Assembly (NCBI RefSeq): GCF_030013205.1
Contig: NZ_CP122649.1
DNA length: 64,000 nucleotides
Origin: Escherichia coli
GTDB taxonomy: Bacteria > Pseudomonadota > Gammaproteobacteria > Enterobacterales > Enterobacteriaceae
Strand: one strand, 5' to 3'
The notes below the pieces were generated by a model, which had not been told where the DNA came from, did no database searches, and worked only from the letters and a program-made list of their open reading frames with translations. Position numbers and translations under genes: made by a program. Below, piece by piece: positions 1 to 64,000 of the stretch (positions within the stretch are counted from its first letter, which is position 1; each line of letters begins with the position of its first letter).

Positions 1-1
1 C

Positions 2-1381
2 CTTGCACCTGTAACTTCAGAAGTCGATGAGATCATTCATCAAGCTCTAAGTTGCAAAAGTACGCAAAATTGCGATTCTCTGGCGCGTAAAACTCTGGCT
101 CTTTTAGAGCGTTTAAGGGATGAAGCAAAAGAGAAACAGCAAGAAGAGGAGCAGTCGAAAGACCCGCATGACGATACAGATGAATCATCTGGCTCTGAGA
201 ATGAACCTGATACCGAACCCAATGGTGATAGCCAGGGTGAAGGGGATGGTGATAAAGAAGGTCAAGGCGATGATTCTGGTGATGGTAAGGCGCCTGCGGA
301 AGGTAATGGGTTACCGGACCAATCCGGAGGGGATGAACAAAATGCTGAGAACTCTAACGGCGAACCTGATGGTGAGTCTGAAGGTGATGAATCGGCGACC
401 CCCGGCTCGGATGATGCTGACTCGACACCTTCCCTAAACGACAGTTCAAATGGAAATTCTTCTGATGGGGAAAGTAACTTTTCTCCTGAACAGTGGGATA
501 TGCTTGCCAAATTGCTGGATGATTTTTTAAACAGTGATGAGGAAAGCGAGGATTTTCATGAGGTTCTTGCAAAAGAGATCTCCGTAATTGCTGCCAGTGT
601 GTCGGATGAGGTTAAAGCTGAATTTGGTGCAAGTGAGTGGGATGTTCCAGATTTGAACATTGATCTGAATGTCTACAATGAAGCATTAAATATCAGCCAG
701 ACCCTTGGGGCAGATTTATCTGTTTTACAGCAGGTAAAAATGCGTGGTCAATTTAAAACCCGTGATAGAGGCTTGTCATTCGATATTAATCGACTGATCC
801 AGTCTCCGATGGGTGTTAGGGATGTATTTCGGTCACAAAGCGAATCTAAAAACCGGGGCCACGTCGGCTTGGTCATTGTTCGTGATATTTCAGGTTCAAT
901 GAGTCTGGAACACCGTTATATCCATGCAATTAAGACTGACCTTGCATTAACTCTGGCAATTGAAGCTATTTCAAAAATGCATGTTGCTAATGTGATTTAT
1001 CCGTTTGTAGACAAAGATTTTGAAGTTATCAAAACGTTTGATGAAAACGCGGAAGAGAAACTTTCAAAATTCTCACTTGGCTGCAAGGGCAATAATACCC
1101 CAACGGGTTCTGCATTAAATGCTGCTTTAGAGTTGTTACTTGAAAGCCAGTTTGACAGGAAAATTGTTTTCCTTATTACTGATGGTTATCCGACTGAGTC
1201 GGCTTACACCATTAATGATGTTTTTTCAGTTGCTGAAAGTAACGGCATTGAAATCGCTGGTGTTGGTATTAAAACTGATGTGTTGATGGGTTTTAATGAG
1301 GGCACCTTCGTAAATGTTGATGATATTTCTTTATTGCCGAATGAGGTCAGTAAATTAGTACATCAAATTCTATCTAATTAA
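2..1381 (+). CDS. CobT-like vWA-domain protein, 5' end outside window
   Basis: Frame is open from nt 2 and continuous with tracked ORF 500..1381. A D/E/G/S-rich acidic linker (~nt 150-480) is followed by vWA/MIDAS-type motifs DISGSMS, TPTGSAL and FLITDGYP. The CobT-like call is by architecture recall only. Confidence 0.7.
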   Translation, partial: LAPVTSEVDEIIHQALSCKSTQNCDSLARKTLALLERLRDEAKEKQQEEEQSKDPHDDTDESSGSENEPDTEPNGDSQGEGDGDKEGQGDDSGDGKAPAEGNGLPDQSGGDEQNAENSNGEPDGESEGDESATPGSDDADSTPSLNDSSNGNSSDGESNFSPEQWDMLAKLLDDFLNSDEESEDFHEVLAKEISVIAASVSDEVKAEFGASEWDVPDLNIDLNVYNEALNISQTLGADLSVLQQVKMRGQFKTRDRGLSFDINRLIQSPMGVRDVFRSQSESKNRGHVGLVIVRDISGSMSLEHRYIHAIKTDLALTLAIEAISKMHVANVIYPFVDKDFEVIKTFDENAEEKLSKFSLGCKGNNTPTGSALNAALELLLESQFDRKIVFLITDGYPTESAYTINDVFSVAESNGIEIAGVGIKTDVLMGFNEGTFVNVDDISLLPNEVSKLVHQILSN

Positions 1382-1386
1382 ACTCT

Positions 1387-1452
1387 ACCCAATCGGGGCA
1401 AAACGACGCCCGGTTGGGTCGCTTTGCTCCCTGAAGGATTAAGGAGCAATAT
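1387..1452 (+). promoter_or_regulatory. Structured leader with stem A/A' and an anti-SD hairpin upstream of the 73-aa gene
   Basis: 1387-1397 acccaatcggg pairs with 1409-1419 cccggttgggt (one G.U). 1424-1430 ttgctcc pairs with 1443-1449 ggagcaa, covering the aggag SD. 1395-1401 ggggcaa is an alternative partner of ttgctcc. Confidence 0.55.
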
Positions 1453-1674
1453 ATGACTCAGATAAAGACTTACCGTGTCGAGTATGAAAAAGTCGGGACG
1501 ATGCATCGTGTCCGTATTTTTGGTCGCATGGGTGAAATTGTCAAAAGTGAATTGCCAGAAGAAAGAATTCTCCGGGATGTATCTATACCAGAGGGTAATG
1601 GAGAAATGGCAACGTCAATGGTTGATGGTTTTATCCAGCGTCTTGAAAATATCGGCTTCAAGACTGAAGCGTAA
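1453..1674 (+). CDS. hypothetical protein (73 aa)
   Basis: ORF track; strong SD aaggag 7 nt upstream; lies between the vWA and primase-like genes on the same strand. Confidence 0.6.
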   Translation: MTQIKTYRVEYEKVGTMHRVRIFGRMGEIVKSELPEERILRDVSIPEGNGEMATSMVDGFIQRLENIGFKTEA

Positions 1675-1715
1675 TTGTTGAGGGCTCTTGTGGGCCCTCA
1701 TTCTTAGATTCTGCG

Positions 1716-1770
1716 TTGTGGGTTTCTCCCTGTTTTCTGCATCGCAGAGGGCATTGAGAAACCCACAATG
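1716..1770 (+). promoter_or_regulatory. Leader hairpin occluding the start codon of the primase-like gene
   Basis: 1716-1728 ttgtgggtttctc is perfectly complementary (13 bp) to 1756-1768 gagaaacccacaa, which ends on the A of ATG 1768. An inner 5-bp stem tctgc/gcaga lies at 1736-1748. Confidence 0.55.
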
Positions 1771-3021
1771 CCAGATAAGAGAGAACAAATGACTTATGCA
1801 TCCCAGGCTGTTAAGCGTACACCACATGAAGTCACTGACCACTTTATAAAAATGGTTCACGCTCGTATAGCGGAAGTATCAGGCTGGCGCTATGTATTCG
1901 ATAGAATACCGGCATTTAAAGACGCTTGTGATAAAGCACCTGGCCAGGTTCCTTGCCCATTTAGTGGGGTCGGGAAATCAAAGTTCCGGTTCCGTAAAAA
2001 GGACCTCTTTACCGGTTGTGCCATTCACAATGATTTTCCAGTGAATGCATTTTGTGACGGTATTGATGTATTGGCAGAGTACTACAAGCTGAGCAAGACC
2101 CAGACTTGTAAGAAGATCCTGACTGATTTCTTTGGGATGGATTTGTACGCTCCATTAACTGATGCGGATCTCGAAAGTGAACGTCGTTATAAATCAACAG
2201 TTCGTGCAACCGAAACGCTTGACAGCGATGAAGTTGAAAAACGAGGGCGTAAACTTGAAGTGATATATCACTATACCGGTGAAATCAAACCTGAGAGCCC
2301 TGTGTGGGTGTATCTCCGAAATCGAGGTCTTAATCGAGTTCTGAGCAACCTTCCCAAGGATTTAGGTCTGAACAAACGACTTTACTACATGGATAAGTCA
2401 CTGGAAAAACCCACGATTTACCCGGGAATGATCGCAATTTATCGCGATACCCGTGGGCGTCCTCTGACAATCCACAGAACGTTCGTCGAGTTAAATGGTG
2501 ATAAGGCACATGTTGAGAATCCGAAACTGATGATGAAACCGCCTGCCGATATGACTGGCGGCTCAATTCAGCTGTACGATCCACACTTCAATCCAGGTAC
2601 CCGTACCTGGACGTTAGGTGTGGCTGAAGGCATAGAAAACGCGCTGTCAGTTACTGAAGCGACTTCAACACCGTGCTGGGCCGCGAGCTCTGCCTGGTGC
2701 CTTGAAAACGTTGAAGTGCCGGATAGTCTCCTGCCTCCCCCTGGTGTGAAAGTAATACAGTTTTACATCTGGGCGGATAAGGATCTTGTGAATACAAAAG
2801 GCACTTCCCCGGGAATGGAGTCAGCTAAACGACTTCAGGAACGTATGAAAGAGTTTTTTGCAAAGCGATATCCCACTTCAGAGCTGACAATTAAAGTCTT
2901 TGAACCTGATTTCGATATTCCTGTAGGGAAGAAAGGAGTCGACTGGAACGATGTACTAAAATTAACAGGACCGGATGGATTCCCCGTAAAATGGGCTCCT
3001 GAATGTCTTGCTCAGCTTTAA
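1768..3021 (+). CDS. primase-like protein (degenerate Zn-ribbon + Toprim domain)
   Basis: 417 aa. The N-terminal PCPFSG..KFRFR..GCAIHN resembles a primase Zn-binding ribbon. The Toprim-type acidic motifs are LGVAEGIENALSV (E) and IWADKD (DxD). Confidence 0.65.
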   Translation: MPDKREQMTYASQAVKRTPHEVTDHFIKMVHARIAEVSGWRYVFDRIPAFKDACDKAPGQVPCPFSGVGKSKFRFRKKDLFTGCAIHNDFPVNAFCDGIDVLAEYYKLSKTQTCKKILTDFFGMDLYAPLTDADLESERRYKSTVRATETLDSDEVEKRGRKLEVIYHYTGEIKPESPVWVYLRNRGLNRVLSNLPKDLGLNKRLYYMDKSLEKPTIYPGMIAIYRDTRGRPLTIHRTFVELNGDKAHVENPKLMMKPPADMTGGSIQLYDPHFNPGTRTWTLGVAEGIENALSVTEATSTPCWAASSAWCLENVEVPDSLLPPPGVKVIQFYIWADKDLVNTKGTSPGMESAKRLQERMKEFFAKRYPTSELTIKVFEPDFDIPVGKKGVDWNDVLKLTGPDGFPVKWAPECLAQL

Positions 3022-3027
3022 ATCCGA

Positions 3028-3070
3028 TAACTCCCCCGCCTTTTCAGGCCGGGGGGGTTATCTCTTTAGT
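3028..3070 (+). terminator. GC-rich hairpin after the primase-like gene
   Basis: taactcccccgcc / ggccgggggggtta stem followed by the T-rich tctctttagtgtttattt. Confidence 0.5.
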
Positions 3071-3294
3071 GTTTATTTACGTTAAATCCTAAACAGATAA
3101 TCCGATTTCCTTCGTGAAAATCACCTGTTATTCAGGTTTTTTTTACGGCTGAGATGCTTGCTCAGTTTAATAAATGTGCGATACATCTGGCTACGGTCGG
3201 TTGTATGACATGGTATATCCATAAAACTTAAAACCCCTGACGGGAGTATTACCGTTAGGGTGATGCTCATCGTTAAATATCGGAGAGCATTGTT

Positions 3295-3819
3295 ATGAAT
3301 ATTGAAAATCAAGATTTATTTAATACGTTCGCTGCTGTGATTTCATCTCATATCGTTGAGCAACCATCTTCGTGTTATTACCTTCATGATAATGAAATTG
3401 ACTTCACGATTTTAAAACACAGCATAATAGATAAAGACAAAAACCTGTTGTACGTTATTCGTCCTTCAGGAACCTGTTTGTTGCGTTGTGATAAATACTT
3501 CTTTCCGAATTACTATCTTACAAGTCGTGGAGATTATAAAGCATTTAAGTATGTGCATTTTAATCTTGCAACACGAGAAGCGGAAGAAATCACCTGGCAG
3601 CAAGCTTTTGAAATTTTGTCCAAGCCGGGAAGACCTCCATTAAGAGGTTCACTTGGTAAATTTGATTATTTAAAACTTGTTATTGATGATCTTCGTGCGC
3701 GAGGGTATGCCGATTTCCTTCCAGCATACAACCTTGATGGCCTTCGTCACTTTGCAGTAAAGGATGAGCGACCATCACTTGTCAGTTATATCGACAATGT
3801 CATGGCACTTTGCGCATAA
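3295..3819 (+). CDS. hypothetical protein (174 aa)
   Basis: ORF track; SD-like ggagag 9 nt upstream; no motif recognised. Confidence 0.55.
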   Translation: MNIENQDLFNTFAAVISSHIVEQPSSCYYLHDNEIDFTILKHSIIDKDKNLLYVIRPSGTCLLRCDKYFFPNYYLTSRGDYKAFKYVHFNLATREAEEITWQQAFEILSKPGRPPLRGSLGKFDYLKLVIDDLRARGYADFLPAYNLDGLRHFAVKDERPSLVSYIDNVMALCA

Positions 3820-3843
3820 AGATAACACATATTTTTACTACAT

Positions 3844-3867
3844 CCCTGATGGCACCTCCCATCGGGG
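3844..3867 (+). promoter_or_regulatory. Leader hairpin (partial member of the CCCAyyGGGG leader family)
   Basis: ccctgatgg (3844-3852) pairs with ccatcgggg (3859-3867), 9 bp with one G.U. It lies 30 nt upstream of ATG 3897. Confidence 0.4.
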
Positions 3868-3896
3868 TGGCCCTCAGAGTTGAATCTGGAGGTCTT

Positions 3897-4775
3897 ATGA
3901 AATTAGCTACAGATCTGGTCAATGCGGTTCTGATAAAGAATGGCATTGTACCAACTTCCATTAATGAGTTGCCTGTAACGTCGCTGGTAAAGCCATTGAC
4001 ACAAGTGCATCTCAGCCTGTATCTGAAAACAACGCATTTATCTCAGTTCGTCCCTGACTACGTTGAGTCTCTGAAAGATTGTCCGGTTTCGTATGATATC
4101 GGCCTTGAACTTCAGCAGTGTATCAACAGTGCTGAATTGCTCTGTGAAGACATGGAGTCACTTGAGTTTATCTCTGTATGGATAGAGCTCTATACGTGTA
4201 ATTCAAAGCAACAGCGGTTTGAGAAAAGTAACTTTTCTTTTCGAACTGAAGATATCGAGCTGGCTAAGATGCTGTCTTGCTCGCATGAAATCTTAATAAG
4301 TCAGGCGGCTTGTTTCTGGCTTTTGTATTTTGAAGATTTCATGAAATATGTTCGTAATAGGCTCTGTGCATTACTCAGACAGGTTTTAATTTTGATTGCA
4401 GGACTGCGAAATGTATACCTGCAACGGAATGAAGATCAGTTGATTAAGAGAGTTAAGCACGGGAATGAAATGCTGGAGGTGACTCTTAAAGCTGTTGCAC
4501 TATGTTCAATAGAAAGGTATCTGAAATCATATGCCTCTTTACGAACAGAAGCGGCGGCTTCTGGGTTTATCAAATGCATTCAGTCTTATATCAGTACTGG
4601 TTGGAGACATGGCTATATAGTCTGTCAATATTCAAAAAATGGACGGTCTCTTGGTAAGTCATTACCACTTTTTATAAAAGAGACATCTGAGCATAATATA
4701 CAGAAACGTGTCAATCGCCTTATATCTTCCACGATTTCGGGGCGAAATAAAGATTTAGGTCTTTACGATTTCTGA
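3897..4775 (+). CDS. hypothetical protein, paralogue family member P1 (292 aa)
   Basis: In-frame ATG at 3897 with SD ggagg, preferred over the tracked start 3810. The N-terminus MKLATDLVNAVLIKNGI resembles the N-termini of the next four genes. Confidence 0.6.
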   Translation: MKLATDLVNAVLIKNGIVPTSINELPVTSLVKPLTQVHLSLYLKTTHLSQFVPDYVESLKDCPVSYDIGLELQQCINSAELLCEDMESLEFISVWIELYTCNSKQQRFEKSNFSFRTEDIELAKMLSCSHEILISQAACFWLLYFEDFMKYVRNRLCALLRQVLILIAGLRNVYLQRNEDQLIKRVKHGNEMLEVTLKAVALCSIERYLKSYASLRTEAAASGFIKCIQSYISTGWRHGYIVCQYSKNGRSLGKSLPLFIKETSEHNIQKRVNRLISSTISGRNKDLGLYDF

Positions 4776-4783
4776 TTAACATT

Positions 4784-4848
4784 ACCCATCCGGGGATTAC
4801 ATCCCTGATGGGTGTAATCCCATTTTTTATTTAAGTGAGGATTACATG
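4784..4848 (+). promoter_or_regulatory. Three-way leader switch upstream of P2
   Basis: A 4784-4795 pairs with A' 4802-4813 (11 bp, 1 mismatch). B gggattaca 4793-4801 pairs with B' tgtaatccc 4813-4821 (9 bp perfect, followed by a U-run). B' also pairs with C ggattaca 4839-4846 (SD plus the A of the ATG). Confidence 0.6.
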
Positions 4849-5781
4849 AAAATTATTGAGAAAATCATTAATGCATTTCTGATATCGCGTAAACATTCAG
4901 TGAAGGTCAGTAATGTTATCTGCTTGAGTGGCACCGACGGTAAATTTACTGGAATATGCTGTGACGCCGATGTTTCATTTGATTTTCTTTATTCGTATGC
5001 CCCCGCATACAGTTCAACATTTTTAGATATCCCGTTTCCTGGGTTTGAAGACCAGGACATCGCGGATTGTGTTAAATGTCAGTTAGATGTAGTTAAAAAT
5101 AAACGGAATCGGTCTTTTTTAATTGACCATATTAGATTTCCAGTTTCCTCAAGGGAAGGATTCACTCTGACACGCGGTGATAGTTACGACGTGACTGAAT
5201 GTGAATATAATAAGGAACGATTGCTACATCTGACCCGACAAGGACGTTTTTGTGAAGACTATCTCACGTTCAAGGATGGCCTGAGTTCCTTCTTTTCATT
5301 TGTGAATTTCGAATTACATGAAATAGTGAAGGAAGGTATACGTTTGGCACTTGATGTTTTAAACAAGATTACATCTGATCAACCAGACCGTCTTATAAAA
5401 GACTTTAAGTATCATGATTGCTTCGGCAGTTATAATGTACAAATATTTTCTAAGGGTCTGCCAGTTGATATCCTTGAAACGATGATTGCACCTGATAGGT
5501 TGTTGTCTAACTTGTCAGGTAGTCGTCAGATTATGAAAAATGCAAGTCGCTATCTTAAAGGCTTTGCCCTCAGTAATCGTGTTTACATGAAATACGGATG
5601 GCGTTTAGCAGATGTTGACACATCTGACTATGCGAAAGTTATGTCAGATAGAGAAATGCATGCCAGAGATGATCTTAAGGCGTTTTGCAGTGTCTTTTTT
5701 AAAGAGTGTTTCGCATCCGGAAAATATGAATACGAAGCATACCTGAGTGAAAGACAACACGCGATTCGTAACGGGTATTAA
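4846..5781 (+). CDS. hypothetical protein, paralogue family member P2 (311 aa)
   Basis: ORF track; SD gagga. It shares MK.I.KII.A.L at the N-terminus and the block SGSRQIMKNASRYLKGF with P3 (SGADKFLNHVNRYLSGR). Confidence 0.7.
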   Translation: MKIIEKIINAFLISRKHSVKVSNVICLSGTDGKFTGICCDADVSFDFLYSYAPAYSSTFLDIPFPGFEDQDIADCVKCQLDVVKNKRNRSFLIDHIRFPVSSREGFTLTRGDSYDVTECEYNKERLLHLTRQGRFCEDYLTFKDGLSSFFSFVNFELHEIVKEGIRLALDVLNKITSDQPDRLIKDFKYHDCFGSYNVQIFSKGLPVDILETMIAPDRLLSNLSGSRQIMKNASRYLKGFALSNRVYMKYGWRLADVDTSDYAKVMSDREMHARDDLKAFCSVFFKECFASGKYEYEAYLSERQHAIRNGY

Positions 5782-5803
5782 TACTTATTATCAACTTATC
5801 TAA

Positions 5804-5861
5804 TCCCTGAGGGAATTCTTCCCTTGGGGAGGATTCCCTCTTAACCGAGGGCTACAAAATG
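5804..5861 (+). promoter_or_regulatory. Three-way leader switch upstream of P3
   Basis: A 5804-5814 pairs with A' 5820-5830 (11 bp, two G.U). B gagggaattc 5809-5818 pairs with B' ggattccctc 5831-5840 (10 bp). B' ccctc also pairs with the SD gaggg at 5847-5851. Confidence 0.6.
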
Positions 5862-6779
5862 AAAGCGATTTATAAAATAATTGAAGCGATGCTGGTGAAA
5901 ATGGGCTTTGAAGGTGCCGTGATCCAAAGTGTCAATCTGGAAACGGGTGTGATTCAGAGTCTAGTTGTTAAGGCTGATATTCCTGTCCGGACTTTAATGC
6001 CGCATTTAAGGCGATATCTGCGCGATTGTGAGCCTTTATGGGGACATGACGTGGATTACCACCCTATAGCACAATATTGCTCAGGAGCTGCGTTGTTGAA
6101 GGCTGGGCCGGTCACTCTTGAAACCTTTCGGTTTGAGGTTTCAGTGTCAACTGCTCACCTGCGGCTTGTGGATGTTGAGCCGGACTGTCTAAATGAGGGT
6201 GTGAACCGTGAAAAACTGGAGTATGTATATTACCGCTCCAGCAATGCAGACAAGGATCTAATACTTGGTATGGTTGAAAAAGGACATAATTTTATCAACC
6301 ATCTGCATGAACTTTTACGCTCGCGCTTATCAACGGCTTTGCCGCTGATTTTCGCAGTTACAGAAAAGATTGCGGAGAGTTCAGTTCCACAAGTAGTCAC
6401 CAGCTTTTTCAGTGTTGACCATCAAATCAATGCCCAGATAGTAGTCGAACCTGTACCCGTTTCAGTCGCAGACCAGATAATTTCTGCTGACTGGAATGTG
6501 TGTAGTGTTTCAGGAGCGGATAAGTTCCTGAACCATGTTAATCGTTATCTGTCGGGTAGGGTGATGAAGCGGCGTATTTACGCTGTTATAGAAGCTTGCG
6601 ACGGTGGATCTTTATCCCTCAATGCGAACTTAGGTTGCTTTACATCACCTCTTCTCGTAACTGAGTATAAAATGGTTCAGTCACACTCTTCATCGCTTTA
6701 TCGAAAGGCTATAAATAACTCGCTTAAGCAAGTTAATTCGTATGCTCCAGAGCATTCAGATGACCTGCTTTCTATGTAA
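5859..6779 (+). CDS. hypothetical protein, paralogue family member P3 (306 aa)
   Basis: ORF track; SD gaggg 7 nt upstream; sequence blocks shared with P2. Confidence 0.7.
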   Translation: MKAIYKIIEAMLVKMGFEGAVIQSVNLETGVIQSLVVKADIPVRTLMPHLRRYLRDCEPLWGHDVDYHPIAQYCSGAALLKAGPVTLETFRFEVSVSTAHLRLVDVEPDCLNEGVNREKLEYVYYRSSNADKDLILGMVEKGHNFINHLHELLRSRLSTALPLIFAVTEKIAESSVPQVVTSFFSVDHQINAQIVVEPVPVSVADQIISADWNVCSVSGADKFLNHVNRYLSGRVMKRRIYAVIEACDGGSLSLNANLGCFTSPLLVTEYKMVQSHSSSLYRKAINNSLKQVNSYAPEHSDDLLSM

Positions 6780-6787
6780 TTAATTTT

Positions 6788-6854
6788 ACCCATTGGGGAA
6801 GCGTATTCCCCGTGGGGGTTGCTTCCTTTCTTCATTAAAGAGGAAGTGAATATG
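6788..6854 (+). promoter_or_regulatory. Three-way leader switch upstream of P4
   Basis: A 6789-6799 pairs with A' 6807-6816 (10 bp, one bulge). B ggaagc 6797-6802 pairs with B' gcttcc 6821-6826. B' cttcct 6822-6827 also pairs with the SD aggaag at 6841-6846. Confidence 0.6.
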
Positions 6855-7787
6855 TTTAATGAAAGTGATGATAAAAACTTTGTTAGTGCAATGCTTAAAT
6901 GTCAACTTGGCCTGAATATAAGCCAAGAGGATATTACAATATATGACAAAGAAAATCATTTTGAACAACTTTCTTTTAAAGCAAATGTGGCGCTTGATGA
7001 TTTGTTATTTTATCTGGATTTATATATATCAGAATTGATTAAGCATAATGCGCCGTATTCTGAAACTGAAGTCCTTCGGACTAAAATCAAATACTTTCTT
7101 AAAGTATATGAAAAGTCTGGTTTTCAGAACATAAGAATTCGCGGTTATCATAACGCGCACAGTACTATAGATATTGTCGATATCGCATCATTAATATTGG
7201 CGGGGTCTGTACCGGAGTCTGAACATGATTCAATAGATCCTGTTTTAAGAAAGGAAATCTATCAAAATCGCATGAGTGTTGAGGGTAAAGTTCTCATTGC
7301 CCGTTTTGCACTTAAGCAATTTTTCCATTCTGATTTTGGTGATTTCATCTTAGAGTTCGAGAAAAGTATCTCCAAGTGTTTGAATACTTCTCTCCAGATA
7401 ATTAAATCTGTAAAGAACTCATTTAACCGTTTAGGTCAATATCAATATCAGCGTCGTGTAAAAGATGACCTGACTTTGCATCTTGATTTGAATACAGATG
7501 AATACCCGGCCTGTATGCCAGACCTTTACATCGGTTTCAAGGAGTCTGAAGGGACGACGGGAGTGTATCGCGATGATGAAAAAATCATTCGTCTTTATAC
7601 TGGCGTTAGTTCCGGAAAGGATGTTCCTGTAATGATGACCGTTCGATTCACTGGCTGTGACGGGAGTGTTTTGTCTGAATCATCGCACGGTACTTTCTGT
7701 TCCGTGGGACCTACCGGCCGAGTGCAGGTTTGTGACAGAGTTGCGTTGGTCCAAGAAGCGGTCGAAGAGTTACGGGATGTTGTTTAA
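6852..7787 (+). CDS. hypothetical protein, paralogue family member P4 (311 aa)
   Basis: ATG 6852 with SD gaggaag, preferred over the tracked start 6819. Clear similarity to P5: GKVLIARFALKQFFHSDFGDFI vs GQVLIARFALEKFWDTHFIGLI, and YQYQRRVKDDLTLHLDL vs YSYTRRITDELSLHISL. Confidence 0.7.
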   Translation: MFNESDDKNFVSAMLKCQLGLNISQEDITIYDKENHFEQLSFKANVALDDLLFYLDLYISELIKHNAPYSETEVLRTKIKYFLKVYEKSGFQNIRIRGYHNAHSTIDIVDIASLILAGSVPESEHDSIDPVLRKEIYQNRMSVEGKVLIARFALKQFFHSDFGDFILEFEKSISKCLNTSLQIIKSVKNSFNRLGQYQYQRRVKDDLTLHLDLNTDEYPACMPDLYIGFKESEGTTGVYRDDEKIIRLYTGVSSGKDVPVMMTVRFTGCDGSVLSESSHGTFCSVGPTGRVQVCDRVALVQEAVEELRDVV

Positions 7788-7902
7788 CCCTTGTTTTTTA
7801 CCTCTTCATTCCAAAAAGTAACTTTGTTCTACCAAATGACCGCGCTACCTATTCTGATCAACTTGCAGGAAAGAATGGCGCAGTAGTACATATTTTTAAT
7901 CC

Positions 7903-7966
7903 ACCCACTGGGGAAGTCGCTCCCCTGTGGGGCACTTCCTTTAATAATCCTGAGGAAGTGAAGATG
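7903..7966 (+). promoter_or_regulatory. Three-way leader switch upstream of P5
   Basis: A 7905-7915 pairs with A' 7921-7931 (10 bp, 1 mismatch). B ggaagt 7913-7918 pairs with B' acttcc 7934-7939. B' cacttcct 7933-7940 also pairs perfectly (8 bp) with the SD region aggaagtg at 7953-7960. Confidence 0.6.
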
Positions 7967-8920
7967 ACTAATTCTACTGATAACCAGAACTACGTTCGTG
8001 CAGTACTGGCAGGCATTGGTATTGATTTTGATGAAACAGAGATGTTTATCAGTGTCTCTCATTGCCAGAGCGACGAAGTTTCGTTTACATGCAGTATATC
8101 AGCCAGTGAGTTAAGAGAATCTGCGGGGCATTATGTGGATACTCTTAATGATACCCAACTGGCTGGCCTGGATGCGGATGCACTCAAGAAGCGACTGGTT
8201 TACTTCCTTGAGGTTTTCGACCTGGTTTCCGGTCAATATCTGGATATTTCCGGTAAACATTTCGCGACCAGCCGCTTTGAATACGACGATGTCTGTAGTG
8301 AGATCCTGAGTAACTCTGCGGACAGCGCCCAGCCAGGTGGCTATGATCGTGAAGAGTACAAAAGACTGATGGAAGTTGATGGTCAGGTTTTAATCGCCCG
8401 ATTTGCACTGGAAAAATTCTGGGATACGCATTTTATTGGGCTTATCAACTATGTATCAGATGAAATAACATCCGGGCTTTATGAGGTTTATCGCACGTTC
8501 AGTGATATAAACATGGCCGGTTATACATTTAGTGAGTATTCATATACGCGTCGTATTACCGACGAACTTAGTTTGCATATTTCACTTAAAGAGGACGATT
8601 TCGAAGAGCAATTAACCGATTGTTATATGGATGAAACAACGCTGCCGTCTGGCAAGGTGGTTTTACGCCGTAATAATGAATCAATTATTGGGATTTATGA
8701 AGGATATGCTTCAAAATCTTACTTTCCTATGGTTGCTAATGTTAGAGTCCTTGATACAGATGGTGAAGTTGTTACTGAACTTTACCAAGGGGTGAATGTA
8801 TCAGAATTAGCTGGTGGTCGGATTAAAATCCATGACCGTCAGGAATTAATTTCTGAGGTGTTCGCTAACTTACGTGAATTCATCCCAGCATCAGAGGATA
8901 AAATCTTTGATGCGGCATGA
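7964..8920 (+). CDS. hypothetical protein, paralogue family member P5 (318 aa)
   Basis: ATG 7964 with SD gaggaag (the tracked start 7958 is a GTG two codons upstream); similarity to P4. Confidence 0.7.
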   Translation: MTNSTDNQNYVRAVLAGIGIDFDETEMFISVSHCQSDEVSFTCSISASELRESAGHYVDTLNDTQLAGLDADALKKRLVYFLEVFDLVSGQYLDISGKHFATSRFEYDDVCSEILSNSADSAQPGGYDREEYKRLMEVDGQVLIARFALEKFWDTHFIGLINYVSDEITSGLYEVYRTFSDINMAGYTFSEYSYTRRITDELSLHISLKEDDFEEQLTDCYMDETTLPSGKVVLRRNNESIIGIYEGYASKSYFPMVANVRVLDTDGEVVTELYQGVNVSELAGGRIKIHDRQELISEVFANLREFIPASEDKIFDAA

Positions 8921-8966
8921 GTCCTGAAGGTTGAATTATATATTTTCAGGTTTTTATACTTCTAAG

Positions 8967-8996
8967 AAGGCACGGTTATCCGTGCCTTTTTTTTTG
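8967..8996 (+). terminator. Rho-independent terminator ending the P1-P5 operon
   Basis: Stem aaggcacgg / ccgtgcctt with loop ttat, followed by a run of 9 T. Confidence 0.8.
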
Positions 8997-9332
8997 CTTT
9001 CGTCAAAACTTGCATTGATTTTACAATTTTACAACGTTCTTACTGCCCTATATGTTTTACGGTACTGTACTCTTGGCACCGTTACATGTAAGCCTTCCAT
9101 TACCTTCTTCAACCAAACCTAGCCTAATTTACATCCTTCCAGCTGTTTCCTTCTCTGCTTCTTTTACTCGAATGTTTTGCCCCTTGCTGACGTTTCCGGC
9201 AGCACACAGTCCGAATGCTGGAGCCTCCAAATTACTTTTTACTTCTTTTGTTTCGGTTTCGCGAAAATAGGTCTCTTATCTGAAAAATGGATCGTTAGAG
9301 ATTTGTATACTGTTTAAAACAAAGGAGTCACT

Positions 9333-9602
9333 ATGCCTGCCACTACAATCCTGAGCAATAACCCTGTGAATTCGGTCTTCTCTAATGACAATAGCCATTT
9401 CACATACCGGCATATTGATTTCAGTATTGAGCTACTGCTTTCTTCAGGAACTGACTCACAACTGGAATATCTGTTTCTCAAACCGGCGGCTGAAGTAAAG
9501 ATCGATTTACAGCGCCGTTTAGCTAGTGGGGAACGTTACGTTACAACCGAGAGTTGTGACAATTTTAGCGAAGTTGATGGCTGCATGGGACACGATTGCT
9601 GA
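9333..9602 (+). CDS. hypothetical protein (89 aa)
   Basis: ORF track; strong SD aaggag 7 nt upstream; first gene of a packed plus-strand operon. Confidence 0.6.
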   Translation: MPATTILSNNPVNSVFSNDNSHFTYRHIDFSIELLLSSGTDSQLEYLFLKPAAEVKIDLQRRLASGERYVTTESCDNFSEVDGCMGHDC

Positions 9603-9656
9603 GGACTTTATAACGGCAGGCGTCCGATTTAATACAACACGAGACACTATCACCTA

Positions 9657-10247
9657 ATGATGACTGAATCGTTCTTTGACTGGGTTGTGTATTGCATCAC
9701 AGGCGTAATACTGGCATCTGCGTTCCTCGAAGGAAAAAGAACCCGTTTTCCGGCTGCATTTTTTTACGGAAGCATTGTGCTGCTGGTCGTTTTGATAGTG
9801 GCCGGTGCCCTCAACTGGTGGTTCTACCGTTCTAAATTCGGCTCAGTTGTCGTTATTTTTGCCGCGACAACGCTGTTAATGACCCGATTCAGATTGGTTA
9901 TTTATGCGTTCAGGTTTCGGACGCTGGTGGCAGATCTCCAATCACATGTAGCCAAGGGATTCAGGATAATCCTTGTCTTACCCGAAAATGAAGACGAGAA
10001 GACCGTTTTGCTTAGCAAATTGTCGAAAGTGATACATTCTGGGACGTTGTTTTATACCCGAACAGCTCTGGGTCCATATTCTGGGGATCTCCTGCATGCT
10101 CTGGGACAAAAGCACCGAAATGGCGAGGGCTATCTGCTTCTTTGTGAGCAACAACTTCCGGCTCGAACCTGGCTAAGCACTGTAGAAAACGGTCAACCAG
10201 AGAAGTCTATTGCAGTTAATTTTCATTCGATCCCTGATATGGAGTGA
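9657..10247 (+). CDS. hypothetical membrane protein (196 aa, about 3 N-terminal TM helices)
   Basis: ORF track; hydrophobic stretches VVYCITGVILASAFL, FFYGSIVLLVVLIVAGAL and VVVIFAATTLLM. Confidence 0.55.
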   Translation: MMTESFFDWVVYCITGVILASAFLEGKRTRFPAAFFYGSIVLLVVLIVAGALNWWFYRSKFGSVVVIFAATTLLMTRFRLVIYAFRFRTLVADLQSHVAKGFRIILVLPENEDEKTVLLSKLSKVIHSGTLFYTRTALGPYSGDLLHALGQKHRNGEGYLLLCEQQLPARTWLSTVENGQPEKSIAVNFHSIPDME

Positions 10248-10254
10248 TACCCCT

Positions 10255-10512
10255 ATGAGCAATACAGATTCACAGACCGTACCAGCTGATGCCCTGTGTG
10301 AAAACAGTTCTCAGGTGAAAATTCAGCTAAGTCGAAGCGCCTCACGAGCATTGACGACGGCGAAAGAAATTCTTGAAACCCGAGGGCTGGTATCCGTATC
10401 CACTGAAGACCTTGTTCAGGCCTGTCTCGAAGAAAATCAGCCACTCGACCTGGCAAGTATCTATCTTGAGCACCGGCTAAAACAGAAGGGAACCAGTATC
10501 TGTGAATTTTAG
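10255..10512 (+). CDS. hypothetical protein (85 aa)
   Basis: Internal ATG of tracked ORF 10210..10512, with ggag 10 nt upstream. It starts 8 nt after the previous stop. Confidence 0.5.
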   Translation: MSNTDSQTVPADALCENSSQVKIQLSRSASRALTTAKEILETRGLVSVSTEDLVQACLEENQPLDLASIYLEHRLKQKGTSICEF

Positions 10513-10585
10513 TGTTTTCCAACCTATTGGGGAAATTCCGGAATGTGTTTATATAGCTGTAAGTAAAGCACTCTACAGGTAAATA

Positions 10586-11122
10586 ATGAAAAGCAAAATT
10601 CACTCTTCAGGAACGTCCGGCACGAAACGAGTACTTAAAACGGATATTGCGTTGCCTCTGCTTTGTTGGGTGTTCACCAGTCCATTCAGTAACTGGACTG
10701 ATAAGTTTTTTACCGGCACAGAAGTGCCGGAGGGCTCGCTGCCGGGTCTAGAACAGGCGCCTGAGGCTATCTTCCGATTTGTGCTCAATGACGAAGGTTT
10801 TGATGTTGGTTTTGACGCGGTGGGAATGGATCTCTGTTGTTTCTCTATCCCGCTTTCGACGATGCCCACAAAGAATCTGGACGACGAAGAGACGTTGTCG
10901 AGGCTTACCGGCGACGTGATACACGGCGTCCTGCTTTCGCTTCCGGAGTACATTGAAATGCCAGACAGGCTGGTCTATCAGCTAACTGATGAGGTCATGG
11001 CGTTCAATTCACACTGTGGCAACGGAATTCTACATGGATGGACGACGGCTCAAGAGTTGTGGCGAAACGAGATCCTGCCACGCACCACTATTTTGATGCA
11101 GCAGACATCAGTCATTCACTGA
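10586..11122 (+). CDS. hypothetical protein (178 aa)
   Basis: ORF track; same strand as neighbours; weak SD. Confidence 0.5.
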   Translation: MKSKIHSSGTSGTKRVLKTDIALPLLCWVFTSPFSNWTDKFFTGTEVPEGSLPGLEQAPEAIFRFVLNDEGFDVGFDAVGMDLCCFSIPLSTMPTKNLDDEETLSRLTGDVIHGVLLSLPEYIEMPDRLVYQLTDEVMAFNSHCGNGILHGWTTAQELWRNEILPRTTILMQQTSVIH

Positions 11123-11138
11123 GTTCCGGGGGCTCTGG

Positions 11139-11594
11139 ATGAAAAAGCGACTTTACCTTCTTGAATGGAAACTTCGTGAGACAAGAGCCTGGTTAGGATG
11201 GATGGTGTTCTGGATTATCATCAGTTTTATGTTTTTATCAGCGATGTTCATGACAGGTCATTTGTTAAACAAAGTTGTCCTCCAGCCCGTTTGGCTGTGT
11301 ATCTGGTCTTTACCCTGGCTGGGCTTCTTGTTGAAGGTACGCGTGACCGAAATGGATAAAGGGCTCGTGAATACACTTCAGCTCGGAGATCTGCCGGTTT
11401 TCCGCTGGAGTCGTTCTGTAGTTCCTGGCACCTGGTCTGTTGACAGAATTAATGGACGCTACCGGTTGAACCGGATTGGAACGGATGGTTTGACGGTACA
11501 CTATCCGTGGCGCCTGTACTATCAGCCTTTGTTCCTGACACCGGATAAGCAGATTTCTGATATTAACGGACGTGAACATGAACGAAAATTCTGA
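11139..11594 (+). CDS. hypothetical membrane protein (151 aa, 2 TM)
   Basis: ORF track; SD-like ggggg; TM-like WLGWMVFWIIISFMFLSAMFM and VWLCIWSLPWLGFLL. Confidence 0.55.
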   Translation: MKKRLYLLEWKLRETRAWLGWMVFWIIISFMFLSAMFMTGHLLNKVVLQPVWLCIWSLPWLGFLLKVRVTEMDKGLVNTLQLGDLPVFRWSRSVVPGTWSVDRINGRYRLNRIGTDGLTVHYPWRLYYQPLFLTPDKQISDINGREHERKF

Positions 11595-11805
11595 CGCAGT
11601 AGTGAGTGCCGCTACTTCCTGCCTGCTGTATGTGCGTGAAATCGAAAGGTCAGGCCCCGGTGAAATGCCGGTGTCATATTCAAATGAGCTTATCCAGAGA
11701 TGGCTTAGTTCGGCTGAACGTCGTAATTTGCATTCCCGCCACAGCTTGCGTTCGATTCGTACAATTCTGAAGCACGCAAGGAAGAGCCGTCAGCCTGATT
11801 TTTAG
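11578..11805 (+). CDS. hypothetical protein (75 aa)
   Basis: ORF track (tracked start is GTG 11572, ATG at 11578); overlaps the end of the upstream gene, suggesting translational coupling. Confidence 0.45.
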   Translation: MNENSDAVVSAATSCLLYVREIERSGPGEMPVSYSNELIQRWLSSAERRNLHSRHSLRSIRTILKHARKSRQPDF

Positions 11806-11811
11806 AGCGTG

Positions 11812-12087
11812 ATGCATTTGCTGGTGGAAGGGAAGGGTGTAATCCCGGATGTTTCAGTATCGGATTTGGGCAATGTGCAGAACATACGTAATGAACTGAT
11901 TGGTCTGGGTTGGTGGGTGAAGTTTGGTGTAAAGCAGGACTGGCAGCGCATCAATCTGCAACGCCAGCCGGTCAGTTTTGGCCTTTTGAATGACCTTAAT
12001 CGTTGTTTTCGGCATGACGGTCAGCAGGTTGAACCTCTGCCACTTTATACAACCGGCAATCCCGGGGAATTGCGGAAGGTGCTGTAA
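11812..12087 (+). CDS. hypothetical protein (91 aa)
   Basis: ORF track (GTG 11809 / ATG 11812); starts 4 nt after the previous stop. Confidence 0.45.
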   Translation: MHLLVEGKGVIPDVSVSDLGNVQNIRNELIGLGWWVKFGVKQDWQRINLQRQPVSFGLLNDLNRCFRHDGQQVEPLPLYTTGNPGELRKVL

Positions 12088-12175
12088 AAGTACAACTACC
12101 GGCTGCATATCGACTCTTCAGAAGTCGTTGAAGACGTAACGGTGTTGCGCTGCTTTATTGAAACCGGAGTGATGA

Positions 12176-13135
12176 ATGGCCAGTGAAGATTTACTCTTTT
12201 ACCGTGACCGGATTCTGGAGCGAATTGAAAAGCTCAGATCCTTTCTGAATGACCATCAGCCGGTGATGGCCGAGCTGATGACTGTGGGGACCGTCACACG
12301 ACACGAAGAGCGGTTGAAAGAGGTGAACCCCATCGAGGTGAGTACTATTTCAGATGCCTCCGTGGATGAAATTATCCGTGTTATTCAGGATTTCTGTATC
12401 GATGACATTGATGTACTCAGCAGGAATTCGACGAAAGTGACAACCAAATACCCGGGTTTGATTATTGTTCCTGAGGGTGCCGAACAGCTGAGCGGAATTA
12501 TTTGCGATATAAATGATGCCAAAAGTGACTTTGCCTCTGCAATGAAAAGGGTGAATTCGGAGAAACACATCCGGTTTAAGGAAGTTCACCGTAAGCTTCC
12601 CGGTCTGGTGACTGCGCATTCCACTCGCAAAATTCTGTTTGTGGAAGAACAGCTCAAAAAAGTTACTTTTGCCTGGCGGCTAAACCGAAACCAGGTAAAA
12701 ACAAACGCAAGTGATCTCATCGCGATGCTGGATAAGCGTCGTTTAGTAGCGGTCAAATCGCCCGTGACAACTGACCTGACAGTGGTGGCGAACATCGATA
12801 GAGCGAAGGCATTACTGGAAAGAAAAGTACTGAGAGACGGCGAAGGGTATCGCCTTTGTCGAACCAATACCTTCCCGGTTCCGATAGCGCATTTGTTCAC
12901 ATACCGGCCTGAAGGCAAGGAGCGTGGAAGTAGCAAATATGCCGAGACTGATTACAAGGTGGTGAAAGCCTCATTACCCATTTTTGGCGTCGGACAAAAG
13001 CCAACAATTAAAAGACTTCAGGACTGGGTGCCAGCGCAGGATGAAGCACTGTCCAATGGTCGAAGGAGCAACCATAGCTACACGGAACTTGTACCCGGTG
13101 CAGATCTTGGCATTTTCATTATGAGAAAGGTCTGA
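12176..13135 (+). CDS. tus: Tus-like replication terminus-binding protein homologue
   Basis: 319 aa, similar in length to E. coli Tus. The block IRFKEVHRKLPGLVTAHSTRKILFV matches the recalled Tus segment [24 protein letters not shown]. SD ggag. The call rests on recall of the Tus sequence. Confidence 0.6.
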   Translation: MASEDLLFYRDRILERIEKLRSFLNDHQPVMAELMTVGTVTRHEERLKEVNPIEVSTISDASVDEIIRVIQDFCIDDIDVLSRNSTKVTTKYPGLIIVPEGAEQLSGIICDINDAKSDFASAMKRVNSEKHIRFKEVHRKLPGLVTAHSTRKILFVEEQLKKVTFAWRLNRNQVKTNASDLIAMLDKRRLVAVKSPVTTDLTVVANIDRAKALLERKVLRDGEGYRLCRTNTFPVPIAHLFTYRPEGKERGSSKYAETDYKVVKASLPIFGVGQKPTIKRLQDWVPAQDEALSNGRRSNHSYTELVPGADLGIFIMRKV

Positions 13136-13145
13136 GGAGAAAAGC

Positions 13146-14054
13146 ATGCAATGGATTTCCACGACCAGCCAGAAACTTGATGAGAGACTTTATCGTGTCT
13201 GTGTCTGGGTGAAAAAATACCATGAGGATGCCATCAACCGTGTTGTGTTGACGGTTGATCTCAGTAAGGCCCGCCATGACCCGATAGAGGACCAGGTACG
13301 GGCCGAGTTACTGTGTGGGCATTATTTTCTGATGCGGAAAGAGAACAACGCAAAATCGGCGCCAGCGGATCAGAACTTTGAATTTTTGCCTGACGGCCGC
13401 AACCTGAGCTGGCAGACGTCGACACCGGGGCTTCAGCACCTTCTCCTGAACAGCAATGTACCTGAGTCCCTTAGGCCCCTGGCTGATTACATTCAGATGC
13501 GTCTGGCCAAGCTGACCATGGTCCCGATGTCGGGAACCATCATGAAAGCCGCACTGGAAGACAGCATCAGCTGGGTAAAAGTGGATCTGCGATACTACTG
13601 GCAGTATGAACTGGTTAATTCCCATCTGGGGCCTGTTCAGGTAACTCATAAGGCGCTTGTGCGATTCGGGAGGCTGGCAAAACACGATGAAAACGCTAGT
13701 GCAATTCGAATGCTTCGCCAGCGGTTGTCATCACCGTTTATTCAGGAATTTGAGATGCCTGGGGAGGAACTGAAGCGCAAGCAGAAGATCATGAATACCG
13801 TTGATGTGAAAATGCTTTTCCACACACATTATCCGGGCCAGAAATTACTGCTGGCCCGATATGCTAATGGTTGGGTGCTGGTGGATTGTTTCCTGTTCCA
13901 CCATATCAAACCCAAAAAGAAGGCGAAAAACAAAACCAAAGCGGGTAAATCAGAAACTCAAAATATCAAATCGACGGGGAGTGAGGATCATGGAACTGGG
14001 CATTATGGTGTGCATCGTGTTGTTACTCTCACTGGCAGCGGTGTGGATCAGTAA
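13146..14054 (+). CDS. hypothetical protein (302 aa, Lys-rich C-terminus)
   Basis: ORF track; SD gaggag; starts 10 nt after the tus-like stop. Confidence 0.6.
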   Translation: MQWISTTSQKLDERLYRVCVWVKKYHEDAINRVVLTVDLSKARHDPIEDQVRAELLCGHYFLMRKENNAKSAPADQNFEFLPDGRNLSWQTSTPGLQHLLLNSNVPESLRPLADYIQMRLAKLTMVPMSGTIMKAALEDSISWVKVDLRYYWQYELVNSHLGPVQVTHKALVRFGRLAKHDENASAIRMLRQRLSSPFIQEFEMPGEELKRKQKIMNTVDVKMLFHTHYPGQKLLLARYANGWVLVDCFLFHHIKPKKKAKNKTKAGKSETQNIKSTGSEDHGTGHYGVHRVVTLTGSGVDQ

Positions 14055-14334
14055 CAAGACGGTCGGATTGCTGGAAATCCATTACTTTAAGCGGCCGCTG
14101 AGCATGGAGTATGCAGCCTGGCTGCGTGTGATGTGTGCGGGTTTGCTATTTATTTTTATTCAGATGGTCCCGGCATTCACGTTTCTGTATACCCTGAAGC
14201 TGGTGGCACTGTTAAATCTGGGCGTGCAGACGATGAAGCTAAACGGGGTTTATAAATTTAAACGCACCGGGATGATGCCGCCGAAAGACGCCCCTCATGA
14301 TCTTGGCCGCTTTAATCCATTTCGAAAGAAGTAA
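13990..14334 (+). CDS. hypothetical membrane protein (114 aa)
   Basis: Internal ATG of tracked ORF 13861..14334 with SD gaggat; hydrophobic MELGIMVCIVLLLSLAAVWI and VMCAGLLFIFIQMVPAFTFLY. Confidence 0.5.
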   Translation: MELGIMVCIVLLLSLAAVWISNKTVGLLEIHYFKRPLSMEYAAWLRVMCAGLLFIFIQMVPAFTFLYTLKLVALLNLGVQTMKLNGVYKFKRTGMMPPKDAPHDLGRFNPFRKK

Positions 14335-14341
14335 TCCTCAT

Positions 14342-14361
14342 TAGCGCCCGCAGGGGCGCTA
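14342..14361. terminator. Bidirectional hairpin between convergent genes
   Basis: Palindrome tagcgccc gca ggggcgcta, between the plus-strand operon end (14334) and the recombinase stop (14359). Confidence 0.5.
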
Positions 14362-15549
14362 CTCATCCAGCGCCTCACGCATGAACTTCGTCATCGCTTT
14401 CTTACCTGCGTCAATGTTACGGATATAGCGGGAAACCATTTCTGGATTGCTCCAGTTACCCATCTCCATGATCTGCAAGTGCGTGTACCCGGCATTAGCA
14501 AGTTCGATGGCGCCGCCAACCCTAACGCTGTGACCAGTCCAGCATCGGGTGCCCGCTTCCTGCGGATGAAGTTCATCCCAAAACGCTTCAAAGGCCCGGA
14601 GCAATGTGTTTTTACTGAGCATACCCTCATCATCGACAATAATGGGCTTTCCATTTTTCCCGATCGGGGGACGGGTAGGTCGGTAAGGCATATTATGATT
14701 TTTCAGCAGCGTATTGATCTCATTCCCTTTGCTCCGGAGACCCCATCCAGGGGGCATATATCCGCTGTCCTGATAGTTAACTGCCTGGAAGAGATAATCC
14801 TTCGGATGGCTTTGCTGGTCCCTTTTGACCATATCCATCAGCCTGATTAGGGTGGCAGTGAGATGAGGGGTCAGATGATAGGTAAGCAGGGTACTGACAG
14901 TGGATTTTGTCCGGTACACCGTCAGGGTAAAACTGCCTGTCTGTTCATTCAGCACAAGGTCCTGCATCCGAATGCGCCGAAGTTCTGCTGAGCGCAACAG
15001 TGTTTCAAAACCTGTCCAGATAATGCAAAGGTCTCGGAGTTTGCGCACCGACTGTGTCGTACCGTGGGCTTTAATCAAAGCTTTCAGGTCGGAGACTAGG
15101 AATGGCGTTGCCTGACGAGTCACTTTTTGCTCTCGGGCTTCAGCTTGTTCGAGGCTTGCAAGAATACTCTTGACCTTGGATGTGATGATCCCAGGGCGAT
15201 CGAGTGCTTTCCTATGGATACTGTTCAGCGCGTGCAGACAACCTTTAATGCTGCTGTGTGACAGCGAGCCCTGAAGATAGTCCAGATAGGCCAACAACGG
15301 GGGTTCTGTCACCGGGAGAGAACTGGCAGGCCAGGCTTCGTTTCCCTCCTTTCCTGCATTAGCTTGGTACCACTCGTTCCAGGAACGCAGCCATTGAAGG
15401 TAAGTTTTAGCCGTGTTGTATTTCATATGAGAAAAGTAAAAAATGAGCTCCTTAAGGTCATTATTGGGCACCTCAAACGTGACCAGTTCCTGATGGAGGT
15501 CTGAGTCTTCAAACTGTCTGGTTACTGGCTTGCTGTTCATGGTGGTCAC
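14359..15549 (-). CDS. Cre-like tyrosine recombinase
   Basis: 396 aa. LLRSAELRRIRMQDL and WTGHSVRVGGAIELANAGYTHLQIMEMGNWSNPEMVSRYIRN align with the recalled Cre motifs LLRIAEIARIRVKDI and WSGHSARVGAARDMARAG..IMQAGGWTNVNIVMNYIRN (R, H-x-x-R and Y catalytic residues). Confidence 0.8.
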   Translation of the reverse strand: MTTMNSKPVTRQFEDSDLHQELVTFEVPNNDLKELIFYFSHMKYNTAKTYLQWLRSWNEWYQANAGKEGNEAWPASSLPVTEPPLLAYLDYLQGSLSHSSIKGCLHALNSIHRKALDRPGIITSKVKSILASLEQAEAREQKVTRQATPFLVSDLKALIKAHGTTQSVRKLRDLCIIWTGFETLLRSAELRRIRMQDLVLNEQTGSFTLTVYRTKSTVSTLLTYHLTPHLTATLIRLMDMVKRDQQSHPKDYLFQAVNYQDSGYMPPGWGLRSKGNEINTLLKNHNMPYRPTRPPIGKNGKPIIVDDEGMLSKNTLLRAFEAFWDELHPQEAGTRCWTGHSVRVGGAIELANAGYTHLQIMEMGNWSNPEMVSRYIRNIDAGKKAMTKFMREALDE

Positions 15550-15754
15550 CTGAATACACTGTTTTTATTTACAGCTATTTTAGCACTGAGGTATCCACTT
15601 ATGAACAGGTTCACAGCAACTAAAAAAGAGAGAGCGACTACAACAACGATCCGGAGATAAACATCAAATATTTGTGAAAAAAATTAGATTCTAGGGACAA
15701 AACGACATAAGATTGGGAAACCGTACTTTCGCGGGAAATAAATTAAGGTTGACC

Positions 15755-15967
15755 ATGTCCGAAACTAAGCAGGCGTATTTAATGAAATTTCGTAAGTGCT
15801 CTTCTTTCGACACACTGGAAAAAGTATTCGAACGACTCTGTGAAAAAAATGCAGGTATAGCATCACTGGAAATTTCCGGGGCATATGACCATCGAAAAGC
15901 TGAACTGACAATGAAGAAACTCTACGATAAAGTACCCGCAAGCGTATGGACACTGGTCCGTCAGTAA
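15755..15967 (+). CDS. hha: Hha/YmoA-family haemolysin expression modulator
   Basis: Internal ATG of tracked ORF 15713..15967. The sequence ..YLMKFRKCSSFDTLEKVFE...DHRKAELTMKKLYDKVPASVW matches the recalled Hha pattern YLMRLRRCQTIDTLERVIE...[21 protein letters not shown]. Confidence 0.85.
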   Translation: MSETKQAYLMKFRKCSSFDTLEKVFERLCEKNAGIASLEISGAYDHRKAELTMKKLYDKVPASVWTLVRQ

Positions 15968-16273
15968 TATGAAGATATTGGTAACCAATTTATCGCCGAC
16001 TTTTCAGGAAAGGAGATTTATGAAAACGTCAGCAGTAAAATTAAAATTTTTTAATATTCTATTAATACCTCTAAATAAGCTTAATTAGTAAAGTCATCAC
16101 GTCATTCAAAATCCTGTTTCCGCTCCATGGTGGTAACTCGTATGAGAATTAAACATCTAATATTTTTACCTGTTCCCTTCATTTCCTTTTATTTAAACGC
16201 GGCGAGCTTGGACGAAATGGTGATGCTGCCAACTTACTGATTTAGTGTATGATGGTGTTTTTGAGGTGCTCCA

Positions 16274-16549
16274 GTGGCTTCTGTTTCTATCAGCCGTCCC
16301 TCCTGTTCAGCTACTGACGGGGTGGTGCGTAACGGCAAAAGCACCGCCGGACATCAGCGCTATCTCTGCTCTCACTGCCGTAAAACATGGCAACTGCAGT
16401 TCACTTACACCGCTTCTCAACCCGGTACGCACCAGAAAATCATTGATATGGCCATGAATGGCGTTGGATGCCGGGCAACTGCCCGCATTATGGGCGTTGG
16501 CCTCAACACGATTTTACGTCACTTAAAAAACTCAGGCCGCAGTCGGTAA
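16274..16549 (+). CDS. insA: IS1 InsA
   Basis: 91-aa [26 protein letters not shown]..., Zn-finger/HTH protein of IS1. Confidence 0.95.
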
Positions 16550-16971
16550 CCTCGCGCATACAGCCGGGCAGTGACGTCATCGTCTGCGCGGAAATGGACG
16601 AACAGTGGGGCTATGTCGGGGCTAAATCGCGCCAGCGCTGGCTGTTTTACGCGTATGACAGTCTCCGGAAGACGGTTGTTGCGCACGTATTCGGTGAACG
16701 CACTATGGCGACGCTGGGGCGTCTTATGAGCCTGCTGTCACCCTTTGACGTGGTGATATGGATGACGGATGGCTGGCCGCTGTATGAATCCCGCCTGAAG
16801 GGAAAGCTGCACGTAATCAGCAAGCGATATACGCAGCGAATTGAGCGGCATAACCTGAATCTGAGGCAGCACCTGGCACGGCTGGGACGGAAGTCGCTGT
16901 CGTTCTCAAAATCGGTGGAGCTGCATGACAAAGTCATCGGGCATTATCTGAACATAAAACACTATCAATAA
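16468..16971 (+). CDS. insB: IS1 InsB reading frame (expressed as InsAB' by -1 frameshift)
   Basis: ORF track. The slippery A6C motif ttaaaaaac lies at 16523-16531 in the insA/insB overlap. Confidence 0.9.
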
Positions 16972-17251
16972 GTTGGAGTCATTACCTTCAATACGTTGTA
17001 GCTTTTTCCTGAGCTCACGGATTTCAATTTGTTCCGGGGTAATGGGGGAGGCTTTTGGTGTTTTTCCCTGCCGCTCATCACGTAATTAATAGGCTGTATG
17101 TCTAACTTCTGGCCACAGATATAATCGAGCCAGCAGTGCTCGCCGCAGCCGAGCGACAGGGCGAAGCCCCGAGTGAGCGAGGAAGCACCATGGAACAGTA
17201 CTCATAAATTCTGCATACGCTCAATGCCTGCAAAATCACCTCCCCTAGGGG

Positions 17252-17268
17252 TTATCCACTTATCCACG
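17252..17268 (+). promoter_or_regulatory. Two overlapping DnaA boxes of ori2
   Basis: ttatccact + ttatccacg, followed by an AT-rich stretch with two agatct (GATC) sites, as in mini-F ori2. Confidence 0.75.
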
Positions 17269-17361
17269 GGGATATTTTTATAAGATCTTTTTAAATAGTT
17301 GTTAGATCTTTATTTTTAGAATGCCCACAGGCCTTTATCCATGCGGGTTCCAGAGAGGGAT

Positions 17362-17457
17362 CTGTGACAAAACGCCCTTTCAGTGTGACAAATCACCCTC
17401 AAATAGCCGCCCTTTCTGTGACAAGTTGCCCTTAACCCTGTGACAAATTGCCCTCAG
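17362..17457 (+). repeat. ori2 iterons (4 x ~19 bp RepE binding sites)
   Basis: ctgtgacaaaacgcccttt, gtgtgacaaatcaccctca, ctgtgacaagttgccctta, ctgtgacaaattgccctca. Confidence 0.85.
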
Positions 17458-17495
17458 GAAGCGTTGCTTTTCACAAAGTTATCCATCCCTGTTGA

Positions 17496-18308
<813 letters not shown>

Positions 18309-18620
18309 TTGAGGGTTATCTGTCACAGATTTAAGGGTGGTTCGTCACATTTGATCTGGAAGGTTGAGGGTTATCTGTCACAGATTTAAGGGTGGTTCGT
18401 CACATTTGATCTGGAAGGTTGAGGGTGATTTGTCACAGAAAGGGCGGCTATTTGAGGGTGGTTCGTCACATTTGATCTGGAAGGTTGAGGGTGATTTGTC
18501 ACAGTTTTGCTGTTCCCTCCCTGGCATCCTGCGCTTACTCATGGTTTTTTGGCTGTAACCGGTAGTGGAGCCAGAATTGAGGGCAATTTGTCATCCTATC
18601 CTGAGGGTAGTTTGTCACAC
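18309..18620 (+). repeat. incC-type iteron array (about 9 RepE iterons, includes a tandem 55-bp duplication)
   Basis: ttgagggttatctgtcacag at 18309 and 18364. ttgagggtgatttgtcacag at 18419 and 18485. t(t/a)agggtggttcgtcacat at 18331, 18386 and 18452. ttgagggcaatttgtcatcc at 18577. ctgagggtagtttgtcacac at 18601. Confidence 0.85.
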
Positions 18621-18696
18621 TAGATTTTCCCCCTCTTCCCGGGTAATGGTGCCAACTTACTGATTTAGTGTATGATGGTGTTTTTGAGGTGCTCCA

Positions 18697-18972
18697 GTGG
18701 CTTCTGTTTCTATCAGCTGTCCCTCCTGTTCAGCTACTGACGGGGTGGTGCGTAACGGCAAAAGCACTGCCGGACATCAGCGCTATCTCTGCTCTCACTG
18801 CCGTAAAACATGGCAACTGCAGTTCACTTACACCGCTTCTCAACCCGGTACGCACCAGAAAATCATTGATATGGCCATGAATGGCGTTGGATGCCGGGCA
18901 ACCGCCCGCATTATGGGCGTTGGCCTCAACACGATTTTCCGCCATTTAAAAAACTCAGGCCGCAGTCGGTAA
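18697..18972 (+). CDS. insA: IS1 InsA (copy 2)
   Basis: 91-aa ORF differing from copy 1 at two residues. Confidence 0.95.
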
Positions 18973-19394
18973 CCTCGCGCATACAGCCGGGCAGTGACGT
19001 CATCGTCTGCGCGGAAATGGACGAACAGTGGGGTTACGTCGGTGCTAAATCACGCCAGCTCTGGTTGTTTTACGCGTATGACAGGATACGGAGGACGGTT
19101 GTGGCGCACGTATTCGGTGAACGCACGTTGGCCACGCTGGAGCGTCTTCCGGGCCTGCTGTCGGCCTTTGAGGTCGTGGTATGGATGACGGATGACTGGC
19201 CGCTTTATGAATCACGCCTGAAGGGAAAGCTGCACGTTATCAGCAAGCGTTACACTCAGCGCATTGAGCGGCATAACCTGAATCTGAGACAGCATCTGGC
19301 AAGGCTGGGCAGGAAGTCACTGTCGTTCTCAAAATCGGTGGAGCTGCATGACAAAGTCATCGGGCATTATCTGACCATAAAACACTATCAGTAA
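18891..19394 (+). CDS. insB: IS1 InsB reading frame (copy 2)
   Basis: ORF track; A6C slippery site at 18948-18954. Confidence 0.9.
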
Positions 19395-19803
19395 GTTGGA
19401 GTCATTACCCAGTAATGCGACAAATGCAATGAAAGAAGTAGCGAAAGTCCTTTTTTCAGCCCGAAGTGACCCGGAGCTCATGAAATTTATAATGGATTAT
19501 ATTAATAACCACAAACTGCATTGAAGGTAATTGCGGTGTATAAAACAAAGCCATTTTCGGCCAAAAAATGAGTCAGCTGAAGAAACGCTCGTTAATTCCG
19601 AATCCGTCCAGATTAATATGGCACACTGCTGGTGGAGGTTTTGGCAATCGGAAAAGTAACTTTTCACCCGTGTCTAATCATCATCGTTTTATCAATCCGC
19701 TCAGTTACGGTATTAAAATCTCACGAAAAATAGTCTTCTTATCGAAGTGTCATGCTGTCTTCGCCCGATATAGTGAAGGTATGTATTCAGCGGGGGCACT
19801 GAC

Positions 19804-20877
19804 ATGCGAAAGAGCTATACCTATGGGATTCCTTTCGGACTCCATCGCGAAACCGGACGGTTTCTGGACATCACGGAAGTCAGCAGAGGAAGCGCATGCA
19901 ACTGCATCTGTCCTGGGTGTCGTACGGATTTGATAGCCAGACAGGGAGAGGTCAAACTTTGGCACTATAGCCACAGTACCGATCTCCTCGGTGATTGTGA
20001 TGGCCTGATGGAGGCGATTCGGGGAAAAATTATTGAAATTATTCAGGAAAAACAACTTCTAGGATTCCCGCATCTTCTGGCCGGTTACGATGGAGGCACG
20101 GTCCCACTTGATGAAGTCAGCGGCAGCGGAAGCATGTTCGGCGCAACGGCAGATCTGTTTGTGAAGGTGAACGATCTCTGCGTAGCTGTGTTTCTGGACA
20201 TTGACCGCAGTGTGGCCGGGAAACTGACGTTCGACCATCTCCATGCCTCGGAGATGGTAGCTGCATTGCGCATTGATCTGCCGGATATAGAATACGAAAT
20301 CAGTCAGGTTCAGCTTGGTAGACGAGATGGTACCTACAGTGAATGTATCGAGAAAATCATCATTGATGCGACGGAGTCACGCGAATGGTTGTATCACCCC
20401 ATGATGCAGGAACTGGGGACCGAGCCCCTGAAGGTATATGAGGGCCGCGAGCCAGCGGAAGCAGGACCACTTCTACAACGCCTTTCCGACTGCCCCCTGA
20501 AGCTGCCGGACAACTTACCCCAGAGCATGAATGTGCTGATAAGAATGCAGCAGGCCACCATTGTGTGTTTGTGTCGGCTCACCGTCAGAGCTTCAGATAT
20601 CGCCCAGACCGACGAATTCCCGCTGTTTATGCGTTACTTCCGGCTGCATTGCCTCGACACCAGTGAGCATGTGAATTACGAGAAATTGCTTAACTGGCAG
20701 GACATGATTACAAAATCAAAGGAAGGGCAGTTACTAACGGTGGAGGAAAGGGATTATCTCCAGGAAATCGTCCGTATTGGTCTCTATAACCACCGGCTTA
20801 AAAGTGTCTGCCTGACGGCCTGCGAAGACAGTAGGGTGGGAGAATCTGAAGGACCAAACAATTACTCATTGCTCTGA
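19804..20877 (+). CDS. Zn-ribbon protein with CoiA-like / PD-(D/E)xK-like N-terminal region (357 aa)
   Basis: ACNCICPGCRTDLIARQGEVKLWHYSH...DCDGLMEAIRGKII followed by ADLFVKV..VAVFLDID. This resembles the C-x-C..CP-x-C..HFAH..E..K layout I associate with CoiA-type nucleases (recall only). Confidence 0.55.
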   Translation: MRKSYTYGIPFGLHRETGRFLDITEVSRGSACNCICPGCRTDLIARQGEVKLWHYSHSTDLLGDCDGLMEAIRGKIIEIIQEKQLLGFPHLLAGYDGGTVPLDEVSGSGSMFGATADLFVKVNDLCVAVFLDIDRSVAGKLTFDHLHASEMVAALRIDLPDIEYEISQVQLGRRDGTYSECIEKIIIDATESREWLYHPMMQELGTEPLKVYEGREPAEAGPLLQRLSDCPLKLPDNLPQSMNVLIRMQQATIVCLCRLTVRASDIAQTDEFPLFMRYFRLHCLDTSEHVNYEKLLNWQDMITKSKEGQLLTVEERDYLQEIVRIGLYNHRLKSVCLTACEDSRVGESEGPNNYSLL

Positions 20878-20954
20878 AGAGGGATGGGAAATTATGGGGG
20901 GACATGGAAGCGTGAAGAGAATAAACCTGTTCGCCTTAAACAGAAACAGGCTGT

Positions 20955-21098
20955 TCATTTCTTACATGTGAACAGAGTACCTATCATGATCAGACCGGTA
21001 ATATAAATTGGCACAGCCATCAAAACCAATCCCAGTGGTTCTTCTTTGGTAAAAGCATCCTGAATAAGTCCGTCTTCGCTTAAAGCTAATGGACGCAT
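20955..21098 (-). CDS. possible small membrane protein (47 aa), below the ORF-track cutoff
   Basis: Hand translation gives MRPLALSEDGLIQDAFTKEEPLGLVLMAVPIYITGLIMIGTLFTCKK. It has a C-terminal TM helix and sits 35 nt downstream of the 168-aa gene on the same strand. No clear SD. Confidence 0.3.
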   Translation of the reverse strand: MRPLALSEDGLIQDAFTKEEPLGLVLMAVPIYITGLIMIGTLFTCKK

Positions 21099-21133
21099 AC
21101 ATTAGCATTAAGGCGTAAGGTCTAATAACTGGA

Positions 21134-21640
21134 TCAGGAGTTTCGGATTTTTGCGCGGTAGGTGTGTTTGACCCTTTCAATTGTCGCAAGAGTTGAATTC
21201 CAGTAGCGTTCAGCGTCAGAACGATAAAGAGCAGCGATAGCCTCTATGGTTTTGGGGGAACAGGTTGCACTGCGATGCACACGGCCTGCCTGGCCAAAGA
21301 CATAGACAAGAATGGACTGGCTACCAGACCGGCCGAACAGGGAGTTGCAAAGCCGCTTCGCTGCGAGCGGTGTCAGATCGGGGGCGTCTTCCTGAGCGTT
21401 CTCGGGAACAACGAATTCCAGAATGAAGCGAAGCATCTCCGATGTCTTGAAACGCTTTACCGCCGCAGACAAACGGGCGGCACGCAGTGCAGTGTCCCAG
21501 TGGTCGCTGCTGAAATTGCGGAGCTCCGCGAGGTAATCCTCTTCCAGGCTTTCATCAGAATAATAAATGCTTTCGTAAAAGCGCTCTGCGGGTGATTGCG
21601 TCTTTTCCATTGGAGAAACCATTTTGCCTAATGTATGCAT
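21134..21640 (-). CDS. hypothetical protein (168 aa)
   Basis: ORF track; starts 3 nt after the stop of the upstream 95-aa gene. Confidence 0.55.
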   Translation of the reverse strand: MHTLGKMVSPMEKTQSPAERFYESIYYSDESLEEDYLAELRNFSSDHWDTALRAARLSAAVKRFKTSEMLRFILEFVVPENAQEDAPDLTPLAAKRLCNSLFGRSGSQSILVYVFGQAGRVHRSATCSPKTIEAIAALYRSDAERYWNSTLATIERVKHTYRAKIRNS

Positions 21641-21643
21641 ACG

Positions 21644-21931
21644 TTAGCATGTAGTGAAATTAAAACAAGGTAAAGACAAAGAACCGCATTCAGGCGTTTC
21701 CCGGAGTAAGCAGGTGGGCTGACAATTCGGCTGCGGTAATATCAAGAGCTCTGTTAATTGAGCGTTAAATGCCTCCCGCTCCAGTCCGGATTGGATGAGA
21801 AAGATCAGGGCCTTTTTCAGAACGGGCGGAATACTCGCAATGTCGAGGAGAATGTTGCCCTCAATAACATGATCGCAATTTTCAAAAAGGTGGGCGTAAC
21901 TCATTACGTGTATTCCATTTATCATTTTCAA
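21644..21931 (-). CDS. hypothetical protein (95 aa)
   Basis: ORF track; first gene of a small minus-strand operon. Confidence 0.5.
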   Translation of the reverse strand: MKMINGIHVMSYAHLFENCDHVIEGNILLDIASIPPVLKKALIFLIQSGLEREAFNAQLTELLILPQPNCQPTCLLRETPECGSLSLPCFNFTTC

Positions 21932-22289
21932 ATCGTGATAAAAATTAGATTACCAGAACGTCAGAAGCAAAAAAAAAGCATTAAGCAGAAATGTATGGTA
22001 TCCATCCTTCCTCCAGCTACCCTTGCGCCCTGATAATTTTATCCTGGGGGAGGGGGCATTGATCATTACATACCCGATCAGAAAAGCCGGGAACCAGAAT
22101 GTCACCCGGATATCGAAGATGCAACGATTCAATATTAGTGTATTTAGCGTCTCCTGGCAGCAAAGTCGGTCGGCCGGAACTGGTAAACTGTATTCCACCT
22201 CGCCCGGGCTGGCAGGCGACTGACGTCTTGTCGGTTCATAGCCGGTGGTCGCGTCTGACAAAACAGGCCCCTACAGTGTAAGGATTGTG

Positions 22290-22682
22290 ATGGACGATAA
22301 AGAGCAGTTTACGAGTCTCGTGGCAAAGCATGCCTCCAGATTCACCGAAGAGCAGCTGGCCGGGTATGATGCCTGTTCCCAGTATGGAGAATGCGTCTCG
22401 CCTTCATACGAAGTATTCCGGGGGTATCGTACCCGCCACACCCTGGATGAATTTCTGGAGCTGGCCATATCGCTGAATGCCATCCACCCGGATGAATATT
22501 TAACGGATATGCTGCTGAAGCCTCATGAGGTGATCGGTGCTCTGGCCGATGAAGGCGACCAGTTGAACAACGCCACCCCGGTTTATTTCTTCCCGGATAC
22601 CGGCGTCTATGCAGCGGCCGTCAGTGAAACCCGTGTGCTCGATGCCTGGCTTTGTTGGCCATGCTACCCGGCGAACTGGTAA
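22290..22682 (+). CDS. hypothetical protein (130 aa)
   Basis: Internal ATG of tracked ORF 22245..22682 with SD aagga. Confidence 0.5.
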   Translation: MDDKEQFTSLVAKHASRFTEEQLAGYDACSQYGECVSPSYEVFRGYRTRHTLDEFLELAISLNAIHPDEYLTDMLLKPHEVIGALADEGDQLNNATPVYFFPDTGVYAAAVSETRVLDAWLCWPCYPANW

Positions 22683-22750
22683 TGCGTCCGTTGGAATTGC
22701 ACCGGCAGGATACGAATTTAACCGACCCCGTGGCGGGAGGGTTATCACAA

Positions 22751-23002
22751 TTGCATGTCCTCATCCCTAAAGTCCCCTGCCAGACCCATACGTGCTGTCA
22801 GGCTTCGCCTGATTTGAGATCAGTGCAAATACTTCAGCCGATAACTTTTTGTTTTCTTTTTATTTTCTCCCTGTTTCCTCAAAATTCGCGTGGGGCCTGG
22901 TCAGGGCACGATTGTCACATAGGGTGTATTGAAGCGGGCTGGATGGTCGGGTGGGCACGACCTGGGTTTGAGTCGGACACTATGTGGGATGAGGACATGC
23001 AA
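22751..23002. repeat. 17-bp perfect inverted repeats bracketing a 218-bp segment
   Basis: ttgcatgtcctcatccc (22751-22767) is the exact reverse complement of gggatgaggacatgcaa (22986-23002). The pair lies in a ~770-bp stretch without a convincing gene. Confidence 0.8.
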
Positions 23003-23452
23003 AATATTCGCTTTATCTGTGAAAACTGTTGTCTCCGGGCAGTCACCAGTTCAAGTTACACCATCCACGTTAGCTTTTAATAAGAGTGGTTACGATGTTC
23101 AGTACTGAGAAAAAATCAGAGCATTTAGGTCAGATCATAGTGATTGATCCGGCGCTTCTTGGGCAGGGTATAGAGGTTGGCCCGGTCGTAGTGTTTGATT
23201 TGGGGCACGCCAGCAAAGGGGTTGCGGACTTGATGCGCGATGCTGAAAAGCTTGATGGTTTATCCCCAACGACAATAGCAAACAGACTTTCACGATGACC
23301 GAACAAGGTCGATTCGGGCAAGGCGGCGGAGGGGCACATCTCCCAATGATAATGAGGTTATGCAACCTGTTAGTCACCGGCTTGCCTGATGCTATGATTG
23401 ACATCTCTTTTGACCGGTCTGTATTTGAGCATTAATTCGTGAGGAATACGGT

Positions 23453-24658
23453 ATGCGCAGTGAAATACCTTCTGGTAGATTTTTTTGTTTGGATGAGTTT
23501 CACAATTTCCATATGAGCGATGATGTCCTTCGTGAAAGACTCCGTTCAATAGACGGCATCCCCGCTGTGAGCTATCAGGTAAATGGCGAAAATGTTTTTG
23601 TGTTCGAGAAACTTGTCCAGCTGGTAAAACAGAATGGCCACAACCTGGAATCAGCCTTAGCTCTCGTTCCGAAGGCAACAATGACCGCCGCAGAGGCTAT
23701 TGAAGCGTGGTCGGTATTCCCCGAGCCGTATTCTCGTGAGACCAATACAATCGACCATAGTCAGGCGATCTATCACCCCTATTTAAATGCGTATCTGCCC
23801 CGGAAATATCCCGACCGTGAATCCTGTAATGCGGATGCGGCCAGATTACTTCTCGGCAATCCTGTCGAGGGTGAGGGGGATTTTGTCTACAGGGGGCAGT
23901 CCATGGTCCTTCGCCAGCCCTTTACCCTGGACCGTCTTCCCCCACGACCTGAATGGGATGTGCCGGTGTCTGAAGATGCCAGTGCCTACACACATCTCTG
24001 GAACACGGATTTTGTCAGTGGCTTCGCACCGGTTACCGAATCACTGTTCAACGGGATAAAATCGGCGGAGTGGGAATGGAACCACGCTATCGCTGCGACA
24101 TACGCATACATGGGAAATCCGGAGTGTATCTCTTCGTTGTGGTCACGGGCGGGTGAGTTCGGACTGGAGCAGCTGGAGCTCAAATCCTGGGACGTTGACG
24201 AGCAAGATCCGGAACACTACCAGCAATTCCAGGCTCTTTACCCGGAGCTGTCCATGTTGTCCCCGGCAATTATCCAGAAAGCCTATGACGAGTATTGTGA
24301 ATCGATGTGGGAAAACCCTGAAAGGTGCGACGGGTTTCTGTATCACCTTATTGGCAGTACCGTCAGTTCGGATATCTCCCGCGACAACCCAGAAAAAACC
24401 GGCAGACTCATCGCTCACGCGTTACTGACGGGGGCCTCGATTGAGGATGCCTGTCGCTTTGCCTCAGAGGCTCAGCAGTTCGATACCGCTCTATCGGGAC
24501 TGGCTTACCAGGTAGCCGTGGCCATGAAATTTGTTGCCGGTGATTCTGCGGCCGTAAGGAATGAAGGCCATCCGGTCATTACACTTTCCGACTCCTTCCG
24601 TCTTATGAGAAAAGCAAATATTAACACCCTGACGGCCACACAGAACAACCGGAAATGA
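23453..24658 (+). CDS. hypothetical protein (401 aa)
   Basis: ORF track; SD gagga 8 nt upstream; no motif recognised. Confidence 0.65.
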   Translation: MRSEIPSGRFFCLDEFHNFHMSDDVLRERLRSIDGIPAVSYQVNGENVFVFEKLVQLVKQNGHNLESALALVPKATMTAAEAIEAWSVFPEPYSRETNTIDHSQAIYHPYLNAYLPRKYPDRESCNADAARLLLGNPVEGEGDFVYRGQSMVLRQPFTLDRLPPRPEWDVPVSEDASAYTHLWNTDFVSGFAPVTESLFNGIKSAEWEWNHAIAATYAYMGNPECISSLWSRAGEFGLEQLELKSWDVDEQDPEHYQQFQALYPELSMLSPAIIQKAYDEYCESMWENPERCDGFLYHLIGSTVSSDISRDNPEKTGRLIAHALLTGASIEDACRFASEAQQFDTALSGLAYQVAVAMKFVAGDSAAVRNEGHPVITLSDSFRLMRKANINTLTATQNNRK

Positions 24659-24827
24659 TGAGCACAAATCGATATGGATGCCGATATTAAGAACGATGAT
24701 TATGTTGACTGTCTCATTGAGCAGGTAACCGTATAGCGGACTGGAACACGAATGCTGATGCTCTACACCAGGCCTGCGGCGCCTTCGTAGATGCACCGCA
24801 TTCAAAACAAACGACAGGTGATAATTT

Positions 24828-25319
24828 ATGAAGTTGACAAAAATGATGGCGACCTTGTTCCTGCTTATTCCCTTGACATCTTTTTCGCAGGAATTGGGCC
24901 AGCGAATATCACAGGATGACAGTGCAGAACTGGCGAATAAGGCAGGTACAGCTTTGACAGAGATGCTTTTGCTAAAAGTTCAGCAATTGCCACAGGTGAA
25001 AAAGAACAGTGGAATGGACCTTGCGGCTGCAAATGACGCTGTTGCTTCCTTACTCAGCAAAGAGTTTTTCATTTTTAAACCAGTTGATGAAATCAGCATA
25101 AAAACCTCTGCTCAAAAATTAAAAGAGCTGAATGATGATGCCGACGCACTTGCTAAGGGGTACACCATCATTCAACCAGATGATGTCGGAAGCTCCTACA
25201 TTTCGTATAAGGTGACGTCCAGCTCTCGAACCTGCTTCATTCGCCTTTCAAAGGATCTGTCATCGTCATTAAATACCAGAATTGTAACTGTGAATAGCAT
25301 GGAGTGTTCGAACCCATAA
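24828..25319 (+). CDS. secreted hypothetical protein (163 aa, signal peptide)
   Basis: N-terminus MKLTKMMATLFLLIPLTSFSQE is typical of a Sec signal peptide. Confidence 0.6.
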   Translation: MKLTKMMATLFLLIPLTSFSQELGQRISQDDSAELANKAGTALTEMLLLKVQQLPQVKKNSGMDLAAANDAVASLLSKEFFIFKPVDEISIKTSAQKLKELNDDADALAKGYTIIQPDDVGSSYISYKVTSSSRTCFIRLSKDLSSSLNTRIVTVNSMECSNP

Positions 25320-25420
25320 ACCACGTTGACCGGCTAATTCACTTTACGGGGTAAATGAGTTGTGAAACCCATTTTATTTTCACCCTCAATTACAGAAATT
25401 CAAGCCGAATAGAGACTGTA

Positions 25421-25648
25421 ATGATTATTATCCTTGGTGTTCTGCTTTTATTGTCTCTTTTCTTCAATATCTGGTTTTGGGATCACTATATGCGTGTCAT
25501 TCCGTTATCAGCGGATAAAAGTAGCATGTTTGCTATCGCCTCCAGCTGTGAAAACCCTCGGTGGGTGCAAGAAGTTGAGAGCCGTGGGGGGATGACCCGT
25601 AAGGAATGGGCTGACTTTGTGGATCGAAATTTTAACCCTCCTAAATAG
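25421..25648 (+). CDS. small membrane protein (75 aa)
   Basis: Internal ATG of tracked ORF 25355..25648; N-terminal TM MIIILGVLLLLSLFFNIWFW. Confidence 0.45.
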   Translation: MIIILGVLLLLSLFFNIWFWDHYMRVIPLSADKSSMFAIASSCENPRWVQEVESRGGMTRKEWADFVDRNFNPPK

Positions 25649-25757
25649 AGTAAATTCCGATTGGCATTGTTGCAGGAATTATGGTGCCGCAGCTTATTGG
25701 GTGTTTGTCAATTGCCGGGAAGTATTCGCTGGCATATCACTTAAACGGGAGTAGTAA

Positions 25758-26564
25758 GTGAGAGAACCTCGTCCACGCCATACATTACAGGTAGTCTGTG
25801 TCCCGTCTCTGAATATACAGGATCTGGGGCTAACCAGTTTTCATAGCTGGCTCTTATCAAAAGGCTATGACACGACCAATGCCAGGAACAACCGTACTTG
25901 CTGGGCAAGGGAAGGTGGCTGGCACCTGAAGCGATGCAGACATCTGGCAACGGGCGAAGATCATTTCTGGTTTATCGCATTCAACGGTACCGGCGGCGAC
26001 ATTTTTCCTGTGAAAACCCAGCAGGACTACCGTGCTGCCTACCGCAAGCTTGAAGCGTATGGATATGCACCGGCCGTTATTGAACAATTGAACACAGGCG
26101 TTGCCTATAATCTTGCTTATTCACGGACACCGTTAAAACGCCCTGAGAGCGCCACCAGCGAACTGAAGCGAAAACCTGACGTGAATATTCAGGGTGAGCC
26201 TTGCGAACGCTTTGTGACCGAACGGAGCAGCGCAGCGCAGAATAAATTCAAAACCCTGCTCATTGAGAACTTCGCCGGTCGGTGTGCAGTCACTGGATGG
26301 GTTAATGGTGGTGTGCTGGTGGCGGCTCATATCGAGCATGGGACGCGCTACAACCCTTCGAACGGCATCCTGTTGACGCCGACAATGCACGCATTGTTTG
26401 ACGCGGATCTGATGGGTATAGACCCTTCAACACTCACCGTTCATTTTAAACCGGGCATCGAGGCGGGAGAGCTGTTTGAAGGAAAAACGCTCAATCCGTT
26501 GGTGTATGATCTGGATACCGACCGGCTGGCTGCTCGCTGGGCTGACTTTATAGGTGCCGAGTGA
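25758..26564 (+). CDS. HNH-domain endonuclease (C-terminal HNH_2-type domain)
   Basis: GTG start with SD gggag. C-terminal CAVTGWVNGGVLVAAHIEHG...NGILLTPTMHALFDADLMGID matches the C-x-x-TG...AAHI...NG-L-L...H-x-LFD pattern of HNH_2-type nucleases. The ~170-aa N-terminal domain is of unknown function. Confidence 0.75.
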   Translation: MREPRPRHTLQVVCVPSLNIQDLGLTSFHSWLLSKGYDTTNARNNRTCWAREGGWHLKRCRHLATGEDHFWFIAFNGTGGDIFPVKTQQDYRAAYRKLEAYGYAPAVIEQLNTGVAYNLAYSRTPLKRPESATSELKRKPDVNIQGEPCERFVTERSSAAQNKFKTLLIENFAGRCAVTGWVNGGVLVAAHIEHGTRYNPSNGILLTPTMHALFDADLMGIDPSTLTVHFKPGIEAGELFEGKTLNPLVYDLDTDRLAARWADFIGAE

Positions 26565-26681
26565 TTGATGGGAAATTCAGCCTATAACCGATGGCAGTGT
26601 TTTCGGGATGGACACCACTTACTGATGGGGGCTGGCTGCACGCCACCTTTATATTGAAATCCAACAGAGTTGATACAACAA

Positions 26682-27089
26682 ATGCAAAATTGCCTTTCGG
26701 GATATTTAAAAGCGACCATTGTTATTTTATCTGCGGGCCTGACAGGTTGCGACCTGGCAAATGGGACTGCGGAAAGTGGTGTGTATCAGAAATACACGAA
26801 TGGACCTTTCAAGGAACCGACTATCGTGATGAGTCCGGGCTGGCGGATGGATGACCACGGCAGGGAAGCACTAATATTCGGGAGCAGCCACTGCCCGGAT
26901 GTAAACGGCAATAATACGTCTGAGGGCGGCTGCGTCCTCATTGAGGAGCACTCTGCGACTGTCGCGGTCACTGTTGTTGATGCGACAAATCAGTCCCGTC
27001 GCCATGAAACCTGGACGATTGAACGTAAAAAGGATCGAGTTATAGTGAAGCGCCCGGATAACAGTTTTGTGATGCCCTGGGGAAAATAG
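26682..27089 (+). CDS. lipoprotein (135 aa)
   Basis: ATG inside tracked ORF 26670..27089; lipobox LSAGLTGC after a hydrophobic signal sequence. Confidence 0.6.
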   Translation: MQNCLSGYLKATIVILSAGLTGCDLANGTAESGVYQKYTNGPFKEPTIVMSPGWRMDDHGREALIFGSSHCPDVNGNNTSEGGCVLIEEHSATVAVTVVDATNQSRRHETWTIERKKDRVIVKRPDNSFVMPWGK

Positions 27090-27396
27090 CCAAGATACAA
27101 GATGACCACAAAAATGAATAAGCCGCAATGTTGTTTTGTGTGTTGAACGTCCTGATGGAGCCTTTGACATTTACACTGGCCGTTTTATACAGTTCCACCA
27201 AATTGACAACAGTAGAAGAAAAATTGTTGAAATAAGTGATCCTGACCTGGTGGGGATGACTTATTCAATCCCGATGGTTTTTAACGGAGGGAAGTTCAGT
27301 GGTCAAGGGGTTACCTGTCTCTCGCTCCCCGCAGTAACATTAATAAAAGTAACTTTTCCTTCCCGAACTTATCAGGAGGGGCAGGAACAAATCACA

Positions 27397-27726
27397 ATGT
27401 CGAGCCCGGACCAGGCACTATTTTCTGAAGATGTCCGGAAAAACTGCGCCGGTACGTGTGTTCTTACCGGCGTTCTAGGCAGACAAAGAACTGAGGCTGC
27501 GCACATAAAACCCCGTCATGCTGGTGGTGAGCCGGATGTGACAAACGGGATTCTACTGCGAAGTGACATCCATATTGGAATTTACTGCTTGGCAGGCATA
27601 ATAAGAGGCAATAGAGTAAAAATCCCGAAAGAACAAGATATGCCATGTACGCTTCAATTAACGATGATATATGTCGGCATCACCTTTTTCCTAATTGTCG
27701 GTTATATCTGCCATCAAATAACTTAG
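27397..27726 (+). pseudogene. second HNH_2-type domain ORF, apparently degenerate at the C-terminus
   Basis: CVLTGVLGRQRTEAAHIKPRHAGGEPDVTNGILLRSDIH matches the HNH_2 core, but the expected LFD segment is replaced by an unrelated hydrophobic tail. The start is uncertain: the frame is open back to TTG 27136. Confidence 0.4.
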
Positions 27727-27814
27727 AACTGATTTAGAATTGAATTTGATAAAGCTTACTACAAAGTAGTTTTGTCAATGTTCAACCTGTTTATCAAACC
27801 TACGGTGAATTTTT

Positions 27815-28037
27815 ATGACTGGGAATGGTATCAATACTGTACGCATAAACAACGAAGTGAAACACATCTCAGAGTTAGATCCGGAGATCTCTTTTTCTTG
27901 AATGGAATAAACTGAAAAGTGAAAATAACGAACTGTATCGCTGCATAAAGGAAGCAAATTCTGGTTGGCGTGGTTTTGTCCTTCGTTTAATAGGGGTTTA
28001 TCTACCTGATGGCAAAACAATTGTCATTAAACCCTAG
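27815..28037 (+). pseudogene. small gene split by a frameshift at a T5 run
   Basis: ATG 27815 ORF (28 codons) stops at 27899-27901. The +1 frame continues from the ttttt run (27892-27896) to TAG 28035-28037, encoding ..EWNKLKSENNELYRCIKEANSGWRGFVLRLIGVYLPDGKTIVIKP. Confidence 0.3.
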
Positions 28038-28072
28038 ATTATTTGAATATTCCTAAACATAGGCTTAATAAG

Positions 28073-28096
28073 AAAAGCCACTGAAAAGTGGCTTTT
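28073..28096. terminator. Hairpin terminator, probably the original hns terminator
   Basis: aaaagccac tgaaa gtggctttt. On the minus strand it would lie ~45 nt downstream of the hns stop once the transposon at 28130-45816 is removed. Confidence 0.6.
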
Positions 28097-28129
28097 GAAC
28101 TGAGCTGTTCGCGATTTTAATTTCAACTT

Positions 28130-28167
28130 GGGGTTCTAAGCCGGAACCGCCGAAAATTCCGTCAGCC
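28130..28167 (+). repeat. Left terminal inverted repeat of the Tn3-family transposon
   Basis: ggggttctaagccggaaccgccgaaaattccgtcagcc. Confidence 0.85.
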
Positions 28168-28566
28168 GATCAACGTGGCTTGTCCCGCGCCCGGTCGATG
28201 GGGTAGACCCAACAGTCGTGTCACTAGCCGCCATTTCGATCACGGCAATGCCAGCCGGACGTCACGTCCAGATTGTTCCGGTCTGGATGAGGCCGACTGA
28301 CGTCTCGGATGACGGGTGGCATACAACTGCTGTGAGTCCTGCAGGGGGGCAGCTGCCTGACCGGACGGCGAGCATCAGCCCATCTCATGTATTAGTCATG
28401 TCAGCTTTGACACTGCGCACGCGACGGCACCCGACCCGTTGCAGACCCCCAGACATATGGAAAGCTGACGCTCAACGTGGAGTTAGCCGGCGCGGCGCGG
28501 CTTCATCGCGCAGCGTCCGTGTTGATGGATGGGTTAGAACTCTCTGGGGCACACATTTGAGAAAGA

Positions 28567-28923
28567 CTATTTTTCAGCCAACGCAAAACCCGCGTTGCCA
28601 GATGCAACCACTGAGACAAATACAAACGGCACTGGACTAGTATTTAGAGCGCCATGCACTTGGCCAGGTTTTGCTATGGCAATATCTCCAGCCTTTAGAT
28701 GAGCGACTTTGCCGCCTCCTTGGTAATACTCAGCCTCTCCAGAGATAACCGTCCAAGTATCTTGGCCGTCCGGGTGAACATGAGCGGTTATTTCTTGCCC
28801 AGGATGGGCATGCCAAACAACAACTGCTGAGTCCTTGGTTTCCAGAACCACTGAACGAATTGGTTCGCCGTCAGACGGACTAATATATTCTGTTACCGAA
28901 AATATTCTTGATTCCATTTCCAT
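28567..28923 (-). CDS. cupin-domain protein (118 aa)
   Basis: Internal ATG of tracked ORF 28567..29160. The cupin-like pattern is HAHPGQEITAHVHPDG...GEAEYY..G...LKAGD.AIAKPGQVHG. Confidence 0.65.
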   Translation of the reverse strand: MEMESRIFSVTEYISPSDGEPIRSVVLETKDSAVVVWHAHPGQEITAHVHPDGQDTWTVISGEAEYYQGGGKVAHLKAGDIAIAKPGQVHGALNTSPVPFVFVSVVASGNAGFALAEK

Positions 28924-29056
28924 ATCCACTCCAAAAATCAATTTGGCTTGAGAAGTTATTACAGAACAACTGTATCCGAGAGTTCTACGTTGCCGATAAC
29001 CGGCCCGAAACGGCGGCGCAACGCGCCGCTGTTGGGGGTCCGTGTTCATCGGCGGG

Positions 29057-29617
29057 TTAGACCTGTGCTTGCGTAAGACGAATATCGACTTCTCGGTCGA
29101 CGTATTTCCATTCCTCTGACGCACGCAGTTCGGAAAGCAGCCTGTTGAACTCAACCTCATGAATTGGCGCGTATTCGAACCAATTCAGAAAATCGAACGG
29201 TTCATTCTCTGAGAGGTCGCGGCAGTGGTGGAGCTTGCGCGCTACTGCAGGCAAATACTGAAGCCCGATTTGGACGTGCTTCGACTGTTCGAAAACGCTC
29301 CGGCGTTCGTCTTGCGTGAGCTCCCACCAAGCTGCGTTCTTCCGGATCGGTATTAGCGCACCGCACGTTGCTTCTGGGCGCGCCAGACCTTGCTGCTTCG
29401 CTACAATTTCATTCTTCTCTGCGCGCATGACATATCGTTCATTGCTGGTTATTCCACGAAGTATCCAGGGTGCATTGGTTTCAGACTGCAACTCTGAAGC
29501 GGATACGACGTTGAGCCTTTTGGCTTCAGGCAGGGGCTCGCCAACTCTCGTTTCGGCCCTGACAATCCGCCAAGGGCCAATGTCTGCGCCGACGAAAGCA
29601 AATAATCGTGTATCCAT
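29057..29617 (-). CDS. chlorite dismutase-family protein (186 aa)
   Basis: ORF track. The sequence class is recalled from annotations of Tn3-family passenger genes (recall only). Confidence 0.55.
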   Translation of the reverse strand: MDTRLFAFVGADIGPWRIVRAETRVGEPLPEAKRLNVVSASELQSETNAPWILRGITSNERYVMRAEKNEIVAKQQGLARPEATCGALIPIRKNAAWWELTQDERRSVFEQSKHVQIGLQYLPAVARKLHHCRDLSENEPFDFLNWFEYAPIHEVEFNRLLSELRASEEWKYVDREVDIRLTQAQV

Positions 29618-30023
29618 TTCAATCTTTCATGTGTGAATGTTTTAACTCTTGCAGCTTCGAAGAACCTATCTGCCGATCCCGTGATTGTGCATCATCGCCT
29701 CCGCGCAACTGCGACGACCGCCCGCAGCAATCACATTGAACTTTCGAATCGAAACTGCTGAAGCGAACCTACGCGGACGTACGGCCGCAGTCTGTGCGCT
29801 GCCGGACGGAGCGCTGCCAATTTGCGCCTACTGGCAGGCTGTGAGTGCGCGGATGGGCCAGCGACCTCCCTTCATAGAGGGAGCGAAGCAGGTCAGAGAC
29901 ACTATTGAACGTCCGCTACCGGGAAGATGCTTGACCGTCCGCAACTGGCCGCCTGCCGCCGACCGCGGTCTGGCTCGAAAGCAGTCTGTCAACGCGCCGT
30001 TTCATTGTTGCCATGATCATCTC

Positions 30024-30155
30024 TTAATCGCGCACAGGCGGCCACAGGCGGGCAGTATGAACCAGCGTCAGTATCCACACCGTTTCGCCGTCGATCTGAT
30101 ACACCAGGCGATAGCTTTCGTGCGGGATCAACTCGCGGGTCCCGGGAATCTTTCC
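30024..30155 (-). pseudogene. RelE/ParE-family toxin, 3' fragment truncated by IS26
   Basis: The last 43 codons, GKIPGTRELIPHESYRLVYQIDGETVWILTLVHTARLWPPVRD, abut the IS26 end at 30156. The rest of tracked ORF 30024..30746 is antisense to IS26. Confidence 0.7.
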
Positions 30156-30975
30156 GGCACTGTTGCAAATAGTCGGTGGTGATAAACTTATCATCCCCTT
30201 TTGCTGATGGAGCTGCACATGAACCCATTCAAAGGCCGGCATTTTCAGCGTGACATCATTCTGTGGGCCGTACGCTGGTACTGCAAATACGGCATCAGTT
30301 ACCGTGAGCTGCAGGAGATGCTGGCTGAACGCGGAGTGAATGTCGATCACTCCACGATTTACCGCTGGGTTCAGCGTTATGCGCCTGAAATGGAAAAACG
30401 GCTGCGCTGGTACTGGCGTAACCCTTCCGATCTTTGCCCGTGGCACATGGATGAAACCTACGTGAAGGTCAATGGCCGCTGGGCGTATCTGTACCGGGCC
30501 GTCGACAGCCGGGGCCGCACTGTCGATTTTTATCTCTCCTACCGTCGTAACAGCAAAGCTGCATACCGGTTTCTGGGTAAAATCCTCAACAACGTGAAGA
30601 AGTGGCAGATCCCGCGATTCATCAACACGGATAAAGCGCCCGCCTATGGTCGCGCGCTTGCTCTGCTCAAACGCGAAGGCCGGTGCCCGTCTGACGTTGA
30701 ACACCGACAGATTAAGTACCGGAACAACGTGATTGAATGCGATCATGGCAAACTGAAACGGATAATCGGCGCCACGCTGGGATTTAAATCCATGAAGACG
30801 GCTTACGCCACCATCAAAGGTATTGAGGTGATGCGTGCACTACGCAAAGGCCAGGCCTCAGCATTTTATTATGGTGATCCCCTGGGCGAAATGCGCCTGG
30901 TAAGCAGAGTTTTTGAAATGTAAGGCCTTTGAATAAGACAAAAGGCTGCCTCATCGCTAACTTTGCAACAGTGCC
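30156..30975 (+). mobile_element. IS26, copy 1 (820 bp)
   Basis: 14-bp IRs ggcactgttgcaaa / tttgcaacagtgcc; exact 820-bp length. Confidence 0.97.
30219..30923 (+). CDS. tnpA: IS26 transposase Tnp26
   Basis: 234 aa from MNPFKGRHFQRDIILWAVRWY.... This copy reads ..LSYRRN.. and ends ..VFEM. Confidence 0.95.
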   Translation: MNPFKGRHFQRDIILWAVRWYCKYGISYRELQEMLAERGVNVDHSTIYRWVQRYAPEMEKRLRWYWRNPSDLCPWHMDETYVKVNGRWAYLYRAVDSRGRTVDFYLSYRRNSKAAYRFLGKILNNVKKWQIPRFINTDKAPAYGRALALLKREGRCPSDVEHRQIKYRNNVIECDHGKLKRIIGATLGFKSMKTAYATIKGIEVMRALRKGQASAFYYGDPLGEMRLVSRVFEM

Positions 30976-31473
30976 TCCGAGAAGCGGCTGTCGTTAACAC
31001 GAGGCGGCAACGTGCGCTACCAGCTCAAGACGCCGTACCGGGACGGCACCACGCACGTCATTTTCGAACCATTGGATTTCATTGCAAGGCTGGCCGCCCT
31101 GGTACCGAAGCCCAGAGTCAACCTAACCCGCTTCCACGGGGTGTTCGCACCCAACAGTCGGCACCGGGCGTTGGTCACGCCGGCAAAACGGGGCAGGGGC
31201 AACAAGGTCAGGGTGGCTGATGAACCGGCAACACCAGCACAACGGCGAGCGTCGATGACATGGGCGCAACGGCTCAAGCGTGTTTTCAATATCGACATCG
31301 AGACCTGCAGCGGCTGCGGCGGCGCCATGAAAGTCATCGCCTGCATTGAAGACCCTATAGTGATCAAGCAGATCCTTGATCACCTGAAGCACAAAGCCGA
31401 AACCAGCGGGACCAGGGCGTTACCCGAAAGCCGGGCGCCACCGGCTGAGCTGCTCCTGGGTCTGTTTGACTGA
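30976..31473 (+). pseudogene. ISCR2 transposase, 3' fragment (5' end removed by IS26)
   Basis: The sequence from 30976 equals 35260 onward of the second ISCR2 copy. It retains the natural C-terminus ..RVFNIDIETCSGCGGAMKVIACIEDPIVIKQILDHL... Confidence 0.9.
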
Positions 31474-31503
31474 CGAGCCTGAAGGCCAACGATACCAATC
31501 AAA

Positions 31504-32388
31504 ATGCTGCGTTCACAGCGCCGCGGCAGGGATCCGCCGTGCTGGTTGTCGGAAAAGGAGCCGCTAGTGGGAAAGAGGAGGGTAAATTTTCAGCGTTGCT
31601 GGCTCCCCGTCAGCCGGATTGGGTTGCATCGCAGGGGTGTCGAAAGAGTCAACTGCGGTCCAAAGCTGTTGGACTTGGGTGAAAAGGGCGTTTATTCTTC
31701 CTATACGTGCCGCGTTCCAGGCGGCGACTATGAGGGCTATGTCGATGCCCATGTGCGCCGGCTGGAGGCGCTACGCCGGGCCGGTATCGTCGAGCGGATC
31801 GACGCCGACCAATGGCGCATCCCCGATGATCTGGTCAGCCGTGCCGCCGCCCATGACGCCGGCCGAGACAGTCAGGCCAGCGTTCGCGTCCTTTCCCCGG
31901 TCGATCTGAACAAACAGATCGGATCGGACGGCGCGACCTGGCTGGACCGGCGGCTGATCCACGGCGAGACGGCCGACCTTGCGCCAACCGGCTTCGGGCA
32001 ACAAGTCCGCGAAGCCATGGACCAGCGCCGCGAGCACCATATCGAACAGGGCGACGCCACCCGCAGCCGGGACAGCCGCGTCTTCTACCGGCGCAACCTT
32101 CTCGCCATCCTGCGGGAGCGCGAGGTAGCCGGCGTCGGATCGGATATGGCTTTGAGTAAGGGCCTGCCGTTCCGCGCCGCCACGGACGGCGAGAGCGTCA
32201 GCGGCAAGTTTACCGGAACCGTGCATCTATCGAGCGGCAAGTTCGCCGTGGTCGAGAAATCCCATGAGTTCACCCTTGTCCCGTGGCGGCCGATCATCGA
32301 CCGCCAACTCGGCCGCGAGGTTATGGGCATCGTGCAGGGCGGGTCGGTGTCGTGGCAGTTAGGGCGGCAGAGGGGGCTGGAACGCTGA
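31504..32388 (+). pseudogene. relaxase-like (virD2-type / DUF3363-like) gene remnant usually found next to floR
   Basis: 294-aa ORF in a GC-rich segment between ISCR2 and floR. It is recalled as the truncated virD2-like ORF of ISCR2-floR modules. The start is probably not native. Confidence 0.5.
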
Positions 32389-32604
32389 GTGCGCCCATGC
32401 CGCATTGCGAAGCAAAAGATAATCGGATAAAATGTAGCAATTCATATTCGTAAGCGTGGAGTAATCAGATGGGAAATTCCAAGTCAGCAGACAAGTAAGC
32501 CGCAACAACCAGTATTGTTGTTGCGGCGCTCTGTAAGGCTAGTCTCATCTGATTGCTGACGAGCAGACGTCGCCCGGTATTCCTTAATCGAGGGTTGATT
32601 CGTC

Positions 32605-33819
32605 ATGACCACCACACGCCCCGCGTGGGCCTATACGCTGCCGGCAGCACTGCTGCTGATGGCTCCTTTCGACATCCTCGCTTCACTGGCGATGGATATT
32701 TATCTCCCTGTCGTTCCAGCGATGCCCGGCATCCTGAACACGACGCCCGCTATGATCCAACTCACGTTGAGCCTCTATATGGTGATGCTCGGCGTGGGCC
32801 AGGTGATTTTTGGTCCGCTCTCAGACAGAATCGGGCGACGGCCAATTCTACTTGCGGGCGCAACGGCTTTCGTCATTGCGTCTCTGGGAGCAGCTTGGTC
32901 TTCAACTGCACCGGCCTTTGTCGCTTTCCGTCTACTTCAAGCAGTGGGCGCGTCGGCCATGCTGGTGGCGACGTTCGCGACGGTTCGCGACGTTTATGCC
33001 AACCGTCCTGAGGGTGTCGTCATCTACGGCCTTTTCAGTTCGATACTGGCGTTCGTGCCTGCGCTCGGCCCTATCGCCGGAGCATTGATCGGCGAGTTCT
33101 TGGGATGGCAGGCGATATTCATTACTTTGGCTATACTGGCGATGCTCGCACTCCTAAATGCGGGTTTCAGGTGGCACGAAACCCGCCCTCTGGATCAAGT
33201 CAAGACGCGCCGATCTGTCTTGCCGATCTTCGCGAGTCCGGCTTTTTGGGTTTACACTGTCGGCTTTAGCGCCGGTATGGGCACCTACTTCGTCTTCTTC
33301 TCGACGGCTCCCCGTGTGCTCATAGGCCAAGCGGAATATTCCGAGATCGGATTCAGCTTTGCCTTCGCCACTGTCGCGCTTGTAATGATCGTGACAACCC
33401 GTTTCGCGAAGTCCTTTGTCGCCAGATGGGGCATCGCAGGATGCGTGGCGCGTGGGATGGCGTTGCTTGTTTGCGGAGCGGTCCTGTTGGGGATCGGCGA
33501 ACTTTACGGCTCGCCGTCATTCCTCACCTTCATCCTACCGATGTGGGTTGTCGCGGTCGGTATTGTCTTCACGGTGTCCGTTACCGCGAACGGCGCTTTG
33601 GCAGAGTTCGACGACATCGCGGGATCAGCGGTCGCGTTCTACTTCTGCGTTCAAAGCCTGATAGTCAGCATTGTCGGGACATTGGCGGTGGCACTTTTAA
33701 ACAGTGACACAGCGTGGCCCGTGATCTGTTACGCCACGGCGATGGCGGTACTGGTTTCGTTGGGGCTGGTGCTCCTTCGGCTCCGTGGGGCTGCCACCGA
33801 GAAGTCGCCAGTCGTCTAA
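32605..33819 (+). CDS. floR: florfenicol/chloramphenicol MFS efflux protein FloR
   Basis: The 404-aa product MTTTRPAWAYTLPAALLLMAPFDILASLAMDIYLPVVPAM... matches the recalled FloR. Confidence 0.95.
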   Translation: MTTTRPAWAYTLPAALLLMAPFDILASLAMDIYLPVVPAMPGILNTTPAMIQLTLSLYMVMLGVGQVIFGPLSDRIGRRPILLAGATAFVIASLGAAWSSTAPAFVAFRLLQAVGASAMLVATFATVRDVYANRPEGVVIYGLFSSILAFVPALGPIAGALIGEFLGWQAIFITLAILAMLALLNAGFRWHETRPLDQVKTRRSVLPIFASPAFWVYTVGFSAGMGTYFVFFSTAPRVLIGQAEYSEIGFSFAFATVALVMIVTTRFAKSFVARWGIAGCVARGMALLVCGAVLLGIGELYGSPSFLTFILPMWVVAVGIVFTVSVTANGALAEFDDIAGSAVAFYFCVQSLIVSIVGTLAVALLNSDTAWPVICYATAMAVLVSLGLVLLRLRGAATEKSPVV

Positions 33820-33846
33820 CCGACGACTGGTAGCAGGCCCGCTCCG

Positions 33847-34152
33847 ATGCGGCGCACTAACCATCGAAACCTCGTGAATGTCGGTATCCTGTCTGGCAGG
33901 ATACCGCTCATTTCCCTTGTTCAGTTCATCGCCGTCGCCGAGCATCTGAATTTTCGGCATGCGGCCAAGGCACTTGGTATCAGCCAGTCGAGCGTCAGCG
34001 CGCGTGTGAAAGCGCTGGAGGATAACCTTGGTGTCCTGCTATTTGAGCGCCATGCGCGGGGCGTTCGGCTAACAGACGCAGGCAGGCACTTCATGGAGCG
34101 TGTCACGGCGGGTGTCGATCAACTCGATCACGCAGTGAAGACCGCGGAGTGA
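33847..34152 (+). pseudogene. LysR-family regulator, N-terminal HTH fragment
   Basis: 101 aa with the LysR HTH LVQFIAVAEHLNFRHAAKALGISQSSVSARVKALE. The effector-binding domain is missing. Confidence 0.75.
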
Positions 34153-34263
34153 CGGGCACTGGCTGGCAATGTCTAGCAACGGCAGGCATTTCGGCTGAGG
34201 GTAAAAGAACTTTCCGCTAAGCGATAGACTGTATGTAAACACAGTATTGCAAGGACGCGGAAC

Positions 34264-35576
34264 ATGCCTCATGTGGCGGCCAGGACGGCCAGCCGGGATC
34301 GGGATACTGGTCGTTACCAGAGCCACCGACCCGAGCAAACCCTTCTCTATCAGATCGTTGACGAGTATTACCCGGCATTCGCTGCGCTTATGGCAGAGCA
34401 GGGAAAGGAATTGCCGGGCTATGTGCAACGGGAATTTGAAGAATTTCTCCAATGCGGGCGGCTGGAGCATGGCTTTCTACGGGTTCGCTGCGAGTCTTGC
34501 CACGCCGAGCACCTGGTCGCTTTCAGCTGTAAGCGTCGCGGTTTCTGCCCGAGCTGTGGGGCGCGGCGGATGGCCGAAAGTGCCGCCTTGCTGGTTGATG
34601 AAGTACTGCCTGAACAACCCATGCGTCAGTGGGTGTTGAGCTTCCCGTTTCAGCTGCGTTTCCTGTTTGCCAGCCGGCCCGAGATCATGGGGTGGGTGCT
34701 GGGCATCGTTTACCGCGTCATTGCCACGCACCTGGTCAAGAAAGCGGGCCATACCCACCAAGTGGCCAAGACGGGCGCGGTCACCCTGATCCAGCGTTTT
34801 GGATCGGCGCTCAATCTGAATGTTCACTTCCACATGCTGTTTCTCGACGGTGTGTATGTCGAGCAATCCCACGGCTCAGCGCGTTTCCGCTGGGTCAAGG
34901 CGCCGACCAGCCCAGAGCTCACCCAGCTGACGCACACCATCGCCCACCGGGTGGGTCGCTATCTGGAACGGCAAGGCCTGCTGGAACGGGATGTCGAAAA
35001 CAGCTATCTGGCCTCGGATGCGGTGGATGACGACCCGATGACACCCCTGCTGGGGCACTCGATCACTTACCGTATCGCTGTCGGTTCACAGGCGGGGCGA
35101 AAGGTGTTCACTTTGCAAACTCTGCCGACCAGTGGTGATCCGTTCGGTGACGGGATTGGCAAGGTAGCCGGGTCCAGCCTGCACGCCGGCGTGGCGGCCA
35201 GGGCCGATGAACGCAAGAAGCTCGAACGGCTGTGCCGGTACATCAGCCGCCCGGCGGTATCCGAGAAGCGGCTGTCGTTAACACGAGGCGGCAACGTGCG
35301 CTACCAGCTCAAGACGCCGTACCGGGACGGCACCACGCACGTCATTTTCGAACCATTGGATTTCATTGCAAGGCTGGCCGCCCTGGTACCGAAGCCCAGA
35401 GTCAACCTAACCCGCTTCCACGGGGTGTTCGCACCCAACAGTCGGCACCGGGCGTTGGTCACGCCGGCAAAACGGGGCAGGGGCAACAAGGTCAGGGTGG
35501 CTGATGAACCGGCAACACCAGCACAACGGCGAGCGTCGATGACATGGGCGCAACGGCTCAAGCGTGTTTTCAATAT
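34264..35576 (+). pseudogene. ISCR2 rolling-circle transposase, 3'-truncated by a Tn5393 end
   Basis: MPHVAARTASRDRDTGRYQSHRPEQTLLYQIVDEYYP.... Homology to the other ISCR2 fragment stops at 35576/35577, where the Tn5393 IR begins. Confidence 0.9.
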
Positions 35577-35615
35577 GGGGTCGTTTGCGGGAGAGGGCGA
35601 AATCCTACGCTAAGG
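35577..35615 (+). repeat. Tn5393 terminal inverted repeat (core)
   Basis: ggggtcgtttgcgggagagggcgaaatcctacgctaagg. Confidence 0.85.
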
Positions 35616-35682
35616 CTTTGGCCAACGATATTCTCCGGTAAGATTGATGTGTTCCCAGGGGATAGGAGAAGTCGCTTGATAT

Positions 35683-36519
35683 CTAGTATGACGTCTGTCG
35701 CACCTGCTTGATCGCGGCCGCGATAGCTAGATCGCGTTGCTCCTCTTCTCCATCCGCGTTCCAAGCTGCGGAAAGGCACCCATAAGCGTACGCCTGGTCG
35801 AGCAGGCGACGCGGATCGACGTCCAGCGCACGAGAGAATGCGTCCGCCATCTGTGCAATGCGTCTAGGATCGAGACAAAGGTCGTCTCTGTCAGCCGGAT
35901 CGTAGAACATATTGGCGGCGCCAAAGCCCACTTCACCGACCAGACCGACGGGATCTATCACCAGCCAGCCGCGACTGGAGAACATGATGTTTTCATGATG
36001 CAGATCGCCATGTAGCCCACGCAGTTCCGAGGCATTGCTCATCATTTGATCGGCTATAATCGCCGCGTGGACGTAGTCAGTTTGACAACCTGCGTTTTGA
36101 TCATCGCGCGCCCGCTGAAACAAAGCTGCAAAGCGATCCCGGATCGGGAGAAGGGCAGAAGGCAGGGGTTCCTCAGATGCGGCATACAGCTTCGCCATTA
36201 GTTCCGCTGCAATTTCGGTCGCCTGGTAGTCGCCGTGCTCGGCAACGATGTGAGAGAGCATTCGCTCCCCGGCATATTCGAGCAACATCAGATTGTTCTC
36301 ACGACCGAGCAACCGGACTGCTCCCCTCCCATTGCGCCATACCAGATAGTCGGCCCCGCGCAGTTCATCAGCAATGTCTTCTATAGGTTTCAATCCCTTG
36401 ACGATTGCAGGAGTCCCGTCTGGCAATGAAACTTTCCAAACGAGGCTGGAAAAGGTGTCCGCAATGAGAACAGGTTGCGAAACGTGCCAATGAGCAGGAA
36501 AAACAGGCGGCATGAACAT
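35683..36519 (-). CDS. strB: aminoglycoside 6-phosphotransferase APH(6)-Id
   Basis: 278 aa from MFMPPVFPAHWHVSQPVLIADTFSSLVWKV...; the start overlaps the strA stop. Confidence 0.95.
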   Translation of the reverse strand: MFMPPVFPAHWHVSQPVLIADTFSSLVWKVSLPDGTPAIVKGLKPIEDIADELRGADYLVWRNGRGAVRLLGRENNLMLLEYAGERMLSHIVAEHGDYQATEIAAELMAKLYAASEEPLPSALLPIRDRFAALFQRARDDQNAGCQTDYVHAAIIADQMMSNASELRGLHGDLHHENIMFSSRGWLVIDPVGLVGEVGFGAANMFYDPADRDDLCLDPRRIAQMADAFSRALDVDPRRLLDQAYAYGCLSAAWNADGEEEQRDLAIAAAIKQVRQTSY

Positions 36520-37322
36520 CAACCCCAAGTCAGAGGGTCCAATCGCAGATAGAAGGCAAGGCGTTCGCGGTCGGGGGCTTCGATCCCCAATACATTGAAT
36601 AGGACAGCGAAGGCGCGCTCTGCTTCATCTGGCGCTGCCCAGTTCTCTTCGGCGTTAGCAATCATGAGTGCCAAATCGGCATAGCGATCTGCTGTTCCGA
36701 GCCGCCCAAGGTCGATCAGACCCGTGCATTGAAGAGTTTTAGGGTCCACCATGAAGTTCGGCATGCAGGGATCACCATGGCAAACAACCATATCGGTGCG
36801 CTCTTGGTCGAGCCGCACCGGTAGCTCTCGTTCGACACGAGCCAAAAGATCGAGCTGCGGCGTACTCTTGTCCTCGTCCGGTAAGAAGTCGGGATTGACG
36901 GCATTGCGGGACACCACATCAACGGCGCGTCCGAACATTCGCGACAGCCTGCGCTCAAACGGACATTGATCAACCGATAGGCTGTGAACAGCGCCAAGTT
37001 GCTGCCCCATTGACGGCCACGCTTTGAGCAAATCCGCTCCAGACAGATCAGCCGCCGGTACTCCCGGAATTGCCGTTATCACCAAGCATGCACCCTCCTG
37101 TTCCTCCTGCCAGTTGATCACCTCGGGGCAAGCCACACCTCGACCTTTGAGCCAAATGAGGCGGTCACGCTCTCCAGCGAGCTCACCGCGGCGGGAAGCA
37201 GGTGCGATTTTCGCGAAGGCATGCCCGTCACCACGTCGAAAAACAAAATCACCAGATTCTCCGCCTCTGACAGGCAACCAGTCAGAATGCGATTCACCAA
37301 AAAAAATATTAGTTCGATTCAA
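36519..37322 (-). CDS. strA: aminoglycoside 3''-phosphotransferase APH(3'')-Ib
   Basis: 267 aa from the TTG start (L/M)NRTNIFFGESHSDWLPVRGGESGDFVFRR.... The tracked 329-aa ORF is a 5' over-extension. Confidence 0.95.
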   Translation of the reverse strand: MNRTNIFFGESHSDWLPVRGGESGDFVFRRGDGHAFAKIAPASRRGELAGERDRLIWLKGRGVACPEVINWQEEQEGACLVITAIPGVPAADLSGADLLKAWPSMGQQLGAVHSLSVDQCPFERRLSRMFGRAVDVVSRNAVNPDFLPDEDKSTPQLDLLARVERELPVRLDQERTDMVVCHGDPCMPNFMVDPKTLQCTGLIDLGRLGTADRYADLALMIANAEENWAAPDEAERAFAVLFNVLGIEAPDRERLAFYLRLDPLTWG

Positions 37323-37428
37323 TGGAGGTTCCTTCAGTTTTCTGATGAAGCGCGGAGGTGGCTCAACCTGCGAAAAGAAACGAGTTGCTATGGACTTGCA
37401 CCGGTTGTGTTCCGGTCTATCTCTCATT

Positions 37429-38286
37429 TTAAGCGGCTTTTTTCTCAAATGCCACCGGCGATTTCCAGCCGAGTGTTGAATGTCTTCGGCGTGGATTATA
37501 AAAGCCATTTATATATTCGAAGATTGCAATCTCAATATCTCGCCTTGTTTGCCAGTGTCTGCGCCAAATCAACTCAGCCTTTAATGATTTAAAGAAGCTT
37601 TCTACTGCGGAGTTATCAAAACAATTGCCTTTCCCGCTCATGGACGGCAGCAATTGATGTTTGAGCAGTAGCTTTTGATATTCATGAGCGCAATATTGGC
37701 TCCCACGGTCTGTGTGTTGAATACAACCCGGTGGTGGTTTGCGTAAAGCCAACGCCATATTCAGTGCCCTTAATGCAAGATCCTGCTTTAATCGATCACC
37801 TGTTGCCCAGCCAATCACGCGACGGGAATACAGGTCAAGGATAACAGCAAGATAGACCCATCCTTCTCTGGTCCAAACATAAGTGATATCGCCTGCCCAT
37901 TTCTGGTTGGGTGCGCTTGCGCTAAAGTCTTGTTTTAATAGGTTCGGTGCAATGTTGAAGGTATGATGACTATCCGTTGTCCGTTTGAATTTACGCGTTC
38001 GAACAACTGTAATGTTATTCTGGCGCATCAAACGTCCAACCCGACGCTGCCCAACCTGCAGGCCCAGCGCTTTCAACTCTTCTGTCATACGCGGCCTACC
38101 ATAGCTCCCCAAACACAACCGATGCTGCTCACGTATATGCGCTAGAAGTATAAGATCACGACGCTGGCGCAGTGATGGAGGACGGCGTTTCCATGCACGT
38201 AAACCACGATCTGTTACGCCCATCAAACGACATATGCGTGAACGTGAGAGAGAGCCACGGTAATCCGTAATAAACTGAAATCTCAC
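37429..38286 (-). CDS. IS1133 OrfB (DDE integrase domain)
   Basis: 285-aa ORF with IS3-family rve-domain features (..WAGDITYV.., ..HTDRGSQY.., ..DNSAVESFF..). Confidence 0.85.
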   Translation of the reverse strand: MRFQFITDYRGSLSRSRICRLMGVTDRGLRAWKRRPPSLRQRRDLILLAHIREQHRLCLGSYGRPRMTEELKALGLQVGQRRVGRLMRQNNITVVRTRKFKRTTDSHHTFNIAPNLLKQDFSASAPNQKWAGDITYVWTREGWVYLAVILDLYSRRVIGWATGDRLKQDLALRALNMALALRKPPPGCIQHTDRGSQYCAHEYQKLLLKHQLLPSMSGKGNCFDNSAVESFFKSLKAELIWRRHWQTRRDIEIAIFEYINGFYNPRRRHSTLGWKSPVAFEKKAA

Positions 38287-38558
38287 AGCTTTTGTACTGC
38301 GAAAAATATTGCTGCCTTTTTTAATATCTCCCTCTCCTCCCGAAGGATACGGTTCTCTTTGCGTAAACGTTCATTCTCACGCAGAAGATCAGTGTCTTGG
38401 GTAGGAATTTTAGTTTCATCGGAAATTGATGCGATCCATTTCCCAAGCGTGGAAAGCCCAATACTTAAATCTGACGCAACTTGACGGCGTGTTAAGCCAC
38501 TAGTGAGTGCTATGCGAACTGCATCACGCTTAAATTCATCACTATGCTTTAATGACAT
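38283..38558 (-). CDS. IS1133 OrfA (HTH)
   Basis: MSLKHSDEFKRDAVRIALTSGLTRRQVASDLSIGLSTLGKW... Confidence 0.85.
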   Translation of the reverse strand: MSLKHSDEFKRDAVRIALTSGLTRRQVASDLSIGLSTLGKWIASISDETKIPTQDTDLLRENERLRKENRILREEREILKKAAIFFAVQKL

Positions 38559-38622
38559 ATATGGTCTCCTTGATAACAAATAATGCTCTCAAAAAGACCG
38601 GAACGAAACCGAGGCAAGTCCA

Positions 38623-38968
38623 CTACGTAAGTCCGAGAACATGCTTTCCATGGTCTCTGAGCTCGCCTTTGGGACCGACATATCGGTAGAGAGTGACGCG
38701 CTCGATGCCGAGTTCCTTGCAGAGATCGGAAACTGAAGTATCGCGCTGGGCCATGGCGGCTTGCGCGAGACGCACCTGAGCTTTGGTGAGCGCGAATTTT
38801 CGTCCGCCCTTGCGACCGCGCGCTCTCGCGGAGGCGAGACCCGCCATGGTGCGCTCTCGGATCAGATCCCGCTCGAACTCGGCCAAGGTGGCGAAGATTC
38901 CGAACACCATGCGACCGGACGCAGTCGTGGTGTCGATCTGAGCGCCCTTTCCAGTCAGAACCCGCAGG
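38623..38968 (-). pseudogene. tnpR: Tn3-family resolvase TnpR, C-terminal fragment
   Basis: ..GRMVFGIFATLAEFERDLIRERTMAGLASARARGRKGGRKFALT... with a C-terminal HTH. The 5' part is removed by IS26 copy 2. Confidence 0.85.
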
Positions 38969-39788
38969 GGCACTGTTGCAAATAGTCGGTGGTGATAAAC
39001 TTATCATCCCCTTTTGCTGATGGAGCTGCACATGAACCCATTCAAAGGCCGGCATTTTCAGCGTGACATCATTCTGTGGGCCGTACGCTGGTACTGCAAA
39101 TACGGCATCAGTTACCGTGAGCTGCAGGAGATGCTGGCTGAACGCGGAGTGAATGTCGATCACTCCACGATTTACCGCTGGGTTCAGCGTTATGCGCCTG
39201 AAATGGAAAAACGGCTGCGCTGGTACTGGCGTAACCCTTCCGATCTTTGCCCGTGGCACATGGATGAAACCTACGTGAAGGTCAATGGCCGCTGGGCGTA
39301 TCTGTACCGGGCCGTCGACAGCCGGGGCCGCACTGTCGATTTTTATCTCTCCTCCCGTCGTAACAGCAAAGCTGCATACCGGTTTCTGGGTAAAATCCTC
39401 AACAACGTGAAGAAGTGGCAGATCCCGCGATTCATCAACACGGATAAAGCGCCCGCCTATGGTCGCGCGCTTGCTCTGCTCAAACGCGAAGGCCGGTGCC
39501 CGTCTGACGTTGAACACCGACAGATTAAGTACCGGAACAACGTGATTGAATGCGATCATGGCAAACTGAAACGGATAATCGGCGCCACGCTGGGATTTAA
39601 ATCCATGAAGACGGCTTACGCCACCATCAAAGGTATTGAGGTGATGCGTGCACTACGCAAAGGCCAGGCCTCAGCATTTTATTATGGTGATCCCCTGGGC
39701 GAAATGCGCCTGGTAAGCAGAGTTTTTGAAACGTAAGGCCTTTGAATAAGACAAAAGGCTGCCTCATCGCTAACTTTGCAACAGTGCC
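38969..39788 (+). mobile_element. IS26, copy 2 (820 bp)
   Basis: IRs ggcactgttgcaaa / tttgcaacagtgcc. The transposase reads ..LSSRRN.. and ends ..VFET, the variant shared with copy 3. Confidence 0.97.
39032..39736 (+). CDS. tnpA: IS26 transposase
   Basis: 234 aa from MNPFKGRHF.... Confidence 0.95.
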   Translation: MNPFKGRHFQRDIILWAVRWYCKYGISYRELQEMLAERGVNVDHSTIYRWVQRYAPEMEKRLRWYWRNPSDLCPWHMDETYVKVNGRWAYLYRAVDSRGRTVDFYLSSRRNSKAAYRFLGKILNNVKKWQIPRFINTDKAPAYGRALALLKREGRCPSDVEHRQIKYRNNVIECDHGKLKRIIGATLGFKSMKTAYATIKGIEVMRALRKGQASAFYYGDPLGEMRLVSRVFET

Positions 39789-39822
39789 CTTTGTTAGTAT
39801 CAAGTGGCAGGAGGCCCCGATC

Positions 39823-40110
39823 ATGTCAAAACAAGCCGTTTTCACGATGAAGCTGGAGCCTGAGTTGCGCGCCGAGTTTATGGCCGAAGCCGAGGCGGCC
39901 CATCGCCCGGCGTCGCAAGTGCTGCGCGAGCTGATGCGCGAGTTCGTTCAGCGCCAGCGCGAGTCGCGCGAGTACGACGAGTTCCTGCGCCGCAAGGTCG
40001 AAGCCGGCCGGGCTTCGATGCGCGCTGGATTGGGGCGGTCGAACGATGAAGTTGAGGCCGAATTCGCCGCACGGCGTGCCAGTGTGGCGAGCCAGAACAG
40101 GAGTAAATAA
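39823..40110 (+). CDS. ribbon-helix-helix antitoxin (ParD/CopG-like), 3' end abutting the msr(E) segment
   Basis: [45 protein letters not shown].... The gene is GC-rich, and composition switches abruptly to AT-rich at ~40100, immediately before msr(E). Confidence 0.65.
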
Positions 40111-40112
40111 AA

Positions 40113-41588
40113 ATGAGTTTAATTATTAAAGCGAGAAACATACGCTTGGATTATGCTGGGCGTGATGTTTTGGATATTGATGAATTGGAAATTCACTCTT
40201 ATGACCGTATTGGTCTTGTGGGTGATAACGGAGCAGGAAAGAGTAGTTTACTCAAAGTACTTAATGGCGAAATTGTTTTAGCCGAAGCGACATTACAGCG
40301 TTTTGGTGATTTTGCACATATCAGCCAACTGGGCGGAATCGAAATAGAAACGGTCGAAGACCGGGCAATGTTATCTCGCCTTGGTGTTTCCAATGTACAA
40401 AACGACACAATGAGTGGCGGAGAGGAAACTCGTGCAAAAATTGCTGCCGCATTTTCCCAACAAGTACATGGCATTCTAGCGGATGAACCAACCAGCCACC
40501 TTGATCTCAATGGAATAGATCTACTTATTGGTCAACTTAAAGCATTTGATGGAGCATTACTTGTTATCAGTCATGACCGATATTTTCTTGATATGGTTGT
40601 AGACAAGATATGGGAGTTAAAAGACGGTAAAATTACGGAATATTGGGGTGGTTACTCGGATTACTTGCGTCAAAAAGAAGAAGAGCGACAACACCAAGCC
40701 GTAGAATATGAGCTGATGATGAAGGAACGGGAGCGATTAGAATCTGCTGTGCAAGAAAAACGCCAGCAAGCTAATCGATTAGACAATAAGAAAAAAGGAG
40801 AAAAATCCAAAAACTCTACCGAAAGTGCTGGACGACTTGGGCATGCAAAAATGACTGGCACCAAGCAAAGAAAACTGTATCAGGCAGCTAAGAGTATGGA
40901 AAAGCGTTTGGCTGCATTAGAAGATATTCAAGCACCAGAGCATTTGCGTTCTATTCGTTTTCGTCAAAGTTCAGCCCTAGAACTGCACAATAAGTTCCCG
41001 ATTACGGCAGATGGTCTGAGCTTAAAATTTGGTAGCCGTACTATCTTTGATGACGCTAACTTTATAATACCGCTTGGCGCTAAAGTCGCTATAACTGGAT
41101 CGAATGGAACAGGGAAAACGTCCTTGTTAAAAATGATATCAGAACGTGCTGATGGATTAACCATATCTCCAAAAGCTGAAATTGGCTACTTTACACAAAC
41201 AGGATATAAATTTAACACGCATAAATCTGTGCTCTCCTTTATGCAGGAAGAGTGCGAGTACACAGTTGCGGAAATTCGTGCAGTATTGGCTTCAATGGGG
41301 ATCGGAGCGAATGATATTCAAAAAAACTTATCCGACTTATCGGGAGGTGAAATCATCAAACTGCTTTTATCCAAAATGCTTTTAGGAAAATATAATATTT
41401 TGCTTATGGATGAACCAGGAAACTATCTTGACCTAAAAAGTATTGCCGCATTAGAAACAATGATGAAGTCCTATGCAGGAACTATTATCTTCGTATCTCA
41501 TGACAAGCAATTGGTCGATAATATTGCTGACATTATCTACGAGATCAAAGACCACAAAATCATCAAGACTTTTGAGAGAGATTGTTAA
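40113..41588 (+). CDS. msr(E): ABC-F ribosomal protection protein Msr(E)
   Basis: 491 aa, [45 protein letters not shown]..., with two ABC domains. Matches the recalled Msr(E). Confidence 0.95.
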
Positions 41589-41643
41589 TGATAGCCAATC
41601 TAATCCGAACATTAATTATTGAACTCTTTAAAGGAAATTAAAA

Positions 41644-42528
41644 ATGACAATTCAAGATATTCAATCACTTGCTGAAGCACACGGCTTGTTGCTTACGGAC
41701 AAAATGAATTTCAATGAAATGGGCATTGATTTTAAGGTCGTTTTTGCTCTTGATACAAAGGGGCAACAATGGTTGCTGCGTATTCCTCGTCGTGATGGCA
41801 TGAGGGAACAAATCAAGAAAGAAAAACGCATTTTAGAATTGGTAAAAAAACATCTTTCTGTAGAGGTTCCTGATTGGAGAATTTCATCTACAGAATTAGT
41901 GGCTTATCCCATACTTAAAGATAATCCTGTTTTAAATTTGGATGCTGAAACCTATGAAATAATTTGGAATATGGACAAAGATAGCCCGAAATACATAACA
42001 TCTTTGGCAAAAACCTTATTTGAAATCCATAGTATTCCTGAAAAAGAAGTTCGGGAAAATGATTTGAAAATTATGAAACCTTCAGATTTAAGACCTGAAA
42101 TAGCAAACAATTTGCAGTTAGTAAAATCTGAAATTGGTATAAGTGAGCAATTGGAAACCCGCTACAGAAAATGGTTGGATAATGATGTTCTATGGGCAGA
42201 TTTCACCCAATTTATACATGGCGATTTATATGCTGGGCATGTACTAGCTTCAAAGGATGGAGCTGTTTCAGGCGTTATTGATTGGTCAACAGCCCATATA
42301 GATGACCCAGCGATTGATTTTGCTGGGCATGTAACTTTGTTTGGAGAAGAAAGCCTCAAAACTCTAATCATCGAGTATGAAAAACTAGGGGGTAAAGTTT
42401 GGAATAAACTATATGAACAGACTTTAGAAAGAGCAGCGGCCTCTCCTTTGATGTATGGTTTATTTGCCTTAGAAACTCAAAATGAAAGCCTTATCGTTGG
42501 AGCAAAAGCTCAGTTGGGAGTTATATAA
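41644..42528 (+). CDS. mph(E): macrolide 2'-phosphotransferase Mph(E)
   Basis: 294 aa, MTIQDIQSLAEAHGLLLTDKMNFNEMGIDFKVVFALDTKGQQWLLRIPRR... Matches the recalled Mph(E). Confidence 0.95.
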   Translation: MTIQDIQSLAEAHGLLLTDKMNFNEMGIDFKVVFALDTKGQQWLLRIPRRDGMREQIKKEKRILELVKKHLSVEVPDWRISSTELVAYPILKDNPVLNLDAETYEIIWNMDKDSPKYITSLAKTLFEIHSIPEKEVRENDLKIMKPSDLRPEIANNLQLVKSEIGISEQLETRYRKWLDNDVLWADFTQFIHGDLYAGHVLASKDGAVSGVIDWSTAHIDDPAIDFAGHVTLFGEESLKTLIIEYEKLGGKVWNKLYEQTLERAAASPLMYGLFALETQNESLIVGAKAQLGVI

Positions 42529-42723
42529 TTTAAAAATATGATTGCTGAGAACTGCCTTGTTTTGAAACTTGGTTGGCTTTAATTAGTTTTTAGTATTCTT
42601 TATAGAAAATGCCTCGATCAAGGGGCATTTCTAACAATCATTTAACATAAAATTTCTTATGCGAAATTACATACCAACTTTAACCACATTGTGGACAGGT
42701 TGGATTTTAGAGATAAGAAAAAC

Positions 42724-43543
42724 GGCACTGTTGCAAAGTTAGCGATGAGGCAGCCTTTTGTCTTATTCAAAGGCCTTACGTTTCAAAAACTCTGCTTACC
42801 AGGCGCATTTCGCCCAGGGGATCACCATAATAAAATGCTGAGGCCTGGCCTTTGCGTAGTGCACGCATCACCTCAATACCTTTGATGGTGGCGTAAGCCG
42901 TCTTCATGGATTTAAATCCCAGCGTGGCGCCGATTATCCGTTTCAGTTTGCCATGATCGCATTCAATCACGTTGTTCCGGTACTTAATCTGTCGGTGTTC
43001 AACGTCAGACGGGCACCGGCCTTCGCGTTTGAGCAGAGCAAGCGCGCGACCATAGGCGGGCGCTTTATCCGTGTTGATGAATCGCGGGATCTGCCACTTC
43101 TTCACGTTGTTGAGGATTTTACCCAGAAACCGGTATGCAGCTTTGCTGTTACGACGGGAGGAGAGATAAAAATCGACAGTGCGGCCCCGGCTGTCGACGG
43201 CCCGGTACAGATACGCCCAGCGGCCATTGACCTTCACGTAGGTTTCATCCATGTGCCACGGGCAAAGATCGGAAGGGTTACGCCAGTACCAGCGCAGCCG
43301 TTTTTCCATTTCAGGCGCATAACGCTGAACCCAGCGGTAAATCGTGGAGTGATCGACATTCACTCCGCGTTCAGCCAGCATCTCCTGCAGCTCACGGTAA
43401 CTGATGCCGTATTTGCAGTACCAGCGTACGGCCCACAGAATGATGTCACGCTGAAAATGCCGGCCTTTGAATGGGTTCATGTGCAGCTCCATCAGCAAAA
43501 GGGGATGATAAGTTTATCACCACCGACTATTTGCAACAGTGCC
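42724..43543 (-). mobile_element. IS26, copy 3 (820 bp), inverted relative to copies 1 and 2
   Basis: IRs at both ends; transposase identical to copy 2 at the protein level (..VFET). Confidence 0.97.
42776..43480 (-). CDS. tnpA: IS26 transposase
   Basis: 234 aa from MNPFKGRHF.... Confidence 0.95.
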   Translation of the reverse strand: MNPFKGRHFQRDIILWAVRWYCKYGISYRELQEMLAERGVNVDHSTIYRWVQRYAPEMEKRLRWYWRNPSDLCPWHMDETYVKVNGRWAYLYRAVDSRGRTVDFYLSSRRNSKAAYRFLGKILNNVKKWQIPRFINTDKAPAYGRALALLKREGRCPSDVEHRQIKYRNNVIECDHGKLKRIIGATLGFKSMKTAYATIKGIEVMRALRKGQASAFYYGDPLGEMRLVSRVFET

Positions 43544-45784
43544 AACTTCTACACCGTCCACGATCTACGCAACCTGAAGGCCGATCAGACCTACCTCTAC
43601 CTGCTTTGCTATGCCTGGGTGCGCTACCGGCAGCTTTCCGACAACCTGGTCGATGCGATGGCCTACCACATGAAGCAGTTGGAGGACGAAAGCAGTGCGG
43701 GCGCAAAGCAATCCTTTGTCGCCGAGCAGGTGCGCCGTCAGCAAGACACACCGCAGGTCGGCCGCCTGCTGTCGCTTTACATCGACGACAGCGTGCCCGA
43801 TCCCACGCCGTTCGGCGATGTGCGCCAGCGCGCCTACAAAATCATGCCCCGCGATACGCTGCAAACCACCGCGCAGCGCATGAGCGTGAAGCCGGTGAGC
43901 AAGCTGGCTTTGCACTGGCAGGCGGTGGACGGCCTGGCTGAGCGCATCCGCCGCCATCTTCGGCCGCTGTATGTCGCGCTCGACCTCGCTGGCACTGATC
44001 CGGGCAGCCCGTGGCTCGTGGCGCTGGCCTGGGCCAAGGACGTGTTCGCCAAACAGCAGCGCCTATCGCAACGGCCGCTCGCCGAATGTCCAGCGGCCAC
44101 GCTGCCGAAACGCTTGCGACCGTACCTGCTGACCTTCGATGCCGATGGCAAGCCGACGGACCTGCATGCCGACCGCTACGAGTTCTGGCTGTACCGCCAG
44201 GTCAGGAAGCGCTTCCAGTCGGGTGAACTCTACCTCGACGACAGCTTGCAGCACCGGCATTTTTCCGACGAGCTGGTTTCGCTGGATGAGAAGGCCGCCG
44301 TGCTGGCGCAGATCGACATCCCGTTCCTGCGGCAGCCACTCGATGCCCAGCTCGATGCGCTCGCGACCGAGCTGCGCGCTCAGTGGCTGGCCTTCAACCG
44401 CGAGCTGAAGCAGGGCAAGCTGACGCACCTAGAATACGACAAGGACACGCAGAAGCTGACATGGCGCAAGCCCAAGGGCGAGAACCAGAAGGCGCGCGAG
44501 AAGGCGTTCTACGAGCAACTGCCGTTCTGCGACGTGGCCGACGTGTTCCGCTTCGTCAACGGCCAGTGCCAGTTCCTGTCGGCGCTGACGCCTTTGCAGC
44601 CGCGCTATGCGAAGAAGGTCGCCGACGCCGACAGCCTGATGGCGGTCATCATCGCGCAGGCGATGAACCACGGCAACCAGGTCATGGCACGCACCAGCGA
44701 CATCCCGTACCACGTGCTGGAGAGCGCCTACCAACAGTACCTGCGCCACGCAACGCTGCACGCGGCCAACGACTGCATCAGCAACGCCATCGCCGCGCTG
44801 CCGATCTTCCCGTACTACTCGTTCGACCTCGATGCACTGTACGGTGCCGTCGATGGTCAGAAATTCGGCGTCGAGCGGCCGACCGTGAAAGCGCGCCACT
44901 CGCGCAAATACTTTGGGCGCGGCAAGGGCGTGGTCGCCTACACGCTGCTGTGCAACCACGTGCCGCTCAACGGCTACCTGATCGGCGCGCACGATTACGA
45001 GGCCCATCACGTGTTCGACATCTGGTATCGCAACACGTCGGACATCGTGCCGACCGCGATCACCGGCGACATGCACAGCGTCAACAAGGCCAACTTCGCT
45101 ATCCTGCACTGGTTCGGCCTGCGTTTCGAGCCGCGCTTCACCGACCTTGGCGATCAGTTGAAGGAACTCTACAGTGCCGACGATCCGGCGCTGTACGATC
45201 AGTGCCTGATCCGGCCGGCCGGGAGAATCGACCGCGATCTCATAGTCAGCGAGAAGCCGAACCTCGACCAGATTGTCGCCACGCTCGGACTGAAGGAGAT
45301 GACGCAGGGCACGCTGATCCGCAAGCTATGCACCTACACCGCGCCGAACCCCACGCGGCGCGCGGTGTTCGAGTTCGACAAGCTCATCCGCAGCATCTAC
45401 ACGCTGCGCTACCTGCGCGATCCGCAACTGGAGCGCAACGTTCACCGCTCACAGAACCGCATCGAGTCCTATCACCAGCTACGCTCAACCATCGCCCAGG
45501 TCGGCGGCAAGAAGGAATTGACCGGGCGCACCGACATCGAAATTGAGATCAGCAACCAGTGCGCCAGGCTGATCGCCAACGCGGTCATCTTCTACAACTC
45601 GGCCATCCTCTCGCGGCTGCTGATGAAGTACGAGGCGAGCGGCAACGCCAAGGCGCACGCTCTCCTGACCCAGATATCGCCGGCGGCCTGGCGGCACATC
45701 CTGCTGAACGGGCATTACACCTTCCAGAGCGACGGCAAGATGATCGACCTGGATGCGCTCGTGGCGGGGCTGGAGCTGGGATGA
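43544..45784 (+). pseudogene. tnpA: Tn3-family transposase TnpA, lacking roughly the first 240 codons (cut by IS26)
   Basis: The frame from 43544 (NFYTVHDLRNLKADQTYLYLLCYAWVRYRQL...) runs to a stop at 45782-45784 inside the right IR. The first 197 codons of the tracked 943-aa ORF are antisense IS26. Confidence 0.9.
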
Positions 45785-45816
45785 CGGAAATTTCGGCGGT
45801 TCTGGCTTAGAACCCC
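45779..45816 (-). repeat. Right terminal inverted repeat of the Tn3-family transposon
   Basis: Reverse complement ggggttctaagccagaaccgccgaaatttccgtcat... Confidence 0.85.
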
Positions 45817-45819
45817 AAC

Positions 45820-46224
45820 TTAGATGAGGAAATCATCCAGTGTTTTACCGGCTTCAAGTTGTTCGGCCAGTGCTTTAGGGGTACGCCCCTGGCCAGTCCA
45901 GGTTTTCGTTTCACCATTAACATCAGTGTATTTATATTTCGCAGGGCGCGGTTCGCGAACTTTTTTAGGTGCTCCGGACTTTGCAGAGAAAGAACTCAGT
46001 AACTCTTCAGGGTCAATTCCATCTTCAAGCATTAATTGACGCAGGGATTCAATCTTCTCCAGACGCGCTTTCAGCTCAGCTTCTTTTGAAGATTCTTCCT
46101 GACGTCGTTCTTCAACAACAACGCTTAATTTTTCCAGCAGTTCTTCAAGGATCTCTAACGGCAGTTCACGGCCCTGCGCACGAAGAGTACGAATGTTGTT
46201 TAATGATTTGAGTGCTTCGGACAT
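45820..46224 (-). CDS. hns: plasmid-encoded H-NS family protein
   Basis: 134 aa, [33 protein letters not shown]...[20 protein letters not shown]. It has the H-NS N-terminal coiled coil and the C-terminal [12 protein letters not shown]-binding motif. Confidence 0.95.
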
Positions 46225-46485
46225 ATGACCTCACTAAGAGTAATAAATAAAATCAATAGAATACTTTGCGATATTACACTCTTTTATTATTTTGAGCCAG
46301 CTAGACGCGTAAGATTTTCTGGGCGCATGATATCAATCATTGGTACCTAAAGACATTAACCACCCCGCGTATGGAAACAAATGCATTATCACTTGCCAGT
46401 TCCTCTGTAGTGCCAACTCCGCAAGATTAGATAAAATCGCCGTCTGTCTCATGCGATTATTACTTTCGGTTACTGGAGAGACCTT

Positions 46486-46758
46486 TTAATATTGATTTTC
46501 TTCCTCTTGATTTCTTAGTTGTTTGTTCTTTTCGTTAATATGGAAAGGGTCGTATGTGTTGGTATTATATGCGTTCTTAACGTTTGCTGCCCACTGTTCA
46601 ATGCGGAGCATCATTGCATATGTTGCTGCGGCATCAAGATCCAGTTGTTCAGAGTGTTCAGGGAGCAGAATTTTACAATATTCCAGTTCATGAGCCACAG
46701 CTCCGAGCCGTTCATAAAGTGAAGATAGTTGCGTTATGGAATCATCAGTGCGGTTCAT
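46486..46758 (-). CDS. hypothetical protein (90 aa)
   Basis: ORF track; the start overlaps the upstream stop in ATGA, suggesting translational coupling. Confidence 0.55.
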   Translation of the reverse strand: MNRTDDSITQLSSLYERLGAVAHELEYCKILLPEHSEQLDLDAAATYAMMLRIEQWAANVKNAYNTNTYDPFHINEKNKQLRNQEEENQY

Positions 46759-47423
46759 GAATAGCGCCGACTTCCAATAATATATTGAGCAAGTTTGATG
46801 TTAAGACATACCATGTTGCTTGATAGTTGGCGCATCATACGGGATTCGCTACGAATTAAATAGGATTCAAGTAGTCCAGAATATTCCCCTGACGTTACAA
46901 CCGTCAACTGGGCAATGTGATTATTTAATTTGCTTGCCCCTGCCAGGATATCATCCTCCGTCGCCTCGATATAAACGGGGGAGGCAGCGATAACATAATC
47001 ATCGAAAGGTCTTGCTGCCATCAATGTCTCAATAGATTTCGCCGTCCTTTCTTTCCCGAATGTATTTGTTAATTCCCGCCACCATTGTCGGTGACTGAAC
47101 GGTAAATCATGAAAGGTGGCTTCATAAGCGTCCACGAGGTCACGACTATTCAAAAAACCCAACCCGGCCGAGATCACCCACAACTCCAGGTTCTCAGTTG
47201 TCCGTAATATCTCTTTTGCCGTTGACCAGTGATTACCGGCATAGAGCGACAGGGCCGGTACCGGTGAAGCACTTTGCGACCGTTTAATCGTTGCTGCCCA
47301 GCTGGACATTGCCTCTTCTGGTGTCTGTCCAGACCGGATACTCAGTTCTGGCATGGAGCCGCACTGGCTGTGCTTACCTTTGGTACAGGACGTTATTAGG
47401 TGTGTAATTCGCGACGCCGCCAT
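46755..47423 (-). CDS. hypothetical protein (222 aa)
   Basis: ATG 47423 with SD gaggg (the tracked start 47441 is TTG). Motifs ITSCTKGK, LYAGNHW and VISAGLGF are not confidently assigned. Confidence 0.55.
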   Translation of the reverse strand: MAASRITHLITSCTKGKHSQCGSMPELSIRSGQTPEEAMSSWAATIKRSQSASPVPALSLYAGNHWSTAKEILRTTENLELWVISAGLGFLNSRDLVDAYEATFHDLPFSHRQWWRELTNTFGKERTAKSIETLMAARPFDDYVIAASPVYIEATEDDILAGASKLNNHIAQLTVVTSGEYSGLLESYLIRSESRMMRQLSSNMVCLNIKLAQYIIGSRRYS

Positions 47424-47625
47424 TTTGTAGCCCTCAGCCAAATGTGTGTAATCACTGTCTAACTATCGTAACAGCCCCTCATCCGCCATAACGACAAAGA
47501 GGAAGCCCTAAACGTAAACGACTACCCCATTATACATTTAGTCATGCCTTTACTAATAACTAGTTACCAAAATAAACACCCCAGATGTGACACCGTCACG
47601 TTTTTCGGCTTTATTTAGTTCATTT

Positions 47626-47669
47626 TGTGTACTATGGGATTTAATTCGGGGTAAATCCCATCGTACACA
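47626..47669. promoter_or_regulatory. Large palindrome in a divergent promoter region
   Basis: The arms tgtgtactatgggattta / taaatcccatcgtacaca match at 17 of 18 positions, with an 8-nt loop attcgggg. It lies between the minus-strand operon (47423) and the plus-strand operon (47930). Confidence 0.6.
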
Positions 47670-47929
47670 TAGCCCCCCTCATAGTGTAATTGCGGATAAA
47701 AACCCTATTAATCAGTCATATAGCTCAATGGTTGTGCATTCAGGGAATGCGATCGCCACTTAACGGGTTGCGGGTTGTTGGTCACCCGACATCTGTGTGC
47801 TAATCTTTTTCATCTTTAGTCATTAGTAAAGGCGTTACTATAAATGACGCTACGAGAATTTTTTTAACTAGAGAGGTGGATAGGCCAGTGAAAATCTCTC
47901 AGCCAAAACAGTGGGAAAAGGATCGTGAA

Positions 47930-48742
47930 ATGAGCATGAATTCGCAGCCGGAACTGAAGTTGAGTACCCGTACCGAACAACTCGCCAGTAGTCGTGATGC
48001 CGCTATGCAAAAATTTCTGGACGGCATGACGCTGATTGCCGAAGCCTCAGCAATTTGCGGGTTTTCACTGTTTAACAGCAAAATTATGGCCCCTAATGCT
48101 TTTGGCCTTCCTGCGTCCCTGGCCGCAAGCATCGAGGAAGGGCGACAGCAAATAGACCGTAAGACATGGAACAATCTTTTTGAAGAAACGGGTATTGACC
48201 GATTCTGGAATCACAACCAGCGGGCGGAGTTCCGTGAGTCTCTCCGGAACGCTCCGCCAATTGCGTCGTTAACCGTAATCCGCAGTACATTGCGCCAGGC
48301 AGTTGCCATGCGCAGCATTACGCTTGCTGAAGGGTTTGTTGATCTGCTATGCCAGCTTGATCGCCGGTATAAAACTAATGCCTAGCAATTTGTGATGCCA
48401 AAAAAACTGGTACTACGCGGCATTTTTCCCGACTCGAACATGATGAGATATAATGGCTTTTCTCAGGATAATCTCTTCTATTTAAACGACTTTGAGAATG
48501 TCGTTTGCATCTGCTCCAATGCAGCAACACCGCCTGTCGGCAGTGGAATGAACATGTACGATCGGCTTGCTGTCTTACGGAAAACCGATTTCACGGGTGA
48601 CATTACCGACCCGAAGGGCTGGAAGTTCCGATTGTTCGGAAATGGTAACGTCCATATCTCAGTTGAGTGTGAAAGCCTGCATAACGCACTGAATGACCTG
48701 ATTAGCATTTATTTTGCCAACCAGATCCCGGCCAAAGGATAA
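47930..48742 (+). pseudogene. single reading frame interrupted by an in-frame TAG (DUF4942-like by recall)
   Basis: Tracked ORFs 47876..48385 and 48392..48742 are in the same frame and separated only by TAG 48383-48385 (..RRYKTNA * QFVMPKKLVLRG..). The C-terminal block GWKFRLFGNGNVHISVE recalls DUF4942-type proteins. Confidence 0.55.
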
Positions 48743-48744
48743 GA

Positions 48745-49965
48745 ATGATGACTGACAATGTAAATTTGATGAACGGGGATGAACAAACTGCGTCCAGTTT
48801 AAGTGAAGAGACTTCAAAAACGCCCCCTCTAAGCCCCGAGTTACTGAAGAATTCCCCTTACTCGTCAATAGCTAAGGTTAAATATTTCACCGAGATTGAA
48901 CAAATCTGCCTCGATAAGAGCATCAGCACCGAAAACCTCGACCAGTTTTTCAAAGCCCACTGGCTGCGGGATAAAATGGGGGGGTCTTTTGCCCGGGCTC
49001 AGGAGATGCTGGCGGCCTACAAGCAATACGTGGACGAGGTGCCCGAGGAAGCACGCGCGATTGAAATCCCTGACCAGATTAAAGATGCATTCAGTGATTT
49101 TACTGCGTTTATCACCTGGTACTTCCGCTTAAGCTATACGGCTATCCAGAGTGATAGCGTGAAAATTGCGAAGGCAGAAATTACTCAGTTACGGCAGCGG
49201 AATGCTGAAATTCTGGAAGAACTGTCACAGTCGAAAGAACAGGCTACAGTCCTGAATAACGAAAAAGTTAACCTGATTAACCTGCTGGAGCAGCAGCGTG
49301 AACTCTCCAGTAAATTAGAAGATTCACTTCAGGAAGCAGAAGAAACTCTGGCAGGAACTCAAAGTGAATTACAGCATGCCCAAAACGAGATCCAGCTTTT
49401 ACAGCAGACAGTAGGGACACTGAACCAGCAACTGAGTGAGCGCAAACAGGAACTGGCCTCGCAGCAGGAGTATCAGAAGCAGCTGAATGATGAGAATAAA
49501 GCGCAGCAGGTAGAGCTGACAGCCCTCAAAAGCCAGAATGATCACTTACAACGGACCGTGTCTGATTTAAAAGTCAGTGTCAGTCAGCTTGAACAGGACC
49601 TTTCCTCAGTACAGACCCATTCCTCTGAATTGAGCTCATCTTTAGCCGAAAAGGACACGACCCTGACGCTCGTGCGGTCGGAGCTCTCAACAGCTAAAGG
49701 GGAGAATGACCAACTACGAGCTGAAGCACAACGCTTAGCTGATGAGAGCCTGGTTGCCAAAAAAGTGCAAACAGATCAGACAGAAGAGCTTCAACAGCTC
49801 AGGAATCAGATGATTTCCATGGAAGCGACACTCAATGCGGAAAAGACCATTGCCGAGTCTTTACGAGGAACAATCAAGCAGCTTACCGAAGCTATGACCG
49901 GCGCAGTTGCCATCAAACCTAAATCCTCTGGGGCATCAAAACCGCGAAACAAAAAGACGACATAA
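48745..49965 (+). CDS. long coiled-coil protein (406 aa)
   Basis: SD aagga. Residues ~135-390 are a heptad-like Q/E/L/K-rich sequence (..LRQRNAEILEELSQSKEQATVLNNEKVNLINLLEQQRELSSKLEDSLQEAEE..). The C-terminus is basic. Confidence 0.7.
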   Translation: MMTDNVNLMNGDEQTASSLSEETSKTPPLSPELLKNSPYSSIAKVKYFTEIEQICLDKSISTENLDQFFKAHWLRDKMGGSFARAQEMLAAYKQYVDEVPEEARAIEIPDQIKDAFSDFTAFITWYFRLSYTAIQSDSVKIAKAEITQLRQRNAEILEELSQSKEQATVLNNEKVNLINLLEQQRELSSKLEDSLQEAEETLAGTQSELQHAQNEIQLLQQTVGTLNQQLSERKQELASQQEYQKQLNDENKAQQVELTALKSQNDHLQRTVSDLKVSVSQLEQDLSSVQTHSSELSSSLAEKDTTLTLVRSELSTAKGENDQLRAEAQRLADESLVAKKVQTDQTEELQQLRNQMISMEATLNAEKTIAESLRGTIKQLTEAMTGAVAIKPKSSGASKPRNKKTT

Positions 49966-50019
49966 CTGCTCCCGCCAGGAATTTGCAATAGACTTAAATT
50001 CCTGGCGTCCACAGGCTCT

Positions 50020-50223
50020 TTATCCCGTTCGCAGGAGTTTACGTCCTTCCGACAGCATTAGGCTGATTTTCCCCGAATCACTGATCTCAATAGCATCAAC
50101 CAGGCTAGTGATCCCGCCAACAGCTTGCTGTTGTGAAATAGCTCCCAGTTTGTAGTCATCGAGTACTGCCGCCAAAAACGCCTTCAGTTTAACCTGCTCA
50201 CTCATCGAAAGTATGTACGCCAT
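50020..50223 (-). CDS. hypothetical protein (67 aa)
   Basis: Internal ATG of tracked ORF 50020..50532 (the upstream part overlaps the 431-aa gene); lies 37 nt downstream of that gene. Confidence 0.4.
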   Translation of the reverse strand: MAYILSMSEQVKLKAFLAAVLDDYKLGAISQQQAVGGITSLVDAIEISDSGKISLMLSEGRKLLRTG

Positions 50224-50260
50224 TTTTAGCCCAATTTTAAGGTTGTGATTCGGGTTAATT

Positions 50261-51556
50261 TTATCGTCTAGCTTCCGGGAAATGAGGGAGTTCCTGGTAT
50301 TCAGTCTTCTCCGTAGCATCCCAGTGCCACCATCCATAGGCCCCATATTCCTGGTTGTAATACGCCTTCTTAAGTTCCTTTCGCGCAAGATAGGCAGGTG
50401 TCGACATCCCGAAAACTTCCATCGGGAACGGCTTATCACTTCGTGTATCCAGTAAATAAAAATCTGGGAAAACATCGCTCGCACTGGCGTCATACCGCAT
50501 AGGCTTAACATAGTGCCGGTGTTCGGCATCAAGTTTACGGGACACTATCGCTTCGTAGGAGGAGTCCAGAGGTATCCAGTTATCACTCACCAGCATAAGC
50601 ACTATCTGATGAGCTCGTGCAGAGATACCTCTACTGGTCACCGATACGGGAGATGTAAGAGCAAAAACAACAACTTTGCCCCCATTTTTCCAGGCGGCAT
50701 ATTCCAGAGGGAATCGCCGCTTCACGCTATCCCAGTGCCCGTCTGAGTTAAAGAAGGTAAGGGGCATACCGCCGAAGTTACGCATAGGTAGAAACTTCAG
50801 CGGCTTCTCATGCTTTTCTGCGTCATAGCGCGGCAGTACTGATAGCAGCAGCAGTCGTTTGTCGCTCAGTTCCGCCGACGACAGCAGTTGAACCTGCTCA
50901 CTGGCCACTTTGCTTTTAGAGTCCGCCACCCCGATAAAAAGATGGTCGCCAATACATGCTCTACCCGATCTAATCTGCTTTGCGGCTTCCAACATCCGGT
51001 ATCGAACCAGCGAATCATTTCGCTTCCCGGCCATATTCGGATACCAGACATTAAGACCGGCTTCAGTCCACAACAAACTCAGAAGTCCGGAGAGGGTCAT
51101 TGAAGCCTGGCCACCTTCAGGTCGCTGGATTTGGGGCAGGGAAGGAACCTCAGACTTTTCCGGCGGATCTTTCTCCGTCATGCCTATTCCAAGGCGGATT
51201 GACATGGTCCCCTCATTGTTGATGCGTACAACATTGCTGGCATAACCCTTTAACCCTGTATGCCTGGCATCAAGGTCGAAAAACACACACGATGGATCAT
51301 GCTCAGTGCCTGTATTTGCAGCCTTAATCAGGATGAACGTATCACTGTTTGGTAGTGAGCGGACGTAGAGACGCTTTGCGCCTTTTCCCCGACATCCGCA
51401 GCTGATCACAGATTTCTGCCCGGACGTGTGGTGTGCTTTCTTCAGGGCCGACTGCCATCCCTTTACATACTCATCCTGTGTCTGAAATTCAGCCGAGTAT
51501 CGTTTCGTGTTTGGTTCGTCATCGTAAGCAATAAAAACTGCAAACTTCTGGCCCAT
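50261..51556 (-). CDS. Cys-cluster / putative PD-(D/E)xK-like protein (431 aa; DUF1173-like by recall)
   Basis: SD aggagg. The N-terminal ISCGCRGKGAKRLYVR...TGTEHDPSC is a CxC...HxxxC cluster. The C-terminal KPMRYD...VFPDFYLLD...PMEVFGM resembles a restriction-endonuclease-like core. Confidence 0.7.
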   Translation of the reverse strand: MGQKFAVFIAYDDEPNTKRYSAEFQTQDEYVKGWQSALKKAHHTSGQKSVISCGCRGKGAKRLYVRSLPNSDTFILIKAANTGTEHDPSCVFFDLDARHTGLKGYASNVVRINNEGTMSIRLGIGMTEKDPPEKSEVPSLPQIQRPEGGQASMTLSGLLSLLWTEAGLNVWYPNMAGKRNDSLVRYRMLEAAKQIRSGRACIGDHLFIGVADSKSKVASEQVQLLSSAELSDKRLLLLSVLPRYDAEKHEKPLKFLPMRNFGGMPLTFFNSDGHWDSVKRRFPLEYAAWKNGGKVVVFALTSPVSVTSRGISARAHQIVLMLVSDNWIPLDSSYEAIVSRKLDAEHRHYVKPMRYDASASDVFPDFYLLDTRSDKPFPMEVFGMSTPAYLARKELKKAYYNQEYGAYGWWHWDATEKTEYQELPHFPEARR

Positions 51557-51580
51557 GGGACCTCCTGAAATTTAAAAATA

Positions 51581-51751
51581 CTAATAGCCTAGCCATATCA
51601 ATACTTCTTGCGCGTTGTACTCTTCCCTCTCACCCAACTCGGAAAAAAATACGTCTATGTCGCTGGCTACGACGCCATGTTTTGCAAGCTCTTGCAGAGC
51701 TCTCTGTTTTGAAATGGTGAGGTCTTCTGCTGAATCAAAATACGTCATCAT
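51581..51751 (-). CDS. small acidic protein (56 aa), below the ORF-track cutoff
   Basis: Hand translation gives MMTYFDSAEDLTISKQRALQELAKHGVVASDIDVFFSELGEREEYNAQEVLIWLGY. Strong SD aggagg. It ends 24 nt before the 431-aa gene start. Confidence 0.6.
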   Translation of the reverse strand: MMTYFDSAEDLTISKQRALQELAKHGVVASDIDVFFSELGEREEYNAQEVLIWLGY

Positions 51752-51879
51752 TACCTCCTGATGAAGGAGTTGACTGAAGCAGGCCTTTCTCTCCCTGCCC
51801 AGGTTTTTTTCTGTGTAAAAGTTACAATATTAGTGAAATAAACCATTACGTTAACCTGCAAAATCACACAGAAGAATTA

Positions 51880-53307
51880 CTATGATGCCGCTTCAAACTC
51901 TCCCTTGAGACGAGCCGCAACGGCGATCTCAATACGGCTTCGAAGCAAACTGGCCACGGCCGCAAATACGTCGACGATGACCGAATTGCCGAACTGGCGA
52001 TAGGCCTGGGTATCAGAGACTGGAATGCGAAAAGTAACTTTTCCCGGTTGCTCGAATCCCATAAGGCGGGCACATTCTCGCGGGGTTAAACGGCGCGGGC
52101 GCCTTGCCATATTTACAGGATCATTAAAGTCCTTTTCGCCTATGCTGTGATCCCATCCACGGTCTAGCAAAATTTCAGAGCCATCACGATAGTACCGTGC
52201 GCTGAGTGTTCTGCAAACAACTGATTTATCAAGTGGATTTACCAGTCCGAAGCCAAATCCATTACCTTTTGCCTGGTGCTTTTTAGCGTAGTTATAAAGG
52301 TACTCCCAGAGCTTTGGAGAAAGGATGTAACGGCTATCGACCTCAGCGTCCAGCAGCTCCCCAAGGGTTGGCCGTCGTGAAGGATAAAGAGCCGATACAC
52401 CACTTAACGAAAAGCCATCATGGAGCTTCAGATCGCGCCTGAATCCAACCAACACGATACGTTCCCGGTGCTGAGGCCTGAAGTTCTTACCGTCAATTAT
52501 TTTGGGGTCCTTTGATCCGTGAGCATCGCAGTCGGCAACATCGTAGCCAAGTTCATCAAGCGCTTTCATGATGATGCGGAACGTATTTCCCTTATCGTGG
52601 CTCTTCAGATTTTTTACGTTCTCAAGAACGAAAATGGCAGGCTGTTTGGCTCGGATGATCCGGGCGACATCAAAAAAAAGGGTCCCCTGGGTGTCGCATT
52701 CAAAGCCGTGTTTTCGGCCCAAAGAGTTCTTTTTGCTGACACCGGCAATACTGAACGGTTGGCATGGGAAACCTGCGAGCAAAACATCATGGTCTGGGAT
52801 GGATGCATCGATAGAAGCATAGGCCTGGTCATCCGAAACATCGGGAAGATTACTGAGTGTAATGTCCCGGATATCTGAGTTGAAATAGTGCTCAGTCTCG
52901 TCACAGTACCAGTTTGCACTGTATGTCCGGCGGGAGAACTGATTCCATTCGCTTGTAAACACGCATTTCCCGCCAATGGCGTCAAAACCACTCCGGAGGC
53001 CACCGATCCCAGCAAACAAGTCAATAAAACGGAAAAATTTCTGGTCATAGTCTGCTGGGCGTGAGGGGAGCAACGATCGAAGATAATGATATTCTTCCTG
53101 GGTTATTCGACATTCATTAACTGAACCTTTGATCTGGCGAATAAGTGATGCCCTCGACCAGTCGCTGCCGGTTGCAGCATTAAGTTGCGCAGCCAAATCT
53201 TTTACGTCATAGATACTTGCAACCTGCACCAGTAATTTATGGATAGAGGAAGGCGTCTCATCATTAAGCAATGCTGTTATTGCAGGCTCAGTTCTATCGT
53301 TGTACAT
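51880..53307 (-). CDS. dcm: DNA (cytosine-5)-methyltransferase, Dcm-like
   Basis: 475 aa with C5-MTase motifs [10 protein letters not shown] (I), GFPCQPFS (IV), FVLENVKNL (VI) and QFGNSV (X). Similar along its length, including the variable region, to the recalled E. coli Dcm. Confidence 0.9.
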
Positions 53308-53530
53308 CCTTACTCCATGAAATGTGATTAATTTAGGACCTCAGACTACCACGCGGTGAAAATTCAATTTTTTGTTAAAGGCCTTTATTTTCATCTCCTG
53401 AATTAAAATTTTTAATCCACTCAAATTGCCTCCGTTAACGGAAAATCGCCGAGTTTCTAATTGGTACAATAAGCGCGTCAAATCACACGACTTATTTGTT
53501 ACTACGAACCATCTAATTCAGGGAGAACGT

Positions 53531-54046
53531 ATGACTCTGTTGAAAAAGTTACTTTTGCCGACATTAATCGTCCTTTTCCCGGCGGCAACTCTGGCTGCCC
53601 AATCGTCATTTGAAGCGAAAGTGGTAAAAATTATCGACGGGGACACAATCACCGCGCTCGATGGTCAGAATACAAGCATCAAAATCCGCTTGTACGGTAT
53701 TGATGCCCCCGAAAGTAAGCAGGCCTTTGGACAAAAGTCTAAACAAGCGTTGAGCGCCGCGATTGCTGCACAGAATATTACGGTAATAGACCACGGACCT
53801 GATATTTACGGCAGGATGCTGGGAACCATTTGGCTTGATGGTTATGACATAAACGCCTCAATGGTAGACAGCGGCTATGCATGGGTATACCGGTTTGACG
53901 GTAATGCCATCGTCCCAAACTATCTGAAATTCGAAGCTTCAGCTCAGAAAGCAGTTAAAGGCCTCTGGGTAGATCCTAATCCCGTTGCCCCCTGGGAGTG
54001 GCGCCAGCAAAACCAGAAACCTCAAAAGACGAAAAGCAGGGGGTGA
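53531..54046 (+). CDS. nuc: secreted staphylococcal-nuclease (SNase)-like thermonuclease
   Basis: ATG 53531 with SD ggaga; signal peptide MTLLKKLLLPTLIVLFPAATLAA. SNase motifs KVVKIIDGDTI, IRLYGIDAPE and GRMLG. Confidence 0.85.
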   Translation: MTLLKKLLLPTLIVLFPAATLAAQSSFEAKVVKIIDGDTITALDGQNTSIKIRLYGIDAPESKQAFGQKSKQALSAAIAAQNITVIDHGPDIYGRMLGTIWLDGYDINASMVDSGYAWVYRFDGNAIVPNYLKFEASAQKAVKGLWVDPNPVAPWEWRQQNQKPQKTKSRG

Positions 54047-54051
54047 CCGCG

Positions 54052-54975
54052 ATGACAAGACAGCATCCTTTATTGAAAATTGCGCTTAATAGCGATGGAC
54101 ATCTTTCGTGGCCAATTTTACCAGGAGAGACTCACCGCTGCCCAACGTGTCTGCGACACGTTACTACGGGCCCGGATGGGGATTTGGTGCATTCGATGGA
54201 GGAGGGCGGCAACGTCTGCATACCTTCAGCTTCTGTTGTTATTTCAAAGGCAATTATTGAAATGCTCAGCGCAGGCGAACGTCTCTATGTTAATCCAATC
54301 AAGAATGGGAATAAAACCCTAGCACCGTCATTTATCTTTCTGCATACAGACCAGCAACTCCGCCCATTTATCAATTCGGATTATCAGCCAGCCGGTGCCA
54401 GCTGGAGAAGTGATAAAGGTTTCAGGCTTGGCCTTTTCTTTATGAATGAGCGAGCCTCTAAAATTAATAAAGACCAGTTTGATTTTATTGCAGTAATAGA
54501 CCCATTGACCTTTCAGTCAGAATTTGATGCGACATGGTCCCGTGGTGAATTTGATGACCCTCTAAAGGCATTACGGTATTCAATTGTTTCTGAAAACTTG
54601 TCTTCCGTCTGGGTGAAATGGCCCGTAAAAAACCTGCAACCGAGGAAAGAAACGGTGATGGCCGATTACTGGTATGACTATTATTCACCTCATTCCCCAG
54701 CTCAGCAGGCTGCTTGCACAGCAACGGTGACTGGAATAGATGGGAATGTATCCGGCGAAACTATTTACATGCTCCAGATCGCTTTAGAGCGGTCGACAGT
54801 TGAGTACCAGCTTGTAAAATCGCTAGGGGTCATATTGCTACTGGATAATACAGGAAATTTGGTATCGGAGGCGCAGCCGCACTTTGATATAATCATCAAG
54901 GCATGCATATCGGGCGTCAGAGACTTTGTTCTTCAGAATCCTCGGACGCTGGGTTTTGAAAACAAGGTTGCATAG
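54052..54975 (+). CDS. hypothetical Zn-ribbon protein (307 aa)
   Basis: ATG 54052, 5 nt after the nuc stop. The N-terminal HRCPTCLRHVTTGPDGDLVHSMEEGGNVC loosely parallels the N-terminus of the 19804 protein. Confidence 0.6.
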   Translation: MTRQHPLLKIALNSDGHLSWPILPGETHRCPTCLRHVTTGPDGDLVHSMEEGGNVCIPSASVVISKAIIEMLSAGERLYVNPIKNGNKTLAPSFIFLHTDQQLRPFINSDYQPAGASWRSDKGFRLGLFFMNERASKINKDQFDFIAVIDPLTFQSEFDATWSRGEFDDPLKALRYSIVSENLSSVWVKWPVKNLQPRKETVMADYWYDYYSPHSPAQQAACTATVTGIDGNVSGETIYMLQIALERSTVEYQLVKSLGVILLLDNTGNLVSEAQPHFDIIIKACISGVRDFVLQNPRTLGFENKVA

Positions 54976-55030
54976 TTATAAAAAATCTTGCCGTTCTCAA
55001 GGCATCATTAAAAATTAAAATGAGGTATAC

Positions 55031-55810
55031 ATGGTACAAGTACTCAACACCACTGGTTTGAATTATCAACTTGAAAAAACAATCACTGAAGCTGAGGAAA
55101 GGATAATTCTCATTAGCCCATACCTTAAGCTTAGTAATCGCATTAAAGAGCTGATCGAAGATAAAAATAGACTAAAAGTTGACATCAGAATAGTTTATGG
55201 GAAATCAGAACTAAACTCTAAAGAATATGAATGGTTAACAAACCTGCCTTTTGTACGCCTTAGTTTTTGTAAAAACCTCCATGCAAAATTATATGCCAAT
55301 GAAAATCAATGTATTGTGTGCAGTCTAAACCTTTATGATTTTAGTCAGATTAATAACCATGAAATTGGAGTGTTAATTATTAAGGAGCAGGAGAAGGATG
55401 CATACACTTCATCGTTAAATGAAGCTCAGCGACTGATCAGAATCAGCACAGATAACATTCAGCCACTAACAACAGATAAAGAAACAACAGGTTCAAAAGA
55501 AAGTGAAAAAACTAATAAAGAGTCATCCGACTTCACTTCAGCCTTTCATGAAGAACCATTAACAAATCAAAATGGATTGATTACTGATTTAAATACAAAT
55601 TCAAAACTCACTTCGACAAATCTAGCAAAAAATCATAAAACTGATTTGTTATCTCTATATAAAAAATTAATCGAAGCTGGATATCTCATGGACGTAGAAG
55701 GAAAATACATATTGACTGATGCTGGCATAGCGGCAGGGGCAGAAGCCAAGCCAAATCGATATAAAAAAGGAGAAAACTATTTTCTGTGGCCTGATAACCT
55801 AGCATTATGA
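55031..55810 (+). CDS. PLD-superfamily (HKD-motif) nuclease-like protein with C-terminal extension
   Basis: Single HKD-like motif NLHAKLYANENQCIVCSLNL in a ~140-aa N-terminal domain, then a low-complexity linker and a C-terminal ~70-aa domain (LLSLYKKLIEAGYLMDVEGKYILTDAGI). No signal peptide. Confidence 0.7.
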   Translation: MVQVLNTTGLNYQLEKTITEAEERIILISPYLKLSNRIKELIEDKNRLKVDIRIVYGKSELNSKEYEWLTNLPFVRLSFCKNLHAKLYANENQCIVCSLNLYDFSQINNHEIGVLIIKEQEKDAYTSSLNEAQRLIRISTDNIQPLTTDKETTGSKESEKTNKESSDFTSAFHEEPLTNQNGLITDLNTNSKLTSTNLAKNHKTDLLSLYKKLIEAGYLMDVEGKYILTDAGIAAGAEAKPNRYKKGENYFLWPDNLAL

Positions 55811-55863
55811 TTTTACATCACGTACTGTGTCCCTGCGTAGCCATGAGGGACATAGAAGGGTCA

Positions 55864-56094
55864 ATGAAAAATAGCTTGTTTAGTACTGATTCGAATACTG
55901 GGGTCACCTTTACCATCTCGCCTCACGGCCAGGGATGTAAACTGTCTGTAGAGCCTGAATATCGTCGCAAAGGAACACAAAATTACGATGGCTGGTTCCC
56001 TCGATATTACACTAAGCCACAATACGCTAAAGCAGCATTGACACGGTTTCTTGGGGAACCTGTTAATTGGTTGGATTGTAATGACCATAATTAG
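55864..56094 (+). CDS. hypothetical protein (76 aa)
   Basis: Internal ATG of tracked ORF 55807..56094. Confidence 0.45.
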   Translation: MKNSLFSTDSNTGVTFTISPHGQGCKLSVEPEYRRKGTQNYDGWFPRYYTKPQYAKAALTRFLGEPVNWLDCNDHN

Positions 56095-56157
56095 GGCTTT
56101 CAGACAGTTAGCCAACAAAAAAATCTTTAACTCACCAACAATATTGAGAATTACCAA

Positions 56158-56457
56158 ATGGAAAATCTGGATGTTGTATCAGCGGTAGATTTTTACTTAG
56201 AAAAAGCATTTTATTTATTTGGATTCATAATGTTAGGTATGGCATGGCTTACTTTTCGTGCTGGTTCAACTTATCAGCATTTTAAAAATGCTGATAAGTT
56301 AGTCAGTGAAGGTAGAGGCTCAGTTTCAAGCGGTAAAGAGCCTGAAATGATCCGGCGGCTTAAGTTCCAAACATTGATCTGGTACATTGCTAATTGTGTG
56401 GTGTTAGCATTATCCACTATTGCTTTTGGGTATTTATTTTATCTTCTACACAGTTAA
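56158..56457 (+). CDS. membrane protein (99 aa, 2 TM)
   Basis: ORF track; hydrophobic FYLFGFIMLGMAWLTF and LIWYIANCVVLALSTIAFGYLFYLL. Confidence 0.5.
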   Translation: MENLDVVSAVDFYLEKAFYLFGFIMLGMAWLTFRAGSTYQHFKNADKLVSEGRGSVSSGKEPEMIRRLKFQTLIWYIANCVVLALSTIAFGYLFYLLHS

Positions 56458-56582
56458 TCAAACAATGAGAGATTTTTATTTTCTATAATCAGGTACATAT
56501 TTATTTTCTTGGAGATATTGATGAACGAAAACAATCCACTTCTGCAATCTGAACTGCTGTTTTGAATACGTTAGTGGAGGTA

Positions 56583-56690
56583 ATGCCTATGGTATTAGAT
56601 ATCATGACTGTTTTGGCCTTTGCGTTTTTGGTTCTGTATAAAATAGCTTCACGAATCATTTCTATGTCTGGTGGTGCGATAAGGTTCTGA
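56583..56690 (+). CDS. possible small hydrophobic peptide (35 aa, or 33 aa from ATG 56589), below the ORF-track cutoff
   Basis: SD ggagg. Hand translation gives MPMVLDIMTVLAFAFLVLYKIASRIISMSGGAIRF. It is preceded by a 14-codon ORF (56521-56565, SD ggaga) and followed directly by a terminator. Confidence 0.35.
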   Translation: MPMVLDIMTVLAFAFLVLYKIASRIISMSGGAIRF

Positions 56691-56708
56691 TTTTCAGAAC
56701 CTTTTTTT
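56683..56708 (+). terminator. Rho-independent terminator
   Basis: ggttctg / cagaacc stem followed by ttttttt. Confidence 0.7.
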
Positions 56709-57340
56709 AAAGTTTACTAGAGTAGATTTCATTTTGAATAAACGTAAGATACTCCTCACTTTGACTGCCTTTCCTAAATTTTTTCTGTCCTTCAAAATCT
56801 ATATCAGGTATGAAATGTATTAACTGGCTATCTTGGTAAAGTGAAAGAACGGAATTTTGATTGAGCACCTTAGAGTCCATTAATTGATAAACTGATTCAA
56901 TACATGCACCTATAAGAACATCACACAATTGCACGCTTGGGCTTTCTTTCGAATCAATTTGATAGACTTTTTTAAGGTTTAGAGGGAATGAGATAGTTGC
57001 TATCTCGGAATGTTTAAACTCTCCTTCCTTATCACAATTGATCAAAAAGTTAAGGCGTTCATTGTAAGTTAGCAGATTTTTAGAACGATCATGCTCAATT
57101 GCATACTCTCCAGAGGACATCATTTCCGTGCGAGAAATTAATGCATTTAAAATAGTAAATGAGGCATCAGTGCTAATTCCATCAGTCATGATGGCATCAA
57201 TGCAATCTGGGTGGTTAAATGCCAAAGGACCAAAAAACTCTTTTAACCTTTGCCAATCAAGCCTCCTTATTTTGCTTATTAGCAAACTCACTGAATCTAA
57301 TGTTTTTTCTTTCATAGCATTTTGAAACTGAAGCAGAACA
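56707..57340 (-). pseudogene. gene 5'-truncated by IS10 insertion (DUF3800-like C-terminal region by recall)
   Basis: The frame stays open up to the IS10 outside end at 57341, and the upstream codons of the tracked ORF are IS10 sequence. The motif SVQLCDVLIGACIESV is reminiscent of the DUF3800 C-terminal region. Confidence 0.5.
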
Positions 57341-58669
57341 CTGATGAATCCCCTAATGATTTTTATCAAAATCATTAAGTTAAGGTAGATACACATCTTG
57401 TCATATGATCAAATGGTTTCGCCAAAAATCAATAATCAGACAACAAAATGTGCGAACTCGATATTTTACACGACTCTCTTTACCAATTCTGCCCCGAATT
57501 ACACTTAAAACGACTCAACAGCTTAACGTTGGCTTGCCACGCCTTACTTGACTGTAAAACTCTCACTCTTACCGAACTTGGCCGTAACCTGCCAACCAAA
57601 GCGAGAACAAAACATAACATCAAACGAATCGACCGATTGTTAGGTAATCGTCACCTCCACAAAGAGCGACTCGCTGTATACCGTTGGCATGCTAGCTTTA
57701 TCTGTTCGGGCAATACGATGCCCATTGTACTTGTTGACTGGTCTGATATCCGTGAGCAAAAACGGCTTATGGTATTGCGAGCTTCAGTCGCACTACACGG
57801 TCGTTCTGTTACTCTTTATGAGAAAGCGTTCCCGCTTTCAGAGCAATGTTCAAAGAAAGCTCATGACCAATTTCTAGCCGACCTTGCGAGCATTCTACCG
57901 AGTAACACCACACCGCTCATTGTCAGTGATGCTGGCTTTAAAGTGCCATGGTATAAATCCGTTGAGAAGCTGGGTTGGTACTGGTTAAGTCGAGTAAGAG
58001 GAAAAGTACAATATGCAGACCTAGGAGCGGAAAACTGGAAACCTATCAGCAACTTACATGATATGTCATCTAGTCACTCAAAGACTTTAGGCTATAAGAG
58101 GCTGACTAAAAGCAATCCAATCTCATGCCAAATTCTATTGTATAAATCTCGCTCTAAAGGCCGAAAAAATCAGCGCTCGACACGGACTCATTGTCACCAC
58201 CCGTCACCTAAAATCTACTCAGCGTCGGCAAAGGAGCCATGGATTCTAGCAACTAACTTACCTGTTGAAATTCGAACACCCAAACAACTTGTTAATATCT
58301 ATTCGAAGCGAATGCAGATTGAAGAAACCTTCCGAGACTTGAAAAGTCCTGCCTACGGACTAGGCCTACGCCATAGCCGAACGAGCAGCTCAGAGCGTTT
58401 TGATATCATGCTGCTAATCGCCCTGATGCTTCAACTAACATGTTGGCTTGCGGGCGTTCATGCTCAGAAACAAGGTTGGGACAAGCACTTCCAGGCTAAC
58501 ACAGTCAGAAATCGAAACGTACTCTCAACAGTTCGCTTAGGCATGGAAGTTTTGCGGCATTCTGGCTACACAATAACAAGGGAAGACTCACTCGTGGCTG
58601 CAACCCTGCTTACTCAAAATCTATTCACACATGGTTACGTTTTGGGGAAATTATGAGGGGATCTCTCAG
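57341..58669 (+). mobile_element. IS10 (1,329 bp), outside end at 57341 and inside end at 58669 (Tn10 arm)
   Basis: Ends ctgatgaatcccctaatgatttt ... ggggaaattatgaggggatctctcag; exact length. The IS10 RNA-IN/RNA-OUT antisense region is expected near 57387-57455 from the literature (not independently verified). Confidence 0.95.
57448..58656 (+). CDS. IS10 transposase
   Basis: 402 aa, MCELDILHDSLYQFCPELHLKRLNSLTLACHALLDCKTLTL... Confidence 0.95.
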   Translation: MCELDILHDSLYQFCPELHLKRLNSLTLACHALLDCKTLTLTELGRNLPTKARTKHNIKRIDRLLGNRHLHKERLAVYRWHASFICSGNTMPIVLVDWSDIREQKRLMVLRASVALHGRSVTLYEKAFPLSEQCSKKAHDQFLADLASILPSNTTPLIVSDAGFKVPWYKSVEKLGWYWLSRVRGKVQYADLGAENWKPISNLHDMSSSHSKTLGYKRLTKSNPISCQILLYKSRSKGRKNQRSTRTHCHHPSPKIYSASAKEPWILATNLPVEIRTPKQLVNIYSKRMQIEETFRDLKSPAYGLGLRHSRTSSSERFDIMLLIALMLQLTCWLAGVHAQKQGWDKHFQANTVRNRNVLSTVRLGMEVLRHSGYTITREDSLVAATLLTQNLFTHGYVLGKL

Positions 58670-58791
58670 TGCTCAGCATGTTTGAGTGCTTTACTCGCCG
58701 CGGGTTGAGAAATATGTAAAACTTCAGCCGCACGCGTTAAGGAACCACAAGTCATTACAGCATAAAAGATATCGAGATGTCTTAATTTCAT
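58670..58791 (-). pseudogene. LysR-type regulator, N-terminal 41-codon stub ending at the IS10 inside end
   Basis: Hand translation gives MKLRHLDIFYAVMTCGSLTRAAEVLHISQPAASKALKHAEH, then the IS10 end. Confidence 0.6.
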
Positions 58792-59021
58792 TCCATGTAG
58801 CCTACTGATTATTTATTTCTACGGACTATTCTAACGAATAAAGTATAAATAATCAGATATACTCGTCATAATTCAAATTTTGGTTTAGTTGTCACGAGAA
58901 TTAATTCGTAAACGTGCAAGCTAAATAGATTGACTAGGGGAATATACGGGGTAAGAAAGCGGCTCGGCATACTGCCCTATAATAAATTGTTAGGAGAAGT
59001 ACGCCGAGTAGTGTGTAGCTA

Positions 59022-60227
59022 TTAGGTAAAGTATGTACCAATTTCAATAAATATTTTAATTAAGATACTGTTTGAAATATCAACAATAAAGGCACCGACC
59101 ATAGGAACGACAAGGAAAGCTTTATGTGATGGTCCAAATGCTTTTGTGACTGTTTGCATATTCGCAATTGCTGTTGGTGTTGCTCCCATACCAAAGCCAC
59201 AGTGACCCGCGCTGATCACGACAGCATCATAATCTTTGCCCATCATTTTGAAGGTGACAAAGCAGGCAAATAGCACCATGACAACAGTTTGTACAGCAAT
59301 GATAATTAATACTGGCCCTGCCATGCTTGCCAATTGACCAAATTTTAATGACATTAACGCCATTGCCAAGAAAAGCGATAAAGCAACGCTACCTAATACA
59401 TCGACGGTCGGCTCAAACACTTCGTGTTTAAATACATGAGTCAGTGTATTACGGATAATAATACCGACAAATAAACACCAGACAAAAGTAGGCAGTTGCA
59501 GAAAAGTATCTTTAAACAATGCACTGATATAGCCACCAACAACAATACAGATAATCAGCATTGAAATGGTTTCAATAACGTTATTTGCATTGATTTTTCT
59601 TTTGACGCTTGGTTGCTCAAAAGCTTCAACGATAGTGTCGCGCTCTTGCTCGGTTGTTTTAGGAATAGAGACCTTTTTCAAAAGATGACGGGCAACAGGG
59701 CCGCCAACTAAACCACCCAACACTAATCCAAGTGTTGCACAAGCCATCGCTAATTCAACGGCGCCTGTTACACCATATTTATCAGCGAGAATAGGGCCCC
59801 ATGCTCCGGCATTACCATGACCACCTGTTAGAGTAATTGAACCTGCAATTAAGCCAATAAATGGACTTTCATTCATCATGACAGCCATACTCATGCCGAC
59901 AGTATTTTGAATGGCGATTAGGATCGTTACTGCAATAGTTAATAGAACTAACGGCTTTCCTCCTTTAATCAGTCGAGAAAAGTCAGAACTTAGCCCGATA
60001 GAGGAAAAGAATGTGAGCATTAATAAACTTTGCAATGAAGCATCAAAAGTAAACGAATAACCTGATGTTTTATCAATAATTAACAGAACAATTGCAACAA
60101 TAAAGCCACCAACGACGGCTTCTGGTATGTGGTTTTTTTGTAGGAACGGGGTAAATTTTACGACAAACATTCCTATGAGTAGCGCGATACATGCGACTAA
60201 TAATGTATAACTGGCATCTAGGATCAT
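59022..60227 (-). CDS. gltS: sodium/glutamate symporter GltS family (Tn10 jemA-type)
   Basis: 401 aa with ~10-12 TM helices. The sequence type and position next to IS10 match the recalled Tn10 non-tet arm. Confidence 0.85.
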   Translation of the reverse strand: MILDASYTLLVACIALLIGMFVVKFTPFLQKNHIPEAVVGGFIVAIVLLIIDKTSGYSFTFDASLQSLLMLTFFSSIGLSSDFSRLIKGGKPLVLLTIAVTILIAIQNTVGMSMAVMMNESPFIGLIAGSITLTGGHGNAGAWGPILADKYGVTGAVELAMACATLGLVLGGLVGGPVARHLLKKVSIPKTTEQERDTIVEAFEQPSVKRKINANNVIETISMLIICIVVGGYISALFKDTFLQLPTFVWCLFVGIIIRNTLTHVFKHEVFEPTVDVLGSVALSLFLAMALMSLKFGQLASMAGPVLIIIAVQTVVMVLFACFVTFKMMGKDYDAVVISAGHCGFGMGATPTAIANMQTVTKAFGPSHKAFLVVPMVGAFIVDISNSILIKIFIEIGTYFT

Positions 60228-60452
60228 TTTTTTACCTCTATTAGTTTACCAGAATTTTCACTATAACAATTTAACAATAGTGAAAAATGAAGTTACTTTG
60301 GTTAACTAATCTTTAACAATGAGTTTTATTAGGGTATCCATAACTTTTAGTTAATAGGGTCATAATTTTAGTGTGATCTTAATCATGAAATATTGGGTAT
60401 ACGGATTTAATGGTTGATGGGGCACCTTTACCCCACCAACCTGATACCATTA

Positions 60453-61389
60453 TCAGATGGTTGATAGATCGACCCCGTAGTTGAGTTCCTCTGCGAAGTC
60501 CGGCAGTCCGTAACCGATGGTTTTCTTGTAGAACGGAGAGACCTTCGCGGTCGGGGCCTTCTTCTTGTGCTTCGTGGTGTAGAGCATTCGTGCCCGCATC
60601 ACCTCGAAGGAGTAACCACGTCCTTCACGGTTCTTGTCCTTGGCCAGTCGGTTGATGGACTCCGTGTAAGCGTTGGTGACGGGCATGTCCGTCTCGAAGT
60701 AGGTCATGATCTCTTCGCGCCAGTTGCCTACAGCCCTGACCAGATCGCTCCAGACTTCCTTCTGGCCCTTCGGGATGGTGGCTATCCACTCGTCCAGGGC
60801 GGCTTCTGCCTGGGGCCGTGTGGTAGCGTCCCAGATGCCGTAGAAACGTTCCTTGTGCTCGTAGGCGGCCAGCAGTTGTGGGAATGCGCCGGTCCAGGTC
60901 TCCATGATGAGGCGTTCCCGGTTTGAGACTTCGTGAGCGCGTTTCAGCAGGATTTTCCGGTCACCCTTGAGGGTTCGGCTCTGGGAGGGCATCAGCTCCT
61001 TCCTGAGGCCCTTGCGCACCTTCTCCAGGGCATCGTTGGCCATGCGCACCACATGGAACTTATCGACCACGATGCGGGCCTGTGGCAGCACCGCCTTGAC
61101 CGCTGCTCGGTAGGGATTCCACATGTCCATGCTGACGATCTTGACCTTCTGCCGGTCTTTCATCTTCATCAGGTAGTTGGTCATCACGTCCTGACGGCGG
61201 GTGGCCAGCAGGTCGAGCAGGGTCCTCTCCTCGATGTTGGTCAGGATGCAGCGGTAGCGCTTGTTCAGGTACAACTCGTCAATGCCGAGAATGCGGGGCG
61301 TCTCGAAGCGGTGCCAGCGCCCCAGGAATTCGGCGCGGGCGTTGAAAATGTCGCGTACCGTCTTCTCGTCCAGGCCCGCAATATTATCA
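60453..61389 (-). pseudogene. ISL3-family transposase, C-terminal part (split by insertion)
   Basis: The GC-rich frame continues upstream of the tracked 273-aa ORF to 61389 (..NIAGLDEKTVRDIFNARAEFLGRWHRFETPRILGIDELYLNKRYRC..). Confidence 0.8.
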
Positions 61390-61455
61390 AGAGTAAACTA
61401 TTAAAAATCCATTAAAATCAATACTTTCACTTTGAGAACATGTATTTAAAGTAAA

Positions 61456-61495
61456 TAACAATTAAAGCCTGTATCTTAGTTATCACTTGAGATAC
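61456..61495. terminator. Hairpin downstream of lnu
   Basis: agcctgtatct / agatacaggct stem with flanking T/A runs. Confidence 0.55.
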
Positions 61496-61506
61496 AGGCT
61501 TTTTAT

Positions 61507-62310
61507 TTATTCGTTCATATAATTAAACAGTTTGCCTAAAAAATCATCGCTAATGGTTAATTGATACTGTTTTTCAACGAGATTTCGAAGTTCCATAACG
61601 AGAAGCAAAGAGTTCTTATAGGCTTCATATAGTTCTAATTCATTTAATCGGGCAGTAGTCTTTTTAAACTTTTCATAGTTTTCAGGACTAATTTCTTTTT
61701 CAAGATTCTTTGTCATATTAAACCAATTATCGGCATTTTCTTCCGCAATTCGAATGAGTTGTAGTATATTTTTTTGTAATTGAGATAAAAGTTCCAGTGA
61801 ACGTGCATTTTCCCCTCTTTTAAGAACATTAATCCCCATTAACCATAGGTTGGAAAAATTATTCAATAAAAAATTTACGTTTTCTTCTGTAAGTCTATTT
61901 GGTCCCGGACCTTCCAACTCTGATAAATACAATTCTAGTTGTCCTGTTTCATCATAAATAAACATTGCTTTTGTGTCAGGAATGTAGCCTGATTCTTTGA
62001 ATGAAGGAATAATATTCATTTCGTTTTCGGAAAGGAAATGAAATTCACCACGTATTAGATTTTCAAAAATTACTACTTCCGTACCGTACTCATTTTGATA
62101 GAGTAAAGTGTAGGAAGCGACTTCATTTAGCCATTTTGCTGAATCAAAGGTGGAAATTGTATCATCTTTTAGAAAAACGTAATATTCTATATCAGAGTAT
62201 TGATCTCCCTCTCCTTTTGTAAAAGAGCCATACATCATACAAGCAGATATTCGTTCATCTGACTGGACAAGTTCCTTAACCCTTGCCATTAGTTCCTTTT
62301 GTTTTAACAA
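61507..62310 (-). CDS. lnu: lincosamide nucleotidyltransferase, Lnu(B)/Lnu(G) family
   Basis: 267 aa from a TTG start. MLKQKELMARVKELVQSDERISACMMYGSFTKGEGDQYSDIEYYVFLK... closely resembles the recalled Lnu(B). The allele cannot be assigned without a search. Confidence 0.85.
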   Translation of the reverse strand: MLKQKELMARVKELVQSDERISACMMYGSFTKGEGDQYSDIEYYVFLKDDTISTFDSAKWLNEVASYTLLYQNEYGTEVVIFENLIRGEFHFLSENEMNIIPSFKESGYIPDTKAMFIYDETGQLELYLSELEGPGPNRLTEENVNFLLNNFSNLWLMGINVLKRGENARSLELLSQLQKNILQLIRIAEENADNWFNMTKNLEKEISPENYEKFKKTTARLNELELYEAYKNSLLLVMELRNLVEKQYQLTISDDFLGKLFNYMNE

Positions 62311-62494
62311 TTCGATTCCTTCTTTCTTTATTTTGATTCAGGGAGAAATAAAAAATCCTCCCACCTCTCTTTAACCACTTTAACTACTATAAATTATAGA
62401 CCTTGTTAATTTTTATTTAAAGTAAAAACCTCCCTAATATCCCCCTCCTAAACTACTTTAACTACTATTATTCATTATACTATGGATAAGTGGT

Positions 62495-62842
62495 ATCAGC
62501 CACGTAGGCGTAGGGGTGATTGAAGGCTTCCTTCTCCACGTACTCATGCAACCGCAGCGTCATGCGGAAGCCGTCCACCATCTCCGGTAGCTGGGGCCTG
62601 AAGGTGGTCTTGCAGGCCCGGCAGGTGTACCGGCGACGAACTACCCAGAGGGTGACCCGCTTGCCGTGGATGGGCAGGTCACGATAGGGAACATCACGCT
62701 TGCCGAACCGCACGAACTCACCCTGCACGCAGCACCCCTCGCAGGCTACTGGTGTAGGTGCTTCAAGCCGAAAATGTATGTCTTCATTCTGCTCATCAGA
62801 ATCCACCAACTGGTAACCAGGAAGGCTTAACGAATTAATCAT
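62495..62842 (-). pseudogene. ISL3-family transposase, N-terminal part (116 codons)
   Basis: MINSLSLPGYQLVDSDEQNEDIHFRLEAPTPVACEGC..RRRYTCRACKTTFRPQLPEM... carries the Zn-finger-like motif typical of ISL3 N-termini. The tracked ORF runs 5 codons into the insertion. Confidence 0.8.
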
Positions 62843-62854
62843 CTCCCGCCTTGA

Positions 62855-63889
62855 TCAGAAAAACAGGTAGGTGGCGTAACCGGCAATCATCGCCATAGCA
62901 AAAATGACTGCTAAAAACGCCGCTAAAAGCTTCAGCGTGAACAAAGAGCGCAACAGAATGAGCTCAGTCAGGCTGGCTCCGGCACTGCCGATGATCAACG
63001 CAAGCACCGTCCCGGCACCCACGCCTTTGGCCATCAGAGCCGCTGCCAGAGGTATGACGGCTTCAGCGCGAATATACAACGGCACGCCGATGACAGCGGC
63101 AACTGGAATGGCAAAGGGATTATCTGGGCCTGCATACTGCTCCAATAAGTCAGTGGGCATGAAACCATAGATCACGCTGCCAATCGCAATAGCGATGAGC
63201 AGGTAAGGCAACACATCGATAAAGTCCGACCAAGCTTCCCGCCACACACCATTGTACTTCCCTTCTTTCTTAACCGTGACAGTGGGTTGACTGTCACAGC
63301 ATTCGCTAGACGTAGAGACTGTTGTCTTCCTATCAGCCCCGCAAGAAGCCGTCTTCGGAGTGGTGTCGCAGCTGTTGGTGCCGCAACTCGATGCGGTCGA
63401 TGTAGCACTGCACGGGCTTGCTGATGAACTACATCCACTGCTCTCTTGTGTCGCCGTCCGGCGCACATAACGCTCGAAGCCAAGCGTGTGAAGCAGCCAT
63501 CCGGCACCTACCGCGACCACCAAAGCGGCGAGCACATAGATAGCAGTAAGTGTCCATCCAAACGTGGCAACCAGCAGGCCGACGACGATAGGATTCAGCA
63601 ACGGAGATGTGAAAAGAAACACCATCATCGGCCCAAAACCGGCCCGTGCCTGAATCAACCCTTTCAACATGGGGATAGTCGAGCAACTACAGAAGGGCGT
63701 TATAGCTCCTAAACCAGCAGCAAGAAAATAGCCTCGCTTCCCACTGGAAGTCAGTAACGCTTCCACCTTGGATGGTGGGATGTGACGTTGAAGAACTCCG
63801 ACCAGCAAGCTAATGCCAATGAATAAAACCGATAGCTCGATAGCGAGAAAGGCGAACATGCCTAGAGCGTCTTGGAGTTGAGGTGACAT
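62855..63889 (-). CDS. permease with a PFCSCS motif and a Cys/Ser/Thr-rich central loop (344 aa)
   Basis: ORF track; multiple TM helices; AITPFCSCSTIPM motif. The loop is ..SSGCSSSASPCSATSTASSCGTNSCDTTPKTASCGADRKTTVSTSSECCDS... The stop is 12 nt before the ISL3 transposase start. Confidence 0.75.
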   Translation of the reverse strand: MSPQLQDALGMFAFLAIELSVLFIGISLLVGVLQRHIPPSKVEALLTSSGKRGYFLAAGLGAITPFCSCSTIPMLKGLIQARAGFGPMMVFLFTSPLLNPIVVGLLVATFGWTLTAIYVLAALVVAVGAGWLLHTLGFERYVRRTATQESSGCSSSASPCSATSTASSCGTNSCDTTPKTASCGADRKTTVSTSSECCDSQPTVTVKKEGKYNGVWREAWSDFIDVLPYLLIAIAIGSVIYGFMPTDLLEQYAGPDNPFAIPVAAVIGVPLYIRAEAVIPLAAALMAKGVGAGTVLALIIGSAGASLTELILLRSLFTLKLLAAFLAVIFAMAMIAGYATYLFF

Positions 63890-64000
63890 TCAATATTACT
63901 CCTATATTTCTAGTTTTATCGAAATGATGTACGCAGCCTACTTGCGTTTATCCGACCTGTCAACTATAATTCTAGAAACATCGAATTATTGGGGCGTGCT

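What the first reader, a model, noticed from the sequence alone, without database searches (positions are those of the whole stretch)
24828..27726. Two HNH_2-type nuclease genes interleaved with secreted, membrane and lipoprotein genes
The 268-aa protein (25758) carries a C-terminal HNH_2-type domain (CAVTG..AAHI..NGILL..HALFD) behind an unassigned ~170-aa N-terminal domain. This layout is typical of modification-dependent (type IV-like) or stand-alone defence nucleases. A second ORF (27397-27726, possibly from 27136) repeats the HNH_2 core but loses the LFD segment and ends in a hydrophobic tail. Each is preceded by exported proteins: a signal-peptide 163-aa protein plus a 75-aa TM protein, and a 135-aa lipoprotein. 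Pairing cytoplasmic nuclease domains with envelope proteins is unusual. It may indicate a two-module duplication of an uncharacterised system.
Basis: partly seen in the sequence, partly recalled or inferred. Interest (0 to 1): 0.5.

Follow-up and report, generated by a model that had tools for sequence, protein, structure and literature searches.

The report
Plasmid HNH nuclease with unknown sensor domain
A large IncHI1 resistance plasmid carries one intact, strongly conserved nuclease built like a restriction enzyme that senses modified DNA but with an unrecognised front domain, whereas the "second copy" is a twice-deleted dead gene and the neighbouring membrane-protein genes are bystanders.

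Summary
The window is IncHI1 plasmid backbone.

HNH2 is a pseudogene. A 200-bp deletion just after its start codon shifts the frame; R27 and pO111_1 share it. A 482-bp deletion, present in about 10% of carriers, removes half the HNH motif. It fuses the ORF in frame to the 3′ half of a downstream membrane-protein gene, which explains the "hydrophobic tail".

The exported neighbours are absent from IncHI2, chromosomal islands and a P4-like element, and are partly deleted in R27. The two N-terminal regions are unrelated, so there is no duplicated two-gene module.

Best reading: a stand-alone sensor-plus-HNH defence nuclease with a new sensor domain. Its trigger is unknown.

The parts
25758..26564 (+). 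HNH1: intact 268-aa two-domain nuclease gene (GTG start; identical to WP_001209044.1 as annotated in pO111_1 and R27)
   Evidence: ORF; annotation; Pfam HNH_2 at 29.7 bits; dN/dS 0.07 against IncHI2 and 0.14 against the S. diarizonae lineage; 961 plasmid records with >=80% coverage
25770..26129 (+). HNH1 N-terminal domain (residues ~5-124): unrecognised fold of two strands, two helices, two strands and three helices; basic (pI 9.3), 17% aromatic/His; putative target sensor
26130..26270 (+). HNH1 linker (residues 125-155, low confidence, most variable part) plus the helix (158-171) that precedes the HNH core
   Evidence: pLDDT below 50 for residues 106-154 in the full-length model and helix H158-171; dN/dS 0.21 for residues 126-155. 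Comparable to the 148-178 helical linker of VcaM4I (PMC7897488).
26271..26564 (+). HNH1 C-terminal HNH_2 nuclease domain; invariant residues C176, H191, N202, G203, H211, D215
27114..27146 (+). Relic start of HNH2 (MNKPQ...): the frame is broken by a 200-bp deletion at about 27129 and a stop follows after 10 codons
   Evidence: Comparison with the full-length gene in L012, and translation MNKPQCCFVC*. The same sequence is present in pO111_1 and R27 (contiguous alignment).
27136..27573 (+). HNH2 remnant ORF: internal part of a 282-303-aa protein. It lacks the conserved first ~80 residues and stops within the HNH motif after NGILLRSDI
   Evidence: Alignment A3; tblastn coverage of residues 70-218 only; Pfam HNH_2 match covering profile positions 1-55 of 66
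27571..27575 (.). Junction of the 482-bp deletion relative to pO111_1, R27 and pHCM1
   Evidence: blastn break at window 27574/27575, corresponding to L002 11575/12058. The 482-bp segment is present in 153 of about 170 carrier plasmids.
27574..27726 (+). The 'hydrophobic tail': the 3' half of a ~98-aa membrane-protein gene, fused in frame to the HNH2 remnant
   Evidence: Matches the C-terminal 50 residues of L015 9638-9934 (…AIGINCIAGIIKGRTIKVPTEQDLP…GYICHRFI)
24828..25319 (+). 163-aa signal-peptide protein: bystander backbone gene, not part of the nuclease function
   Evidence: Present in L014-L016 at 75% identity. Absent from IncHI2. Deleted in R27. dN/dS 0.40.
25421..25648 (+). 75-aa N-terminally anchored membrane protein: bystander
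   Evidence: 85% identity in L015; its 5' part is deleted in R27; absent from IncHI2
26682..27089 (+). 135-aa lipoprotein (lipobox LTGC, Asp at +2): bystander
   Evidence: Lipobox; 78% identity in L015; truncated by Tn3 in L012 while the adjacent HNH2 is full length; no counterpart in IncHI2; dN/dS 0.40

Best explanation
Shown: the region is ordinary IncHI1 backbone holding one live nuclease gene and one dead one. HNH1 (268 aa) is a stand-alone protein with two parts. A basic N-terminal domain of about 120 aa, with an unrecognised fold, is joined by a variable linker and a helix to an HNH_2 nuclease domain with an intact active site (H191, N202, H211). Inferred: it works like the single-chain modification-dependent (type IV) restriction enzymes TagI and VcaM4I. 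In that model the N-domain recognises a feature of incoming DNA, most likely a base modification that the Dam+ Dcm+ enterobacterial host and the plasmid's own C5 methyltransferase do not make, or alternatively a short sequence or structure. Binding would then release or position the HNH domains, probably as a dimer, to cut nearby. This would protect the plasmid-bearing cell against phages or rival mobile elements. Shown: HNH2 was once a second enzyme of the same kind with a different, unrelated N-terminal region. In IncHI1 it has been inactivated by a 200-bp frameshifting deletion, and in this plasmid lineage a 482-bp deletion also fuses it to the tail of a membrane-protein gene. The exported, membrane and lipoprotein genes are unrelated backbone cargo.
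Confidence: 0.5

Rival explanations
1. HNH1 is a nuclease that does not depend on DNA modification. Its N-domain reads a DNA sequence or structure, and the enzyme nicks or cuts for plasmid competition, recombination or another plasmid housekeeping task.
For: The N-domain is not a known modification reader. Some HNH fusion enzymes combine sequence recognition with cleavage (PMC7461809). The gene is a conserved backbone gene of two plasmid groups and lies next to replication and nucleoid-protein genes.
Against: No cognate methyltransferase or immunity gene is adjacent to protect self DNA from a sequence-specific cutter. It also occurs in chromosomal islands and a P4-like element that have no IncHI functions. 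It is often truncated without loss of the plasmid, so it is not an essential plasmid function.
Confidence: 0.22
2. HNH1 is an abortive-infection or toxin-like effector. The N-domain senses a phage protein or small molecule rather than DNA, and releases a non-specific HNH nuclease that kills the cell.
For: The N-domain fold is unassigned. The isolated HNH domain of VcaM4I is a toxic non-specific nuclease held in check by its linker (PMC7897488), so release by a trigger is plausible. The gene sits in mobile-element cargo contexts.
Against: The N-domain is basic (pI 9.3), as expected for nucleic-acid binding. No antitoxin-like partner is conserved. All close structural relatives of the nuclease domain are direct DNA-modification sensors.
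Confidence: 0.13
3. Both HNH genes are decaying selfish or accessory relics with no current function.
For: HNH2 is demonstrably a pseudogene. Many HNH1 copies in IncHI2-type plasmids are truncated. No promoter or terminator signal exceeds the shuffled expectation.
Against: HNH1 has dN/dS 0.07 between IncHI1 and IncHI2, with dS about 2, in both domains. That is tighter than for its neighbours. Catalytic residues are invariant. There are 961 near-full-length copies.
Confidence: 0.07
4. One reading: two duplicated modules, each pairing envelope proteins with a cytoplasmic HNH nuclease, form one uncharacterised system.
For: The segment is locally rich in exported or membrane ORFs: 3 of 3 neighbours here, against about 14% of other backbone ORFs by a crude hydropathy screen. 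IncHI2 also has non-homologous TM and signal-peptide ORFs next to HNH1.
Against: The exported proteins are unrelated to each other, and the nuclease N-terminal regions are unrelated. No homologous neighbours exist in IncHI2, in islands or in the P4-like element. R27 lacks the 163-aa gene and the 5' part of the 75-aa gene. L012 has the lipoprotein gene cut by Tn3 beside a full-length HNH2. The second 'module' is a pseudogene.
Confidence: 0.03

Closest known systems
VcaM4I (EVE-HNH modification-dependent restriction endonuclease; PDB 6yex; PMC7897488)
   Different: The VcaM4I sensor is an EVE (PUA superfamily) domain that flips 5mC or 5hmC into a pocket. The HNH1 N-domain shows no PUA-like match and no sequence relation. 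Whole-protein sequence similarity is marginal (E=0.12). The substrate of HNH1 is unknown.
TagI (SRA-HNH modification-dependent restriction endonuclease; PDB 6ghs; PMC6212794)
   Different: The TagI sensor is an SRA domain. The HNH1 N-domain is not SRA-like.
EcoKMcrA (NEco-HNH) and ScoMcrA/SprMcrA/EcoWI (SBD and/or SRA plus HNH)
   Same: The same principle: a lineage-specific sensor domain fused to an HNH nuclease, acting as a stand-alone type IV enzyme (PMC7461809).
Database annotation 'HNH endonuclease signature motif containing protein' (WP_001209044.1) of R27, pHCM1 and pO111_1
   Same: It is this very gene, already present and named as an HNH protein in hundreds of plasmid records.
   Different: The annotation says nothing about the N-terminal domain, the likely mode of action or the pseudogene status of the second copy. 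NCBI annotates the latter as a normal CDS.

Membership tests
Pfam HNH_2 (PF13391) nuclease family | Score above the curated gathering threshold (21 bits) | tested here: met
   HNH1 29.7 bits; window HNH2 remnant 30.0 bits; intact pO111_1 HNH2 42.1 bits; IncHI2 HNH2 47.3 bits
Pfam HNH_2 (PF13391) nuclease family | [quoted passage not shown] | tested here: met
   For HNH1, H191, N202 and H211 (plus C176, G203, D215) are invariant in 17 homologues, and H191 aligns with VcaM4I H224. For the window's HNH2, the distal part of the motif (TLFD onwards) is deleted, so this feature is not met for that copy.
Modification-dependent (type IV) sensor-HNH restriction endonucleases (TagI, VcaM4I, ScoA3IV type) | C-terminal HNH nuclease domain of the TagI/VcaM4I structural type | tested here: met
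Modification-dependent (type IV) sensor-HNH restriction endonucleases (TagI, VcaM4I, ScoA3IV type) | N-terminal modification-sensing domain of a known reader class (PUA superfamily: SRA, EVE, YTH, ASCH; or winged helix, NEco, SBD) | tested here: not met
Modification-dependent (type IV) sensor-HNH restriction endonucleases (TagI, VcaM4I, ScoA3IV type) | Cleavage requires a modified base in the substrate | not testable with these tools
   Needs biochemistry or phage and plasmid restriction assays
Modification-dependent (type IV) sensor-HNH restriction endonucleases (TagI, VcaM4I, ScoA3IV type) | Stand-alone gene with no adjacent cognate methyltransferase | tested here: met
   No methyltransferase is adjacent in IncHI1, IncHI2, the islands or the P4-like element. 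The plasmid's C5 methyltransferase lies on the far side of hns, about 6 kb beyond it in R27 and at 51880-53307 in the window.
Phosphorothioate-dependent SBD-HNH restriction endonucleases (NCBIfam NF045808) | Score above the curated cut-off (180 bits), which requires the SBD domain | tested here: not met
   16.9 bits (HNH1) and 23 bits (HNH2), covering only the HNH part of the profile
Known defence-system proteins in PADLOC-DB v2 | Full-length match to a system component model | tested here: inconclusive
   Only partial matches to two 'HNH' models (PDLC04132 E=3.7e-9, profile positions 133-222 of 286; PDLC03546), covering the nuclease part
   hhalign probability 0.4% between the N-terminal regions. 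BLASTP aligns only the C-terminal HNH part. No similarity among the 163-, 75- and 135-aa proteins.
   Linked only within the IncHI1-like clade. Absent in IncHI2, islands and the P4-like element. Partly deleted in R27.

The most novel reading that the evidence does not exclude
The ~120-aa N-terminal domain of HNH1 is a new class of DNA-modification or invader-DNA sensor. That would make HNH1 the founder of an undescribed family of type IV restriction enzymes, carried as a conserved backbone gene by about a thousand IncHI1 and IncHI2 multidrug-resistance plasmids. It could then influence which phages and rival plasmids can enter clinical Enterobacterales, and might provide a new modified-base-specific reagent.
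Probability: 0.3. Interest if true: 0.6.

Novelty: new variant of a known kind. Interest (0 to 1): 0.38.

Why it matters
IncHI1 and IncHI2 plasmids are major carriers of multidrug resistance in Salmonella, E. coli and Enterobacter. Nearly all of their backbone "hypothetical" genes are unstudied. HNH1 is a strongly conserved backbone gene with the build of a modification-sensing restriction enzyme but a sensor domain that matches nothing known. If it restricts phages or incoming plasmids, it would be a plasmid-borne defence that affects phage therapy and plasmid competition. It would also add a new reader fold to the tools for detecting modified bases. The negative results matter as well. The second "HNH endonuclease" annotated in hundreds of records is a pseudogene. 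The apparent pairing with envelope proteins comes from gene order within one plasmid clade, not from a functional system.

Tried and rejected
- **Conserved small partner upstream of the HNH genes.** Candidates were the 86-aa ORFs in L012 and L017, the 102-aa ORF in IncHI2 and the 67-aa ORF in L015. All-against-all BLASTP found no relation among them. The L012 ORF is just the 3′ part of the lipoprotein gene cut by Tn3.
- **Frameshift in the second copy.** The cause is deletions of 200 bp and 482 bp, not a point frameshift.
- **Repeats in 20-29 kb.** Only one weak inverted repeat, of no relevance.
- **Promoter and terminator scan.** Counts did not exceed the shuffled expectation.
- **Conserved element near 22.65 kb.** It resembles the odd N-terminus of P0051. 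It proved to be part of a widely shared module, the 130-aa gene plus downstream sequence. There is no Rfam hit and no fold signal (z −0.2 and −1.3).
- **afdb50 fold search.** The library was unavailable.
- **Literature.** I found no functional study of these genes. An IncHI1 proteomics paper does not mention them in its main text, and I did not read its supplementary tables.
- **N-terminal region of HNH2.** No Pfam or PDB sequence match.
Full report
**Identity of the window.** The region 22000-28200 is 100% identical to large (~200 kb) conjugative MOBH/MPF_F plasmids of E. coli and Salmonella. It is 99.9% identical to pO111_1, which is typed IncHI1B. HNH1 is 99.6% identical at the protein level in the IncHI1 prototype R27. 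The finding therefore lies in IncHI1 backbone, between the RepFIA-like repE/IS1 region and hns. In this plasmid a 17.7-kb resistance region (28130-45815; IS26, floR and others) is inserted between the HNH2 side and hns. After it the backbone resumes.

**Check of the observation.** All five ORFs exist at the given coordinates. Both nuclease ORFs exceed the Pfam HNH_2 gathering score (29.7 and 30.0 bits against 21), so these are real domain matches. The quoted motifs correspond to C176AVTG, A188AHI, N202GILL and H211ALFD. The 163-aa protein has a Sec-type signal peptide pattern. The 75-aa protein has an N-terminal TM helix. The 135-aa protein has a lipobox (LTGC, residues 20-23) with Asp at +2. 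These features rest on sequence patterns only, because no dedicated predictor was available.

**The second copy is a pseudogene.**
- *3′ deletion.* Alignment with pO111_1 shows that the window lacks 482 bp, with the junction at about 27574. In pO111_1 the ORF continues as "...NGILLRSDINTLFDNWHFSIDP...", which is a complete HNH_2 motif in an annotated 236-aa protein.
- *Origin of the tail.* In the window the deletion joins codon ~146 in frame to downstream sequence. That sequence is the C-terminal 50 codons of a ~98-aa membrane-protein gene, which is intact in a Salmonella diarizonae relative (L015 9638-9934). This explains both the loss of the LFD segment and the hydrophobic tail.
- *Frequency.* About 170 plasmid records carry the 5′ part of this gene and 153 carry the 482-bp segment. 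The deletion therefore marks a minority lineage of about 10%.
- *5′ deletion.* The 236-aa "intact" IncHI1 form is itself damaged. All full-length relatives are 282-303 aa and share a conserved first ~80 residues (ELGLTGEILSIRT...FDHVVLCVER) that the IncHI1 form lacks. Comparison with L012, which has a 296-aa version, shows that the original start (ATG AAT AAG CCG CAA, window 27114) is still present. A 200-bp deletion follows it directly and shifts the frame, giving MNKPQCCFVC*. pO111_1 has the identical sequence, and R27 aligns contiguously through this point.
- *Conclusion.* HNH2 is a pseudogene remnant in classical IncHI1 and is doubly truncated in this window.

**HNH1 is intact and under selection.** tblastn finds it in 1637 plasmid records, 961 of them with ≥80% coverage. 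These fall into a ≥99% group (IncHI1) and a large ~80% group (IncHI2 type). Between IncHI1 and IncHI2, synonymous sites are saturated (dS about 2) but dN/dS is 0.07. By region it is 0.072 for the N-domain, 0.035 for the HNH domain and 0.21 for the linker. The exported neighbours evolve faster (0.20-0.40 against L015). Many IncHI2-type plasmids in Enterobacter and Klebsiella nevertheless carry truncated copies. The gene is therefore useful but dispensable, which is typical of accessory defence genes.

**The nuclease domain.**
- *Conservation.* In 17 homologues down to 23% identity, the residues C176, H191, N202, G203, H211 and D215 are invariant.
- *Link to proven enzymes.* Both top hits are biochemically proven modification-dependent restriction enzymes (PMC6212794, PMC7897488). 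A VcaM4I nuclease fragment scores 48.9 bits on Pfam HNH_2. HNH1 H191 aligns with VcaM4I H224, whose H224A variant is inactive.

**The N-terminal domain.**
- *Distribution.* An exhaustive phmmer search of 1.84 billion representatives with residues 1-150 found only 22 proteins. Every full-length one has a C-terminal HNH_2 domain. Some also have an extra 180-260-aa N-terminal extension, and one has two HNH_2 domains. Named members are from Enterobacterales: Citrobacter, Enterobacter, Klebsiella, Raoultella and E. coli.
- *Model.* The domain alone (alignment A2, 8 sequences, 43-78% identity) gives a confident model with pLDDT 84.3 and pTM 0.77. It has two strands, two helices, two strands and three helices.
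- *Properties.* The domain is basic (pI 9.3, against 5.5 for the nuclease half) and has 26 invariant positions rich in Trp, Tyr, Phe and His. This fits a nucleic-acid or base-binding role but does not prove one.
- *Module shuffling.* The HNH module of HNH1 also occurs behind unrelated N-terminal regions in P0019, P0021, P0022, P0025 and in phage families (phrog_23050, E=1.9e-35). The nuclease is therefore a shuffled effector module.

**The neighbours and the "two-module" idea.**
- Within the IncHI1-like clade, the S. diarizonae plasmid lineage keeps the 163-, 75- and 135-aa genes (75-85% identity), together with a full-length 291-aa HNH2.
- Outside that clade the link disappears. IncHI2 has HNH1 (79%) and HNH2 (54%) but no homologue of any of the three exported proteins. 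It does have non-homologous TM and signal-peptide ORFs in similar positions.
- The 41%-identical relative P0017 lies between an HTH_3 gene and an integrase.
- P0019, which shares only the C-terminal HNH half and not the N-domain, lies in a P4-like element with a primase, Phage_ASH and Exc.
- R27 lacks window 23455-25502. That removes the 401-aa gene, the whole 163-aa gene and the 5′ part of the 75-aa gene, yet R27 keeps HNH1.
- In L012 the lipoprotein gene is cut by Tn3 next to a full-length HNH2.
- The three exported proteins are unrelated to each other. The N-terminal regions of HNH1 and HNH2 are unrelated (hhalign probability 0.4%; BLASTP aligns only 104 C-terminal residues at 30% identity).
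- A crude hydropathy screen suggests that this segment is richer in exported or membrane ORFs than the rest of the backbone (about 14%). This does not track the nuclease across lineages. The duplicated-module hypothesis is not supported.

**Mechanism.**
- *Shown.* HNH1 has a two-domain architecture, an intact active site, a nuclease domain of the TagI/VcaM4I structural type, strong selection on both domains, no conserved partner gene, and mobile-element cargo contexts.
- *Inferred.* HNH1 works like a single-chain type IV enzyme. Its N-domain would recognise a feature of foreign DNA and license the HNH domains to cut. By analogy with VcaM4I these are probably dimeric, and the linker and helix (125-171) may be auto-inhibitory (PMC7897488).
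- *Constraint on the target.* The hosts are Dam+ Dcm+ (my own knowledge), and the plasmid encodes its own C5 cytosine methyltransferase (window 51880-53307, Pfam DNA_methylase E=5.7e-74). The target is therefore unlikely to be one of those marks. Phage hypermodified bases or foreign methylation patterns are more plausible.
- *Confidence.* I put about 0.5 on this reading. The rivals are a modification-independent specific nuclease (0.22), a protein- or ligand-triggered abortive effector (0.13), a functionless relic (0.07) and the envelope-linked two-module system (0.03).

**Novelty and score.**
- The gene is already in databases as "HNH endonuclease signature motif containing protein", and the sensor-plus-HNH principle is well known (PMC6765204). 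This is not a new kind of system.
- What is new is an N-terminal domain with no recognisable relative by sequence or fold, strictly coupled to HNH_2, in a conserved backbone gene of clinically important plasmids. I rate it a new variant of a known kind, with interest 0.38.
- The most striking part of the original finding, nucleases paired with envelope proteins, is explained away.

Noticed in passing
window 28130-45815: A 17.7-kb segment (cupin and chlorite-dismutase genes, IS26 copies, floR and others) is inserted into the backbone between the HNH2 side and hns. pO111_1 coordinates 12609-12614 flank it on both sides, which may be a short target duplication. The backbone resumes at 45816 with hns, DUF6884 and DUF1173 genes.
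   Followed up: partly
window 51880-53307 (-): Intact 475-aa C5 cytosine DNA methyltransferase (DNA_meth_N + DNA_methylase, E=5.7e-74) with no adjacent restriction gene. It is conserved in R27, pO111_1 and L012. It constrains what modification a plasmid-borne modification-dependent nuclease could safely target.
   Followed up: partly
window 23455-25502, compared with R27 (L019 ~3746-3751): The prototype R27 lacks 2,048 bp that are present here and in pO111_1. The missing stretch holds the 401-aa gene, the 163-aa signal-peptide gene and the 5' part of the 75-aa TM gene.
   Followed up: yes
L002 (pO111_1) ~11917-12220; window 27574-27726: The ~98-aa membrane-protein gene downstream of HNH2 is frameshifted at a run of eight G in pO111_1, relative to the intact L015 version. 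This could be a slippage-prone tract or a sequencing error.
   Followed up: no
window 22291-22915: The 130-aa hypothetical gene and about 230 bp downstream of it are conserved at 88-91% nucleotide identity in over 1,000 other plasmids, including IncHI2-type plasmids and the IncF-type pECL_A. That is far above the 75% seen for HNH1 coding DNA. The translated downstream sequence resembles the odd N-terminus of P0051, an HNH1-family protein. No Rfam hit and no fold signal.
   Followed up: partly
window ~3810-8920 (five ORFs of 306-322 aa): A tandem run of similar-sized hypothetical genes with similar N-termini (MKLATDLVNAVLIKNG, MKIIEKIINAFLISRK, MKAIYKIIEAMLVKMG...). It looks like a paralogous family expanded in tandem on the IncHI1 backbone.
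   Followed up: no
L007 3586-5209 (IncHI2 context): In IncHI2 a hipBA-type toxin-antitoxin pair (HTH_3 + HipA) lies about 800 bp upstream of HNH1. Upstream of that lie a 165-aa glycine-zipper-like membrane protein and a 462-aa protein of unknown function.
   Followed up: no
L017/L018 7001-8383 (P0019): A 460-aa relative shares only the HNH module. It sits in a P4-like element (primase with DUF927, Phage_ASH, Exc) next to a T5orf172/MUG113 protein and follows an 86-aa glycine-zipper membrane protein. The context looks like cargo of a mobile element.
   Followed up: no
IncHI2-type plasmids (P0012, P0013, P0016, P0042, P0062, P0063; H54-H59): HNH1 is often truncated or frameshifted in IncHI2-type plasmids of Enterobacter, Klebsiella and Leclercia. 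Fragments of 76-203 aa occur on contigs of up to 350 kb, some of them on more than 100 contigs.
   Followed up: partly
L015 8374-8577 and 10118-10728: The S. diarizonae IncHI1-like lineage has extra small genes that IncHI1 lacks: a 67-aa gene between the lipoprotein gene and HNH2, and 101-aa and 54-aa membrane proteins after the 98-aa gene. A Tn7 TnsA-like/sigma70_r4 523-aa gene and an IS110 element lie before hns.
   Followed up: no

What the first reader, a model, noticed from the sequence alone, without database searches (positions are those of the whole stretch)
53531..56457. Operon combining SNase, a Zn-ribbon protein, a PLD-fold nuclease-like protein and two small/membrane proteins, divergent from the methyltransferase operon
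Five plus-strand genes start ~220 bp from the divergently transcribed dcm-like gene. They encode a signal-peptide SNase, a 307-aa protein with an N-terminal CPxC...C ribbon, and a cytoplasmic single-HKD PLD-domain protein. The PLD protein has a low-complexity linker and a small C-terminal domain, an architecture reminiscent of PLD-type endonucleases fused to a DNA-binding domain such as BfiI. A 76-aa protein and a 2-TM protein complete the operon. With the adjacent putative PD-(D/E)xK protein, three different nuclease folds sit within 6 kb of visibly AT-rich DNA next to a methyltransferase. That is typical of defence or anti-defence islands, but it is not a combination I recognise.
Basis: partly seen in the sequence, partly recalled or inferred. 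Interest (0 to 1): 0.6.

Follow-up and report, generated by a model that had tools for sequence, protein, structure and literature searches.

The report
IncHI1 backbone nuclease operon with PLD cargo
The five genes are real, but they are a patchwork on a long-known IncHI1 resistance plasmid: a conserved exported nuclease with its plasmid-specific partner and two small proteins, plus a separately travelling cytoplasmic PLD-type nuclease fused to a DNA-binding domain, none with a tested function.

Summary
All five plus-strand ORFs exist at the stated coordinates. The DNA is 100% identical to known IncHI1 plasmids such as pHCM1, so the sequence is not new.

The cluster is not one multi-nuclease system. 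SNase plus the 307-aa protein (p307) is a tightly coupled pair, conserved in IncHI1, IncHI2 and related plasmids and always divergent from dcm–DUF1173. The 76-aa and 99-aa genes also belong to that backbone.

The PLD gene has 34% GC against 46–48% for its neighbours. It is absent from IncHI2 and from close IncHI1-like relatives. It belongs to a family of more than 3,600 stand-alone proteins: a core chromosomal gene in Psychrobacter and Acinetobacter, and cargo on Vibrio and Hafnia filamentous phages and on IncHI1B Klebsiella plasmids.

The PLD protein has a Nuc/NucT-like single-HKD fold with invariant H, K, S and N, a disordered linker and a winged-helix-like C-terminal domain. Published proteomics detected PLD, SNase, probably p307, and Dcm.

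It is not an R-M partner of Dcm. It cannot depend on Dam or Dcm methylation, because its hosts carry both marks. My best reading is a wH-guided DNA endonuclease, a variant of the described PLD-wH type IV-like enzymes. In relatives, the slot downstream of SNase–p307 carries Thoeris and CBASS-like genes. Function is untested; interest is moderate.

The parts
53308..53530 (.). 223-bp divergent intergenic region between dcm and the SNase gene, with the Shine-Dalgarno AGGGAG before the SNase ATG
   Evidence: Sequence read directly. No strong sigma-70 consensus match was found here.
53531..54046 (+). Sec-exported SNase (thermonuclease-family) nuclease, 171 aa
   Evidence: PF00565 at 2e-22. Hydrophobic N-terminus 1-25 ending TLA-AQ. 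DGDT, R53, D58, E61 and R95 are invariant in 7 orthologues (A3). Listed as an IncHI1 core-genome 'nuclease' and detected by mass spectrometry (PMC5390554 Table S3).
54052..54975 (+). p307: soluble 307-aa protein restricted to IncHI-like plasmids, the obligate neighbour of the SNase; CPTC...H...C motif at residues 30-56
54925..55850 (.). About 0.9-kb low-GC segment carrying the PLD gene, missing from the otherwise collinear PLD-less relative L103
   Evidence: Pairwise alignment A5. GC is 33.8% against 46-48% in the flanks. A promoter-like TTCTCA-16-TAAAAT lies at 54994-55021.
55031..55450 (+). PLD-wH protein, N-terminal single-HKD PLD nuclease domain (aa 1-140); motif H84-x-K86-x3-N90-E91-x6-S98-x-N100
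55451..55597 (+). Disordered T/S/E/K/N-rich linker of the PLD-wH protein (aa 141-189)
   Evidence: pLDDT below 50. Composition. Length varies among homologues (A2).
55598..55810 (+). C-terminal winged-helix-like domain of the PLD-wH protein (aa 190-259) plus the stop codon
   Evidence: pLDDT 87-97 with beta-alpha-alpha-beta-beta topology. All 18 homologues tested match the N-terminus of PADLOC candidate PDC-S69 (best 4.5e-17), with weak WH_III-A hits. Weak MarR-type wHTH matches in the PDB.
55864..56094 (+). p76: small soluble protein; an alternative 95-aa form starts at 55807 in an ATGA overlap with the PLD stop codon
   Evidence: GAAGGG Shine-Dalgarno before 55864. tblastn finds it in 1,460 plasmid records. 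It is 52% identical to the C-terminal part of an IncHI2 135-aa protein that has two N-terminal hydrophobic segments. It is not annotated in the database records.
56158..56457 (+). p99: small membrane protein with two hydrophobic segments
   Evidence: Hydropathy. Homologues in 1,301 plasmid records including IncHI2, at about 35% identity.
56681..56703 (.). 10-bp-stem hairpin followed by a T-run; a likely bidirectional terminator shared with the convergent DUF3800 gene
   Evidence: Terminator scan and sequence.
51880..53307 (-). Context: Dcm-type C5 cytosine methyltransferase, divergent from the operon
   Evidence: PF00145 at 6e-74 plus DNA_meth_N. NCBIfam PRK10458 at 849 bits against a cutoff of 710. 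Conserved with SNase-p307 in IncHI1 and IncHI2 whether or not PLD is present.
50261..51556 (-).
   Evidence: PF06666 at 1e-42. Literature describes it as PD-(D/E)XK-related without an active-site signature, with an N-terminal Zn motif (PMC3045609).
56707..57396 (-). Context: low-GC DUF3800 gene, convergent with the operon and abutting IS10/Tn10
   Evidence: PF12686 at 1.5e-4. PHROG 12991 at 1.5e-45. Weak PADLOC PDC-M04A hit. GC 33.9%.

Best explanation
The locus is a composite transcription unit of the IncHI1 plasmid backbone, not a single multi-nuclease system. It has two modules.

Module 1 is conserved across IncHI1, IncHI2 and relatives. It comprises a Sec-exported, catalytically intact SNase-type nuclease, a translationally coupled cytoplasmic partner (p307) found only on IncHI-like plasmids, and two small proteins (p76, and membrane-bound p99). 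I infer that the SNase degrades nucleic acid in the periplasm or outside the cell. I also infer, weakly, that p307 controls or accompanies it, for example as a cytoplasmic inhibitor, chaperone or regulator.

Module 2 is a low-GC cargo gene. It is present in R27/pHCM1-type IncHI1 and in IncHI1B plasmids and absent from IncHI2. It encodes a cytoplasmic PLD-wH protein. A Nuc/NucT-like single-HKD domain must dimerise to form one active site. A flexible linker tethers it to a winged-helix-like domain. I infer that the wH domain binds DNA and positions the metal-independent PLD dimer to cut DNA carrying some feature absent from host and plasmid. That would make it work like the described PLD-wH and other PLD-fusion type IV-like endonucleases, serving competition between mobile elements.

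The target cannot be Dam (GATC) or Dcm (CCWGG) methylation. The protein is expressed in Dam+ Dcm+ enterobacteria, next to a plasmid dcm gene.

Shown: gene structure, folds, residue conservation, distribution, independence of the modules, and protein expression. Inferred: all activities, the target, the role of p307 and co-transcription.
For: Identity and distribution:
- The region is 100% identical to pHCM1 and about 180 other IncHI1 plasmids. The window itself is NZ_CP122645.1.
- SNase-p307 adjacency is seen in every context examined with p307 identity of 45% or more (L002-L008, L016, L102-L107) and in a 21%-identity relative (L108).
- p76 and p99 homologues sit in the same order in IncHI2.
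- Relatives lacking PLD are collinear with the window apart from a segment of about 0.9 kb (A5).
- GC drops from 46-48% to 33.8% in the PLD gene, and a similar drop is seen in IncHI1B.
- The PLD family has 3,637 hits, all full-length and about 235 aa.
- 77 of 80 genomic PLD loci lack SNase, p307 and dcm.
- In about 35 Psychrobacter genomes the gene sits at a fixed position, glnS-PLD-peroxiredoxin-GST.
- It is also found in 7 Vibrio inoviruses and one Hafnia filamentous prophage.
- PLD homologues occur in 625 plasmid records, 386 of them Klebsiella. In the IncHI1B-type loci examined (L017, L022, L023, L112) the gene follows the SNase gene directly.

Fold and catalysis:
- H84, K86, N90, E91, S98 and N100 are invariant.
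- The wH assignment rests.
- SNase catalytic and Ca-ligand positions are invariant.

Expression:
- In Kubasova 2016 Table S3, pB71 gene 23 has GC 0.338462, exactly that of this PLD gene. It was detected with 7, 2 and 2 peptides and is not flagged as core.
- In the same table 'nuclease', the adjacent hypothetical protein and the Dcm methylase are core genes and were detected.

Precedent:
- PLD-wH fusion endonucleases (PMC11037411).
- PLD plus a variable C-terminal sensor domain as single-gene defence (PMC12191111).
Against: - No activity has been measured for any of the five proteins.
- In Psychrobacter and Acinetobacter the PLD-wH gene is vertically inherited at a housekeeping locus. That is unusual for a restriction or defence gene and fits a general DNA-metabolism role at least as well.
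- The wH assignment rests on weak profile matches and a predicted structure. No similarity to the DpnI-type 6mA-reading wH was detected.
- On plasmids the PLD gene was found directly after the SNase or SNase-p307 genes in both diverged backbones examined, IncHI1 and IncHI1B. A functional link between SNase and PLD is therefore not excluded.
- p307 has no assignable fold, and two of its three most remote relatives are not next to an SNase.
- Co-transcription is inferred only from spacing and the absence of internal terminators.
Confidence: 0.55

Rival explanations
1. The five genes, with the divergent dcm and DUF1173, form one integrated defence or anti-defence system that uses three nuclease folds.
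For: - Tight spacing and a single terminator.
- On plasmids PLD follows SNase in both IncHI1 and IncHI1B.
- Relatives carry Thoeris or CBASS-like genes in the same slot.
- All the products examined are expressed.
Against: - PLD is missing from IncHI2 and from close IncHI1-like plasmids that keep everything else.
- IncHI1B has SNase-PLD without p307 or dcm.
- 77 of 80 chromosomal PLD loci have none of the partners.
- There are no PADLOC system-level hits beyond isolated weak DrmC and MkoB domain matches.
- DUF1173 lacks a catalytic signature.
Confidence: 0.08
2. PLD-wH and the neighbouring Dcm form a BfiI-like R-M pair. The PLD enzyme would cut unmethylated CCWGG-containing DNA, and Dcm would protect self DNA.
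For: - A PLD nuclease with a separate DNA-binding domain lies within 2 kb of a C5 methyltransferase.
Against: - dcm is conserved without PLD (IncHI2, L102-L107), and PLD occurs without any adjacent methyltransferase in IncHI1B, inoviruses and chromosomes.
- The C-terminal domain is alpha/beta and wH-like, not a B3-like barrel.
- The two genes are separated by two backbone genes and sit on opposite strands.
Confidence: 0.03
3. PLD-wH is not a conflict nuclease. It would be a general DNA-metabolism or nucleoid-associated protein: a repair-type phosphodiesterase that removes adducts or processes DNA ends, or a TrmBL2-like DNA-binding protein. Plasmids and filamentous phages would have borrowed it for their own ssDNA or rolling-circle DNA transactions.
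For: - Core position in Psychrobacter, next to glnS and peroxiredoxin, and conserved synteny in Acinetobacter.
- The top structural matches include TrmB and TrmBL2, which are wHTH plus PLD-like DNA-binding proteins.
- Its carriers, conjugative plasmids and inoviruses, both pass through ssDNA intermediates.
- The protein is tolerated at detectable levels.
- Sources name it 'DNA repair protein', which is a label and not evidence.
Against: - The catalytic H, K, S and N are invariant, unlike TrmBL2-type inactive domains.
- Distribution on enterobacterial mobile elements is patchy, with low GC.
- The C-terminal domain is shared with the PADLOC defence candidate PDC-S69.
Confidence: 0.25
4. The PLD protein is a lipid-modifying phospholipase D or cardiolipin-synthase-type enzyme.
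For: Database names such as 'phospholipase D family' and 'cardiolipin synthase-like', and the Pfam PLDc_2 match.
Against: - It has a single HKD copy of about 140 aa with no transmembrane segment or signal peptide.
- The best structural matches among active enzymes are the nucleases NucT, Nuc, SauUSI and Zucchini.
- It is fused to a winged-helix-like domain.
Confidence: 0.03

Closest known systems
Nuc of plasmid pKM101 (PDB 1bys) and NucT of Helicobacter pylori (PDB 6ehi): minimal single-HKD PLD-family nucleases
   Different: Nuc and NucT are exported (my own knowledge), with no extra domain. The window protein has no signal peptide and carries a linker plus a winged-helix-like domain. Sequence similarity is undetectable by phmmer or profile search of the PDB.
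PLD-wH fusion endonucleases (Aba4572I, CbaI), predicted 6mA-dependent type IV restriction enzymes (Helbrecht et al. 2024, PMC11037411)
   Same: [quoted passage not shown] Both are single-gene and usually lack a cognate methyltransferase.
   Different: Those enzymes are toxic to Dam+ E. coli and avoid Dam+ genomes. This protein lives and is expressed in Dam+ Dcm+ Enterobacteriaceae, and its relatives occur in Vibrio. Its wH domain shows no detectable similarity to DpnI-type wH. That paper found only 27 PLD-wH proteins, whereas this family has more than 3,600 members. Direct sequence comparison was not possible because no sequences were held.
BfiI (PDB 2c1l) and NgoAVII: type IIS PLD restriction enzymes
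   Different: The C-terminal domain of BfiI is a B3-like pseudobarrel (as stated in PMC12191111), and BfiI is encoded with methyltransferases. Here the domain is alpha/beta and wH-like, and the gene does not co-occur with a methyltransferase.
END nucleases (END-PaCF1): a single-gene anti-phage PLD nuclease with an inactivated EndoIII-like sensor domain (PMC12191111)
   Same: The modular logic is the same: a PLD catalytic N-terminal domain with a variable C-terminal sensor, in a single gene with no methylase. That paper lists wHTH among the alternative C-terminal domains.
   Different: The sensor domain differs. No phage-restriction data exist for this family, and it is a core gene in Moraxellaceae.
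Plasmid-borne SNase-family ('thermonuclease') nucleases
   Same: An exported SNase homologue with intact catalytic residues on a conjugative plasmid.
   Different: Here it is invariably followed by p307, a protein found only on IncHI-like plasmids. I know of no described partner for plasmid SNases (my own knowledge, not tested).

Membership tests
SNase / thermonuclease (PF00565) | Profile match above the curated cutoff | tested here: met
   79.9 bits against a cutoff of 21, residues 51-147 covering the whole model.
SNase / thermonuclease (PF00565) | Ca-ligand and catalytic residues conserved (S. aureus D21, R35, D40, E43, R87; numbering from my own knowledge) | tested here: met
   D36-G-D38-T, R53, D58, E61 and R95 are invariant in 7 orthologues at 46-97% identity (A3).
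SNase / thermonuclease (PF00565) | Export signal | tested here: met
   Hydrophobic segment 1-25 ending TLA-AQ. No dedicated signal-peptide predictor was available.
Nuc-like single-HKD PLD nucleases | HxK(x)4D(x)6GSxN motif | tested here: met
   H84-A-K86-x4-E91-x6-(C/S/T)-S98-x-N100. H, K, E, S and N are invariant in 30 homologues, with D replaced by E and G not conserved.
Nuc-like single-HKD PLD nucleases | Nuc fold | tested here: met
Nuc-like single-HKD PLD nucleases | Periplasmic or exported location | tested here: not met
   No hydrophobic N-terminus; the sequence starts MVQVLNTTGLNYQLEK.
Nuc-like single-HKD PLD nucleases | Homodimer forming one active site; metal-independent nuclease activity | not testable with these tools
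PLD-wH type IV (6mA-dependent) endonucleases | PLD N-terminal domain plus winged-helix C-terminal domain | tested here: inconclusive
   The PLD domain is met. The wH assignment rests on predicted beta-alpha-alpha-beta-beta topology, weak MarR and WH_III-A matches, and a strong match to the N-terminus of PDC-S69.
PLD-wH type IV (6mA-dependent) endonucleases | wH homologous to the DpnI/HhiV4I 6mA reader | tested here: not met
   A profile of the C-terminal domain against all PDB sequences at E up to 10 returned no DpnI chain.
PLD-wH type IV (6mA-dependent) endonucleases | Incompatible with Dam+ hosts | tested here: not met
   The gene is carried by E. coli and Salmonella plasmids. The protein was detected by mass spectrometry in S. 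Typhimurium. That these hosts are Dam+ is established knowledge.
BfiI-type type IIS R-M | Linked cognate methyltransferase | tested here: not met
   dcm and PLD occur independently of each other.
BfiI-type type IIS R-M | B3-like beta-barrel DNA-recognition domain | tested here: not met
   The C-terminal domain is predicted to be alpha/beta with three helices.
DISARM (DrmC) / Mokosh (MkoB) | PLD protein scoring above family level, with the system partners (DrmA/B, MkoA) nearby | tested here: not met
   NCBIfam DrmC scores 18.8 bits against a cutoff of 133. The PADLOC DrmC and MkoB hits range from 6e-6 down to 9e-3. No helicase or partner genes lie in the neighbourhood.
PD-(D/E)xK / DUF1173-like (considered for p307) | Detectable homology and an E...D...(D/E)xK signature | tested here: not met
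   hhalign of p307 against DUF1173 gives probability 0.8% and E 0.072. The family-wide invariants are L72, P92, W118, S120, G123, G127, W187, E236, L263 and C285, with no conserved acidic pair.
Defence-island / cargo hotspot | Known defence systems at the equivalent position in related elements | tested here: met
   ThsB_TIR plus ThsA_Macro lie downstream of SNase-p312 in L102. SMODS plus S_4TM are there in L003 and L005. A Shedu family gene lies further downstream in pHCM1.

The most novel reading that the evidence does not exclude
Two things are uncharacterised and not excluded by my evidence.

(a) The PLD-wH family has more than 3,600 members. It is a core gene in Psychrobacter and Acinetobacter and cargo on IncHI1 and IncHI1B plasmids and on Vibrio and Hafnia filamentous phages. 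It could be a new class of single-protein, metal-independent DNA endonuclease. Its winged-helix sensor would read a DNA feature other than Dam or Dcm methylation, such as a hypermodified base, ssDNA or rolling-circle intermediates, or a relaxase/Rep-DNA adduct. It would act in competition between ssDNA-transmitted elements.

(b) SNase-p307(-p76-p99) could be an IncHI-specific envelope nuclease system, in which p307 is a new kind of cytoplasmic partner or inhibitor of an exported SNase.
Probability: 0.25. Interest if true: 0.6.

Novelty: new variant of a known kind. Interest (0 to 1): 0.4.

Why it matters
IncHI1, IncHI2 and IncHI1B plasmids are major carriers of multidrug resistance in Salmonella Typhi, E. 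coli and Klebsiella. This block sits in hundreds to more than a thousand sequenced plasmids. Its products are expressed, yet none has an assigned role.

If the PLD-wH protein is a DNA-sensing nuclease, it would add a very large, easily testable single-gene family to the modular PLD-fusion restriction enzymes. Its specificity would have to differ from the published Dam-dependent PLD-wH enzymes. It could also affect which phages or plasmids coexist with these resistance plasmids.

The strictly conserved SNase-p307 pair is a small, tractable question about why conjugative plasmids carry exported nucleases.

The finding also corrects the idea of a 'three-nuclease system'. It is a backbone operon plus cargo.

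Tried and rejected
- **p307 remote homologues.** A profile search of 1.84e9 representatives found only 24 hits, none with a Pfam family except weak DUF7828/DUF7830 matches in one remote member.
- **p307 against DUF1173.** hhalign gave probability 0.8%. A shared 'RSDKxF...FxM' stretch is suggestive, but I rejected it as evidence.
- **PLD protein against PDB sequences.** phmmer of the PLD protein returned only spurious desmoglein hits and the family profile returned nothing. The fold had to come from structure prediction.
- **P0020 (PLD plus H-NS C-terminus).** I first took it for an evolutionary domain swap. I rejected that because in the IncHI1B backbone hns lies just downstream of PLD, so a deletion explains the chimera.
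- **Leading-region anti-defence idea.** PsiA and MobI/TraI_2 lie near the IncHI1B copy. In this IncHI1 plasmid, however, the locus is about 60 kb from the end of the Tra2 region, and I did not locate oriT. I did not pursue it.
- **Literature.** Searches for IncHI1 plus phospholipase D, for inovirus plus PLD, and of the Vipa phage paper found nothing on function.
- **Comparison with Aba4572I and CbaI.** The supplement of PMC11037411 holds no sequences.
- **Foldseek against afdb50.** The library was unavailable.

Full report
**What is there**

- SNase, 53531-54046 (171 aa)
- p307, 54052-54975 (307 aa)
- PLD protein, 55031-55810 (259 aa)
- a 95-aa ORF at 55807-56094, whose internal ATG at 55864 gives the 76-aa protein
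- p99, 56158-56457 (99 aa)

The dcm-type gene (51880-53307, minus strand) starts 223 bp from the SNase ATG.

Pfam assigns SNase (PF00565, 2e-22), PLDc_2 (PF13091, 2e-7), Dcm (PF00145 plus DNA_meth_N), DUF1173 (50261-51556, minus strand) and DUF3800 (56707-57396, minus strand). It assigns nothing to p307, p76 or p99.

Hydropathy shows a signal-peptide-like N-terminus on the SNase (residues 1-25, TLA-AQ) and membrane segments only in p99.

Gaps between the genes are 5 bp, 55 bp, an ATGA overlap (or 53 bp to the 76-aa start) and 63 bp. The only convincing terminator is a 10-bp-stem hairpin with a T-run at 56681-56703, shared with the convergent DUF3800 gene. A promoter-like TTCTCA-16-TAAAAT lies just upstream of the PLD gene. 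One transcription unit with a possible internal promoter is therefore plausible but unproven.

**Provenance**

The 3.4-kb region is 100% identical to Salmonella Typhi pHCM1 and to about 180 other plasmids. It matches 293 plasmid records in total, nearly all conjugative MOBH/MPF_F plasmids of Escherichia, Salmonella, Citrobacter and Klebsiella.

The window itself is the last 64 kb of E. coli ETEC4079 plasmid NZ_CP122645.1, an IncHI1 plasmid. The locus lies in the backbone between the plasmid hns gene and Tn10. Public annotation calls the genes 'thermonuclease family protein', 'hypothetical protein', 'phospholipase D family protein' and 'hypothetical protein'. The sequence is not new, and my literature searches found no functional study.

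**The cluster is composite**

p307 is a tiny family: 23 clusters among 5.8 billion proteins, and 24 hits when a family profile was run against 1.84 billion representatives.

In every context I could read, the p307 gene follows an SNase gene with a 5-bp gap or a 4-bp overlap. The pair is divergent from dcm, a small ORF and DUF1173. The contexts were IncHI2 and other IncHI-like plasmids, with p307 at 45-82% identity (L002-L008, L016, L102-L107).

A relative at only 21% identity (P0159) also sits 17 bp after an SNase gene. Two other remote relatives do not, although they lie among IncHI-like hallmarks such as ParAB, RSP-like Big_3 proteins and H-NS.

p76 and p99 have homologues in 1,460 and 1,301 plasmid records respectively, mostly IncHI2, in the same order. 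In IncHI2 the p76 homologue is the C-terminal part of a 135-aa protein with two N-terminal hydrophobic segments.

What follows SNase-p307 varies among relatives:
- p76-p99-p97 alone (L103)
- Thoeris ThsB/ThsA further downstream (L102)
- an RSP-like Big_3 protein and a SMODS plus S_4TM pair (L003)
- DUF6904 (L006)

In the window, the PLD gene occupies that position.

Aligning the window with the PLD-less relative L103 shows about 0.9 kb extra between the 3' end of p307 and the p76 ribosome-binding site (A5). GC content falls from 48.4% (SNase) and 45.7% (p307) to 33.8% (PLD), then returns to 42.9% in p76.

Kubasova et al. 2016 list 'nuclease', the adjacent hypothetical protein and 'DNA cytosine methylase' in the IncHI1 core genome. 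They do not list the PLD gene there (PMC5390554 Table S3).

**The PLD protein**

It has 3,637 homologues at E up to 1e-3, and the closest 120 listed are almost all full-length proteins of about 230-270 aa. They come mainly from Gammaproteobacteria and are labelled 'phospholipase D family protein' or 'DNA repair protein'.

In a 30-sequence alignment H84, K86, N90, E91, S98 and N100 are invariant. This is the HxK(x)4D(x)6GSxN signature with D replaced by E.

The AF2 model has mean pLDDT 77.5, with both domains well above the linker. It consists of:
- a PLD domain (residues 1-140)
- a disordered T/S/E/K/N-rich linker (141-189)
- a compact beta-alpha-alpha-beta-beta C-terminal domain followed by a further helix and strands (190-259)

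The C-terminal domain gives weak MarR-type wHTH and PADLOC WH_III-A matches. In all 18 homologues tested it gives a strong match (best 4.5e-17) to the N-terminus of the PADLOC defence candidate PDC-S69. I call it winged-helix-like.

**Where the PLD gene lives**

Of 80 genomic loci, only three enterobacterial ones have an SNase neighbour, and only the mis-binned identical contig L021 has p307 or dcm.

In about 35 Psychrobacter genomes the gene sits at one fixed position between glnS and peroxiredoxin/GST genes. In Acinetobacter the left flank (S30AE-Tsx-GNAT-TPR) is conserved. In Moraxellaceae it is therefore a vertically inherited core gene.

In Vibrio it is carried by seven roughly 10-kb inoviruses. 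In Hafnia it lies at the end of a Zot/secretin filamentous prophage.

Among plasmids it occurs in 625 records: 195 at 99% identity or more (R27/pHCM1-type IncHI1) and 424 below 60%. Of the 625, 386 are Klebsiella. In the IncHI1B-type loci I examined (L017, L022, L023, L112) the order is DUF1173(-) | SNase - PLD, with H-NS downstream. There is no p307 and no dcm.

The plasmid copies are each other's closest relatives (56-64% identity, against 45-50% to the rest). In both backbones examined, the PLD gene follows the SNase gene or the SNase-p307 pair. This means either one old acquisition with later losses or repeated use of the same slot, and I cannot tell which. It leaves a functional SNase-PLD link formally open.

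The PLD::H-NS protein P0020 is a deletion chimera in the IncHI1B backbone, not a meaningful domain swap.

**Expression**

In Kubasova et al. Table S3, pB71 genes 20-23 have GC values 0.394693, 0.450786, 0.33913 and 0.338462. These are exactly the values I compute for gltS, IS10 tnp, DUF3800 and the PLD gene. Gene 23 is therefore this PLD protein. It was detected with 7, 2 and 2 peptides in three growth conditions in S. Typhimurium.

The SNase, its neighbouring hypothetical protein and Dcm were detected in all four plasmids studied. That the neighbour is p307 is inferred from gene order.

**Mechanistic reading**

The SNase keeps all Ca-ligand and catalytic positions (A3) and has an export signal. 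I infer a periplasmic or extracellular nuclease.

p307 is soluble, has no assignable fold and has an N-terminal CxxC...H...C motif that is dispensable in the family. Its strict coupling to the SNase suggests a partner role, such as inhibitor, chaperone or regulator. This is inference only.

The PLD-wH protein should dimerise to build one HKD active site, as single-HKD PLD nucleases do (established for Nuc and BfiI). It would use its tethered wH domains to bind DNA.

There are two published precedents:
- 'PLD-wH' fusion endonucleases, proposed as 6mA-dependent type IV enzymes (PMC11037411).
- The general scheme of a PLD N-terminal domain with a variable C-terminal sensor in single-gene anti-phage nucleases (END nucleases, PMC12191111).

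This family cannot read Dam or Dcm methylation. It is expressed in Dam+ Dcm+ hosts beside a plasmid dcm gene, and its wH shows no detectable similarity to DpnI-type wH.

The core-gene status in Moraxellaceae keeps a housekeeping DNA-metabolism role alive as the main rival. An R-M pairing with Dcm, a lipid PLD and a single integrated 'three-nuclease system' are each contradicted by the distribution data.

**Verdict**

The locus is ordinary IncHI1 backbone plus a cargo gene at a slot that holds defence genes in relatives.

Two elements are genuinely uncharacterised: the very large PLD-wH family, and the IncHI-restricted SNase-p307 pair. I rate the finding a new variant of a known kind (PLD-fusion nucleases), with moderate interest (0.4).

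Noticed in passing
window 47936-48742 (+): The DUF4942 homologue upstream of the coiled-coil gene has an in-frame stop after codon 149, which splits it into 169-aa and 116-aa ORFs. The same split is seen in L105-L107. The gene is intact in IncHI2 (L016) and in L102-L104.
   Followed up: partly
window 56707-57396 (-): This is a low-GC (33.9%) DUF3800 gene, convergent with the operon and abutting IS10/Tn10. It has a strong PHROG 12991 match (1.5e-45) and a weak PADLOC PDC-M04A match. It may be a second cargo gene in the same slot.
   Followed up: partly
L102 8244-9691; L003 13365-15285; L001 25782-26582: Relatives carry known defence genes downstream of SNase-p307. L102 has Thoeris ThsB_TIR plus ThsA_Macro, and L003/L005 have SMODS plus S_4TM. 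pHCM1 has a Shedu family gene further along. The region behaves as a cargo hotspot.
   Followed up: partly
L019/L020 7001-7687: A K. pneumoniae protein (P0020) fuses the PLD N-terminal domain to an H-NS C-terminal domain. In the parental IncHI1B backbone hns lies just downstream of PLD, so this looks like a deletion chimera. The SNase gene next to it is truncated by a Tn3-family insertion.
   Followed up: partly
L014 9113-9823 (Vibrio phage vB_Vipa26) and L009 4207-4935 (Hafnia paralvei): Full-length PLD-wH homologues are carried as accessory genes by seven Vibrio inoviruses and by a Hafnia Zot/secretin filamentous prophage. In the Vibrio phages the next gene encodes an Excalibur/DUF4189 protein.
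   Followed up: partly
L025 and about 35 other Psychrobacter loci (L029-L093): The PLD-wH homologue sits at a fixed chromosomal position between glnS and peroxiredoxin/GST genes across the genus. In this genus it is a core gene, not island cargo.
   Followed up: yes
L021 (JAEWTL010000050.1, labelled 'Bacillota bacterium' MAG): A 5.6-kb contig encodes a PLD protein 100% identical to the window's and also carries the SNase, p307, p76, dcm and DUF3800 genes. It is almost certainly a mis-binned enterobacterial plasmid fragment.
   Followed up: no
window 51581-51751 (-): A 56-aa ORF lies between dcm and DUF1173, where E. coli dcm would have vsr. It is conserved in IncHI1 and IncHI2 and matches PHROG 25588 (3.8e-29). 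Its function is unknown.
   Followed up: no
window 48745-49965 (+): A 406-aa protein rich in coiled coil gives only SMC/Rad50/JetC coiled-coil-type matches. It is conserved next to DUF4942 in IncHI1 and IncHI2.
   Followed up: no
window 54052-54975 versus 50261-51556: p307 and DUF1173 both start with a Cys/His motif and share a short 'RSDKxF...FxM' stretch after an 'E..L...R.YV.P' helix-strand element. Profile-profile comparison is not significant (probability 0.8%, E 0.072).
   Followed up: yes
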